Notes: generated from the sequence alone by a model not told the origin. Positions 1 through 64,000 are shown, numbered from the stretch's first letter. The stretch: DNA of 64,000 nucleotides from Eukaryota sp. TZLM1-RC (GCA_040285825.1 JAUPSS010000004.1:62001-126000); one strand, 5' to 3'. Made by a program: numbers and translations.

Positions 1-337
1 TAAAAACGAGAGGAACAATTTGGTTAATTAAATTTAATTCTTTTAAAATTGAATACTTTGCAATTTTATCAGAATAAGCTTTCGAAAAAGCATCACTCCA
101 ATTATTACCATAACCTCCAACTATGGTAACATCAAAAGCAATTTTAGTTGACGTTTGAAAGCCATCAACACGTAACTGCTTATTTAAACCGAATTTAAAT
201 TCCTTTTCAGATTCAAAATTATTTAATTCGTTAATAAAATTATTTACTTCGTCATGTCTTTGTGTAACCATTCTTGAGACTTTTCTACAATGAAACGAGT
301 GATCTAAGCCAAGGTCTCCATAACCACACAAAGGAAT
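1..337 (-). mobile_element. Partial short REL non-LTR insert (family A), cut by the window edge
   Basis: Same sequence as the inserts at 5454-6004 etc.; ends at the duplicated target ATACGATTTACT (338-349). Confidence 0.9.
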
Positions 338-811
338 ATACGATTTACTGAGGCTCATATAAAGTTCCTAGTTTCGTATATTGACCAATGGTTGTTTATT
401 ACAATCATTGGTCAAATCTTTAAAGTCCATTTTGGGACAATTAATATAACAATTGTGGTGTTAAAGTCCGTGCTATGGTCATTTGAGTAGTCATTGGTAT
501 GATTGGTTGAATGGTCATTGGTATGATTAGGTGAGTTGCATGTAGTCTTTATGTACTAGATGTGATCAACTTGTGATCAAACTTTGTGTGAAATTGGGTG
601 TGAGTAATGTTGGCTATGTGTTACTTGGTCAATACAAACTCATGATTACATTTTCAATTGATTTTGTATAAATTTGAATTAATTGAGTTATTAATTTTTA
701 AACATTAAATTGTAAAAATAGTAAAAAAATCAAAAAGTATACAGATGAATGTTGCAAACTAATAAGACCATTGCTGTAAGTGTAAGAGTATTGTTTTTGA
801 TACGATTTACT

Positions 812-1360
812 TTTATTGAAAATTAAAAAAAACTACTTGAACACTAAAAAAAATACCTACCAACATTGACGATCTTCTCTTCTCTTTTGAAGAATATAAT
901 TAAAAGCACTGTGACATTTAAAGCTATTCTTCAAAATGATACAACTAATTTCATCTGCTACCTCATTCAATCCAAATTGGACAAACAGTATTTTTGTTTT
1001 AGTGTAAAAACCCCCATGAACACTAAAAACGAGAGGAACAATTTGGTGAATTAAATTTAATTCTTTTAAAATTGAATATTTTGCAATTTTATCAGAATAA
1101 GCTTTCGAAAAAGCATCACTCCAATTATTACCATAACCTCCAACTATGGTAAAATCAAAAGCAATTTTAGTTGACGTTTAAAAGCCATCAACACGTAACT
1201 GCCTATTTAAACCAAATTTAAATTCCTTTTCAGATTCAAAATTATTTAATTCGTTAATAAAATTATTTACTTCGTCATGTCTTTGTGTAACCATTCTTGA
1301 GACTTTTCTACATTGAAACAAGTGATCTAAGCCTAGGTCTCCATAACCACACAAAGGAAT
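812..1360 (-). pseudogene. Short family A REL insert with nonsense mutations
   Basis: TSD ATACGATTTACT at 800-811 and 1361-1372. Q>stop at 1178-1180 and W>stop near 966 relative to sister copies. Confidence 0.9.
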
Positions 1361-1882
1361 ATACGATTTACTGAGGCTCATATAAAGTTCCTAGTTTCGT
1401 ATATTGACCAATGGTTGTTTATTACAATCATTGGTCAAATCTTTAAAGTCCATTTTGGGACAATTAATATAACAATTGTGGTGTTAAAGTCCGTGCTATG
1501 GTCATTTGAGTAGTCATTGGTATGATTGGTTGAATGGTCATTGGTATGATTAGGTGAGTTGCATGTAGTCTTTATGTACTAGATGTGATCAACTTGTGAT
1601 CAAACTTTGTGTGAAATTGGGTGTGAGTAATGTTGGCTATGTGTTACTTGGTCAATACAAACTCATGATTACATTTTCAATTGATTTTGTATAAATTTGA
1701 ATTAATTGAGTTTATTAATTTTTAAACATTAAATTGTAAAAATAGTAAAAAAATCAAAAAGTATACAGATGAATGTTGCAAACTAATAAGACCATTGCTG
1801 TAAGTGTAAGAGTATCGTTTTTGATACGATTTACTTTTATTGAAAATTAAAAAAAAACTACTTGAACACTAAAAAAAATTAC

Positions 1883-2920
1883 CTACCAACATTGACGATC
1901 TTCTCTTTTCTTTTGAAGAATATAATTAAAAGCACTGTGACATTTAAAGCTATTCTTCAAAATGATACAACTAATTTCATCTGCTACCTCATTCCATCCA
2001 AATTGGACAAACAGTATTTTTGTTTTAGTGTAAAAACCCCCATGAACACTAAAAACGAGGGGAACAATTTGGTGTATTAAATTTAAATCTTTTAAAATTG
2101 AATATTTTGCAATTTTATCAGAATAAGCTTTCGAAAAAGCATCACTCCAATTATTACCATAACCTCCAACTATGGTAAAAACAAAAGCAATTTTAGTTGA
2201 CGTTTGAAAGCCATCAACACGTAACTGCCTATTTAAACCAAATTTAAATTCCTTTTCAGATTCAAAATTATTTAATTCGTTAATAAAATTATTTACTTCG
2301 TCATGTCTTTGTGTAACCATTCTTGAGACTTTTCTACATTGAAACAAGTGATCTAAGCCTAGGTCTCCATAACCACACAAAGGACATATCACAAATTGTT
2401 CTCCTTGAAGCAATCTCAGATTTATTAGGTATTTAAAGCAATCATCTGAGAACGTGAAATTTTGAGAAATAGGCAAAACTTTCAAACAACAAGATGATTG
2501 ACTGCCACAATTTGAAATAAATTGTAGTCGTTCACATTCTGATAGTTTTTCTTTCAAACGACTCAATTTTTCCTTATAAAATAAATGAGTGATTTGACGT
2601 TGGCAAATTTTAATTCGTTTGTCCCAGATTGAGTCAAAACCAGCAAAAGAAGGTGATAAAGCTGATAGTAAAACCCTATACTGATCACTTGGAATTAAAT
2701 TTGTTAAATCAAGATCACGTACAGCCAAGTATACAGAAACTGAATAGCAAATATGTGCAACTTGGCCCAGATGGAGAAACCCTAATCCACCCAAAGAATG
2801 AGGCAAATAAATAAAATCTAAATTATTTGATTCTTCCAATCCTATTAAGTTGAAATAAGCAACAAATTCTGAAACCCAAAGATGAAAACCCATTCTGGTA
2901 TACGATTTACTGAGGCTCAT
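1883..2920 (-). CDS. 345 aa fusion ORF: MSLSKSY from the repeat + 3' part of a non-LTR retrotransposon (LP..GGLG, CCHC knuckle, REL endonuclease)
   Basis: Insert 1836-2899 lies between TSDs 1824-1835 and 2900-2911. Motifs: LPHSLGGLG, CPLC..H...C, RHD, RVDG, K..KY. The second acidic residue is mutated here (FVFT vs FDVT). Confidence 0.85.
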   Translation of the reverse strand: MSLSKSYTRMGFHLWVSEFVAYFNLIGLEESNNLDFIYLPHSLGGLGFLHLGQVAHICYSVSVYLAVRDLDLTNLIPSDQYRVLLSALSPSFAGFDSIWDKRIKICQRQITHLFYKEKLSRLKEKLSECERLQFISNCGSQSSCCLKVLPISQNFTFSDDCFKYLINLRLLQGEQFVICPLCGYGDLGLDHLFQCRKVSRMVTQRHDEVNNFINELNNFESEKEFKFGLNRQLRVDGFQTSTKIAFVFTIVGGYGNNWSDAFSKAYSDKIAKYSILKDLNLIHQIVPLVFSVHGGFYTKTKILFVQFGWNEVADEISCIILKNSFKCHSAFNYILQKKREDRQCW

Positions 2921-3272
2921 ATAAAGTTCCTAGTTTCGTATATTGACCAATGGTTGTTTATTACAATCATTGGTCAAATCTTTAAAGTCCATTTTGGGAC
3001 AATTAATATAACAATTGTGGTGTTAAAGTCCGTGCTATGGTCATTTGATTAGTCATTGGCATGATTGGTTGAATGGTCATTGGTATGATTAGGTGAGTTG
3101 CATGTAGTCTTTATGTACTAGATGTGATCAACTTGTGATCAAACTTTGTGTGAAATTGTGTGTGAGTAATGTTGGCTATGTGTTACCTGATCAGTACAAA
3201 CTCATGATTACATTTTCAATTGATTTTGTATATATTTGAATTAATTGAGTTTATTAATTTTAAACGTTAAAT

Positions 3273-4413
3273 ATTTAGCAGAGTATTTATGCAAAAGTGC
3301 TTTTATTGGTGGTATGAAAAATTTTCTTTTTGAATGGAAACTTCGTTTTGATCATATTCCTTTGAATGAATCACATCCTTTATTAATTTCTCTTGACAAA
3401 ATGGTGCAAGAACTACCTGTTGATGTTTGGAATAGGAGTTTTCCTTCAAGTTTGCCTACTGTGCCTTCGAGATCTTTCACCAATCTTCATCTTGCTGTTG
3501 TGAAATTACAGAAGTCTGTTCTTATTGGTTTTGAAGACCAGGATTTTTCTAAACGACTTAGTGTGACTAAGATTAATAATCCCGTCTTTGCTGCCTTTTT
3601 ATCAGACATTCAGAACTGTACTAGTTTAATATCTCAGCAACCAAGGCCATTTGGTCTTCACTTAACAAATGAAGCTTGGAAACAAAACATGCGGTTGAGA
3701 TTAGGGATGTATCCAAGTGGTCTTTTGGACAATTCTTATTGTATTTGTAACAAAAAACCTACTGCCAATTTTCGTCATATTGTGAGCTGTAAGAAATTTC
3801 TCCAATATAGGTCAGTTCTTCATAATGCCGTTCGTGATGTGACATATGAGATGTTCAAGTGTTACAATTTTAGTTGCAAAGTAGAACCTTTGTTGAAGCA
3901 TTATAGTGATGATAATCTTTTTAATTCACGTCGAGGTGATTTAATTGCTCCTTTTGTGGATTCCTCTCAAGTTGTTGTTGATTTCACTACAGTTGATCCC
4001 TTTGCTTTGGTTTATCGCGATGATGTTTTACTTAGTAATAATGGTCATTTGAACAAGGCTGAAGATCGTAAGAGAGATAAATATACTGAGATATTAAATG
4101 ATTTAAATAAGAACCTTTATTCGAAGTTTTCGTTTGTTCCTTTTGCCTTTTCGATTTTTGGCAACATTGGACAATCCGCCTTGAATTTCATCAATGATTT
4201 TGGTAATTTATGTCGTTCAAGTGGTAAGAATTTTGCAGAGAATTTATGGAAAAATCGTATCATTTTCGCTTTGTACAGAAGTGTTCCCAAGTACTTGAGT
4301 TTAATGATGTCTAAACTTTATAAGGATTCATCAAGAGTTGGCGTGGAGAATTTAGTTTCTTATGTGTTTTAGTTTTTTTATTTGATTCTTCGTGGAAAAT
4401 GATGAAATAATAA
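3273..4413 (+). mobile_element. 5'-truncated REL non-LTR retrotransposon (family B), ORF open to 4372
   Basis: 13-bp TSD TTAAACGTTAAAT at 3260-3272 and 4414-4426. Motifs: CICNK..H...C, HNAVRD, VEP, RRGDL, VDFTTVD, K..KY, FVPFAFS. Confidence 0.92.
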
Positions 4414-5500
4414 TTAAACGTTAAATTGTAAAAATAGTAAAAAATCAAAAAGTATACAATTGAATGTTGCAAACTAATAAAACAATTGTTGTAAGTGTAA
4501 GAGTATCGTTTTTGATACGATTTACTGAGGCTCATATGAAGTTCCTAGTTTCGTATATTGACCAATGGTTGTTTATTACAATCATTGGTCAAATCTTTAA
4601 AGTCCATTTTGGGACAATTAATATAACAATTGTGGTGTTAAAGTGACGTGCTATGATCATTTGAGTAGTCATTGGTATGATTGGTTGAATGGTCATTGGT
4701 ATGATTTGGTGAGTTGCATGTAGTCTTTATGTACTAGATGTGATCAAATTGTGATCGAACTTTGTGTGAAATTGTGTGTGAATAATGTTGGCTATGTGTT
4801 ACTTGATCAGTACAAACTCGTGATTACATTTTCAATTGATTTTGTATATATTTGAATTAATTGAGTTTATTAATTTTTAAACAATAAATTGTAAAAATAG
4901 TAAAAAAAATCAAAAAGTATACAGATGAATGTTGCAAACTAATGAAACCATTGTTGTAAGTGTAAGAGTATCGTTTTTGATACGATTTACTGAGGCTCAT
5001 ATGAAGTTCCTAGTTTCGTATATTGACCAATGGTTGTTTATTACAATCATTGGTCAAATCTTTAAAGTCCATTTTGGGACAATTAATATAACAATTGTGG
5101 TGTTAAAGTGACGTGCTATGATCATTTGAGTAGTCATTGGTATGATTGGTTGAATGGTCATTGGTATGATTTGGTGAGTTGCATGTAGTCTTTATGTACT
5201 AGATGTGATCAAATTGTGATCAAACTTTGTGTGAAATTGGGTGTGAATAATGTTGGCTATGTGTTACTTGATCAGTACAAACTCATGATTACATTTTCAA
5301 TTGATTATATATATTTGAATTAATTGAGTTTATTAATTTTTAAACAATAAATTGTAAAAATAGTAAAAAAATCAAAAAGTATACAGATGAATGTTGCAAA
5401 CTAATAAAACCATTGCTGTAAGTGTAAGAGTATCGTTTTTGATACGATTTACTTTTATTGAAAATTAAGAAGAAACTACTTGAATACTGAAAAAAACTAC

Positions 5501-6025
5501 CTACCAACATTGACGATCTTCTCTTTTCTTTTGAAGTATATAATTAAAAGCACTGTGGCATTTAAAGCTACTCTTCAAAATGATACAACTAATTTCATCT
5601 GCTACCTCATTCCATCCAAATTGGTCAAACAGTATTTTTGTTTTAGTGTAAAAACCCCCATGAACACTAAAAACGAGAGGAACAATTTGGTTAATTAAAT
5701 TTAATTCTTTTAAAATTGAATACTTTGCAATTTTATCAGAATAAGCTTTCGAAAAAGCATCACTCCAATTATTACCATAACCTCCAACTATGGTAACATC
5801 AAAAGCAATTTTAGTTGACGTTTGAAAGCCATCAACACGTAACTGCTTATTTAAACCGAATTTAAATTCCTTTTCAGATTCAAAATTATTTAATTCGTTA
5901 ATAAAATTATTTACTTCGTCATGTCTTTGTGTAACCATTCTTGAGACTTTTCTACAATGAAACGAGTGATCTAAGCCAAGGTCTCCATAACCACACAAAG
6001 GAATATACGATTTACTGAGGCTCAT
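5501..6025 (-). CDS. 174 aa REL endonuclease-only fusion ORF (short family A insert 5454-6004)
   Basis: TSDs 5442-5453 and 6005-6016. RHD..RVDG..FDVT..K..KY intact. ATG supplied by the repeat unit. Confidence 0.8.
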   Translation of the reverse strand: MSLSKSYIPLCGYGDLGLDHSFHCRKVSRMVTQRHDEVNNFINELNNFESEKEFKFGLNKQLRVDGFQTSTKIAFDVTIVGGYGNNWSDAFSKAYSDKIAKYSILKELNLINQIVPLVFSVHGGFYTKTKILFDQFGWNEVADEISCIILKSSFKCHSAFNYILQKKREDRQCW

Positions 6026-6527
6026 ATAAAGTTCCTAGTTTCGTATATTGACCAATGGTTGTTTATTACAATCATTGGTCAAATCTTTAAAGTCCATTTT
6101 GGGACAATTAATATAACAATTGTGGTGTTAAAGTCCGTGCTATGGTCATTTGATTAGTCATTGGCATGATTGGTTGAATGGTCATTGGTATGATTAGGTG
6201 AGTTGCATGTAGTCTTTATGTACTAGATGTGATCAACTTGTGATCAAACTTTGTGTGAAATTGGGTGTGAGTAATGTTGGCTATGTGTTACTTGGTCAAT
6301 ACAAACTCATGATTACATTTTCAATTGATTTTGTATAAATTAGGAATTAATTGAGTTATTAATTTTTAAACATTAAATTGTAAAAATAGTAAAAAAATCA
6401 AAAAGTATACAGATGAATGTTGCAAACTAATAAGACCATTGCTGTAAGTGTAAGAGTATTGTTTTTGATACGATTTACTTTTATTGAAAATTAAGAAGAA
6501 ACTACTTGAATACTGAAAAAAAACTAC

Positions 6528-7052
6528 CTACCAACATTGACGATCTTCTCTTTTCTTTTGAAGTATATAATTAAAAGCACTGTGGCATTTAAAGCTACTC
6601 TTCAAAATGATACAACTAATTTCATCTGCTACCTCATTCCATCCAAATTGGTCAAACAGTATTTTTGTTTTAGTGTAAAAACCCCCATGAACACTAAAAA
6701 CGAGAGGAACAATTTGGTTAATTAAATTTAATTCTTTTAAAATTGAATACTTTGCAATTTTATCAGAATTAGCTTTCGAAAAAGCATCACTCCAATTATT
6801 ACCATAACCTCCAACTATGGTAACATCAAAAGCAATTTTAGTTGACGTTTGAAAGCCATCAACACGTAACTGCTTATTTAAACCGAATTTAAATTCCTTT
6901 TCAGATTCAAAATTATTGAATTCGTTAATAAAATTATTTACTTCGTCATGTCTTTGTGTAACCATTCTTGAGACTTTTCTACAATGAAACGAGTGATCTA
7001 AGCCAAGGTCTCCATAACCACACAAAGGAATATACGATTTACTGAGGCTCAT
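6528..7052 (-). CDS. 174 aa REL endonuclease-only fusion ORF (insert 6480-7031)
   Basis: TSDs 6468-6479 and 7032-7043; same motifs. Confidence 0.8.
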   Translation of the reverse strand: MSLSKSYIPLCGYGDLGLDHSFHCRKVSRMVTQRHDEVNNFINEFNNFESEKEFKFGLNKQLRVDGFQTSTKIAFDVTIVGGYGNNWSDAFSKANSDKIAKYSILKELNLINQIVPLVFSVHGGFYTKTKILFDQFGWNEVADEISCIILKSSFKCHSAFNYILQKKREDRQCW

Positions 7053-7552
7053 ATAAAGTTCCTAGTTTCGTATATTGACCAATGGTTGTTTATTACAATC
7101 ATTGGTCAAATCTTTAAAGTCCATTTTGGGACAATTAATATAACAATTGTGGTGTTAAAGTCCGTGCTATGGTCATTTGATTAGTCATTGGCATGATTGG
7201 TTGAATGGTCATTGGTATGATCAGGTGAGTTGCATGTAGTCTTTATGTACTAGATGTGATCAACTTGTGATCAAACTTTGTGTGAAATTGGGTGTGAGTA
7301 ATGTTGGCTATGTGTTACTTGGTCAATACAAACTCATGATTACATTTTCAATTGATTTTTGTATAAATTTGAATTAATTGAGTTATTAATTTTTAAACAT
7401 TAAATTGTAAAAATAGTAAAAAAATCAAAAAGTATACAATTGAATGTTGCAAACTAATAAAACCATTGCTGTAAGTGTAAGAGTATCGTTTTTGATACGA
7501 TTTACTTTTATTGAAAATTAAGAAGAAACTACTTGAATACTAAAAAAACTAC

Positions 7553-8077
7553 CTACCAACATTGACGATCTTCTCTTTTCTTTTGAAGTATATAATTAAA
7601 AGCACTGTGGCATTTAAAGCTATTCTTCAAAATGATACAACTAATTTCATCTGCTACCTCATTCCATCCAAATTGGTCAAACAGTATTTTTGTTTTAGTG
7701 TAAAAACCCCCATGAACACTAAAAACGAGAGGAACAATTTGGTTAATTAAATTTAATTCTTTTAAAATTGAATACTTTGCAATTTTATCAGAATAAGCTT
7801 TCGAAAAAGCATCACTCCAATTATTACCATAACCTCCAACTATGGTAACATCAAAAGCAATTTTAGTTGACGTTTGAAAGCCATCAACACGTAACTGCTT
7901 ATTTAAACCGAATTTAAATTCCTTTTCAGATTCAAAATTATTGAATTCGTTAATAAAATTATTTACTTCGTCATGTCTTTGTGTAACCATTCTTGAGACT
8001 TTTCTACAATGAAACGAGTGATCTAAGCCAAGGTCTCCATAACCACACAAAGGAATATACGATTTACTGAGGCTCAT
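7553..8077 (-). CDS. 174 aa REL endonuclease-only fusion ORF (insert 7507-8056)
   Basis: TSDs 7495-7506 and 8057-8068; same motifs. Confidence 0.8.
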   Translation of the reverse strand: MSLSKSYIPLCGYGDLGLDHSFHCRKVSRMVTQRHDEVNNFINEFNNFESEKEFKFGLNKQLRVDGFQTSTKIAFDVTIVGGYGNNWSDAFSKAYSDKIAKYSILKELNLINQIVPLVFSVHGGFYTKTKILFDQFGWNEVADEISCIILKNSFKCHSAFNYILQKKREDRQCW

Positions 8078-8577
8078 ATAAAGTTCCTAGTTTCGTATAT
8101 TGACCAATGGTTGTTTATTACAATCATTGGTCAAATCTTTAAAGTCCATTTTGGGACAATTAATATAACAATTGTGGTGTTAAAGTCCGTGCTATGGTCA
8201 TTTGATTAGTCATTGGCATGATTGGTTGAATGGTCATTGGTATGATCAGGTGAGTTGCATGTAGTCTTTATGTACTAGATGTGATCAACTTGTGATCAAA
8301 CTTTGTGTGAAATTGGGTGTGAGTAATGTTGGCTATGTGTTACTTGGTCAATACAAACTCATGATTACATTTTCAATTGATTTTGTATAAATTTGAATTA
8401 ATTGAGTTATTAATTTTTAAACATTAAATTGTAAAAATAGTAAAAAAATCAAAAAGTATACAGATGAATGTTGCAAACTAATAAGACCATTGCTGTAAGT
8501 GTAAGAGTATCGTTTTTGATACGATTTACTTTTATTGAAAATTAAGAAGAAACTACTTGAATACTAAAAAAAACTAC

Positions 8578-9102
8578 CTACCAACATTGACGATCTTCTC
8601 TTTTCTTTTGAAGTATATAATTAAAAGCACTGTGGCATTTAAAGCTACTCTTCAAAATGATACAACTAATTTCATCTGCTACCTCATTCCATCCAAATTG
8701 GTCAAACAGTATTTTTGTTTTAGTGTAAAAACCCCCATGAACACTAAAAACGAGAGGAACAATTTGGTTAATTAAATTTAATTCTTTTAAAATTGAATAC
8801 TTTGCAATTTTATCAGAATAAGCTTTCGAAAAAGCATCACTCCAATTATTACCATAACCTCCAACTATGGTAACATCAAAAGCAATTTTAGTTGACGTTT
8901 GAAAGCCATCAACACGTAACTGCTTATTTAAACCGAATTTAAATTCCTTTTCAGATTCAAAATTATTTAATTCGTTAATAAAATTATTTACTTCGTCATG
9001 TCTTTGTGTAACCATTCTTGAGACTTTTCTACAATGAAACGAGTGATCTAAACCAAGGTCTCCATAACCACACAAAGGAATATACGATTTACTGAGGCTC
9101 AT
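8578..9102 (-). CDS. 174 aa REL endonuclease-only fusion ORF (insert 8531-9081)
   Basis: TSDs 8519-8530 and 9082-9093; same motifs. Confidence 0.8.
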   Translation of the reverse strand: MSLSKSYIPLCGYGDLGLDHSFHCRKVSRMVTQRHDEVNNFINELNNFESEKEFKFGLNKQLRVDGFQTSTKIAFDVTIVGGYGNNWSDAFSKAYSDKIAKYSILKELNLINQIVPLVFSVHGGFYTKTKILFDQFGWNEVADEISCIILKSSFKCHSAFNYILQKKREDRQCW

Positions 9103-9603
9103 ATAAAGTTCCTAGTTTCGTATATTGACCAATGGTTGTTTATTACAATCATTGGTCAAATCTTTAAAGTCCATTTTGGGACAATTAATATAACAATTGT
9201 GGTGTTAAAGTCCGTGCTATGGTCATTTGATTAGTCATTGGCATGATTGGTTGAATGGTCATTGGTATGATTAGGTGAGTTGCATGTAGTCTTTATGTAC
9301 TAGATGTGATCAACTTGTGATCAAACTTTGTGTGAAATTGGGTGTGAGTAATGTTGGCTATGTGTTACTTGGTCAATACAAACTCATGATTACATTTTCA
9401 ATTGATTTTGTATAAATTTGAATTAATTGAGTTATTAATTTTTAAACATAAAATTGTAAAAATAGTAAAAAAATCAAAAAGTATACAGATGAATGTTGCA
9501 AACTAATAAGACCATTGCTGTAAGTGTAAGAGTATCGTTTTTGATACGATTTACTTTTATTGAAAATTAAGAAGAAACTACTTGAATACTGAAAAAAAAC
9601 TAC

Positions 9604-10641
9604 CTACCAACATTGACGATCTTCTCTTTTCTTTTGAAGTATATAATTAAAAGCACTGTGGCATTTAAAGCTACTCTTCAAAATGATACAACTAATTTCA
9701 TCTGCTACCTCATTCCATCCAAATTGGTCAAACAGTATTTTTGTTTTAGTGTAAAAACCCCCATGAACACTAAAAACGAGAGGAACAATTTGGTTAATTA
9801 AATTTAATTCTTTTAAAATTGAATACTTTGCAATTTTATCAGAATAAGCTTTCGAAAAAGCATCACTCCAATTATTACCATAACCTCCAACTATGGTAAC
9901 ATCAAAAGCAATTTTAGTTGACGTTTGAAAGCCATCAACACGTAACTGCCTATTTAAACCAAATTTAAATTCCTTTTCAGATTCAAAATTATTTAATTCG
10001 TTAATAAAATTATTTACTTCGTCATGTCTTTGTGTAACCATTCTTGAGACTTTTCTACATTGAAACAAGTGATCTAAGCCTAGGTCTCCATAACCACACA
10101 AAGGACATATCACAAATTGTTCTCCTTGAAGCAATCTCAGATTTATTAGGTATTTAAAGCAATCATCTGAGAACGTGAAATTTTGAGAAATAGGCAAAAC
10201 TTTCAAAAAACAAGATGATTGACTGCCACAATTTGAAATAAATTGTAGTCGTTCACATTCTGATAGTTTTTCTTTCAAACGACTCAATTTTTCCTTATAA
10301 AATAAATGAGTGATTTGACGTTGGCAAATTTTAATTCGTTTGTCCCAGATTGAGTCAAAACCAGCAAAAGAAGGTGATAAAGCTGATAGTAAAACCCTAT
10401 ACTGATCACTTGGAATTAAATTTGTTAAATCAAGATCACGTACAGCCAAGTATACAGAAACTGAATAGCAAATATGTGCAACTTGGCCCAGATGGAGAAA
10501 CCCTAATCCACCCAAAGAATGAGGCAAATAAATTAAATCTAAATTATTTGATTCTTCCAATCCTATTAAGTTGAAATAAGCAACAAATTCTGAAACCCAA
10601 AGATGAAAACCCATTCTGGTATACGATTTACTGAGGCTCAT
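9604..10641 (-). CDS. 345 aa long family A fusion ORF with intact CCHC and REL motifs (insert 9556-10620)
   Basis: TSDs 9544-9555 and 10621-10632. CPLC..HLFQC, RHD, RVDG, FDVT, KIAKY. Confidence 0.85.
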   Translation of the reverse strand: MSLSKSYTRMGFHLWVSEFVAYFNLIGLEESNNLDLIYLPHSLGGLGFLHLGQVAHICYSVSVYLAVRDLDLTNLIPSDQYRVLLSALSPSFAGFDSIWDKRIKICQRQITHLFYKEKLSRLKEKLSECERLQFISNCGSQSSCFLKVLPISQNFTFSDDCFKYLINLRLLQGEQFVICPLCGYGDLGLDHLFQCRKVSRMVTQRHDEVNNFINELNNFESEKEFKFGLNRQLRVDGFQTSTKIAFDVTIVGGYGNNWSDAFSKAYSDKIAKYSILKELNLINQIVPLVFSVHGGFYTKTKILFDQFGWNEVADEISCIILKSSFKCHSAFNYILQKKREDRQCW

Positions 10642-10816
10642 ATAAAGTTCCTAGTTTCGTATATTGACCAATGGTTGTTTATTACAATCATTGGTCAAAT
10701 CTTTAAAGTCCATTTTGGGACAATTAATATAACAATTGTGGTGTTAAAGTCCGTGCTATGGTCATTTGATTAGTCATTGGCATGATTGGTTGAATGGTCA
10801 TTGGTATGATTAGGTC

Positions 10817-10998
10817 TTTATTGAATTTCTAAAAGAAAAAGAACGAAAAGACTATAAAAGTAAATGAAAAAAACATAAACTACCAAAACCTACGAGCTTC
10901 ATGAATTCTTTGAAGAATAGAATTAAATGCTTGATTACATCTAAAACTATTTTTCTGAATTATACAACTAATTTCACTACAAAGCTCAATCCAACCAA
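10817..10998 (-). mobile_element. 3' end of a sibling REL family, terminating the array
   Basis: Minus strand reads LGWIELCSEISCIIQKNSFRCNQAFNSILQRIHEARRFW*, aligning to family A GWNEVADEISCIILKNSFKCHSAFNYILQKKREDRQCW*. Ends in AATAAA. Confidence 0.85.
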
Positions 10999-11019
10999 GT
11001 TCGAATCCCACCACACGCA
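10999..11019 (+). pseudogene. 3' fragment of a tRNA gene (T-loop to discriminator)
   Basis: G-TTCGAAT-CCCAC-CACACGC-A parses as T-loop + 5-nt T-stem strand + 7-nt acceptor strand + discriminator. The 5' part is absent. Confidence 0.55.
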
Positions 11020-11021
11020 CA

Positions 11022-12500
11022 TTGTCTAGTGCCTCTCCATTGAGAGGTGCTAATTCTAGTGATCACGTCAGCAATGACGTGATCGATTCTCGTAGTGAGC
11101 TTCGGCTCGCTACAAATAACCACTGTGGTGGGAAGGGGGGTTTTTGCCTTGTGTCCCTTTGTGTCAGTCGCCAAAATTCTAATCAAATTTCTGATGATCC
11201 CTTTTCTGCTAATATTGAAAATTTGGACCAAAATTCTAATCAAATTTCTCAAAATTCAAGTGACCCTAATTTAATTTGTCAAAATCTGAGAGAGAGAGAG
11301 AAGTGGTGTAAATAAGTTCTGTTGCTTTGTGTCGCTCTGTCCCAGAACTGAACCGTTCTCTAAGCGGTCTGGGTTGACAAGGCATTTGATGAAAAAGCAT
11401 CCTGATGTCAGCATTGATGTTTTAAAAGACAATGGATACACAAGATGTAGCTGCTCTGACATCATTTCTGTAGAAGGCATTGGGATGCATATAACCAAGA
11501 AAGGCTGTACGTTTTCTTTAAGTGATTCACTCAATAATTCAGAGAGTTCTCCTCTTCCTTCTGAAGACTCTCCCATTCAAATGTATCATCAACCCATTAA
11601 CCCAAGCCAACGTTATGGACTTGTGTTTGGGTATCAGCAGGGTCCTCTTGTGGCTGAACCTGATTCAGATGTTTCCATCCATTTGTTTGTTCTTCTGGCC
11701 TTGATAGTGCTCCTGTTGTCCCTATTGACGCTAATGATGATGGTGCTGAATTTACTCCATTCATATTTCCTGGTGACCAGGAAAACATACCTGAATCGAA
11801 TGCTTCCATTGATACTAATGTTAATGTAAATCCCTTGGAGATTTACACAGATGGATCATTTCTTAAAAAAAGTAGTAAAGCTGGCTTTGGTGGCTTCTAT
11901 ACTTTCAAAGATAAGCGATTCGAAATTTATGGCCCATCACGGCACAACACCCATAACGCAGCTGAGTTTGAAGCTGTCTTGATGTCCATTAAATCGTTAG
12001 TGTTGCTCTCTGACTGTCCACAACACATTATCATTTTTTCTGACAGTAGCCTTGTCGTTGATTCTTTTAACCTAGAAGCACCCTTAAAAAACCCTACTGT
12101 CAAGAGAATCCGCTGCCAAATCAAGGATCTCATCAATAGTTCTCGTTTTAGACTTTTCTCCTTCTCTTTTAAAAAAGTGTTGGCACACTCAGACAATGCT
12201 AATAATAATGTTGCTGATGTTTTAGCAAAACGTGGCGCTAATGGCTCTGAATGTTCACTGCTGAAGTATTTAAGAACACGTTATCATGTTCTTGAAGGCC
12301 CTATACCACTTTGTTCATTACCACCTGACCACTGTGAACAGATTGCTGATAGTGCTCCCCTTGACTCGTCCATTTTAGAAAAATCACACAATTGTCCTAT
12401 CTGTCCCAGTTTCTTTTCCAAAGCAAGATCCTTATGCTGCCATATTGATACGCACCACTCCTCTATAGACACTGACACATTACACATTAATAATCTGGTT
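11022..12500 (+). mobile_element. 5' part of a non-LTR element (family C): C2H2 zinc finger - RNase H - C2H2 zinc finger, frameshifted, RT missing
   Basis: CFVSLC..HLMKKH finger. Frameshifts at the (AG)n run ~11290 and at ~11680. Homologous to the 5' end of the RT-bearing element at 17549. Confidence 0.75.
11027..11131 (+). ncRNA. Structured 5' leader of element C (three strong hairpins)
   Basis: 11-bp stem 11027-11052 (2 G-U). Perfect 10-bp stem with GCAA loop 11061-11084. 9-bp stem with C(UUCG)G loop 11092-11113. The wobble pairs favour the + strand. Confidence 0.6.
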
Positions 12501-12527
12501 CAAACTTCCAACTACTGGAAAATCTAA
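11835..12527 (+). CDS. RNase HI domain followed by a C2H2 zinc finger
   Basis: IYTDGS, THNAAEFEA, IFSDS and AHS..N..ADVLAKRGA give the D-E-D-D tetrad; then CPICPSFF..LCCHIDTHH. Confidence 0.9.
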   Translation: MEIYTDGSFLKKSSKAGFGGFYTFKDKRFEIYGPSRHNTHNAAEFEAVLMSIKSLVLLSDCPQHIIIFSDSSLVVDSFNLEAPLKNPTVKRIRCQIKDLINSSRFRLFSFSFKKVLAHSDNANNNVADVLAKRGANGSECSLLKYLRTRYHVLEGPIPLCSLPPDHCEQIADSAPLDSSILEKSHNCPICPSFFSKARSLCCHIDTHHSSIDTDTLHINNLVQTSNYWKI

Positions 12528-13050
12528 TGAACTTGCTGGTAGACTAGTCGACTATATTTTTGCTGAAGATATGTCCAGTTACAGACGCATTCGCGGATTA
12601 CCACTCATTGATACTAATCACTGTTTTTGGATCTGGTACAACAGCGAAAGATTGAACGTATTGCTAACTTACGTATGCCGAATGATTGTTGGAGATTGAA
12701 AGGACGCAGAGTCCGTAGTTATCCTCACATCAAACGTAACGGTAAAACCCATTACATAAGAGTGCTTGCTGACTCATATATATATTCAGCTGATGCATGG
12801 GTTGGAAGAAGTTTGTGGAAATAATGAGGCAAGTCATCTCTGTGGAAAGGATTGGTGTATTAATCCAAACCACATCATTTTTGAATCAAGCTGGTATAAT
12901 TCCACACGAAACTATTGCCATTGCCTTGTTCAATCTGCTGCTAAATGTATTCACAAGCCCAAATGTTTTAGATGTATTCAAATCAGTCGTGAACAATTCT
13001 TGATGACTGTATTTGGTTCAACACAAAAACAGTATAGTGATTTGGTTTAA
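12500..13050 (+). pseudogene. His-Cys box (I-PpoI-like, His-Me finger) homing-type endonuclease, copy 1, frameshifted
   Basis: DCWRL..YPHIK..THIY..EASHLCGKDWCINPNHIIFES..N..RNYC..C.H.P.C. Confidence 0.8.
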
Positions 13051-13118
13051 ATTGATTATAAAAATAGTGTGATGGTCATTAAAAGAGTTGAAACTATCGA
13101 TCAATTTGTTCATTTCAT

Positions 13119-13721
13119 ATGGTTGTTCTTCATCCGAAAGCAACCAATCCTTCATATGTGAAGAAACGTAAGGCATCTTCACACGCTTCTCCTCCTGCCA
13201 AATTGCCTACAAAAGTGACTTCTCCTACCTCACTTTATACTGTCTCTGCAGCAGAATGCTCCTCCTTGTCTTCCCCAACGGTTCAACCCAGTGATCAACC
13301 CAGTGATGAGATTGTGTGTGAACATACTGCTGATTCTGTATCTGTTCCTGCAATTGAACCCAAAACTGATACTCCTACAAAAGTGCCTTATTCAGAAAAA
13401 CGGGCACGCCAAAAGGCGTTCACATCAACTGGCTTTTCATCAAATCAGTTACGCAGAACACGTGAACGTCTGATGGCAAGTTCACAATCGGAGCAAGAAC
13501 AACCAAAAATGCTCGTAACATGCACTGGTGAAGGAAAGAATCGACAGTACTTCATCACAATGCATGATGAATTTGAAATGGATCATTTTCTTGCCTCTGA
13601 CAAATGGATTGTTAATCCTGATGTGTATAGAAGAAGAGGACAGAAAGGTCCATTTACATCCATCAAAGATTTTTGTCAAGAAACAGAAACAGATGATGGT
13701 TATGTCAGTCAAGAGATTTAG
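13119..13721 (+). CDS. Hypothetical 200 aa Ser/Pro-rich protein with an NLS-like KKRK
   Basis: Intact ATG ORF. Copies at 15025 (1-nt insertion) and 16793 (truncated). No recognised domain. Confidence 0.45.
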   Translation: MVVLHPKATNPSYVKKRKASSHASPPAKLPTKVTSPTSLYTVSAAECSSLSSPTVQPSDQPSDEIVCEHTADSVSVPAIEPKTDTPTKVPYSEKRARQKAFTSTGFSSNQLRRTRERLMASSQSEQEQPKMLVTCTGEGKNRQYFITMHDEFEMDHFLASDKWIVNPDVYRRRGQKGPFTSIKDFCQETETDDGYVSQEI

Positions 13722-13953
13722 TTGGTTGTTTGTCCAGATGAATAGAATTTGAATTGTTTTGTAATTGTTTTGACTTATAAATCGATGTTTTTCGTAATAA
13801 TTTTTTCCTTATTTCATGAATTTCCTATAAAATCTGGTAATAACACATAAAATACAAGGCATTATTTGCAATATTTTTGCTAAATTCATTTTGTATTTTT
13901 TGTTATAGGAAACGGAATTTTCAATCATTCTGATTAATATAGATGACGGATTT

Positions 13954-13978
13954 TCGGGTTCGATTCCCAGTGGGGTCA
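13954..13978 (+). pseudogene. 3' tRNA fragment
   Basis: GGG-TTCGATT-CCCAG-TGGGGTC-A; no recognisable D-arm or acceptor 5' strand upstream. Confidence 0.45.
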
Positions 13979-14405
13979 TATATTTTCTATGTCAGTACAT
14001 AAAACTAGCAGGCTTTTGCTGCCAAATCAAGGATCTCATCAATAGTTCTCGTTTTAGACTTTTCTCCTTCTCTTTTAAGAAAGTGTTGGCACACTCAGAC
14101 AATGCTAATAATAATGTTGCTGATGTTTTAGCAAAACGTGGCGCTAATGGCTCTGAATGTTCACTGCTGAAGTATTTAAGAACACGTTATCATGTTCTTG
14201 AAGGCCCTATACCACTTTGTTCATTACCACCTGACCACTGTGAACAGATTGCTGATAGTGCTCCCCTTGACTCGTCCATTTTAGAAAAATCACACAATTG
14301 TCCTATCTGTCCCAGTTTCTTTTCCAAAGCAAGATCCTTATGCTGCCATATTGATACGCACCACTCCTCTATAGACACTGACACATTACACATTAATAAT
14401 CTGGT

Positions 14406-14956
14406 TCAAACTTCCAACTACTGGAAAATCTAATGAACTTGCTGGTAGACTAGTCGACTATATTTTTGCTGAAGATATGTCCAGTTACAGACGCATTCGC
14501 GGATTACCACTCATTGATACTAATCACTGTTTTTGGATCTGGTACAACAGCGAAAGATTGAACGTATTGCTAACTTACGTATGCCGAATGATTGTTGGAG
14601 ATTGAAAGGACGCAGAGTCCGTAGTTATCCTCACATCAAACGTAACGGTAAAACCCATTACATAAGAGTGCTTGCTGACTCATATATATATTCAGCTGAT
14701 GCATGGGTTGGAAGAAGTTTGTGGAAATAATGAGGCAAGTCATCTCTGTGGAAAGGATTGGTGTATTAATCCAAACCACATCATTTTTGAATCAAGCTGG
14801 TATAATTCCACACGAAACTATTGCCATTGCCTTGTTCAATCTGCTGCTAAATGTATTCACAAGCCCAAATGTTTTAGATGTATTCAAATCAGTCGTGAAC
14901 AATTCTTGATGACTGTATTTGGTTCAACACAAAAACAGTATAGTGATTTGGTTTAA
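14406..14956 (+). pseudogene. His-Cys box endonuclease, copy 2 (preceded by an RNase H C-terminal fragment, 14018-14433)
   Basis: Same translation as copy 1. Confidence 0.8.
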
Positions 14957-15860
14957 ATTGATTATAAAAATAGTGTGATGGTCATTAAAAGAGTTGAAAC
15001 TATCGATCAATTTGTTCATTTCATATGGTTGTTCTTCATCCGAAAGCAACCAATCCTTCATATGTGAAGAAACGTAAGGCATCTTCACACGCTTCTCCTC
15101 CTGCCAAATTGCCTACAAAAGTGACTTCTCCTACCTCACTTTATACTGTCTCTGCAGCAGAATGCTCCTCCTTGTCTTCCCCAACGGTTCAACCCAGTGA
15201 TCAACCCAGTGATGAGATTGTGTGTGAACATACTGCTGATTCTGTATCTGTTCCTGCAATTGAACCCAAAACTGATACTCCTACAAAAGTGCCTTATTCA
15301 GAAAAACGGGCACGCCAAAAGGCGTTCACATCAACTGGCTTTTCATCAAATCAGTTACGCAGAACACGTGAACGTCTGATGGCAAGTTCACAATCGGAGC
15401 AAGAACAACCAAAAATGCTCGTAACATGCACTGGTGAAGGAAAAGAATCGACAGTACTTCATCACAATGCATGATGAATTTGAAATGGATCATTTTCTTG
15501 CCTCTGACAAATGGATTGTTAATCCTGATGTGTATAGAAGAAGAGGACAGAAAGGTCCATTTACATCCATCAAAGATTTTTGTCAAGAAACAGAAACAGA
15601 TGATGGTTATGTCAGTCAAGAGATTTAGTTGGTTGTTTGTCCAGATGAATAGAATTTGAATTGTTTTGTAATTGTTTTGACTTATAAATCGATGTTTTTC
15701 GTAATAATTTTTTCCTTATTTCATGAATTTCCTATAAAATCTGGTAATAACACATAAAATACAAGGCATTATTTGCAATATTTTTGCTAAATTCATTTTG
15801 TATTTTTTGTTATAGGAAACGGAATTTTCAATCATTCTGATTAATATAGATGACGGATTT

Positions 15861-15885
15861 TCGGGTTCGATTCCCAGTGGGGTCA
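15861..15885 (+). pseudogene. 3' tRNA fragment (duplicate of 13954-13978)
   Basis: Identical sequence. Confidence 0.45.
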
Positions 15886-16066
15886 TATATTTTCTATGTC
15901 AGTACATAAAACTAGCAGGCTTTTGCTGCCAAATCAAGGATCTCATCAATAGTTCTCGTTTTAGACTTTTCTCCTTCTCTTTTAAGAAAGTGTTGGCACA
16001 CTCAGACAATGCTAATAATAATGTTGCAGATGACACTAGTCATTTGCGAGAGAGAGATTTGGACTT

Positions 16067-16724
16067 TTGCCTGTACCGGTATGTTTGAAAAGAGCAGCTG
16101 ATTTCTTCAACCCTGCATGGCATGCTGGAATTTTGCATCTGTTAATCAAAAGATTGAATCAAAAGTTGCCCATCAAACTTCCAACTACTGGAAAATCTAA
16201 TGAACTTGCTGGTAGACTAGTCGACTATATTTTTGCTGAAGATATGTCCAGTTACAGACGCATTCGCGGATTACCACTCATTGATACTCAATCACTGTTT
16301 TTGGATCTGGTACAACAGCGAAAGATTGAACGTATTGCTAACTTACGTATGCCGAATGATTGTTGGAGATTGAAAGGACGCAGAGTCCGTAGTTATCCTC
16401 ACATCAAACGTAACGGTAAAACCCATTACATAAGAGTGCTTGCTGACTCATATATATATTCAGCTGATGCATGGGTTGGAAGAAGTTTGTGGAAATAATG
16501 AGGCAAGTCATCTCTGTGGAAAGGATTGGTGTATTAATCCAAACCACATCATTTTTGAATCAAGCTGGTATAATTCCACACGAAACTATTGCCATTGCCT
16601 TGTTCAATCTGCTGCTAAATGTATTCACAAGCCCAAATGTTTTAGATGTATTCAAATCAGTCGTGAACAATTCTTGATGACTGTATTTGGTTCAACACAA
16701 AAACAGTATAGTGATTTGGTTTAA
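16067..16724 (+). pseudogene. His-Cys box endonuclease, copy 3, with a longer N-terminus
   Basis: Open from 16067 to YPHIKRNGK, then one +1 shift into the SHLC..C.NP.H..E domain. Lacks the 1-nt deletion seen in copies 1-2. Confidence 0.8.
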
Positions 16725-17548
16725 ATTGATTATAAAAATAGTGTGATGGTCATTAAAAGAGTTGAAACTATCGATCAATTTGTTCATTTCATATGGTTGT
16801 TCTTCATCCGAAAGCAACCAACCCTTCATATGTGAAGAAACGTAAGGCATCTTCACACACTTCTCCCCCTGCCAAATTGCCTACAAAAGTGACTTCTCCT
16901 ACCTCACTTTATACTGTCTCTGCAGCAGAATGCTCCTCCTTGTCTTCCCCAACGGTTCAACCCAGTGATCAACCCAGTGATGAGATTGTGTGTGAACATA
17001 CTGCTGATTCTGTATCTGTTCCTGCAATTGAACCCAAAACTGATACTCCTACAAAAGTGCCTTATTCAGAAAAACGGGCACGCCAAAAGGCGTTCACATC
17101 AACTGGCTTTTCATCAAATCAGTTACGCAGAACACGTGAACGTCTGATGGCAAGTTCACAATCGGAGCAAGAACAACCAAAAATGCTCGTAACATGCACT
17201 GGAGTTTTTACTTTGCAATGTTTTTTGAAAGACATTACAATGTTTATTTGTGTTCAAAAAGTAAGTTCGATAATCATTTGGTTATCGAAGTATGGTAAGT
17301 CACATGTGAAAATTGTGTAAGTTGTGAGGCTCCTAAAGTTTTCGTAAAATCTTGCGAAGCAAGGAAGGGAATTAATGCGTCCTAATTAATGCAGCCTATC
17401 CAGAATACGGGTAATATTCAAACAAGGTCAAGATTTGAAAATGAACAACCTTCCTTAGTTGGCATTATGAATATGCTGAAATTCCACTGGCAATACGCAA
17501 TGCCAGGAAAGACACTTCAAAAACAACTAAGATCTGGCGAACTCCCGA

Positions 17549-20500
17549 ACGCTACAAATAACCACTGTGGTGGGAGGGGGGGGGGTTGTCCTTTTTCTCA
17601 AAATTTAGGTGATCCTAATTCAAATTTTCAAAATTTAAATCAAAAAAGTGGTGTAAACAAGTTCTGTTGCTTTGTGTCGCTCTGTCCCAGAACTGAACCC
17701 TTCTCTAAGCGGTCTGAGTTGACAAGACACTTGAAGAAAATGCATCCTGATGTGAGCACTGATATCCTGAAAAATAATGGATACATGAGATGCAGTTGCA
17801 CAGACATCATTTCTGTTGAAGGCATTGGGATGCATGTAACCAGGAAAGGCTGTTCGATTCCTGTCAGTGATCTACTTGATAATTCAGAGAGTTCACCGCT
17901 TCCCTCTGAAGACTCTCCCATTCAAATGTATCATCAACCCATTAACCCAAGCCAACGTTATGGACTTGTGTTTGGGTATCAGCAGGGTCCTCTTGTGGCT
18001 GAACCTGATTCATATGGTCATGTTGGTCACTACAGAAATCAAATGGCAGACAAGCTGGCAAATATCGGTGCCCTAGGAAACACAAGTCCGAACATGAAAC
18101 AACTCACTCCCTCAAAGTTAAGCCAACGAAGACCGCCTAAACCAATATCCATCATGAATCCCATAACCTTCTCACAAGTTGGAAACGTTCCTGACAGTTG
18201 TTCTAAAAACATATGTTCATTTTGTGATGACGATTTTGAAAGATCACGGGACCTCTGCTCACATCTTAAAGAAAACCACTCCGCCCTTACACAGGATGAA
18301 CTGTTACTGAATCAATTTTGTAGATGTCCATGTTGCCAAAACATATTTACAACAAGGGGATTTGATATTCATTGGAATTCCCAGCACCAAGTCCCTCAAG
18401 AACACTTGATTCCAGAAATTTCAGATAACACAATGATTGAGCTCACACGACGTTTTGGTTCGCTGAATTACACAAGATTGAAAAGCAAAGTGTCTTGGAA
18501 ATATGCCATTGATTATATCTCAAATAACACAACTATTTCACAAGAACAAAAATGCCGTTACCTTTTGCTACTCCCAATAGTTTGCCTAAAAATTAACAAA
18601 GGCTCTTACATTGTAAATTTAATTCAATTCATATCGAACATTCAATCAATCAACACAGGATCAGACTCATCACAAGTGATTGACTCCATGCTTTGCAAAA
18701 CCTTTATACTTTAAATTGAGTTCAATTAATGATAAATTAAACTTTAGAGTTGGTTCATTTCGGTAAGGCGATGCCTTTACTCGAACACGATGTTACCCCA
18801 TTTCAATAAATCAAAGAAAAGATCACCGAGTAACTTCAAAAATTGCATCCATCTGGAGAAGTTGCTGATATCGATCCAGGTTCGCCTGAGATCGAGTTAT
18901 TTATTGAAGATGTAACTGGCGCTCTTAGAACAATGTGCACTGCTTCTTCCGGTGGTCCCACAATGTGAACGAAGAAGTTGATTCCTTCGGGAGCTTCGAT
19001 GATATGATTTGGTATATCTCGAAGGTACTTCATAATGGTCCTCAAGACGAAAGTCAAGAGGTTCTTGTTGAGGTCCTTTTAAATTCTCGTCTAGTACCCA
19101 TCCCCAAAAACGACGGTCATAAGTAAGACCTTTGGCCGTCGGAGAACTGTTCTACCGGATAAACGCCAAGGCTATACTCCGAAAGCATGACCCAAAAAAA
19201 TTAACAATCAATGGACAATTTGGTGTTAAAATCCCTTGTGGAGCTGAAGCCATTATCCATTCTGTAAGACAATCTACCACCACAGATCGATTTTCTCATT
19301 TGTTGAAAATTGATATAGCGAATGCTTTTAATAGTATTCATCAATGTGAAATTTTGAAAAATTTGAAGAACTTAGCGCCAGAAATGGTACCGTCCTTTCT
19401 AAAAATTTACGGAAGGAGCTCTAAGCTTTTCCATTCGGAAGGAAGCATTGAGTCATCATGTGGTGTGAAACAGGGAGACCCACTTGGTCCGTATGTCTTT
19501 GCCGAAGGCTTAGATGATATCATGTCCAAAATGAGTTCTGAATTCCCAGATGCCATGTCTCTAGGTTATCTGAACAATGAAGCAGTTCTTTGCACTAGCA
19601 AAGAACAATGTACTAATTTCCTTGGCTTGTTGTCGAAACTAAGTGCCCCTGTTGGATGCAACGTCAACCGTGAGAAATACGAGATAGTTCAACTATCAAA
19701 CAACACACCCTTTGACATCTTAGGATGTCCTATCGGTTCCCTATCCCCAAATCAGAGTGATTTAAAAGTTAAAGAGCTAGAAAAGTGTCTAGTAAGCTTA
19801 GAGAAACTTCCTTTGCAATATCGCTTGTTACTTTTAAGAATGTGTATTCAACCCAAACTAGGATTCCTTGCTCGCGCTTGGACCCCTGACCTGGCAAATT
19901 CACTTTTGGAAAAGTTTCATGAATTGGTCTGTAATTGCATAAAAAATTGGTTCAAGACGGAAGTTCTCTTTGATGGGTTGGTCTCCTTGCCAATGAACTG
20001 GGTCGGCCTCGGAATGACAGATTAAAGTAAGGTTAGCGTTCTTGCCAATGCAAGTAGTCTAGCAAGTAGTATTGTTGTGGTAAATAGGTATAAAATTAAA
20101 ATTATGGACCTATATACAGAATCAACAATATCTCGTCTAGATTATCTGTTAGGTAGTTTCGTTGACCCCAAACATGTTAGTTCATTCCTAGAACACAGCA
20201 TTGCTGATCTAAGAAGAATGCAAAAATTTGAGACACGTATCTACCACTCCGCGAAGCAACTCTTCGATGAATATACGGACTATTTCAAAAAGCCAGCAAT
20301 GTCTTCAGAGGTGGTTCTTTTTCCAGAAGAGTGCAAAGCCAGCAATGTATCAGCGATATTTAGAACTCTCAGACATGAGGTTGAGCTGCAATTAACGCCT
20401 GAGTGTCACAGGTGGTTAACAGTTGTTTCTACTGAAAGACAATTGAGACTAGACGATAATGCTATGATGAGCGGAGTAGGAAGAAGACTCATGCATACCA

Positions 20501-20870
20501 AGCCTCGATCCAAGTGTGGTTACCCTAGTTGTGGAGCGAAAGACATAGTGGTAGCCATTTTGTCAATTGCAAGACTTTTAGAGAAGTAATAGAGCGTCAT
20601 GATTCATTAGTACAAATTACTGAGAGGGCAATATGATTTAGGATTGAGCCAAAGAGTGAGTTCAATAGATGATCTCAAGCTAGTAGTAATCGATAAGTCA
20701 TCTAGAACTGCCTATGACCTTACAGTCGTTGGTGGTGGTGAAGGAGCCCTTACGTCCCGTGTCGCATCGACAGTGAAGCGTAAGAAGTTTGAACATAAAA
20801 AACTCATCAGAGGTTCAGAGGTTCAGGAATATAATCATCATTGGGCTGATCAACTTTTACCTTCTTGACA
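17549..20870 (+). mobile_element. Degenerate near-full-length CRE-like REL non-LTR retrotransposon (ZnF - RNase H tail - 2 ZnF - RT - CCHC - REL)
   Basis: ORF 17389-18714 has zinc fingers and GH.G...N.MADKLA..GA. RT motifs: RLVPIPK, AVGE, QFGV, DIANAFNS, GVKQGDPLGP, and YLNN (decayed YLDD). Then LP..VGLG, ERHD and YDLTV. Multiple stops and frameshifts. Confidence 0.88.
19132..20025 (+). pseudogene. Non-LTR reverse transcriptase domain (catalytic DD replaced by NN)
   Basis: KIDIANAFNS, GVKQGDPLGP, GYLNN, ILGCPIG. Confidence 0.9.
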
Positions 20871-22398
20871 GGGAAAGACAAAGCACTGATCAGATTTCCA
20901 CATCAAACTTCACTACTGATACAATTATATATCAATTGATTAAAAGATGCATAGTTGAAGTATTGAAAGTCAAAGTTCAAAAAAATTTGACCATTTAAGT
21001 TAAAACTCACTGAAACCAAATTGAAACTGTTCAAACTCTTGGTAGAAGTGCTGTTTATGAGGAAAAAATGTGATCATCTCGCTAATCCCCGTATTCTTGA
21101 AATCAAAAATGCCCAGGATAAATTTTTAGTTTCGTGTAACAAAGCCAAGATTACAAACGTCAAGCAGAATAAATCTTCAGCTTGTTGGTATTTGACAAAG
21201 TCAAGATTGAGAGAATGTCCACATATCAAGATCGATACAGTTTTTTGGTATATGCCTGCTTGAGTAAATAACAAAAATGTTGATTAATACAACATTTCAG
21301 AAAGAAGAGACCAAACATGCTAAGAAATAAATAAATAAAAATATGCTAAGCAGACTGACACAATAAATGAAAATTGAGAATATATTAAGTTCAATATTTC
21401 TAAATAATTCCTGGCAAACAAAACAGCGTAGACTTTAGGAAGAAACTGATAAAAATAAAATACAGTTGAATCAAATTTGTTGAGGTAAAAAAAGAAACCC
21501 TCAATTTAATTCATCAATAAAATTGTTGCAAGTATTAAACCTACAAAGATATAAAAACATGTAGACTATACAGACACATGTAATCAGATTTTTCTTGACC
21601 GTAATCAACCTCGAACAGTTAAAAACTGAATGATTAATGATTATTCAGTCGTTGATGTACTTAAGAATAGAGACCCTAAATGAAGAGAATTACTCTCAAT
21701 ATTTGGTAGAGACTCTGATAAAATGTTTGCAAATTAGTAACAATAACAAAATCAATAGATAGCAATAAAATAAAAAAAAATGACAATAAAATTAAGTAAA
21801 AAACCATGACTGAGAACAAATTAAAGAACCTGAATTGGTGACAAAAACTGCTGGTTAAAGGAAATTCACAATTGATTTAAGAAATAGAAATAGCAAAAAA
21901 AATGAAAGTGAAATGGGTAGTAATAAACCACAACACACACAATCAATTTAGTGAATAATCAAAAATTCTGAATACAAAACTGACAATACTAACTGACAAA
22001 TAGGGTTAAACCTCAAACTTTAATTAACTACAGACATACTTAAACAAGCAACAAGTAAACAAAAGAACCAGAAATACAATCTTTAATGAGCATATTATAT
22101 AACAACTACTTGATGAAAAAGTTCTGAAATTGAAGAAAGAAGAAGAGTAAATCAGAATTGGTTGTAAGCCTTAAACTGCAGAACAATTCAAAAACAAATT
22201 CAAATTTGTTGAACTTTTGCAAATGTTTTGAATAAAGAATAAAGGAAAGTCAAAGTTCATTTCATTCGGTCTTAATGGAATTCTTGCCTAAGACTAATTG
22301 TAAATAATGATAATGTGATAAAAAGGCAAATGAACCAAACAAATTGTGTCTTGTAGAGGGTCCAATCATGGGTGCGAGCTAAAAATCAATAGTCGAGC

Positions 22399-22419
22399 GT
22401 TCGATTCCTGGTGAGGGCG
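22399..22419 (+). pseudogene. 3' tRNA fragment
   Basis: G-TTCGATT-CCTGG-TGAGGGC-G; the 5' T-stem partner is absent. Confidence 0.4.
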
Positions 22420-23664
22420 AGAAATGAGTTGATAATCAAGGAACTATAGAAAGTGAGTGCGAGAGGAGTGCGAAAGGCGTGCGAGAGGAGAGAGGCTGTT
22501 AGACAAAGAAACAAGTCAAAGTGATAGGTATGTGACTCAGGTGGAAACATTGAATCGATTTAATAAAAGGAAATCTAGGTGGAAACAAGTGAGAGAAGGC
22601 AAGACTGAGCAATGAATTGAGTAATGTGGAGTATGAAACGTAGAGTGAAGTAGAAGATTGTCTGACTGATGAAGGGTGGTTTGAGCACTACAGCAGTCAA
22701 AGTTAACACAGTATCTTATAGTTTATGCTTACACTGATGTTGACAACAGTGTGACAGTAGGCAGTAGACACAAAAGTTAGTAGTTGTAATAGTATAGTAT
22801 CTAGTTTTAAGTAAGGATATGAAAAGATCCTTGTCAAAGACAATGATGGTCGAGGAAGAATAAGAATACATGCATGGATTGATTAATTGTACCTAACTTA
22901 GTCTGTGTTTTGAGGGAAAAGTATTTCTTATCAGTTCAAAGTTAGGCAGATAATGTTCTATTATTGCCCACCGGTTGACGCAATGGTTCTCATTACACAA
23001 TGAACATTGAAAACGTGCACTTATCGTTGAAATGACTATGCTGCGTTGAATGGATTCACTTCTTTCAATATTTTTTGATAAATTAAATAGGAGTAATAAA
23101 TTACTCACTCCAATTACTGAAACACAACATTTTGATCCATACAACTTTCATTAGACTCTTTGTTTCAACGGTTTGTTATTTTAAAATCTAAATTTGGTCT
23201 TGTAAGATTTCTCTGTATGTAGTCGATTTGATTTTTCTAACAGATATTGGATTATTCAGAAAATTCCTAAATAAAATAAGTTAAAGAAATATGGGATTTT
23301 TGTTGAACTTTTAAAGCCTGATAGATGTCATTAAGATCATGTATAAGCGCAAAACCATGAAATTAAAAACTGAAATGACCTTCTCAATTAAAAGTATATT
23401 ATTTCTGGAATTTTGGATTCTAAACAAAGGCGATTTATCATAATTCTTTGCAAAATAGTTACAATAAGATAGGTTCTTTTAGGCAAAAAACTATGAGCAA
23501 AAGTAGTGTTCAAAATGTTTGGCTCAATCTTTATTTGGAAAAAAAAACAATTTATGAGAAAATCACTGAACACTGAACAACAAACCTTTAAGTTGAGATA
23601 TACATTTAAGTTTCCTGACACACAGTCATATTATATTATAGTATAGTATCAAAAAGGGGTTCTT

Positions 23665-26600
23665 GTGAAAATAAGTGTAGGTTTATGGGATACAGGGCAG
23701 ATATTACACACAAATTAATGATTTATGTATTCTCTTTCAATGGCAATCTTGAAAACAATGGTGTTAGCAGTAAAGATGATGTATGTACTGAAAAGAATAC
23801 TGTCCAGGAAAACTTTATTACGATAGAGTCTTCATCAAGAAGAAAGTACAACGTTGAAGACATCAAGCCAATCCATGAACAATTGAGATCAAAGGAGTGA
23901 TTGAGTCAAACGAAACACTGACAATAACCGATAGGTAAAAGATTTACGGAATACAAATACAAAATGCGCTAGGCAAGTCTGCTGCACTGATGGCAATCGT
24001 GATGCCTACCCTTCTGCCCCCAAGAATCATGGCACTAAGAGTATAATGTGTTTGAAGTTACAGACGCATCTCAAAGTCGGAGTACGGAAATGAGAAAAAC
24101 CGCAGAAAGTTGATCAGGTTGGAAGATCAGATTTTGGCTCTGGTTTCAAACTTCAGATTTTCCAATTTTGACATTGGAATTTTACCAACCCATAATGCAA
24201 TTAATTTTGGTTTTGCATACCTGTTTTCTGCATGTGTTTGTATATGGCAACGGTTACGCTAATTTCTGTACGATTATCATTCTTTTGATTAGATTAGTAT
24301 TGCTTTCAAAATTTTGAGCTTTATGCATCATTGAAACCAATGTTCATGTCATTGATCTGATTTAAATTCTTTTGTTGATAATCCTTTTGCAACTGTTGCG
24401 ACAATTTATACATGGTTATCGTGCCTTTAAAAAAATCGAAACGAATGGCGCAATTTACAGGAGAAGTTTTCAATTTATGAATGGCACCACTTGTTTTTGA
24501 TTACATTTTTGGTGTAGAAAAACATTGTTGCATGAACTTTCACATTGATAAAGAAAAATTGTTTTACTTTTGTTATTTGACAGAAACAAAAAAAATTCTT
24601 AAAAAATTTACAGTTTCACTTTCATTTTGATTGTATTCTAGAAACAGATATCGTTTGTTTGACTTGAATCAAAAGATGATCGTTTGTATATGGCAACGGT
24701 AACGCTATTTTCTGCACGATTATCATTCTTTTGATTAGATCAGTATCTTTTTCAAAACTTATGAGCTTTATACATTATTAAAACCAATGTTCATGTCATT
24801 CATTTGATTTGAATTCCTTTGTTGATAATCTGTTTTCAACATTTGCAACAATTTATACATGGTTATCTTGCCTTTGAAAAAATCGAAACGAATGGCGCAT
24901 TTTACAAGAGAAGTTTTCAAGTTTATAAATACAGCATGTGTTCTTGATCACATTTTTGGTGTAGAAAAACATTGTTGCGTGAACTTTTACATTGATAAAG
25001 AAAATTATTTTACTTTTGTTATTTGACAGAAACAAAGAAATAAATTCCAAAAAATTTTTACAGTTTCACTTTCATTTTGAATGTATTCTAGAAACAGATA
25101 TCGTTTGTTTGATTTGAATCAAAAGGTGATCGTTTGTATATGGCAACGGTAACGCTATTTTCTGCACGATTATCATTCTTTTGATTAGGTCAGTATCTTT
25201 TTCAAAATTTATGAGCTTTATACATTATTAAAACCAATGTTCATGTCATTCATTTGATTTGAATTCCTTTGTTGATAATCTGTTTTCAACATTTGCAACA
25301 ATTTATACATGGTTATCTTGCCTTTGAAAAAATCGAAACGAATGGCGCATTTTACAAGAGAAGTTTTCAAGTTTATAAATACAGCATGTGTTCTTGATCA
25401 CATTTTTGGTGTAGAAAAACATTGTTGCGTGAACTTTTACATTGATAAAGAAAATTATTTTACTTTTGTTATTTGACAGAAACAAAGAAATAAATTCCAA
25501 AAAATTTTTACAGTTTCACTTTCATTTTGAATGTATTCTAGAAACAGATATCGTTTGTTTGATTTGAATCAAAAGGTGATCGTTTGTATATGGCAACGGT
25601 AACGCTATTTTCTGCACGATTATCATTCTTTTGATTAGGTCAGTATCTTTTTCAAAATTTATGAGCTTTATACATCATTAAAACCAATGTTCATGTCATT
25701 CACTTGATTTGAATTCCTTTGTTGATAATCTTTTCACAACATTTGCGACAATTTATTTTTATGGTTATCTTGCCTTTCAAAAAATGGAAACGAATGGCGC
25801 ATTTTACAAGGGAAGTTTTCAAGTTTATAAATACAGCATGTGTTCTTGATCACATTTTTGGTGTAGAAAAACATTGTTGCGTGAACTTTTACATTGATTA
25901 AGAAGCTTTTCTTCATTTTTTAAACATAAATAAAAAATAAATTTAGAGTTTCATAAATTCAACAAACACTTTTATTGCAAAATCAGTACACGAAACCAGG
26001 TGCTCTATTGATCAAAAATACTGCACCAAAAAGGCTAAAACAATTTGGCATAGTTTTCATTTGAAATCCCCATTTCTTATATGAAAAAAAGACTCCACAC
26101 TTGACAATAAATCTTTGAATTGTAATATCCATATGAGTGTTTTAAAACGCTGTTGAATGTTATTGTGTTTTCACACTTTCTGTGAAAACATGCTTATGCA
26201 CATGTGATACAAGGCAGGTTTGATACATGAAGAAACGATTTATGTATTCTGTTTCAATGGCAATCTTGAAAACAATAGTGTTGGCAAAAAAGATGATGTA
26301 TGTACTGAAAAGAATACTGTCCAGGGAAACTTTATTACGAAAAAGTCTTCACCAAGAAGAAAGTACAACGGTGAAGACATCAAGCCAATCCATGAACAAT
26401 TGAGATCAAAAGAGTGATTGAGTCAAACGAAACACTTACAATAACCGATAGGTACAAGATTTACGGAATATAAATACAAAATGCGCTAGGCAAGTCTGCT
26501 GCACTGATGGCAATTGTGACGCCTACCCTTCTGCCCCCAAGAATCATGGCACTAAGAGTATAATGTGTTTGAAGTTACAGACGCATCCCAAAGTCGGAGT

Positions 26601-29600
26601 ACAGAAATGAGAAAAACCGCAGAAGGTTGCTCAGGTTGGAAGATCAGATTTTGGGTCTGGTTTCAAACTTCAGATTTCCAACTAACTAACTTTTAACATT
26701 GGAATTTTACCAACCCATCATCCAATAGATTTTGGTTTTGCTTTCCTGTTTTCTGCATGTGTTTGTATATGGCAACGGTTACGCTAATTTCTGTACGATT
26801 ATCCTTCTTTTGATTAGATTAGTATTTCTTTCAAAATTTTGAGCTTTATGCATCATTGAAACCAATGTTCATGTCATTGATCTGATTTAAATCCTTTTGT
26901 TGATAATCCTTTTGCAACTGTTGCGACAATTTATACATGGTTATCGTGCCTTTAAAAAAATCGAAACGAATGGCGCAATTTACAGGAGAAGTTTTCAATT
27001 TATGAATAGCACCACTTGTTTTTGATTACATTTTTGGTGTAGAAAAACATTGTTGCATGAACTTTTGCATTGATAAAAAAAATTATTTTACTTTTGTTAT
27101 TTGACAGAAACAAAAAAATAAATTCCAAAAAAATTTAGTTTCACTTTCATTTTGAATGTATTCTAGAAACAGATAGCATTTGTTTGACTTGAATCAAAAG
27201 GTGATCGTTTGTATATGGCAATGGTAACGCTATTTTCTGCACGATTATCATTCTTTTGATTAGGTCAGTATCTTTTTCAAAATTTATGAGCTTTATACAT
27301 CATTAAAACCAATGTTCATGTCATTGACTTGATTTGAATTCCTTTGTTGATAATCTTTTTACAACATTTGCGACAATTTATACATGGTTATCTTGCCTTT
27401 GAAAAAATCGAAACGAATGGCGCATTTTACAAGAGAAGTTTTCAAGTTTATAAATACAGCATGTGTTCTTGATCACATTTTTGGTGTAGAAAAACATTGT
27501 TGCGTGAACTTTTACATTGATAAAGAAGTTTTTCTTTTTTTTATTAAACATAAATAAAAAATAAATTTAAAATTTCATAAATTCAACAAACACTTTTATT
27601 GCAAAATCAGTACACGAAACTAGATGCTCTATTGATCAAAAATACTGCACCAAAAAAGCTAAAACAATTTGGCATAGTTTTCATTTGAAATCCCTATTTC
27701 TTATATGACAAAAAGACTCCACACTTGACATTAAATCTTTGAATTGTAATATCCATATGAGTGTTGAAAACGCTGTTGAATGTTATTGTGTTTTCACACT
27801 TTCTGTGAAAACATGCTTATGCACAAGTGATACAAGGCAGGTTTGATACATGAAGAAATGATTTATGTATTCTGTTTCAATGGCAATCTTGAAAACAATA
27901 GTGTTGGCAAAAAAGATGATGTATGTACTGAAAAGAATACTGTCCAGGAAAACTTTATTACGATAGAGTCTTCATCAAGAAGAAAGTACAACGTTGAAGA
28001 CATCAAGCCAATCCATGAACAATTGAGATCAAAGGAGTGATTGAGTCAAACGAAACACTGACAATAACCGATAGGTAAAAGATTTACGGAATACAAATCC
28101 AAGATGCGCTAGGCAAGGCTGCTGCACTGATGGCAATCGTGATGCCTACCCTTCTGCCCCGAAGAATCATGGCACTAAGAGTATAATGTGTTTGAAGTTA
28201 CAGACGCATCCCCAAGTCTGAGTACGGAAATGAGAAAAACCACAGAAGGTTGCTCAAGTTGGAAGATCAGATTTTGGGTCTGGTTTCAAACTTCAGATTT
28301 TCCAATTTTGACATTGGAATATTACCAACCCATAATGCAATTAATTTTGGTTTTGCTTTCCTGTTTTCTGCATGTGTTCGTATATGGCAACGGTTACGCT
28401 AATTTCTGTACGATTATCATTCTTTTGATTAGATAAGTATTTCTTCCAAAATTTTGAGCTTTATGCATCATTGAAACCAATGTTCATGTCATTGATTTGA
28501 TTTGAATTCTTTTGTTGATAATCCTTTTGCAACTGTTGCGACAATTTATACATGGTTATCCTGCCTTTGAAAAAATCGAAACGAATGGCTCATTTTACAA
28601 GAGAAGTTTTCAATTTATGAATAGCACCACTTGTTCTTGATCACATTTTTGGTGTAGAAAAACATTGTTGCATGAACTTTACATTGATAAAAAAAATTAT
28701 TTTACTTTTGTTATTTGACAGAAACAAAAAAATAAATTCCAAAAAAAATAAGTTTCACTTTCATTTTGAATGTATTCTAGAAACAGATAGCATTTGTTTG
28801 ACTTGAATCAAAAGGTGATCGTTTGTATATGGCAACGGTAACGCTATTTTCTGCACGATTATCATTCTTTTGATTAGGTCAGTATCTTTTCAAAATTTAT
28901 GAGCTTTATACATCATTAAAACCAATGCTCATGTCAGTCACTTGATTTGAATTCCTTTGTTGATAATCTTTTTACAACATTTGCGACAATTTATACATGG
29001 TTACCTTGCCTTTGAAAAAATCGAAACGAATGGCGCATTTTACAAGGGAAGTTTTCAAGTTTATAAATACAGCATGTGTTCTTGATCACATTTTTGGTGT
29101 GGAAAAACATTGTTGCGTTTACTTTTACATTGATAAAGAAGTCTTTCGTTTTTTTTATTAAACATAAATAAAAAATAAATTTAAAATTTCATAAATTCAA
29201 CAAACACTTTTATTGCAAAATCAGTACACAAAACTAGATGCTCTATTGATCAAAAATACTGCACCAAAAAAGCTAAAACAATTTGGCATAGTTTTCATTT
29301 GAAATCCCCATTTCTTATATGACAAAAAGACTCCACACTTGACATTAAATCTTTGAATTGTAATATCCATATGAGTGTTGAAAACGCTGTTGAATGTTAT
29401 TGTGTTTTCACACTTTCTGTGAAAACATGCTTATGCACATGTGATACAAGGCAGGTTTGATACATGAAGAAACGATTTATGTATTCTGTTTCAATGGCAA
29501 TCTTGGAAACAATAGTGTTGGCAGAAAAGATGATGTATGTACTGAAAAGAATACTGTCCAGGAAAACTTTATTACGATAGAGTCTTCATCAAGAAGAAAG

Positions 29601-32600
29601 TACAACGGTGAAGACATCAAGCCAATCCATGAACAATTGAGATCAAAAGAGTGATTGAGTCAAACGAAACACTTACAATAACCAGTAGGTACAAAATTTA
29701 CGGAATATAAATCCAAAATGCGGTAGGCAAGGCTGCTGCACTGATGGCAATCGTGACGCCTACCCTTCTGCCCCCAAGAATCATGGCACTAAGAGTATAA
29801 TGTGTTTGAAGTTACAGACGCATCCCAAAGTCGGAGTACGGAAATGAGAAAAACCGCAAAAGGTTGCTCAGGTTGGAACATCAGATTTTGGGTCTGGTTT
29901 CAAACTTAAGATTTTCCAATTTTAACATTGGAATTTTACCAACCCATCATCCAATAGATTTTGGTTTTGCTTTCCTGTTTTCTGCATGTGTTTGTATATG
30001 GCAACGGTTACGCTAATTTCTGTACGATTATCATTCTTTTGATTAGATTAGTATTGCTTTCAAAATTTTGAGCTTTATGCATCATTGAAACCAATGTTCA
30101 TGTCATTGATCTGATTTAAATTCTTTTGTTGATAATCCTTTTGCAACTGTTGCGACAATTTATACATGGTTATCGTGCCTTTAAAAAAATCGAAACGAAT
30201 GGCGCAATTTACAGGAGAAGTTTTCAATTTATGAATGGCACCACTTGTTTTTGATTACATTTTTGGTGTAGAAAAACATTGTTGCATGAACTTTTACATT
30301 GACAAAGAAAAATTATTTTACTTTTGTTATTTGACAGAAACAAAAAAATAAATTCCAAAAAAATTTAGTTTCACTTTCATTTTGAATGTATTCTAGAAAC
30401 AGATAGCATTTGTTTGACTTGAATCAAAAGGTGATCGTTTGTATATGGCAATGGTAACGCTATTTTCTGCACGATTATCATTCTTTTGATTAGGTCAGTA
30501 TCTTTTTCAAAATTTATGAGCTTTATACATCATTAAAACCAATGTTCATGTCATTCACTTGATTTGAATTCCTTTGTTGATAATCTTTTTACAACATTTG
30601 CGACAATTTATACATGGTTATCTTGCCTTTGAAAAAAATCGAAACGAATGGCGCATTTTACAAGAGAAGTTTTCAAGTTTATAAATACAACATGTGTTCT
30701 TGATCACATTTTTGGTGTGGAAAAACATTGTTGCGTGAACTTTTACATTGATAAAGAAGTTTTTCTTTTTTTATTAAACATAAATAAAAAAATAAATTTA
30801 AAATTTCATAAATTCAACAAACACTTTTATTGCAAAATCAGTACACGAAACTAGATGCTCTATTGATCAAAAATACTGCACCAAAAAAGCTAAAACAATT
30901 TGGCATAGTTTTCATTTGAAATCCCTATTTCTTATATGACAAAAAGACTCCACACTTGACATTAAATCTTTGAATTGTAATATCCATATGAGTGTTGAAA
31001 ACGCTGTTGAATGTTATTGTGTTTTCACACTTTCTGTGAAAACATGCTTATGCACAAGTGATACAAGGCAGGTTTGATACATGAAGAAATGATTTATGTA
31101 TTCTGTTTCAATGGCAATCTTGAAAACAATAGTGTTGGCAAAAAAGATGATGTATGTACTGAAAAGAATACTGTCCAGGAAAACTTTATTACGATAGAGT
31201 CTTCATCAAGAAGAAAGTACAACGTTGAAGACATCAAGCCAATCCATGAACAATTGAGATCAAAGGAGTGATTGAGTCAAACGAAACACTGACAATAACC
31301 GATAGGTAAAAAGATTTACGGAATACAAATCCAAGATGCGCTAGGCAAGGCTGCTGCACTGATGGCAATCGTGATGCCTACCCTTCTGCCCCGAAGAATC
31401 ATGGCACTAAGAGTATAATGTGTTTGAAGTTACAGACGCATCCCCAAGTCTGAGTACGGAAATGAGAAAAACCACAGAAGGTTGCTCAAGTTGGAAGATC
31501 AGATTTTGGGTCTGGTTTCAAACTTCAGATTTTCCAATTTTGACATTGGAATATTACCAACCCATAATGCAATTAATTTTGGTTTTGCTTTCCTGTTTTC
31601 TGCATGTGTTCGTATATGGCAACGGTTACGCTAATTTCTGTACGATTATCATTCTTTTGATTAGATAAGTATTTCTTCCAAAATTTTGAGCTTTATGCAT
31701 CATTGAAACCAATGTTCATGTCATTGATTTGATTTGAATTCTTTTGTTGATAATCCTTTTGCAACTGTTGCGACAATTTATACATGGTTATCCTGCCTTT
31801 GAAAAAATCGAAACGAATGGCTCATTTTACAAGAGAAGTTTTCAATTTATGAATAGCACCACTTGTTCTTGATCACATTTTTGGTGTAGAAAAACATTGT
31901 TGCATGAACTTTACATTGATAAAAAAAATTATTTTACTTTTGTTATTTGACAGAAACAAAAAAATAAATTCCAAAAAAATAAGTTTCACTTTCATTTTGA
32001 ATGTATTCTAGAAACAGATAGCATTTGTTTGACTTGAATCAAAAGGTGATCGTTTGTATATGGCAACGGTAACGCTATTTTCTGCACGATTATCATTCTT
32101 TTGATTAGGTCAGTATCTTTTTCAAAATTTATGAGCTTTATACATCATTAAAACCAATGCTCATGTCAGTCACTTGATTTGAATTCCTTTGTTGATAATC
32201 TTTTTACAACATTTGCGACAATTTATACATGGTTACCTTGCCTTTGAAAAAATCGAAACGAATGGCGCATTTTACAAGGGAAGTTTTCAAGTTTATAAAT
32301 ACAGCATGTGTTCTTGATCACATTTTGGTGTGGAAAAACATTGTTGCGTTTACTTTTACATTGATAAAGAAGTCTTTCGTTTTTTTTTATTAAACATAAA
32401 TAAAAAATAAATTTAAAATTTCATAAATTCAACAAACACTTTTATTGCAAAATCAGTACACAAAACTAGATGCTCTATTGATCAAAAATACTGCACCAAA
32501 AAAAGCTAAAACAATTTGGCATAGTTTTCATTTGAAATCCCCATTTCTTATATGACAAAAAGACTCCACACTTGACATTAAATCTTTGAATTGTAATATC

Positions 32601-35600
32601 CATATGAGTGTTGAAAACGCTGTTGAATGTTATTGTGTTTTCACACTTTCTGTGAAAACATGCTTATGCACATGTGATACAAGGCAGGTTTGATACATGA
32701 AGAAACGATTTATGTATTCTGTTTCAATGGCAATCTTGGAAACAATAGTGTTGGCAGAAAAGATGATGTATGTACTGAAAAGAATACTGTCCAGGAAAAC
32801 TTTATTACGATAGAGTCTTCATCAAGAAGAAAGTACAACGGTGAAGACATCAAGCCAATCCATGAACAATTGAGATCAAAAGAGTGATTGAGTCAAACGA
32901 AACACTTACAATAACCAGTAGGTACAAAATTTACGGAATATAAATCCAAAATGCGGTAGGCAAGGCTGCTGCACTGATGGCAATCGTGACGCCTACCCTT
33001 CTGCCCCCCAAGAATCATGGCACTAAGAGTATAATGTGTTTGAAGTTACAGACGCATCCCAAAGTCGGAGTACGGAAATGAGAAAAACCGCAAAAGGTTG
33101 CTCAGGTTGGAACATCAGATTTTGGGTCTGGTTTCAAACTTAAGATTTTCCAATTTTAACATTGGAATTTTACCAACCCATCATCCAATAGATTTTGGTT
33201 TTGCTTTCCTGTTTTCTGCATGTGTTTGTATATGGCAACGGTTACGCTAATTTCTGTACGATTATCATTCTTTTGATTAGATTAGTATTGCTTTCAAAAT
33301 TTTGAGCTTTATGCATCATTGAAACCAATGTTCATGTCATTGATCTGATTTAAATTCTTTTGTTGATAATCCTTTTGCAACTGTTGCGACAATTTATACA
33401 TGGTTATCGTGCCTTTAAAAAAATCGAAACGAATGGCGCAATTTACAGGAGATGTTTTCAATTTATGAATGGCACCACTTGTTTTTGATTACATTTTTGG
33501 TGTAGAAAAACATTGTTGCATGAACTTTTACATTGATAAAGAAAAATTATTTTACTTTTGTTATTTGACAGAAACAAAAAAATAAATTCCAAAAAAATTT
33601 AGTTTCACTTTCATTTTGAATGTATTCTAGAAACAGATAGCATTTGTTTGACTTGAATCAAAAGGTGATCGTTTGTATATGGCAATGGTAACGCTATTTT
33701 CTGCACGATTATCATTCTTTTGATTAGGTCAGTATCTTTTTCAAAATTTATGAGCTTTATACATCATTAAAACCAATGTTCATGTCATTCACTTGATTTG
33801 AATTCCTTTGTTGATAATCTTTTTACAACATTTGCGACAATTTATACATGGTTATCTTGCCTTTGAAAAAATCGAAACGAATGGCGCATTTTACAAGAGA
33901 AGTTTTCAAGTTTATAAATACAACATGTGTTCTTGATCACATTTTTGGTGTGGAAAAACATTGTTGCGTGAACTTTTACATTGATAAAGAAGTTTTTCTT
34001 TTTTTTATTAAACATAAATAAAAAATAAATTTAAAATTTGATAAATTCAACAAACACTTTTATTGCAAAATCAGTACACGAAACTAGATGCTCTATTGAT
34101 CAAAAATACTGCACCAAAAAAGCTAAAACAATTTGGCATAGTTTTCATTTGAAATCCCTATTTCTTATATGACAAAAAGACTCCACACTTGACATTAAAT
34201 CTTTGAATTGTAATATCCATATGAGTGTTGAAAACGCTGTTGAATGTTATTGTGTTTTCACACTTTCTGTGAAAACATGCTTATGCACAAGTGATACAAG
34301 GCAGGTTTGATACATGAAGAAATGATTTATGTATTCTGTTTCAATGGCAATCTTGAAAACAATAGTGTTGGCAGAAAAAATGATGTATGTACTGAAAAGA
34401 ATACTGTCCAGGAAAACTTTATTATGATAGAGTCTTCATCAAAAAGAAAGTACAACGGTGAAGACATCATGCCAATCCATGAACAATTGAGATCAAAAGA
34501 GTGATTGAGTCAAACGAAACACTGACAATAACCGATAGGTAAAAGATTTACGGAATAGAAATCCAAAATGCGCTAGGCAAGGCTGCTGCACTGATGGCAA
34601 TTGTGATGCCTACCCTTCTGCCCCGAAGAATCATGGCACTAAGAGTATAATGTGTTTGAAGTTACAGACGCATCCCAAAGTCGGAGTACGGAAATGAGAA
34701 AAACCGCAGAAGGTTGCTCAGGTTGGAAGATCAGATTTTGGGTCTGGTTTCAAACTTCAGATTTTCCAATTTTGACATTGGAATTTTACCAACCCATAAT
34801 GCAATTAATTTTGGTTTTGCTTTCCTGTTTTCTGCATGTGTTCGTATATGGCAATGGTTACGCTAATTTCTGTACGATTATCATTCTTTTGATTAGATAA
34901 GTATTTCTTCCAAAATTTTGAGCTTTATGCATCATTGAAACCAATGTTCATGTCATTGATTTGATTTGAATTCTTTTGTTGATAATCCTTTTGCAACTGT
35001 TGCGACAATTTATACATGGTTATCCTGCCTTTGAAAAAATCGAAACGAATGGCTCATTTTACAAAAGAAGTTTTCAATTTATGAATAGCACCACTTGTTC
35101 TTGATCACATTTTTGGTGTAGAAAAACATTGTTGCATGAACTTTACATTGATAAAAAAAATTATTTTACTTTTGTTATTTGACAGAAACAAAAAAATAAA
35201 TTCCAAAAAAATTAGTTTCACTTTCATTTTGAATGTATTCTAGAAACAGATAGCATTTGTTTGACTTGAATCAAAAGGTGATCGTTTGTATATGGCAACG
35301 GTAACGCTATTTTCTGCACGATTATCATTCTTTTGATTAGGTCAGTATCTTTTTCAAAATTTATGAGCTTTATACATCATTAAAACCAATGCTCATGTCA
35401 GTCACTTGATTTGAATTCCTTTGTTGATAATCTTTTTACAACATTTGCGACAATTTATACATGGTTACCTTGCCTTTGAAAAAATCGAAACGAATGGCGC
35501 ATTTTACAAGGGAAGTTTTCAAGTTTATAAATACAGCATGTGTTCTTGATCACATTTTTGGTGTGGAAAAACATTGTTGCGTTTACTTTTACATTGATAA

Positions 35601-35818
35601 AGAAGTCTTTCGTTTTTTTTATTAAACATAAATAAAAAATAAATTTAAAATTTCATAAATTCAACAAACACTTTTATTGCAAAATCAGTACACAAAACTA
35701 GATGCTCTATTGATCAAAAATACTGCACCAAAAAAGCTAAAACAATTTGGCATAGTTTTCATTTGAAATCCCCATTTCTTATATGACAAAAAGACTCCAC
35801 ACTTGACATTAAATCTTT
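23665..35818. repeat. Macrosatellite, ~1617 bp unit x ~7, with an internal ~450 bp subrepeat and an A/B dimer higher-order repeat
   Basis: Equivalent positions at 26220, 27843, 29457, 31074, 32690 and 34307. Unit 27843 matches 31074 and 29457 matches 32690. The first unit has four subrepeat starts instead of two. Confidence 0.95.
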
Positions 35819-36406
35819 ACCGAATTTGGGTAGTTGTCAATCGATTTCTTTCTTCTACCAATAACGAACATTTTCCATTTTTGTCTATTGGTTTTAATTA
35901 CTGTTTCCGATTAGATTTTCTATGTTTCAATTTTTGAAAATTTTTAGCAGAAAGTGGGATTTCTGAATTTTACACTCTTTATACAAGGCAAGATCGGGAA
36001 CACAAAGATCACCGTTGTATTTGTGCCAATACTGAAAATTGACATTGGTAGCTTCAGTAACACCTGGCCATCATTTCAACGATCTACTCAATAGCAATGG
36101 AATAGCAGTATCAATCAATGTGATTGGAAAATCATGTAGTTGTCAATACCCAACGTAAAAATTGCAAACAAAACATAAGTCAACTATTTTAGTTTAAGGT
36201 AATGATGAGTGATTCTGGAGTTGTTTTATCATATCGTCAATCGTTGACAAAACAAAATTGGAGATACTAACACTCCGATCGAAACTGCATTGAACACACT
36301 TGTAATGTTAGTCAACATGGCTTCCTTGCAGAAATTGATTTTGACCAATTTCATATCAATGTATATAACAAATGAATAATTTATGATAATATTGTGTGTA
36401 AATACT

Positions 36407-38554
36407 TTTTTTAATTAAATTTAATTTTATTCAAAACCTATAAATCAACATCTAAAAAATCCATCTCTCCCAAAACAAAAACACTAGATGCAACTCTCTC
36501 ATAGTGAGATCCAAGAGAAAGCAAAGCATCAGAAACCATCTTTAACCTCCCCTTAAAAATAGAAAACACAATACTATTTTGCCAAAAAAATCTGTTGAAA
36601 TTTCTGCTAGTTCTTCTCATTACAATCATTTCAAAATCATCCAAAAAACGCAAAGCAGTTGGTGCAAGTGAACCAAAAAGGGAAAACACAAATGGATACA
36701 AATTGTATTTTGCATGCTGTAGACTGGCCAATTTGGACAAAGGTTCATTGAATTTTTTGAATTTGAAATTTTCAGCATTTGAAAGAGGATTATGAATTTC
36801 AGAATTAACAAGCCTTTAATTTGAGGCATTACAAGGATCAACAGACATTACATCCAATAAAATGAAGCTTCCAGCTAATCCAGGTAATATTACATCGCCT
36901 CTATTATTCTTATGAAAATCATCTTCAGCATCAAACAGATTTGACAACAGAGGTTCCAAAAAGGATTCAATTCTATGAGACTTACACATACAATATAACT
37001 GGTCTCTTACAGCATCATGAAGCTTGCTTCTAAAAGTAATGAAATGTTTACAATTTAACAAGTGAGTAATTGTAATTTCTCGAGAACATTTACAAATTAA
37101 ATTATGAGGTAAATTATGAGGCCAGATAAAGTAACGAAATTTCATATTCAGAGTCCAAGCAGAATCAGTTAAGAGAGTACCATAAACTTGAGGAATTGTT
37201 GTTAGTAAGGCAGAAGAAGTACTAACACACATATCTTGTAAAAGATTTGCAAAAGCGGGATTCTTTTTCTTGGCCAAGCCAAGTCTTACATCAAAATCCA
37301 AGCTTTCAAAAATCTTTGACAGGTTTTGTTGAAGCTTTTTACAGCAAAACTGTAAATTAAAAAGAGATCGGTTTGGAACTTCTTCAATTGCTTGAGGAAA
37401 ACATTTGGTCCAAATTTGTGGTGGCAATTTTTCAAGTTCACAAGATAACTCATACAAATATGGACTGCAACTGGGAACTAACAGATGAGAATCATTAGGA
37501 AATCTACGAGAAAATTCATAAATGAAATTTTTGCCACCACCCAAGAATGCTGATTGACACAAAATAGAAGATTAAGCAAACCAATAACACCCAATTTTGC
37601 TGAAAACAATGAGTGACTTTTCAACATTCCTGGTTCTACATCCAATAAATCAGCAAAAAAATTCTGTTCTCAATGAATTAAATGAACGACAAAAATCTAA
37701 TGCTGTGGAAGGAGCAAAAAATCTCAAAATGTGGGTTATTCTCCCAGTGTAGCAATTTTTAAGCATGAAAAATTTAATATGTTTTTCTATATCTAAAAAA
37801 GAAATTGAATCAAGTTCAATTTTCATTTTTTCCAAAATAACTTCCAATTCATTCTGAATTTGAGGCACGTTTCCTAACCAACAACCAAGGAACTTAAAAG
37901 CATCACTACTATAATTAGTAAAGGGGACAATAGAATCATTTATCACGAGATCTTGAGCAGAAGAGCCAATTAGAAGGCATTTGCTCGTATTAAGATGAAG
38001 CCCAATATTTTCATATGAATCAGCAATTTATTGAGCAACCAAATGTAGTAAATCAATTGAACCAATCAAGGATATATCATCTATATAAGCAACTATTTTT
38101 ATAGAAGGGTATTTTTGCTTAATGATATTTAAAGTTTTGTGGATAGCTAAACAAAACAATAATGGGCCTAAAGGATCACCTTGCTTCACACCAGAAGATG
38201 ATTTAAGACCAAATAAATTAAATATTAAATATAAATCTGATTCTTTCCCATAAAAATGGTAGAAAAAATTCGATAGCTCAGGAAAATCAGATTTAATTAT
38301 TTCAAAAATTGTTTCTCGCTTTACAGAATTAAAAGCATTTATAAAGTCAAGATTAAAAATAAAGTTATTTTCCTCTGCATTAAAAAAAGTATCAGAGGCA
38401 ATAGCAGCAACAGAAGCACCATCAATTGTTTTGATTCCAAATTGATGAGGATTCAAAAATGTAGAAGCTTTGTCTTTGACACGATCGAAGACAATTGATG
38501 CCAGTAAACGAAATAGAGATTCATCAACAGCAATTGGGCGTATTCCATCAGGTT
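36407..38554 (-). mobile_element. 5'-truncated, frameshifted CRE-like non-LTR retrotransposon (RT + REL)
   Basis: RT: IRPIAV, QFGI, DFINAFNS, GVKQGDPLGP, AYIDD. REL: CKC..H...C, HDAVRD, RGDV, LDV. Possible TSD TAAATACT at 36399-36406 and 38555-38562. Confidence 0.9.
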
Positions 38555-38678
38555 TAAATACTAGTGAATAATATTTATATAATAAAATACTATACAATAT
38601 TATTAGAGATGTTTTCTATGGCCTTGTTCATTACCAAATGATTTAATTTGTCGCTGCAAGAGTGTTGTTACGCTTTCC

Positions 38679-38832
38679 TGATGGTCTTGGCTGTTGGTTA
38701 TTGTCTGACATACAATGTAGAGTAACAGAAGTGTAATTTATTACGAAGAGGAATTGTATTCTCTCTTCTTAAGCTAACAGGCAGAATACTAATAACTAAA
38801 CTATTAACTATAAATACTATTCAAGACTAACA
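38679..38832 (-). repeat. 3' LTR
   Basis: Direct repeat of 45922-46077 with 3 substitutions and two 1-nt indels. Confidence 0.95.
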
Positions 38833-39095
38833 CTGCCTTTTCCTCTCTTTCGAGCGACGAGTTCTGGAAGCTCTAGTCACAGGAGGTGAACTAATGGAAT
38901 TATTACGCTTCTTGGGAGGAGCGGATTTAGTACGGTGACGTGCTTTTGAAGTCTTGATAAAGTCTTTATACGCGGCAGTATTTTGGACTGTAGACACATG
39001 CTCAGTGGTGATCTCTTTTCCAGGCCATTGCACTTGGTAAAAGTCACCGTCCTGACTGAGCACTTTTTCAATGATGTGTTCTTCGACATCACCTG
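38827..39095 (-). pseudogene. Chromodomain-like integrase tail, frameshifted from pol
   Basis: GDVEEHIIEKVLSQDGDFYQVQWPGKEITTEHVSTV..AYKDF fits the chromo pattern E.IL...Y.V.W.G...T.E. Confidence 0.7.
38833..38850 (-). other. Polypurine tract
   Basis: Minus strand AAAGAGAGGAAAAGGCAG abuts the TG of the 3' LTR. Confidence 0.85.
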
Positions 39096-42000
39096 AGCGA
39101 CCCAGGAGTGGAACTCATCGTTGGTGGGCAAGCTGGAGTGCCAGGGTGCTAAATGTTTGACGCTAGCTTGGACAATCGTACCTGTGCAGAGATTCTTAAT
39201 ATTCACAGACGAATTGGATACGATTTCAGTAATTAGGAAGGGTCCTGAATATTCTCCATGAAGCTTAGCGGAAGAGCCAGATGCTCTCAATACCAATTGA
39301 CCAACTTCAAAAGGGTTTGGAGTTGACGATCTAGTTAGCTTGGAAGCTTTGGAAGCTTGATGGTGTGCTGCCTTTTCCTGTTTCTCTTTCAATCTTCGAA
39401 ATTTAGATTGAATTTCTTGAATAAAAGATGACTCAGACGTCGAGCTTTCAATGATTTCAAGAATTTTGCCAGGGTCTGATCTGGGAGACACATCTGAGCC
39501 AAAGATCACTTGGTATGGGGTTTGGTTGGTAATTGTGCTCTTGGAAGAGTTGATCAATAATTGCACATAAGGCAAGTATTCAGACCACACATCGTAGGCG
39601 TTGAAGTCTACCAGCAATTTCCTCAGGTTTTGCAGGATGTCTCTGTGTCGGCGCTCTACCAAGCCGTTGGACTGAGAAAACCTAGGAATTGACTTTGACA
39701 CCTCTATGCCCAAAAATTTGCTTAATTCGTCAAAGACAGCCTTGGAAAATTCAGGTCCATTATCGCTGTGTATTTGAAATGGAATACCAAAGGTGGCACA
39801 GACTTTCCAAATTAATGCATCTGCAGTAAGATTAGCATTTATCTCTTTTAAGGGCACGATGATTGTGAACCTAGAGAAGCTGTCAATAAATACGAGGATG
39901 TATTTGTAGCCTTCTTGATCTTCTGGTAGGGAACCAATAACGTCGGCGTTGACGCGAGCAAAAGGTCTGTCAGCCCACAATGAACCGGTTGGGGGAACAT
40001 GCAGTTTGGGAACTGGCTTTGTTTTCTGACAGGAGGGGCATTCTTGGACGTGCATATTCATGTCGGTGAGCATGTTTGGCCACCAATAATCGCTGTTCCT
40101 GAGCTTGTTCAGGCTTTCAGCTTTGCTTGGATGGCCTCCTTGCAGAAGTCCATGCAACAAGTTAAGGGTGTCCTTAATGAGTGATTTGGGAATCACTATC
40201 TTGTTGTCGTGCGTCATAAATAAATCAAGGTTATTGTTATGACCACAGTTGTTGAAAGAGGGGTCTTTGGAAGCTATGGCAAGCTTCTGTTCGGACCTAA
40301 TCCTACAGAGCCATGGCTCGAAAATAGGCAGGTCGTTGGAACATCGTTCTCTGATGACCATGATACGTTCGAAGTTGTTTAAGTCTTCGATGTAGTATCT
40401 TTCATTTTCTGTTCCATCAATTTTATCGATGTAAAATATTGGATGAAAATTTGGAGATATTTGATGGGACAAATGATTGATCTCTTGATGGTCTATAGGC
40501 GGAACTATTCGAGACAACATATCAGCCCAGAAGTTATCTTCCCCTTTGGTATGTACCAAATCAAAGCAGAATTCAGAGAATATGGGTAACCATCTTGTTA
40601 CAATTCTGTTCTTCTCAGGAGCCGTGAACATGTAGGTAAGGTTTTGATGGTCTGTGAATATAACCAGTTTCCTTCCTTTCAAGTAGTTTTCAAAACCACT
40701 TTGAGTTAACATGAGCAGGATGGCATAGAGTTCCATTTGGTTTGTCGGCCAGTTCTTTTGCGAGTTGGTTAACAACCGGCTGAAGAAGCTGATAGGCCTA
40801 CATTTCCTGTTGATCAGGGGGGTAACGGGGTCGTCGACTTGTTCCATTTGTTCCCATATGACGCCGTCTACAGCAATGTCGGATGCATCGCAACTAATTA
40901 AAATTTGGTTTTCCAGCGGAGGTAAGCTGAGCGGCATGTGCTTCGCTATCAGTTGTTTGAACTTTTGAAGGAGTCCGTCGTGCATGTCGGTCCATTGAAG
41001 GCGTTGCGCGCGGGGTTTGGGTTTAACGTTGGAGTTATTTCCATCCTTCTTAGTCAATCTGATGATAGGAGCGATGAGCTCAGATACCTGAAAAAGCCAT
41101 TCTCTAATGAAGTTGACTGATCCTACGAGGCTGCGGACGTCTTTGATTGTCTTTGGTCTAGGTAGATTCAGCAAAGATTCAACGCGAGTGGGATCGATAG
41201 TCCGTTGTTTGTTTTGGAAAACACTGCCCAGTATCTTGATTGGGTGTCTGGAAGACACGAAATGGCACTTTGGAAGTCCCAAGGAAACTCTTTTGCATCT
41301 GGCTTGATCAAGGACGCGACGGAGGCGTTCAATGAATTCGTCAAAGGTTGAACCCATGATTATGATGTCATCTATGTAAATGAAGACACCGTCTCCAGAG
41401 AAGATGTCAGCCATGACGTTTTGGAAAACGGCTGGGACATTCTTTAGGCCAAAAGCTGCACGTTTGAACATGATGCTTTTGCCAGGAATGCTCAGGGCTG
41501 TTTTCTGCCAATCCTTTTCAGCAATCTTGAGTTGCCAAAAGGCTTTGGGAAGGTCAAGGGTGCCTATGTAGTTCGCTTGGGAGAGAAATACCAGCACATC
41601 GGAGATCCTTGGAAGGTTGGGCTCAACAGGAATGGTGTTGGCGTTGACTCCGTCCTTGCCACTATAATCACCAGTAAGGCGGGGCTTACGGTGATCTGGG
41701 TAGACCACTAGACAGACAGGGGAGCTGAACTCATGGTTCGATGGGACAGCGAATCCTGAGTCTACGAGTTCGTCGAAAATTTGGTTAGCGACCTCTAGCC
41801 TGGCTGGATTCAGGGTCCTGGGGGGTCTTCTAACTCTGACGTCTTCATTGTAGAAGTTGATTTCCATGGGAGGGCAATCAATACCTTCAGCATGAGGCTT
41901 GAGGGTAAAAACGTCTTCGAACTCTTTCAAAGTTTGAAGTAGGGACTTCTTGAAATGGTCGTTGTCGAGGTTGATGGTACAACCAGATGAGTTGATGTGT

Positions 42001-42836
42001 TCCAACCAACGTGTGGAAACGTTGACGACTTCTGAAGCTTGCGATATTCGATGGTCGAATTCGGCTTCAGGTAATAGTAGTGTACGACAGGCGTCGTCCA
42101 TTCTAATGTAAATGCCCTTGTTGTTCATCAGCCCAAGGTGACTCAACAAGTCAGCACCAATGAGAATGGTCTCATGTCCAGGAACGATGCTGAACTTTTG
42201 TTTCACGTGTACAATCTGGGTAACACTACCTAGTCTAATGCTAAGGGTTCCAGAAGCAGTTCCAAGGGACTGTGAGGTAGTTCCATCAGCAATCTTGTAT
42301 GATATGGTTTCGTTGGAACGCCCCATGTTACAGTTACTGATGACGTCTTCCGTGACTACTGAGCATGTTGCACCAGAGTCAATTATGCCTTTAACTTCGA
42401 CATTGTTGATCAAGAAGTTTAATTGTAGGCAGTTGTGATTCATGGATTGTACCATAAAAATTGTATCACAATCATGTCCATTTAAGTCGGCTTGTTCTGA
42501 GAAGAAGTTAGCCTGACTGTTGGGTATTTTGGTAGTTTCCAAGTTGGCAAGTGGATTGATTAGAGAATCTTTCCATGCTGAACTTTCTGTGTGTGGTTGT
42601 GTTGTTGTAGGGGGTATGGTTTCTAAAGTACATAAATAGTGACGGGAACGTTTATTGTAAGAAGAGCCTCTGCCTCTGCCGCGAGTACCTCTTCGACTAC
42701 GGAAACCAGAACCTCTAGAACTTCTACCTCGAGCTTGTTGTTGAGCTTGTTGCTCTCTCCATTTCTTGCTCCTTTGGCAGTCTTCACTGGGACACCTTTC
42801 GGTCGGATGGCCCTTTTGCTTACAGAAGTTGGACAT
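38877..42836 (-). CDS. pol: Nucleocapsid-protease-RT-RNase H-integrase polyprotein
   Basis: C.K.GH...C knuckle, IIDSGAT, LDLPKAF, FGLKN, YIDD, CDASD, H..GH..CPSCQ, ADVIG, SDNG, NGLVER. Confidence 0.95.
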   Translation of the reverse strand: MSNFCKQKGHPTERCPSEDCQRSKKWREQQAQQQARGRSSRGSGFRSRRGTRGRGRGSSYNKRSRHYLCTLETIPPTTTQPHTESSAWKDSLINPLANLETTKIPNSQANFFSEQADLNGHDCDTIFMVQSMNHNCLQLNFLINNVEVKGIIDSGATCSVVTEDVISNCNMGRSNETISYKIADGTTSQSLGTASGTLSIRLGSVTQIVHVKQKFSIVPGHETILIGADLLSHLGLMNNKGIYIRMDDACRTLLLPEAEFDHRISQASEVVNVSTRWLEHINSSGCTINLDNDHFKKSLLQTLKEFEDVFTLKPHAEGIDCPPMEINFYNEDVRVRRPPRTLNPARLEVANQIFDELVDSGFAVPSNHEFSSPVCLVVYPDHRKPRLTGDYSGKDGVNANTIPVEPNLPRISDVLVFLSQANYIGTLDLPKAFWQLKIAEKDWQKTALSIPGKSIMFKRAAFGLKNVPAVFQNVMADIFSGDGVFIYIDDIIIMGSTFDEFIERLRRVLDQARCKRVSLGLPKCHFVSSRHPIKILGSVFQNKQRTIDPTRVESLLNLPRPKTIKDVRSLVGSVNFIREWLFQVSELIAPIIRLTKKDGNNSNVKPKPRAQRLQWTDMHDGLLQKFKQLIAKHMPLSLPPLENQILISCDASDIAVDGVIWEQMEQVDDPVTPLINRKCRPISFFSRLLTNSQKNWPTNQMELYAILLMLTQSGFENYLKGRKLVIFTDHQNLTYMFTAPEKNRIVTRWLPIFSEFCFDLVHTKGEDNFWADMLSRIVPPIDHQEINHLSHQISPNFHPIFYIDKIDGTENERYYIEDLNNFERIMVIRERCSNDLPIFEPWLCRIRSEQKLAIASKDPSFNNCGHNNNLDLFMTHDNKIVIPKSLIKDTLNLLHGLLQGGHPSKAESLNKLRNSDYWWPNMLTDMNMHVQECPSCQKTKPVPKLHVPPTGSLWADRPFARVNADVIGSLPEDQEGYKYILVFIDSFSRFTIIVPLKEINANLTADALIWKVCATFGIPFQIHSDNGPEFSKAVFDELSKFLGIEVSKSIPRFSQSNGLVERRHRDILQNLRKLLVDFNAYDVWSEYLPYVQLLINSSKSTITNQTPYQVIFGSDVSPRSDPGKILEIIESSTSESSFIQEIQSKFRRLKEKQEKAAHHQASKASKLTRSSTPNPFEVGQLVLRASGSSAKLHGEYSGPFLITEIVSNSSVNIKNLCTGTIVQASVKHLAPWHSSLPTNDEFHSWVAQVMSKNTSLKKCSVRTVTFTKCNGLEKRSPLSMCLQSKILPRIKTLSRLQKHVTVLNPLLPRSVIIPLVHLL

Positions 42837-45800
42837 CAGCGGCCTGGGCAGACGATTGTGGTAGGCTTCCTCCTCTCTTACTTTGTTTGGGGCGTTTACC
42901 TGGACCAGAACCTCGTGATCTGGGGATGTCAGGTGGGGAGGGAACGACCATGGGAGGTCGGCGAGAGGCCTGCTGGTGATTTACTTGGTTCTGATAGGTG
43001 AAATCGACATGGTTTAGCTGTTCCATGAACGATCTGGCGTTACAAAAATTCTAGTATTCAATTTGGAGAACACTAAAGAATTCACCAAGGGTGTGACCAT
43101 CAGATGAGTAATGAGAGGGAGAGGACCAGATCCTGAGGAGTCTGTTCCTGATAGGGATAATTCCTACGCTTTCTAGGACATGAGTAGCGACTACCCAGTC
43201 TGAAAGTCTATCCGCTGGAGGGGTGGAGCTTATGGAGAATGTTCTCAATTGATGAGAGATGCCCCTAAACTCTTGGATGGCAGTGAAGCGAGTCAGAACT
43301 CTGCCAATGTTGACCATGAAGTCAATCCATCTATTGCCATAATCTCTTTCCGACCAGTCCATGTTAGTTGCGAGGAGAGCTCGATTAGCCTCATCCAGTC
43401 TGCTGAATTGGGTTCTTCTCAGAATTTGAGCCCAAATTATGCGTTCGTCTCTTGAGGTAGGAACCGTGGGAGAAGACATAGCTAGGTGAGCACCTTGATA
43501 TCTTAACGCATTTAGCACCTCAGGGGTGACACATTCAGCGAGGCCTCGGGGGTTGATCCTCATGGCTTGACGGAACAAGTCCCATTCGTGAACTGGTTCT
43601 CCAGTGATGTTACCAAAATACTCATTTGTCGATGGTTGGGAACCTTCTCTAGCTAGTTCTAATTCTTCACGTAGTCTGGCAACTTCGTTGGCTAGAGCTA
43701 TCTGGGCTGGATCCTCAACGTTGCCTCTTGTTTCTCTTAGGACTCGGTCGGTACGACTCCAGAGAATGAATTTGTTGACAAACTTCAGAAGTTTATCAGC
43801 GTCTCTCAAATCGGAAGCTTCAAGATATGGACGTTTAAGGCGGTCCCTACGTCTGTCATCTCGATCTCTTGATCCAATCATTGAAGAAAGGAGAAGGCTA
43901 CTTTCGTATGTGCCCGAGAAGGGTGATTGATGAGAGGAAATAGAGGTTGTTGAACCTGTCGTGGAAGGTGTAGGTTGGGGTTGAGGGGCTCGACTAACGG
44001 GAGTGATGGGAGCAGGTACTGCATCAGAAGATGTGATGGGAGTGGGTGATTCACTGCTCACAGTGATGGCGTCGTCGTCGGCTTGTTCCATAGCAGATTG
44101 GTTGGGATTAGGGGTTTCCGTGGTAGAAAATGAATCAGTTTCCATAGGAGGTTGTGATGATTCAGGAGCTTGAGCGGAGGAAGATGGAGCTTCACTCCGT
44201 TGAGGTTGGGGTTGGGCAGAAGGTTCTGTCTCTTCAATCTGGGCTGGGACCTGATAAGAAGAGATCGCTGGTTGGACCAAGCGTGTCTTTTCAATTCGAC
44301 CTTCAACCATGACCCATTTTAACATCCTGGATTCTATGCATCCAGGGAAAACCGTGACGAGCTGGAGAGTTCTTTGAAGATTGCCCGATCTTCTGTGGTC
44401 AGGACCACAATATGAAGCTATATGGTCAGGACGTCTGTCGTAAAGGAAGAGTCTTCCACCATATGTGGTTTCGGTAAACCACCACCCTGTTCTATAATCT
44501 CTTTCGATAAGGATATCGAGAGATGCGTTGTACCCAGGGCTGAACCTAGGGTATGGGCAAGGGTTGTGAACATTTATGAAAAGGTTGTCTTCATCTCCAG
44601 CAAAGCGTCTGAATACTCCTTCTCGAGTAGTTCTCATGAACCTAACTCCGGGTCTTGGGTCGTAAGTTGGTTCTGGGTCATTCCTGGAGGTTTCTGGGGT
44701 GATCCTTTCGTCGGTAAGAAATGGACCTATTCTGGGAGAGATCCATAATCCTAAGTCGTTCTCGACTTTGGGACCGTAGAAAGGAGGACGTTTGTTGCTC
44801 ATCTCCGTGGGAGGAATGGCTTCTGGATCCTCTGGAATGACTTGTGTATCCCTATATCTAGCATAAGAATTGTGCTGACGGGAAGCACAATGATGAACAC
44901 TCGAGCTAGCGTAGGAGCTAGTTTGAGAAGGGGTAGGTTGAACATGTGTAGAGGATGTTCCTCTTCTAGCTTCACTCTCTCTATCCAGTCTTTTTCTGTG
45001 TTCCCAGTTTCGTTCTTCTTGGAGAAAACGCTCTACATATTCTTTAGAGACCTCACCAGGAATTTTGTCAGTTTCAGATGGAGGTGCCGTGGGAGGGACC
45101 TGATGTTGAGGTAGAGGGGAGAATTCCTTGGGAAGTTCCTCGTACTCTACCAAGTCTGAAAAGATTTGTTCGTACCTTTTCCTTTGCTCTTCAGAAAGAT
45201 ACGAAGGAAGGTCCGAAGTGCTAGGAATGGAATCACTAGCCTGGTGAGGGGAAACAGACAGATTATTAACTCCACTAACTGTTGAAGTTAAAGGAGATCC
45301 TGAAGTTGGAAGAGCAGGATTTTGAATATTCCTCCTAACAGTTGGAACTGGAGGGAGGAGCTGTTGAGGATGAGAGGGTGGAACCTCAGAACTGGATGGA
45401 AGGGATGAAAATGGTACTTAAATGGCCTTCTTAGAGGAGGAAGAAGGTTGGTCTTCCAATCCTTCCTTTGCGGTGAGAAAAGGTTGAACATTCTCTCTGC
45501 TCTGAGTAGAAGGTGAAGGTGGTACTTCAGAGCTTCTTTCAGGGAGGGGAGAAGATGGGACTTCAGATGCCCTCAATTGCGAAGGAGGAAGAGGAGCAAC
45601 GAAATCCCCTACATCCTCGTCGTCGTAGAAGACCAACGAAGGACTTCTTCCTTCCGAAGGAACAGAATCCTTGGGAGGGTTGTCTCCTTCCACAGGAACG
45701 GATTCCCGAGGAGGGGAACTTCCTTCCATGGGAACGGAATCCTCTGGAAGGGAACTGTCTTCCTTTGGGATGGAACCCTCAGGGAGAGTTGCTTCAGGAA

Positions 45801-45954
45801 GCGCAGAAGCTTCAACCGAAGAAGGAGGCACGGAAGCTGGGTCTGTGGTTAGTGGTGAGGAAGAGGGACCAGTCTCTTCCTCGTGGATCCTACGTCGAGC
45901 CTCAGGGGACCCAATACGTATTGATGGTCTTGGCTGTTGGTTATTGTCTGACAT
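42820..45954 (-). pseudogene. gag: Long gag-position reading frame (~1040 codons) with two in-frame stops
   Basis: ORFs 45418-45954, 43051-45153 and 42820-43026 share one frame, broken by TAA (45418-45420) and TAG (43051-43053). The gag call rests on position. Confidence 0.75.
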
Positions 45955-46077
45955 ACAATGTAGAGTAACAGAAGTGTAATTTATTACGAAGAGGAATTGT
46001 ATTCTCTCTTCTTAAGCTAATAGGCGGAAATACTAATAAACTAAACCATTAACTATAAATACTATTCAAGACTAACA
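45922..46077 (-). repeat. 5' LTR (contains the gag ATG at 45954)
   Basis: Direct repeat of 38679-38832. Confidence 0.95.
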
Positions 46078-46899
46078 TTCCCATATTTTAAACTGTAAGT
46101 ATTTTATAACTTATCGCTCAATTGTTCATGACTCAGTTCGTGATCAATTATATGCCATGTGCAAAAGTTTCAATATAGAGGCATTTATTGAGCCACTAGT
46201 ACGTAAGCTGTCTTTAGATCAAACTGCTGATTCCTTTGGTAAATGAAGGGCAGATTTAGTAGCTCCAGGGATCGATGGTGTTCTCAATGTTGTAGACGTT
46301 GTCTCAGTGGATGTTTGCAAAAATTCTGCTGCTCGTTTAGTGTATTCCGCTGACTCGCTGTTATCTAACGCTGAAAAAAAGAAGATAAAAAATATGAAGA
46401 ACCTTTGGCACAGTTAGGTAGAGTGGAACATGTGAAATATCAGTTTGTGCCGTTTGCAATTTCTCTTTTTGGCAATATTGGACCTTCAGGGTTGCACTTT
46501 TTTGAATATTTCAAAAAAGTGTTACTGAATAGGTCTAATAAAACAATGAACTCCACTTTCTGGTTAAATAGAATTGTTTTTTGCATTTTCAAGTCTATTC
46601 CAACAATGATTTCAAAGGCACTTTTAGCTATTGGTGTAGAATATGAACGTAATGCTGTGAGTAGGTTCAGTAATAGTGACGCTTGTTTGGAGGATATTGA
46701 ATTCTAGATGGGTTTTTTATCTCAATAAATATTCCAGTTTTTAAAAAAAATATTATAACTAATAGTTCCAAAATAAAATATTATCGATTCATCTGTTATT
46801 ATAGCGTTCGTGTCAGTGTTGGTAAAAAGAATAGTGTTGGTGAAGGAAGTGGTGTGGTAAAAGAGGATTTTATGATCATGTGCACAAGACGAAAACCAC

Positions 46900-47410
46900 A
46901 CATCCCAAGTGTCTATGATTTATTGTTAAATGATCATCAATAACAACTGCCCTAAGGATGAGGTGTTTTCAGTGGCCATGTAGTGTGCCAAATGATTTGA
47001 TTTGTCGTTGTGGTCAGCTCATCATTCAATTGTAAATTTAATATGACATATCGCCCAGTTGTTCACGATGCTGTTAGAGACCAACTAGACGCTATGTGCA
47101 AAAATCTTCACATTGAAGCTTTTGTTGAACCTCTTGTGCGTAAGTTGTCACCAAAAAATGAAGATGAAAATACTTTTGGGAAACGTCGGGCTGATTGAAT
47201 TACACCAGGCTCTGATGTTGCGATAAAAGTTGTTGATGTTGTCACTGTTGATGTTTGTAAAAAATCAGCAATTGATTCTGCCAATAAAGATGAAACTCCG
47301 CTCTTCTTTGCTGAAAAGAGCAAAATCAAAAAGTACAATCTCAGCTAGGACATGTTGAGCATGTCAAGTACCAGCTGGTTCCATTTGCTGTTTCTCTGTT
47401 TATCAACATT
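46900..47410 (+). mobile_element. Decayed REL non-LTR fragment
   Basis: VHDAVRDQL..MCK..IEAFVEP..RRAD..VDVVTVD; close relative of 56480-57625. Confidence 0.8.
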
Positions 47411-47698
47411 AGTATATCTACAGGGCTGTGTAAAATTGAATTGGCAATTGATTGATCAACAAAAACTTTTGATATAGATCACTGCAAAATAAAATAAACT
47501 TTTGTATTTTTTTATGAATATAACCAAATTATTAATAATTGGATTAATCGTAGAGTTGAAGTAATGACTAAACCAAAGATTCCAAATCTCGCGTTCCCTC
47601 AACATACAAACAACCACAATACTCTAAAAATGAGTCCTTTTCAATGACGTGGCACCATCAACATCACACACCCTCTTAGTATGTAGTTTAGATTAATA

Positions 47699-47950
47699 CA
47701 GTGTTGGGCAGTGCGGCTTACCATCGCATCCGATTTGGTGCGATTTGGTGCGCTGAGCCTTATTTAAAAGTTTTGCCAAAATATGCCGATTTAACATGGA
47801 TAATGATTGTTCATTTACCCACAAAGATGACTACTTTGAAGTTATCAGGAAGCCTTTTACTAATGGTAAAGCCGACCACATCCATGGTCAATATAGGTGT
47901 CTTTCCTGCTCTCAAACCTTTACTGGTAGCAAAAACAGGCCGGTTTAAGT
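47699..47950 (+). mobile_element. Possible left end of a hAT-like DNA transposon (BED-like finger remnant)
   Basis: CAGTGTTGGG start, CGATTTGGTG x2, and a short ORF from 47796 reading DYFE...YRCLSCSQTFTGSKNR. No right TIR found. Confidence 0.25.
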
Positions 47951-48189
47951 TTTGAAATGTAAATTCTCCAATGTAAAAGTGCAGTAATCTTCCCAAAATT
48001 CTTGTAGAACATTTAACGGAACAAAAGAAACAAGCCGAAGCTAGAACAACCACAATGAAACAACTTGCTGAATTCGATGAATTGATGGTGAACTCCACTG
48101 TTACTCCACTTACATCACCATTTTCGCTCCCCTTTTTTCTCCTCAAAAAATTGCACAAGATGATGATGTGCAGATCGTAACAACATCGG

Positions 48190-48722
48190 AGTCTAAACTT
48201 TTGGTTGATGAAGATACGTTGAATTCTTTTGGTCGAAATAGAGGTGATTTAATGCTTGAAGGTCTTGAAGGGACTACCATGTTTACTGATGTGAGATCCA
48301 CTGATGTGCGTATTAATTCTTTCATACCAATAGCTCAGTCAAAAACACAAGAATCCGCTGTCTATTGCCGAAAACGCTAAAATTGATAAATATATAGCAA
48401 AGTTGATTGCTGAATCGCACACTCATTATGTCCTCTGTCCATTTGCTTTTTCCTTACATGGTACGCTTGGACTACTTGCCTTATCTTTCCTGGATCACTT
48501 TCTTGAAATCGTAAAAAGTGTACAGGAAGAATTTTTGACAAAACGTTTTGGCAGAACAGAATTGTATTTTCAATTTTTAAAGGTGTTGTTACCTTGTATT
48601 TTCTGCTTTATTATCTCTTGGTCGCTTTTATGAAGGAAAACTTCCAGTCAGTTCTTTTTTTCTGAGTTGGGATATGAAGAATTACAATTTTAAGTTTGTT
48701 GTTTCATTTCTCTTTGGAATAA
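48190..48722 (+). mobile_element. REL non-LTR 3' fragment
   Basis: RGDLML..TDVRSTD, KY, PFAFSLHGTLG; ends in AATAAA. Confidence 0.75.
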
Positions 48723-48889
48723 ACAAAATTAAATAGAAATATATGTAGTTTTTTAGACAACTTACAATCATTAATAAATATTCATAAGTCAAAAAAATTG
48801 TTTATCATATTTGCCAAATTGTTTGTTGTCTGTAGAAATTGTGTTGCTTGTGTTACTGTCAAACGCCGAACAATCAATGATAACATGAA

Positions 48890-49170
48890 TGAAGAAACAT
48901 TTTTTGGCTATATTTGTCCTTCAACATTAAAGTTCTTTACGTACTTTAAATAAGTTGGACATGACAGGTCTCGAACAAATTGAATTGTACCTTCTGGTTT
49001 AATAGATTTGTGTTTTTCATTTTAAACAATATTCCATTTAAGATCACTAAAGCTCTCTTAGCTATTGATGTGGAATATGAGCGAAATACGGTTAATGATT
49101 TTAGTTACTGGAATCTGTGTAATGAGGATATTAAATTTAAGATAGATTTGTGGTTTAATACAATTTTGGA
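48890..49170 (+). mobile_element. Decayed REL 3' fragment
   Basis: FWFNRFVF..KALLAIDVEYERN matches the tail of the 46405-46707 ORF. Confidence 0.65.
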
Positions 49171-49329
49171 GCTCCTTCAATTCTAGGATTCTGTACTATT
49201 GATTATCATTGTTTCTTTCTCTGTTGAGCGATTTTTTAAGCTTACATATAGAAGAAAAAAGTCTTTCATGTTCGACCACTTGAACAATTGCGCGTACAAT
49301 CTGCCAGCTGAATTGAGAAGACAAGTTTG

Positions 49330-50612
49330 TTAACCTTGTACTTTGCCGATTATGAGAACATTCTTGTTAAAAAGTCGGCTTATCAGTGTAGTGAACAAAA
49401 ACCATATTGCTCTTTTCGGGACACTTTTAAAAGATTAAAAACACGAAACTTTATTCAGAAAAGTCAAAGCACATCATATACATCATGTTCAGCATCGAGA
49501 CTGATGGAATAGCAGTATCATTCATTCAATCTACAATGGACTTGAATCAATACAAGGTTACAGCAAAGGAATTCAAAGTAAAGGGCAAATATAGTGATGA
49601 CTTTGATGTAAATTCTTTTCAAAATGAAGTATTGAGCCTTATTGCTGCTGATCCAGGTAAATCTGATCTACTGCATCTTTTGCAAATTTAGCTACTGCAA
49701 TGACTCAATCAAAAAAACCTGAAGGAGATAAGTATGTTCATTTCAGGTACACTCAAAATCAACGAAGATTTGAGTCGAAAAGTTCCAAATTCGAAAGAAT
49801 AACAGACACCATACGGAATGACACTCTTATCACAAGAAGTAATACTGGTAGATTAATTGATCTATCCAATTATGAGACTTCTAAACAGCAACAAAAAAAG
49901 GATGGATCAAAAGGATGGATTTAAACAGCAGTATAATTTTTCAAATGACTGAAAGAACAATTAGTTTATTAAGAGGAAAAGTACCTCAAGAAATCAATAT
50001 TCCCCACGAAATCGATTACTCATTCAATTTGAGAAATAATGATCAAAAAAACTAAATCTACAGCAGAATGGGAAGCAACTTTATCCCAATTCAATTCCAA
50101 AAGCTGCAGGTTTGATAGATTTATGGCATATATTAAACAAAAGAATTAGGTGAATAGTATTGTTGGTGAAGTCTATCATCAAAAAATATTTAGAAAACCA
50201 AGATGGTGGACTGATTAATCGCACAAGATCTTGTGCAAAGATGATTCAAATCAGTAATTGGTGATCCCAGCCAAGTAGTGATTGGAATCGGATACTGGGA
50301 ACAACGAAAACACAAGAAATTCAAAGAGAATACCAAAGGAAAAGGGTAGAAAATTCTATTTAAAAAGGCTGGTTATAAGGTTTTCTTGGTTGATGAGTTT
50401 CCAACCAGTTGCTGTTGTTTCAACTGTAAGAAAGCGGAGAAAACAGTTGAAAAATTCCGATTGTGCAGAAATCCAGATGTCTATTCGTCACAGGCTTACC
50501 ATGTGTAAATCATGCGAAAGTTTGTGGAATAGAGATCGAAATGCTTCGCTCAATATGTTGGCAGTGATGGAAGAACATGTTAATGGTGGACATAGAACGG
50601 AATACTGCAGAG
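49330..50612 (+). pseudogene. Fanzor1-type (TnpB-family) RNA-guided nuclease, frameshifted
   Basis: IETDGIAVS; AADPG (RuvC-I D at 49650); RYTQNQRR; KIFRK.RW; GYW..K; GYKVFLVDEFPTSCCCFNC (RuvC-II E at 50395); CKSC..WNRDRNASLN (RuvC-III D at 50534); G.HRTEY tail. Confidence 0.85.
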
Positions 50613-50717
50613 AGTCAAGGTTGACAGATGAAAATCTTCCATTTCTGAGTTCTCAGACCTTCCCACATCGGTGTAAACGGGACACTTATTTCATTGTTGT
50701 AGACATAATCCATTTCA

Positions 50718-51713
50718 ATGAGTGAAACATCTCTTCTAATCAACTATGACAAGAAGAATCTTTCAAAGGTTCAACGAAAGCTACCTAAATCTCGTTATAA
50801 AATCAAGAATGTGAAACTGGCCACTTTCTTATCATACATTGGAATTGTGTGGATCTGCGCTGGATATGTCAACAATAGTTATCTCCGTAGTACACGATAT
50901 CATGTGAGTAACTTCTTCCTATCATCTTACACTGAGGTCGTGGTTATGTTGCTCTTTGGTCTATGGAGAATATACTCTGCCAATATCAAATCTGATCGTG
51001 CCAGAATGTATGTTGTTGTTCTCGGCACTGTATTTTTATACATGATGCTTCCACTCATCACTAATAGACTTGGGCTCAGTGTTCCTTATCCCTTCCTGGA
51101 GAAGGAGACCGGATTCAATGGAGTTCATGCACCTGGAGCAGTTACTTTCTGGATTTGGGGTTTGCTTATGATCTTTTTCGGTAGACGTCTGGACTGTGGA
51201 CTCATCTGTACTTGTGTCTCAACAAGAGAAACTGTTGGTTTTGTTTTCCGTAAGAATACAAAAAAAGGCCACTTTTGGAACAAGTTCATCTATCTCAAGT
51301 ATGTTGTCATGGTTTATATGTTTCTGATGATTATCACAATGTATACACCTCTATTTTCCATCAATTTTTCCAATTCCATCACCAAGTACTGGCATGTTGT
51401 GCCTGATGCTTACTTTATTTCACTCTTTTTAATGCCAATTTTTGGTAATAGGTCATTTTGTAGATGGTTATGTCCGTTTGGCGCCATGTACTCGATGATC
51501 GGGAAAGTTTCCATGTACAAGCTCACTGTTGATCCTACGAAGTGTGTAGGATGTAGAAAATGTGATGTGGACTGTGATATGGGAATTTTGCTTAGTGAAC
51601 AGATCTCTGAGGCAAAAGACAAGGGCAAAACCGTCCTTAAACTTCGAAACACTGAATGTATGGGGTGTTTACGTTGTGTGGATGGTTGTCCTAAGGGAGC
51701 GATTGCTTATTAG
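50718..51713 (+). CDS. Multi-pass membrane 4Fe-4S binding protein (NapH/MauN-like polyferredoxin)
   Basis: Several hydrophobic helices; GRRLDCGLICTC and RSFCRWLCPFG motifs; two C-terminal CxxCxxCxxxC ferredoxin motifs; intronless. Confidence 0.9.
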   Translation: MSETSLLINYDKKNLSKVQRKLPKSRYKIKNVKLATFLSYIGIVWICAGYVNNSYLRSTRYHVSNFFLSSYTEVVVMLLFGLWRIYSANIKSDRARMYVVVLGTVFLYMMLPLITNRLGLSVPYPFLEKETGFNGVHAPGAVTFWIWGLLMIFFGRRLDCGLICTCVSTRETVGFVFRKNTKKGHFWNKFIYLKYVVMVYMFLMIITMYTPLFSINFSNSITKYWHVVPDAYFISLFLMPIFGNRSFCRWLCPFGAMYSMIGKVSMYKLTVDPTKCVGCRKCDVDCDMGILLSEQISEAKDKGKTVLKLRNTECMGCLRCVDGCPKGAIAY

Positions 51714-52544
51714 GTTGTTCATTTATGTTGCTGCATGTGAGAGGCTTTTGTAATTACAGCTTTGATGCAGTTTTATAAATTATTGTATGATTGTTTTTAA
51801 CCCTGTTTGTTAATTTGATAAATGCTTGTTGACTGCTTTGAAAATTGGTTCTTGCAACATGGAAACAAATAATATAATATTCTATAATTCAAGCAATTGA
51901 TTCGGAATTCTTTTTATCACAGACTAGATACACTTCTGAAATTACCATTTTGAAATCTGTTCTGACCCGTTACCAAATGGAAAATCCAATTGCTTACCTG
52001 ACTGTGTTGTTGAGTTTGTCCAGAAATTCTTCTTCATCAGCTGCTGGTCTCGACCAGTTGCCTTATGTGGTGTGCAAAAGTGTCCCATCTTGATTGCTAA
52101 TAATTCTTTATACATTTAACAGAATATTTGAAGCTCTATATACCATTTGGCATTCAGTTGACGATGTTTGAAACATGAGGGTGAGGGTGCAGCCTGTTTT
52201 TCACAACTATTTTTTTTGTTTTCCCGAACAGTAGGTACTTAATAATCTGCCGTCTCTATATCATGATTTTTACAACATAGATAGTTGCTCAATAATTCAA
52301 TCTTATTGTGAAAAATATAATTCCCCAAAAAAATACAGCAGTGCTGTATAGCACTCATGGCCAGTAAGTGGTTTTTCAATCATTCACCAATTTGTAATTG
52401 AATTTGAAGGAGTCATTAAATTTAGATGCTACGTTAATCTCAAATGTTGTTGTTGTTTGTCTGTTTAAAAGAAGATCAATGATTGGTCTGATTATATGAC
52501 ATTAGGTTACTTCGTAGCTAAATTACATCTCACAATTGTGGAAG

Positions 52545-52870
52545 TCGTTCATACCATTAGCTGAATCGCATACTCATTATGTGCTTTGTTCATTCGCTTT
52601 CCCTAAATGGCACGCTTGGACCTCTTTTTTATTTTTCCTGGATGATTTAGTTGAAATTGTAAAACAACGAATAGGATGGGGTCCTGACGAAACATTTTGG
52701 CAGAACAGAACTGAATTTTCAATTTTTAAAGGTTTTGGTGCCCTATTATCTTCTGCTTTAATATTTCTTGGTCGTTTTTACCAAGGAAAAATTTGCAGTC
52801 TTTTTTGTCGGCTGATTTGGAATATGAAGAATTAGAATTTAAAGTTTGTTGCTTAGATTTTCGATGAATT
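52545..52870 (+). mobile_element. REL 3' fragment related to 48190-48722
   Basis: AESHTHYVLC.FAF...FWQNR..FSIFKG. Confidence 0.7.
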
Positions 52871-53084
52871 ACATTAAAAATTGTGTTTATAAAAACAGTT
52901 GTGGAGAAAATCACAATTTTTGTCAAGTATTTTCACAGATTTTGGTTGTCATTTGTGGGGCGAAAATATTTCATCTTAAATCAGATGAAACAAAATAACC
53001 AACAAAGTAATGGACAAATTGATTAAAGAATCATTATGCTAATTCACCTATTTCATGTTGAATTTTTTTAAATAATAATTATTT

Positions 53085-53460
53085 AATCAACCTATAATTC
53101 ATCGTCTAGCAAATTCATCTCTCCCACATCAAAACAAATAGATTCAACTCTCTCATAGTCAGATCCAAGAGACAGCCTAGCATCAGAAACCATCTTCAAT
53201 TTCTGCTCAAAAATAGACAACACAATTCTATTTTGCTAAAACAATCTGTTGAAATTTCCATTGGTCCATGTCTTTACAATCACTTGAAAATCTTCCAAAA
53301 AACGCAGAGCCGAAAGAGCAAGTGAACCAAATAGAGAACATAAAAACGGAAACAAGTTGTATTTTTCATGCTATTGGGTAGACAATTTGGACAAAGCTTG
53401 GCATAGTTGACATTTTCAGCGTTTGATAGAGGATTACGAATTTCAGAATTAGCAAGCCTT
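53085..53460 (-). mobile_element. REL 3' fragment related to 36438-36820
   Basis: RLANSEIRNPLSNAEN vs RLVNSEIHNPLSNAEN; shared tail MVSDA..SLGS.YERV. Confidence 0.8.
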
Positions 53461-53469
53461 CCCAGATTA

Positions 53470-55119
53470 ATGCATCCAGACACTACCTTCTCATTGGAAG
53501 ACACTACCTTCTCATTGGAAGCGTTGAAATGTGGGTTTTGTTCGCAACTGTTTTCTGATCCTGTCTCTTTACCATGTGGTCATAACTTTTGTTCATTCTG
53601 CCTGGAGCAATCTCTCGAACACTCTCGATCGTGTCCTCTTTGTAAAACTATCATATCTGTAGGCCTTGAATTTCACCCCAATCTAGCATTGCAGCAATCT
53701 CTTAACTTACTGAAATCACTGAACACAGAAAATGGCGGCCTGCGAACAGAGTTGTCAATTCAGGAAACACAGCGTACTCAACAATTAAGAACTGCACAAG
53801 CCTTTCAAAATCACTTAAAATCACGTATAGAAAATCTTTCTTCTGAACTAGAAACTGTGCGTGATGACCTAGTCATTAAGTCGGAAGAATTAAGGCTACA
53901 TGAGCAGAGAATCAAGGAGTTGGAAAAAGAATTACATCCTTCATTAGCAGTATCTAACCATTCAGGAAAATTTCAACCACATACCACATTAGAAGCCATG
54001 CGGACGGAAATTTTGGGCTATAACCAAAAATTCAACCAACAACTGGAACAACTGACTACAATACATCAGAAGCAATCAATTGAAATTTCTGATTTTCAGC
54101 AATGTACCAATGTCGAACTCACTCGCCTAAGAACGATGTTTGAGCAAAAACTTGGTGATTTAAAAATACAACTACAACAATTTTCTCAAAACAATCGTGA
54201 AGATTTTACTTTTAAATCTGTTGAAAGCGAATATGAAACGAATGATGGGGAATGTTGTGATGATCATATTGATATTTCATCACCCGACCAAGAAATCAGT
54301 GAAGAAATCAGTGGTAAAAGGGCTCGATTGGAAGGAAGTACATTTCAACCCCAAAAGAAGCCAAATTTAGAGTCTTCTGCATTAGATTTGGGCGTTAGTG
54401 GTACCTCTGAAGAATTAAGCCAAACACCTCTTTTTAAACAGTTGTTTGGCCCAGTTGATCAAGTTGAAACTCAACCACTCACTTCCGAAAATTGTCAGAT
54501 ATTGAGCACTAACCTGCCAAATTTTGATAATCTCACCAATAGGGAAATATTTACCCAAGCCACTCATTATTTTGATGACAACAAGTTAGAACTGGCTTTC
54601 CTTTGGTTTCAAAAGGCTGCTGAAACTGGTTGTGTTGATTCCATGGCGGCCTTGGGGTTTTGCTTTTTGGAGGGTTTTGGTGTTGATCAAGATTATGAAA
54701 AAGGTTTTCTTTGGTCTAAGAAAGCAGCCCACGGAGGTAACTCTGGTGCAATGACTAATTTAGGTAGATGTTATTGTATCGGTCTTGGTGTTGAACAAAA
54801 CCAAAAAGACGCTATCTATTGGTTTGAGAAGGGTTCTGATGCTGGAGATAGCGACTCCATGAGTAATTTGGGTGATTGTTATTATTTAGGTCAAGGAACC
54901 AAACAAAACTTTAAATATGCAGCTTTTTACTACCAAAAAGCAGCTGAATTGGGTGATGAATATGGAATGTATGGATTGGGTTTATGCTTGGAAAACGGAA
55001 AAGGTCTTTCAAAAGACCTTGAACTTGCTGTTAAATGGTTTGAAAAATCAAGTATTGCTGGCTATGCAAAAGCTGCTGAAAAATTAGAAAATTATAAAAA
55101 ACATTTTAACATATCATAG
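53470..55119 (+). CDS. RING-HC (C3HC4) - coiled coil - SEL1-like repeat protein, putative E3 ligase
   Basis: CGFC..CGH.FC..C..CPLC; heptad-rich middle; ~5 SEL1 repeats (A..W..KAA..G...AM..LG.CY..G.G). ATG 53470 preferred over TTG 53407, which lies in the antisense retro fragment. Confidence 0.9.
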   Translation: MHPDTTFSLEDTTFSLEALKCGFCSQLFSDPVSLPCGHNFCSFCLEQSLEHSRSCPLCKTIISVGLEFHPNLALQQSLNLLKSLNTENGGLRTELSIQETQRTQQLRTAQAFQNHLKSRIENLSSELETVRDDLVIKSEELRLHEQRIKELEKELHPSLAVSNHSGKFQPHTTLEAMRTEILGYNQKFNQQLEQLTTIHQKQSIEISDFQQCTNVELTRLRTMFEQKLGDLKIQLQQFSQNNREDFTFKSVESEYETNDGECCDDHIDISSPDQEISEEISGKRARLEGSTFQPQKKPNLESSALDLGVSGTSEELSQTPLFKQLFGPVDQVETQPLTSENCQILSTNLPNFDNLTNREIFTQATHYFDDNKLELAFLWFQKAAETGCVDSMAALGFCFLEGFGVDQDYEKGFLWSKKAAHGGNSGAMTNLGRCYCIGLGVEQNQKDAIYWFEKGSDAGDSDSMSNLGDCYYLGQGTKQNFKYAAFYYQKAAELGDEYGMYGLGLCLENGKGLSKDLELAVKWFEKSSIAGYAKAAEKLENYKKHFNIS

Positions 55120-56229
55120 GGGTTTTTGACCAATACATAATGTAAAATTGGTGGAAAAATTGGTCGTAGTCAAATAGATTTCCTGAATGTGTGTATTAGT
55201 CTTGTTTCAGATAAAACATTTCTAATCAAGACAGTTATTGTTGCTTCAACTAAATAATGAATAAGGACTGGAATTACTGAGTAAGAAGTAAAAAATTTGT
55301 AATTGAATAGTAATTGTGGCAGTTGCTCAAAATGAGAACGGGAAGGCACTTGATTGTAATAGAAATAAAATAAAATTCTGTGAAATGTACATAACAAATA
55401 ATGCTTTACAGCAACCAAAAATGTTTTCCCTGAATCAGTTAATACATAGAAAAAACCTCGGAAGATGTTGTTCTTAGTTTTAATAATTGCTTCTTCTTCA
55501 ATTCATAACACGAACTGTTCCAGTAGTATCGTACAAAATTATGTTGCTAAATACAAGAAATGTAAATTGAACATCCAACCTATAACAATTCCGTGACTTC
55601 ACACTCAAATTTGATTTTACAAATGTAGCTTTCAATCTTGTTCATCTAACATTATCTACACATGAAGCAGCACTTCTGTAGATACAGAAGGTTAACAAAA
55701 TTCCAAATTTCAACCTGGTTCTCCTTATGTCTGCCCACTAAACATATGGTGTGAATGGACATTTAGTCAAGGTTTAATGGTAAAATACTTTATTGTGAAG
55801 AATAATTTGTTACTGCTGTGAAAAGCTAAACAATGAACATTATTGATATGTAACACTGCTCTTCTTAAGCGTTTTTGACTAACACTTGCATGATAAACCG
55901 GCTTCTTCAAAACGAGTATGAGTGTTAATCAACAGTTAAAATAGTTCACTTAAATTCAACTCAATTTGCTCTCTCTAAGGTGGATCAAGGTGGTTTACTT
56001 ATTAAATATTAATAGAGCAGAAAATGATTACAAAATCACAACTGTGACGTATATATATTTATATATATTTTTCATAACCAATACTTAAACATATTTACTC
56101 TTCTTAGTTTCAACCTCTTTTTTATATTCGTAATGATTTAAGTAATTCCAAGTAAACTTTTAATAATAAATAAATACCAAAATTTGATTTACTCACTTTA
56201 TTATTTTCCAATATTTCTATAATTTAGTT

Positions 56230-58010
56230 AATAAAAGATTTATAAGCACCCAAAGTACCAAAGTCAGGCTTCATATTTCCTAGAAAAATCAATTGCATCA
56301 GAACTGAAGGAAATCATTCGACGGTTTGATATACAAAGTTATAGCAAAACCAAATAGAAAACCAATCTGCTATTGTAAACTTTCCTCAGCAAAACAAGAA
56401 AATGATCTTGAAAGACAAATCAACCAAATGCAACAATTATATCCAAACATACAGAATTATTCCCCATATTACTTTTGAACAAAACAACTAAACAAAAAAC
56501 AAGAACTCAATATCCTCAATACACGCTTCAACATCATCAAATCTCTTCAGTGCGCGATTTTCCTACTCAATTTCTAATTGTAACAGTGCTTTGGTTATCA
56601 TTTCAGGAATTGATTTAAGTATACTAAAAACAATTCTATTGTGCCAGAAATTGAAGTTCAACTCTTTTCCTTCTTTTTGTTTCATTAAACATATGGAACC
56701 TTCAAGATATTTAATACCAGTTATTCCAATGTTACCAAAAAGAGATACAGCAAATGGAACCAGCTCAACACTTTCAACACGCCCAAGCTGAGATAAGGGC
56801 TCCTTGTACTTTTTGATTTTGCTCTTTTCAGCAAATCAAAGTGGAGTTTCATCTTTTTTAGCAGAATCAATTGCTGATTCTTTACAAACATCAACAGTGA
56901 CAACATCAACAACTTTGATCACACCTTCAGACCGAGCAGTAATTAAATCAGCACGGCGTTTCCCTAAAGTATTATCATCTTCATTTTCAGGTGACAATTT
57001 ACGCACAAGTGGTTCAACAAAAGCTTCAATATGGTGGCTTTTGCACATGGTATACAGTTGGTCTCTGACAGCATCACGGACAACTGAGCGTTATTTAGTA
57101 TTAAATTTACAATTAAATCAATGATTCAAAGTAATAATTTGACCACAACGGCAAATCAAATCATTTGGACCACTGCATGGTCACAAAAAACCTCATCCTT
57201 AGGGCAGTTTTCCATTGATGGTCATTTAACAATAAACCATAACCATTTGGAAATCTGGGAAATGAAACAACTTGAACTACTTTCCTTAAGATCAATTAAA
57301 AAGTTCGCAAGAACGGTATTCCTTTTTGTAGCCAAGCTAAGACGAACAGTCAAGTCCAAGTTTTCAAAAACTTTCAATATCTTTTTCTGCAATTTGGCGT
57401 ATGTAAATCGCAAGGAAACCAAACTTCTGGGTGAAATATATTGAATATCGGCAAAACAGCATTTGGACCAGATGTAAGGAGAGAAGCATTCAATTTCATT
57501 TTGCACAGATACTAAATAATCACTAACACAATGTTCTATTCAATGTTGGTTTTCAAGAAAACGTTTCAACAATTCAAAGATGAGATTTTTGCATCCACCA
57601 ATGAATGCAGCTTTACACAAAAATTTAAATAATATTTAAGTGAATAATATTTAGATTTGTGTAGGTAACCAATAATATTTAGATAAAATAAATAAGTATT
57701 TTGTGAAAATCTAGGCCCCTCAATACTGTGTTACATTATTGGATCAGGAATTGATGCGGAAACGAAGGAAATGTGTCAACTGCTGGAGCAAGTCAGTGAA
57801 AGAGAAATTTCAGAAATTGTGGTCGCACATAGAGACAGACTTGCAAGATTTGCATTCAAAGTCATCGAATTTATATGTGGATTGTATGAAACAAAAATCG
57901 TGGTTCTCATTAAAGACAGCGAAAAATCAACAGAACAGAAACTCGCAGATGACTTTCTTTAAACCGTTCATATCTTCAATTGTAGACAAATGGGTAGACG
58001 AAGGTTCAAA
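56230..58010 (+). pseudogene. tnpA: IS607-like serine recombinase, split by an insertion (56230-56470 + 57741-58010)
   Basis: KINCIRTEGNH, ICYCKLSSAKQENDLERQ, IIPHI|GSGI, IVVAHRDRLARF, STEQKLADD, VHIFNCRQMGRR. Confidence 0.8.
56471..57740 (-). mobile_element. Insertion in the recombinase: decayed REL non-LTR fragment (~56480-57625) plus an AT-rich segment
   Basis: LCKAAFIGG, DAVRDQL, VEP, RRADL, VDVVTVD, PFAVSLFG; TATT at both junctions. Confidence 0.8.
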
Positions 58011-58086
58011 AGCAGGAAAGGTGAGAATTTATTCATCGAAGTTACAGAAGAAAATTCTTGGTAAATGGATTGGTTGCTTCATCTAC
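58005..58086 (+). pseudogene. tnpB: N-terminal fragment of TnpB/Fanzor2 downstream of the IS607-like recombinase
   Basis: KAGKVRIYSSKLQKKILGKWIGC resembles the K.RIYP...Q...L..W.G start of TnpB; overlaps the recombinase end; the rest is missing. Confidence 0.55.
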
Positions 58087-58249
58087 CAAACAGGCCTTTT
58101 TACAGTTAAAGAAAAACTAAATACTAGAGACGATGTCCCCTATCTTAGCACCTCATGACACATAAGAGAACCCTAACAGTAACGATGTCTATTTATTGCC
58201 AATAATTTATGAAATTGGCTTCAATTTACTTAGTTTGTGTTGATTTGAA

Positions 58250-58980
58250 ACTTTTTTAAAAATTAGGGTTAAATTTGCAGTAATAGGACATCATTGAGTG
58301 AGACTCAATTATGCATCGTGGCCTAAGAATACATATAACAAAATGCCGCTTCTTACAGTAAACCATGACAGCATATCATATCGAGTAGATTCTTTTTTGG
58401 AGCCTTTGCTATCGAAATTAATTTTTGATGACCCCAAATATTGATAGTACGCGCTACAATAGAGCTGCTTGGAGTCTGACAAGAGTTGATTTGGTTGTTC
58501 CCGGCTTAAATGGTAGTTTTACTATTTTAGACGCCATGTCAATAGAACCTTGTAATTCTTCAACCAACATTTCATTAACTCAGATGTAAATAACTCTCTT
58601 CTTGCTTAGGAAAAATACAAAATTGCTAAATACGCAAAACCCATTTCCTCTGTAAATGAAAATTCTCATGCCCAATATAATTTACATCCATTTGTTTTTT
58701 CCTTACTTGGAACTTTAGGTAAGGCTGATATGGCTTTCCTCCAGGATTTTGATGTAGTTGTAAAGGAAAGAACTGGAAGAAACTTCAACTGTGTTCATTA
58801 GCAAAACAGGATTGTATTTTCTATTTTTAAGGGATTAATTTCTGATTCACTCTCTTCTTTTGGGAAATTTTCTGAATCTTTAATTAATTGTTTTGATGTA
58901 AGAGAGGCAGGTTTTGAGCATGTGGAGCTTTAGTTGTGTGTTTGTTGATTGTTTTATTCCTTGATCGATAAATAAATATA
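58250..58980 (+). mobile_element. Decayed REL 3' fragment
   Basis: HRVDSFLEPLLS, RVDLVVPG, LDAMS, KY, HPFVFSLLG, NRIVFSIFKG; ends in AATAAA. Confidence 0.8.
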
Positions 58981-59067
58981 AAAAAAATTGGAATTGTGAA
59001 TTGAAAAAACGTTGAAACTTAAATGAGAAACTGACGGATGAATAAGTCAGTAAATCTATATAATTAA

Positions 59068-61230
59068 TTTATTGAATTTGCACACTTGATTAAATTAAAT
59101 CATAACTAAAGGGACGACTATCATTAAACCAAGATTTCCTCTACAAAATCTTGATTTGCTTGCTGTCTAGCTAAAGCTTCTCTAATTCGATTGAAAAACC
59201 GCGGTAATCTATTAATAATGGCAAATTGAATCCGTGAACGCCATAAAAAAATATCAAATCTTTTCATTGTTTTTTCTTTCACCATTTTTTGGAAGTCATC
59301 CAAAAAAGTTTCTGCTTCAACTGATAATCTTCCATTTATCGAAAATGGAAAAGCAATAAAAACCAGCTGTGTATTTCTATCGATATTTGCATCTTCAATT
59401 TCTTTATCATATTTTCTATGTTTTTCTTTTGCTTTAAAATCCAGAGCAGCCACAGGATTAAGTTTTCTTTTGTGAACCAAAGTATCGTTTGCAACATTAC
59501 ATGAGACAAAGTCAACAATAGCTTCAGAATTATCAATCCAATCACAGTATACATCACCTCTATCATCAGAACTAAAATTATTCAGAGAAAGTGTTTCTTT
59601 CAGCAGGGGCTCTTTGATACACGATATCCTTGCAGTTTGTGCCATATTGAAAACAGTGTCTCTAACAGCATCATGTAATGAAGAACGATAAGTTATCAAT
59701 TTAGAGCAATTTAGAGCATGGCGCAAAGTGAGTTGAGGTGAATTCGAACAAATACATTTTTCTTTTGATAATAATTGGTTAATGGGGATGTTCAAATATA
59801 ATCTCATTTTTGTTACAAATGCTTCATTAGTAGCACACAATCCAAATCTTCGTGGTACAATGGTTACAAAAAGTGAAGAATCTGACACCTTGTTTTTAAC
59901 AAACACCCTTTTCCAATAACAATGAGTGAAGATCTTGATTTAAAACAGCCGAGCTGCAAATATTATTATAAAGATCTTTTTCATACATTCCAGTCAATCT
60001 TTTTCTGTAATGTTCGAAGAGTGTACTTCAAATTTAAAACATTTTTTCTGGAATATTGCCATTGAATGATTGGGGAAAACATCGACCCCATTTTTCTACA
60101 TCAATTTTTGAAATTTCTTCATTTAATGCAAAAACAGTGGAACTTTGCGTTGTCATCAATAAATCTTCCCAATCTGCAAATCTTTCGGAGAACTCAAAGA
60201 TTGCATTTCTGCATCCACCAACAAAAAGCACACGAGGTAAGAATAGAAGCCTTCGTCCACCCTAAACCACCATATTGTGGACTAAGGTAAGCATGATCTG
60301 GAATTTGAAACATTTTACATCCCAGTAATTGAGACAGAACTTTTGCACGTAACTCATTAAACTTTTGAGCCAAAGGTCTAGTGACGAGAGGATTTGTAGA
60401 TCGAAATATATGATTAAAATTGGAACTAAAACACAGTCTTATAATGGTAAATTTGATGTGTTTTTTTATATCTAAATTCATCATTCGGTCAATTTTGTCA
60501 GAAATTGAGTTCAACTTTTCAAACAATTTTTTTGGTAATTTCATCATTATTTCCTAAAAACGAACCCAAATGACGAATAGCATCAATTGAATATAATTTG
60601 GCTTGAATTTCAATATCATCAATTATTGTGGAAACTGGAGAATTCGATAACAAAAACACATTTAAGTAAATTAAGTCGGAGACCAATTTTGGTAAATAAT
60701 TCTTTAAAACATACAGTTGCTTTTTTTCACAATATTTAATTCACCAATAAGCACAACATCATCCATATATGCAATCATTTTTAGTGAAGGAAACATCTCT
60801 TGAATTTGCAGTAGAATAGGATGAATGGCCAAACAAAACAAAAGAGGTCCTAACGGATCTCCTTGCTTTACGCCACTTGATGAAATCAAAATGTTGTTAC
60901 CAAAATGTAAATTAGAATATGTGCAATATGTTGATTGAAAATATGGTATTAATTCTGGCATATATTGCAATAGAGCACCATGGATACTGCGACGACTTAG
61001 CGAATTGAAAGCATTACTAAAATCCAATGACATGCAAACATTGGATTCATTTTGACGAAATAAGACATCAGTAGCAAAAATCGCTGAAGAGACTCCATCT
61101 GTAGTATTTATACCATATTGAAAGGGTAATAAAATCTTTTTAGCTTTTTCATTGAACCTGCTTAAGCAACACGCAGAAAAAATATTATGTAAGCTCTCAG
61201 AGACTGCAATAGGACGAACATCCATTTTTG
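59068..61230 (-). mobile_element. 5'-truncated CRE-like non-LTR retrotransposon (RT + REL), frameshifted
   Basis: VRPIAV, QYG, DFSNAFNS, GVKQGDPLGP, AYMDD, GGLG, CICSN..H...C, HDAVRD, RGDV, VDF, K..KY. Confidence 0.9.
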
Positions 61231-63269
61231 AATTTTTGACAATCTATATATATTGACAATCTATATAATCCAGTTCAAAAATTCAAAAAAAATTCAAGCA
61301 ACAATGGACGCTGAGGAACATCTGTTGAGAGAGCAAAAATAACAATTGCAGCTCACTCAAACTTCATCTTGATACAGTTGCCAACAGCAACCGTTTCTGA
61401 AGTAAATTGTTCGTAAAATGTTCGGACAAACTGGACATCATTCGTGCTGATTGACATTGATTTGAAATTGATAAAGTTCTGTCATGTTTGGTTTTAAGGT
61501 GAGATGACAAGTTGGACATGTTCATATGTTTCTCTACGTCAAATGTTGATCTCTGCAACGTACTATTGTACACCTGGAATGAAATCTCACTTGATATACA
61601 TCGACTGTTGTGTTGTTGTATAGTTCGATAGAAATGGGATACCATCAAACAATCCAAAATTCTTATTATCATTATTATCGTTCTTCACAATTTAAAAACT
61701 TGCTTTGGTTTGAGGGTTGAGTTCCTTGAGTTCCTTGAGACTTGCTCGTGAAAATATTTTAAACCTGATGGATGATGAATTATTAGATATTAGTCGAGAA
61801 CAAGATATTGGAAACAATGAACGAGACGAAAACTAATATCCAAATCCATTTGTGTACCTTTAATTCAATAATTAATAAATTCAATTAAAAGAACAATTAC
61901 AAATCACACCCCATGAGAACTCATGTTTAGGTCTTCAATTATCCAAAGATCAGATTGTGATACATTCATTGGAGGCATATTTGATTTTGAATCCATTGTC
62001 CCCTTTTTGCAGGACCAAAACTCAAAACCGAACGTTTTCACAAATATGAGAACATGCAAAGAAGCACCACTATTAAGTAAATCACAATATTTTTAAAAGA
62101 AACACCACAGATAAAACATTTAATAATGGTGAATTTTCTTGAAAGTCAAAACAAGATAATAAATTACACAAAACTTAGTTTAGCACATTCCAAATTAGAA
62201 GGATCTCCTCCAATTCCAGATTAACAAATACGAACCTGGTTACTGGTATGACAGAGGTGTTAGATGTAGAATAAGATAAAATCACGTATGATGACTCACA
62301 ATAATTTGATTTAATGAAGCTTTTCCTTTGGTCACTGCAATAAAATCCAGCAGAAGCACTGTGAAATTTGAAGCACTGACCATTTTGTTGCTTTTGATTT
62401 TCTTAGCCCAATCGCGTCCACTGACAAAAGCAAACATGCCATCGAAGAAATCCTTGAAGATTATGATACAGCTAAAGGACCTGTCTACATTATACGATAG
62501 ATTAAGTGGCATGACTTCCAAGGAATTGTATTTCATTCAATCAGTTATTCAGAAGCATATCCGCGAGTTTATGGAAACTAATTCAAACAAATGTAAATTC
62601 ACTCAATTCATTAGCTCAACTCAAACTCTTCCTGAGCCAAATCATTATCTGAAAAGCAGGTGGAAGAACAATTGTAAAAATTATTAATTAGGAAACATGA
62701 GAATTAGGTGTATGTTTCTCACTAGTGAGCACCCTTATATAGAATAAAATTAAATAAAACTTTAGGTCAATGCAGTTTATTCAGCTAGTGGAATGCCTTT
62801 GCCAATTCAAGTGTGCCTCAACTTTTTATCAGTGGTTATGGTTTAAACTGCTTAAGAAATTTGAACAATTTGAAAGGTGATAGATGGATTCAATTTAAAC
62901 AAAACAAATTTGACGTATTGAGAATTAGCCAATCATTCCCTTGAGCAAAATACCCTGTTTGTTTTGAAATTGTGTGCACATTCTTGATATCAAATACCAG
63001 ACTCTATCACAAGTGAAAGAACCTTTGGTTATGTGTCATGGTTCTTTAACTTCCATTAGTCAGAATTGTAAACTTTGTCACAAAGGTTCAAGACGGATTC
63101 TTAAATAGAAACTGAATAGGAGCTGGCACATCAGATTTTGCTGGTAAAGATTGATGTCAGTACGAGTGATAATAAAGAATCTCAATAGTTGAGCTGAATA
63201 TATACTGTTTTATATATTATTATATTGTATATGTATTTAAAATGAAGCTTCCCTCTGAAATGACCTTTT

Positions 63270-64000
63270 CATGGTTGATTGCATTAAAAAAGAACGAATT
63301 GAAAATAAGACCAACTGCAATAGGTGAATCATTATCCTGAATTCTTGCTTTTGCTGTGTTTGGTAGGATTAGTAAAAAAGCTAAAGATTGTTTTAGTCCT
63401 TTTCAATTTAGATATTAAAACAGTTGATGGAGCATCTTTTGCGGCACTCTTTTCTGATGTTTTTTTAATTCAAGCAATTTGAATTATATTTTTAATTCAG
63501 ATTTTAAAAACGCTTTAAATGCAGTGAAGAGGTCGTCGTTCTTGCCCGTGCTCCAAACTCATTTCCCAGAAGCTGAGTCGTTCTTTTACAATTTTTATGG
63601 CTCACAGTCAACACTTGTATATGAAGATTTTAATTTGATATCATCGTCTGGTGTCAAACAAGGTGATCCATTAGGTCCTTTCATTTTCTGCCTTGCTATC
63701 CATCCTCTAATAAGTGAATTAAAACAAGAATTTCTAGATATTCATATTACTGCTTATATGGATGACATTTTGATAATTGGTCCAATTGATTCATTGAGAA
63801 AAATTGCTAGAATTGTTCAACAGTGCTATTATGAAATTGTTCTTTTTTTAAATATTTCCCAATGTTTGTTGATTGGTAGAGAGCATGCTGAATTCGTTAT
63901 TGATGATCAAATTGTTCCTTTCATCAACTATTTTGAATAAGGATTCCGTTTTTTAGGTTGTTATTTAGGCAATTTCGATGAAATTCAAAATCAACTTTCT
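63270..64000 (+). mobile_element. Non-LTR RT fragment running off the window edge
   Basis: IRPTAIGES, DFKNALN, GVKQGDPLGP, AYMDD, RFLGCYLG. Confidence 0.88.

Follow-up and report, generated by a model that had tools for sequence, protein, structure and literature searches.

Results

One 12-bp site of a tandem unit is occupied again and again

Why does the same 12-bp site of a tandem repeat hold a retroelement end again and again? We asked this question of a 64-kb stretch of the genome of the protist Skoliomonas litria TZLM1-RC (GCA_040285825.1), hereafter called the window. A first-pass annotation of this DNA had framed the answer as a choice between a new target-specific family and one or two insertions amplified by unequal crossover. 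We find that both processes took part, and only the either/or has to be given up. The published genome paper (PMC11316075) makes no mention of retrotransposons or rDNA.

Positions 1-10815 of the window consist of a tandem unit of about 465 bp, with inserts at one 12-mer that occupy 8 of the 10 junctions, as had been described. The 12-mer, ATACGATTTACT, occurs 17 times between 338 and 10632, on the plus strand throughout, and is absent from shuffled sequences. Printing the context of each occurrence, we find two junction states at the inserts. Either the unit is followed by the 12-mer and then the 3' end of the insert (TTTATTGAAAA...), or the 5' end of the insert is followed by the 12-mer and then the unit. 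The two sites at 4515 and 4980, which had been claimed to show the pre-insertion state, are indeed uninterrupted. Before the window's first position the array goes on for at least 4.5 kb, where about 7 units are empty; at 10815 another element (family C) interrupts it. The units and empty sites are as follows.

338..811, plus strand: spacer unit U1, with the 12-mer at each end
1361..1835, plus strand: spacer unit U2
2900..3272, plus strand: 5' part of spacer unit U3, ending with the family B duplication AAACGTTAAAT (3262-3272)
4414..4526, plus strand: 3' part of spacer unit U3, with the second copy of the B duplication at 4416-4426; it includes a 28S-tail-like segment
4515..4526, plus strand: empty target site, pre-insertion state
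4515..4979, plus strand: empty spacer unit U4, a distinct haplotype
4980..4991, plus strand: empty target site, pre-insertion state
4980..5453, plus strand: spacer unit U5, left junction empty
6005..6479, plus strand: spacer unit U6
7032..7506, plus strand: spacer unit U7
8057..8530, plus strand: spacer unit U8
9082..9555, plus strand: spacer unit U9
10621..10815, plus strand: spacer unit U10, cut at unit position 196

The inserts at this site (family A) are the minus-strand, 5'-truncated 3' ends of a non-LTR retrotransposon, flanked by the duplicated 12-mer.

1..337, minus strand: short copy S0, whose left part falls outside the window; the left duplication is found 224 bp upstream of position 1
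812..1360, minus strand: short copy S1, 549 bp, of a second haplotype common to L2, with one stop in the ORF
1836..2899, minus strand: long copy L2, 1064 bp
5454..6004, minus strand: short copy S3, 551 bp, whose ORF of 174 aa begins at an ATG in the unit
6480..7031, minus strand: short copy S4, 552 bp
7507..8056, minus strand: short copy S5, 550 bp
8531..9081, minus strand: short copy S6, 551 bp
9556..10620, minus strand: long copy L7, 1065 bp, with a 345-aa ORF

In agreement with the first reading, just two insert lengths occur in the window (549-552 bp and 1064-1065 bp), each with a fixed 5' junction. On the element strand these junctions read, by class, ...CGTAT/ATTCCTTTG and ...CGTAT/ACCAGAATG (a slash marks the junction here and below). 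We also considered whether the short form arose from the long form by deletion and rejected this, as the end of the deletion would have to match the boundary of the duplication exactly. The ORF of L2 is open and, with an ATG supplied by the flanking unit, reaches 345 aa; its second catalytic Asp is altered (FDVT to FVFT). The window copies lack a reverse transcriptase (RT) and therefore cannot move on their own.

Family A encodes a predicted R2-type nuclease

In the minus-strand ORF of family A, a CCHC motif precedes RH, E, (P)D, D and K..KY, the motifs of the R2-type restriction-like endonuclease (RLE), as the CCHC, RH and K..KY motifs are defined in PMC4838377. Aligning it with RT-nuclease homologues, we find C179, C182, H191, C195, H206 and E224 invariant and D247 nearly so, with VDG standing opposite the (R)PD/RGD motif and DKIAKY opposite K..KY. 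A Pfam search with the 345-aa ORF gave no match, and an AlphaFold2 model of the same ORF (11-row alignment) had a mean pLDDT of 46, too low for use in a fold search; the order of its secondary-structure elements is compatible with such a nuclease. The reverse transcriptase is found in longer copies. The family A RT ORF at locus L003 matches Pfam RVT_1 at 1.2e-19, and a gene of 1048 aa at locus L012 shows RNase_H and RVT_1 matches and is followed by the nuclease ORF. Thus, in the full form of about 3.8-4 kb, RNase H precedes the RT. The hallmarks of target-primed reverse transcription are present as well: there are no LTRs, the 3' end is fixed, the 5' ends are truncated and the target site is duplicated. 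From its motifs and ends, family A is a predicted RLE non-LTR retrotransposon with a C-terminal CCHC and R2-type nuclease.

Occupied units were multiplied into a higher-order repeat

The amplification of occupied units, part of the earlier claim, is borne out. The short copies of the window differ by 0.4-0.7% and recur with a period of about 1025 bp; among S0 and S3-S6 the differences come to 0-3 nt and the period to 1024-1027 bp. Over the arrays compared, family A copies cluster by array rather than by truncation class. L7 is a mosaic, with a 5' part like S1/L2 and a 3' part like S3-S6. Unequal crossover multiplied two insertions, one of about 550 and one of about 1065 bp, along with the units that hold them, giving a 1025-bp higher-order repeat, and gene conversion afterwards mixed the window copies.

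Independent truncations share one 3' junction in five arrays

We compared five arrays on four contigs of the genome: the window with its upstream part, L004, L005, L007 and L008. Family A copies were located via annotated gene products forming one 90% protein cluster. The 17 copies at the site in the five arrays, and the copy in L012, have an identical 3' junction, ...TTTTCAATAAA/AGTAAATCGTAT. Their 5' ends fall into eight classes (about 550, 672, 817, 1065, 1262, 1346 and 1414 bp, and near full length), so that independent truncation points at the same 12-mer, which the first-pass annotation had named as support for target specificity, are found. The 5' junctions vary too: 12-bp duplication, 12 bp plus AA, 12 bp plus ACAGTA, 10 bp plus TCC, 9 bp and 8 bp. 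Most junctions in the compared arrays (62 of 81) are empty, with the 12-mer mostly intact there.

The full-length, RT-bearing copy at the 12-mer that the first-pass annotation had asked for is represented by the near-full-length RNase H-RT-nuclease copy of about 3.8-4 kb in L012, which is joined to the 12-mer. It is the sole near-full-length family A copy; its 5' flank is not the unit, and it has two 1-nt deletions between the RT and the nuclease.

Family A is not confined to unrelated sites, the outcome that would have spoken for a single chance insertion. In a sample biased to annotated ORFs, 18 of the 22 copies examined are at the site, and the 4 off-site copies sit at sequences resembling the nick site. 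Among the off-site copies, L003, L009 and L011 are each flanked by a separate duplication (9-14 bp), and these three and L006 have in common YC/AGYAAA at the position of the first nick. The nick-proximal motif taken from the off-site copies reads TTTRCT/GR.

Between arrays, dN/dS is 0.15-0.4 and the differences are mainly synonymous, as expected if the copies descend from functional masters that had already diverged. In L005, three truncation classes have a stop codon in common and show no difference in the last 545 bp; this identity reflects either gene conversion or a single defective source, and in both cases it blurs independent descent.

Taken as a whole, these data are very probably explained by a site-specific family A that targets an rDNA-spacer/28S-tail-like sequence, inserts by a target-primed type of reverse transcription and was then amplified by unequal crossover. 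We weighed this explanation against a history with no specificity, in which one or two chance insertions into a satellite spread, inside arrays and from one to another, by unequal crossover and ectopic exchange, and later deletions made the different lengths. Such a history fits the real amplification of occupied units, the grouping of copies by array and the presence of the 1065-bp truncation point on two contigs. It is already contradicted, however, by eight 5' classes with differing duplication lengths and filler bases at an invariant 3' junction. Every deletion would need to end within a 12-bp duplication, the off-site copies carry duplications of their own at look-alike nick sites, and between-array dN/dS stays below 0.4; we therefore regard it as extremely improbable. 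The number of copies in the window could also be an artefact, a shorter array having been over-expanded by Nanopore/Flye assembly. Near-identical 1025-bp repeats are hard to count, and the assembly is a long-read one with short-read polishing at 41x Nanopore coverage (PMC11316075). Yet each of S3-S6 and U6-U9 has private substitutions beyond homopolymer length changes, the layout is ordered and non-periodic (short, short, long, the B-bearing unit, two empty, four short, long), and comparable arrays lie on four contigs, so that over-expansion is hardly credible.

A putative insertion pathway

The anatomy of the junctions suggests how site-specific insertion of family A may proceed. The first nick would fall on the rRNA-sense strand after ...ATTTACT, and its 3' OH would prime reverse transcription of an element RNA that would end in ...UUUUCAAUAAA, with no poly(A) tail. 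A cut of the second strand 12 bp away would yield the 12-bp duplication. Frequent early stops of reverse transcription may account for the varied 5' ends, where the duplication spans 8-12 bp and 0-6 bases are added. All insertions at the site are antisense to the rRNA genes, an orientation in which the element cannot ride on Pol I transcription.

The unit is an rDNA spacer subrepeat with a 28S-tail-like segment

The target had been taken as unrecognised. We find instead that the 465-bp unit is a subrepeat of the rDNA intergenic spacer. On contig 13 (L005/L010) the array lies between a 28S gene and an 18S-5.8S-28S series in the orientation of the rRNA genes, and the L008 array lies upstream of 18S. 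Rfam at the gathering threshold gave no match at all in the 64-kb window, hence no rRNA gene near its own array, which is about 37 kb from the inverted 18S of L008. A permissive Rfam scan identified the following segment of the unit.

4440..4554, plus strand: 28S 3'-tail-like segment, matching LSU_rRNA_eukarya 3276-3401 of 3401

The segment is antisense to the element, and the 12-mer corresponds to about positions 3361-3372 of the 3401 of the LSU model. When 161 nt were searched, the LSU-tail match scored 23 bits with an E of 5e-4; its core has an E of 0.085 in an unbiased 1081-nt search. As the genuine 28S 3' end was not recovered in 12 gene look-ups with walking (the 28S in L005/L010 is cut at about model position 3001, and L008 ends within 18S), the homology with the 28S tail draws on this weak covariance-model match together with the genomic context. 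Two exact scans of metagenomes, with a 30-nt and a 20-nt sequence across the target, gave no match. The target itself appears to lie within a segment like the 28S terminal helix, about 29 nt before the LSU 3' end.

The unit might instead be an ordinary satellite residing in the spacer that matches the LSU 3' end by chance, so that the target would not be 28S-derived. The 23 bits lie well under the Rfam gathering score of 50, the core was found in just one of two units in the unbiased search, and the segment folds no better than shuffled sequences. A chance match is quite unlikely all the same, because the match, oriented like the adjacent rRNA genes, extends right up to the model's 3' end, the terminal hairpin has compensatory pairs, and the last partial unit before 18S stops just past the segment. 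A further possibility concerns the copies rather than the target: the RT-less nuclease ORFs that begin at the unit ATG may be expressed and selected and, by nicking the spacer target, would promote recombination of the arrays and changes in their copy number. In favour of it, 6 of the 7 window copies that are complete have an open ORF, as do L004 and L005d. The classes found amplified (550, 672 and 1065) are those with the unit ATG in frame, and L7 against L2 of the window gives a dN/dS of 0.40. But L2 lacks one catalytic Asp, S1 has a stop and L005a-c have a stop in common. Descent from active masters plus gene conversion accounts for the low dN/dS, and the in-situ test has no power with 13 differences. 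We consider such an expressed and selected nuclease role very unlikely.

Discussion

A familiar kind of element at a new site

Family A belongs to a kind of element already known, the site-specific RLE retrotransposons, but its target site is new. R2 is co-transcribed with the 28S gene, and Genie-1 has a C-terminal restriction-like endonuclease. Like R2, family A has variable 5' junctions and 5'-truncated copies, and would insert by target-primed reverse transcription at one nucleotide of an rDNA sequence. As in R2 and the other rDNA R elements, its RT is followed by CCHC and a predicted PD-(D/E)XK endonuclease with RH and K..KY (PMC4838377; PMC4640811). Unlike R2, it uses a site about 29 nt from the LSU 3' end in place of the canonical R2 site, lies antisense to the rRNA genes, places RNase H before the RT and makes a 12-bp duplication; the at-site copies seen are all in spacer subrepeats and none is in genuine 28S. 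Under a strict definition of the R2 clade (canonical 28S site, sense orientation), family A falls outside it.

Genie-1 of Giardia lamblia (Burke et al. 2002, cited after PMC1950533) is reported to insert site-specifically in a chromosomal tandem repeat. Family A is likewise a metamonad non-LTR element in a tandem repeat, and differs in that its target repeat is identifiable as an rDNA spacer subrepeat. CRE1/CRE2/SLACS/CZAR and NeSL/Utopia are also RLE non-LTR elements with tandem multicopy RNA genes as targets (PMC4640811), but those targets are spliced-leader, U2 and tRNA genes. The compound 1025-bp period with near-identical neighbours resembles higher-order satellites built from transposon-bearing units; unlike in these, the family A insert is owed to site-specific integration and not to chance.

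RLE site-specific retrotransposons are the main natural model of how a DNA address is read and are being made into gene-insertion tools. To these, family A adds a new address, putatively in the region of the 28S terminal helix, a free-living metamonad as a new host lineage, the antisense orientation and an RNase H ahead of the RT. The window array illustrates how an occupied unit rebuilds an rDNA spacer array into a higher-order repeat. Two further readings can be imagined. In one, the many spacer copies of the 28S tail would be harmless landing pads that absorb a 28S-tail-specific element and so spare the functional 28S; in the other, the predicted RT-less nucleases starting at the unit ATG would be expressed and nick these pads. 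We consider these readings unlikely; if the second were true, the element would drive recombination of the spacer array and change its copy number.

At least three families use the 465-bp unit

Two further elements are inserted in the units of the window.

3273..4413, plus strand: family B element in U3, sense to the unit, 5'-truncated
10816..10999, minus strand: family C 3' end

Family B is another CCHC and restriction-like-endonuclease retrotransposon, about 25% identical to family A in the nuclease region. Family C is a sister family of A, and its best PDB matches are R2 proteins (E about 1e-8). RNase_H was the sole Pfam match of its N-terminal part, a word search for homologues returned 7 unnamed, distant proteins of 23-29% identity, and an Atlas search returned generic RVT_1 clusters only. 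Together with the off-site motif of family A, the three families offer a natural series on how target choice is encoded and changes. Over its last 39 codons, the window copy of family C shows 97% identity with the full-length copy of this family in L004. Its insertion point in the unit matches that of the family C copy that lies before the window, and at least three families (A, B and C) occupy different positions of one 465-bp unit.

A single target site in five spacer arrays

The 12-mer target site ATACGATTTACT, which is duplicated around the inserts, occurred 17 times in the window, always on the + strand and inside 338-10632, and 0 times in shuffles. Its printed contexts bore out the first-pass annotation, which had counted 8 of 10 junctions of the tandem array as occupied; the occupants are 5′-truncated 3′ ends of the non-LTR retrotransposon family A.

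Family A inserts in the window, from the 12-mer contexts
1-337, minus strand
812-1360, minus strand
1836-2899, minus strand
5454-6004, minus strand
6480-7031, minus strand
7507-8056, minus strand
8531-9081, minus strand
9556-10620, minus strand

The two junctions described as empty are uninterrupted 12-mer sites at 4515 and 4980, and the inserts indeed have only two lengths (549-552 and 1064-1065 bp), each class with one fixed 5′ junction. The spacer unit measures ~463-465 bp, with 95-99% likeness between window copies, and both empty units have a separate haplotype in common. No further unit copies were found in the rest of the window; the array extends at least 4.5 kb beyond the window start, where ~7 units are empty and a different element has inserted once.

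For comparison, we took loci on four contigs through the 90% protein cluster to which the window ORFs belong, and found arrays of the 465-bp unit in four further loci.

Unit arrays besides the window
L004, contig 7, at its start
L005, contig 13
L007, contig 11
L008, contig 4, inverted relative to the window and ~25 kb from it

The family A 3′ junction was identical in all unit arrays (...TTTTCAATAAA followed by AGTAAATCGTAT), and the 5′ ends varied.

Family A copies by length, with their 5′ junctions
~550 bp, window, n = 6: 12-bp duplication
672 bp, L008, n = 2: 12 bp + ACAGTA
817 bp, L007, n = 2: 9 bp
1065 bp, window, n = 2: 12 bp
1065 bp, L004, n = 1: 10 bp + TCC
1262 bp, L005, n = 2: 8 bp
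1346 bp, L005, n = 1: 12 bp + AA
1414 bp, L005, n = 1: 12 bp
near full length, L012 (another stretch of the assembly), n = 1: 5′ flank is not unit sequence

Across the five arrays, 17 of 81 junctions were occupied and 62 were empty, mostly with the 12-mer intact. Such a combination, a constant 3′ junction and 5′ junctions that vary and are partly filled, marks repeated target-primed reverse transcription and is not produced by crossover or deletion. The first-pass annotation had proposed either a target-specific family or amplified insertions. The former holds, given varied 5′ ends at one identical 3′ junction across arrays, including the RT-bearing, near-full-length L012 copy. Differences between copies from different arrays were mostly synonymous (dN/dS 0.15-0.4), which fits an origin from functional masters that were already divergent.

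The target lies in a 28S-tail-like segment of the rDNA spacer

Performing Rfam searches at permissive thresholds, we matched window 4440-4554 to positions 3276-3401 of 3401 of the eukaryotic LSU model (23 bits, E 5e-4 in a 161-nt search). The alignment ends exactly at the model 3′ end, with the terminal hairpin still paired. An unbiased 1081-nt search returned just a 53-nt core in one unit (E 0.085). The 12-mer corresponds to LSU model positions of about 3361-3372, which places the first nick ~29 nt short of the LSU end. The contig 13 array is bordered by a 28S on one side and an 18S-5.8S-28S on the other, and has the same orientation as the rRNA genes; the L008 array is upstream of an 18S, and the L007 array adjoins an 18S fragment. 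The LSU match and the rRNA-gene context together indicate that the unit is an rDNA intergenic-spacer subrepeat carrying a 28S-tail-like segment.

The 28S by the contig 13 array is interrupted at LSU model position ~3001 (L005 20172/20173, the same point as L010 12377), where a different antisense element that carries a nuclease has its 3′ end. The remainder of this 28S is absent, and nested elements stand in its place up to the spacer array. A genuine 28S 3′ end was not found in the loci examined. The 18S gene at L008 1-539 corresponds to about 19.7-20.2 kb of JAUPSS010000004.1, inverted relative to the window array, and an LTR retrotransposon (RVT_1, rve) occupies L008 1421-3957, between this 18S and its spacer array.

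Family A encodes an R2-like endonuclease

The long copies carry a minus-strand ORF of 345 aa, for which Pfam gave no match and an AlphaFold model was too poor for use (pLDDT 46). This ORF aligns with the C-termini of RT-bearing proteins. Little or no variation is seen at the cysteines and histidine of CCHC, the histidine of RH, one glutamate, and the second aspartate; VDG stands opposite the (R)PD motif and DKIAKY opposite K..KY. These motifs are the ones biochemically mapped in the R2 endonuclease (PMC4838377). Longer family A copies elsewhere have RVT_1 upstream of the nuclease part (L003, E 1.2e-19), and L012 holds a 1051-codon ORF with RNase H and RT, then a nuclease ORF, then the family A 3′ end. 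Family C, a sister of A with 50-58% protein identity, has an intact copy in L004 in the order RNase H, RT, nuclease; against solved structures, it matched R2 proteins best (E about 1e-8).

We conclude that family A is a genuine retrotransposon, site-specific and equipped with a restriction-like endonuclease, with a new rDNA address. Elements of this kind are known; the unusual features of family A are its antisense orientation, its spacer-copy habitat, and the RNase H ahead of its RT.

Insertion would begin with a nick in the rRNA-sense strand after ...ATTTACT. The nicked end would prime cDNA from an RNA ending ...CAAUAAA, without a poly(A) tail; the second strand would be cut 12 bp off, and early termination would leave the truncated copies. 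R2 is co-transcribed with rRNA. Family A lies antisense to the rRNA genes and, unlike R2, cannot ride their transcription; it would depend on a promoter of its own or on antisense transcription of the spacer.

Four family A copies (L003, L006, L009, L011) are not inserted in a unit. Three of them have their own target duplications (AGCATCTGAACA; AGTAAACACTCT(CC); AGCAAAGTG), and all four, including L006 (flank AGTAAATCT), share C|AG-Y-A-A-A at the first-nick position, which reads TTTRCT|GR on the priming strand. Coming from four sites, this sequence is a lead and not a defined motif; it suggests direct reading of ~8 bp around the nick.

Occupied units were amplified

The first-pass annotation had also claimed amplification of occupied units, and the near-identical periodic short copies and a mosaic long copy agree with it. 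The short copies S0 and S3-S6 are 0-3 nt apart, with a period of 1024-1027 bp; short copy S1 and long copy L2 form a second haplotype, and long copy L7 is a mosaic of both. The short-unit-long-unit order is present twice (812-3270 and 8531-10815). Over the shared 545 bp, family A copies group by array and not by truncation class, and the three L005 classes are identical, with a common stop codon. The near-identical periodic copies, the haplotypes, and the array-wise clustering argue that the window array derives from two insertion events, copied with the host units and later subject to gene conversion.

On its antisense strand, the unit has an ATG (ATGAGCCTCAGTAAATCGTAT) that continues in frame into the nuclease ORF of the 550, 672, and 1065 classes, giving products that start MSLSKSY.

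Unit ATG junctions
Window 2900-2920, 6005-6025, and equivalents
L008 8849-8875

The in-frame classes are those found amplified, but three in-frame classes out of eight do not exceed chance.

Exact matching of the products of its ORFs put the window at JAUPSS010000004.1:62,001-126,000 of the assembly GCA_040285825.1. This assembly is named 'Eukaryota sp. TZLM1-RC' at NCBI; Skoliomonas litria, a haloalkaliphilic, free-living metamonad, has TZLM1-RC as its type isolate (PMC11603281). Its genome is a 41x Nanopore assembly polished with Illumina reads, and the genome paper mentions neither retrotransposons nor rDNA (PMC11316075).

Other elements in and around the array

Further features
Window 3273-4413, plus strand, family B (CCHC and restriction-like endonuclease), in unit 3, sense to the unit, duplication AAACGTTAAAT
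Window 10816-10999, minus strand, family C; also in L002, 1374-517 bp upstream of the window, and at L004 8984-12778
Window 10999-20870, plus strand, element(s) with ORFs for RNase H (11835-12527, Pfam 2e-15) and RT (19132-20025)
Window 38877-42836 and 43051-45153, minus strand, Ty3/gypsy-type LTR retrotransposon pol (protease, RT, RNase H, integrase)
Window 50718-51713, plus strand, 4Fe-4S ferredoxin-domain protein, and 53407-55119, plus strand, RING and Sel1-repeat protein; ordinary host genes past the transposon-rich stretch

Two antisense family B copies in L007 (about 4644-7469 and 12923-15958; 98-99% protein identity), one of them with an RT, sit at unit position ~362 with one common 3′ junction. 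Thus, family B uses another position of the 465-bp unit, and its copy in the window may lie away from the site that the family normally uses. Family C insertions lie at unit position ~185-196 in three places, in the non-rRNA-like part of the unit; the full-length copy in L004 has its RNase H, RT, and nuclease on two long ORFs that share a reading frame.

Within window 10999-20870, a ~1.9-kb segment occurs in three copies, each recognisable by a doubled TCAACCCAGTGA (13283, 15189, and 16957). The Ty3/gypsy-type stretch has 45-48% G+C against about 30-33% in its surroundings, and Pfam gave no match for the 700-aa ORF upstream of its pol. A dispersed ~520-bp repeat (94-97% identity) occurs at at least five loci (window 59067-59584, L012 6000-6517, L006, L009, and L011), and its L012 copy stops upstream of the family A ORF, ~100-200 bp away.
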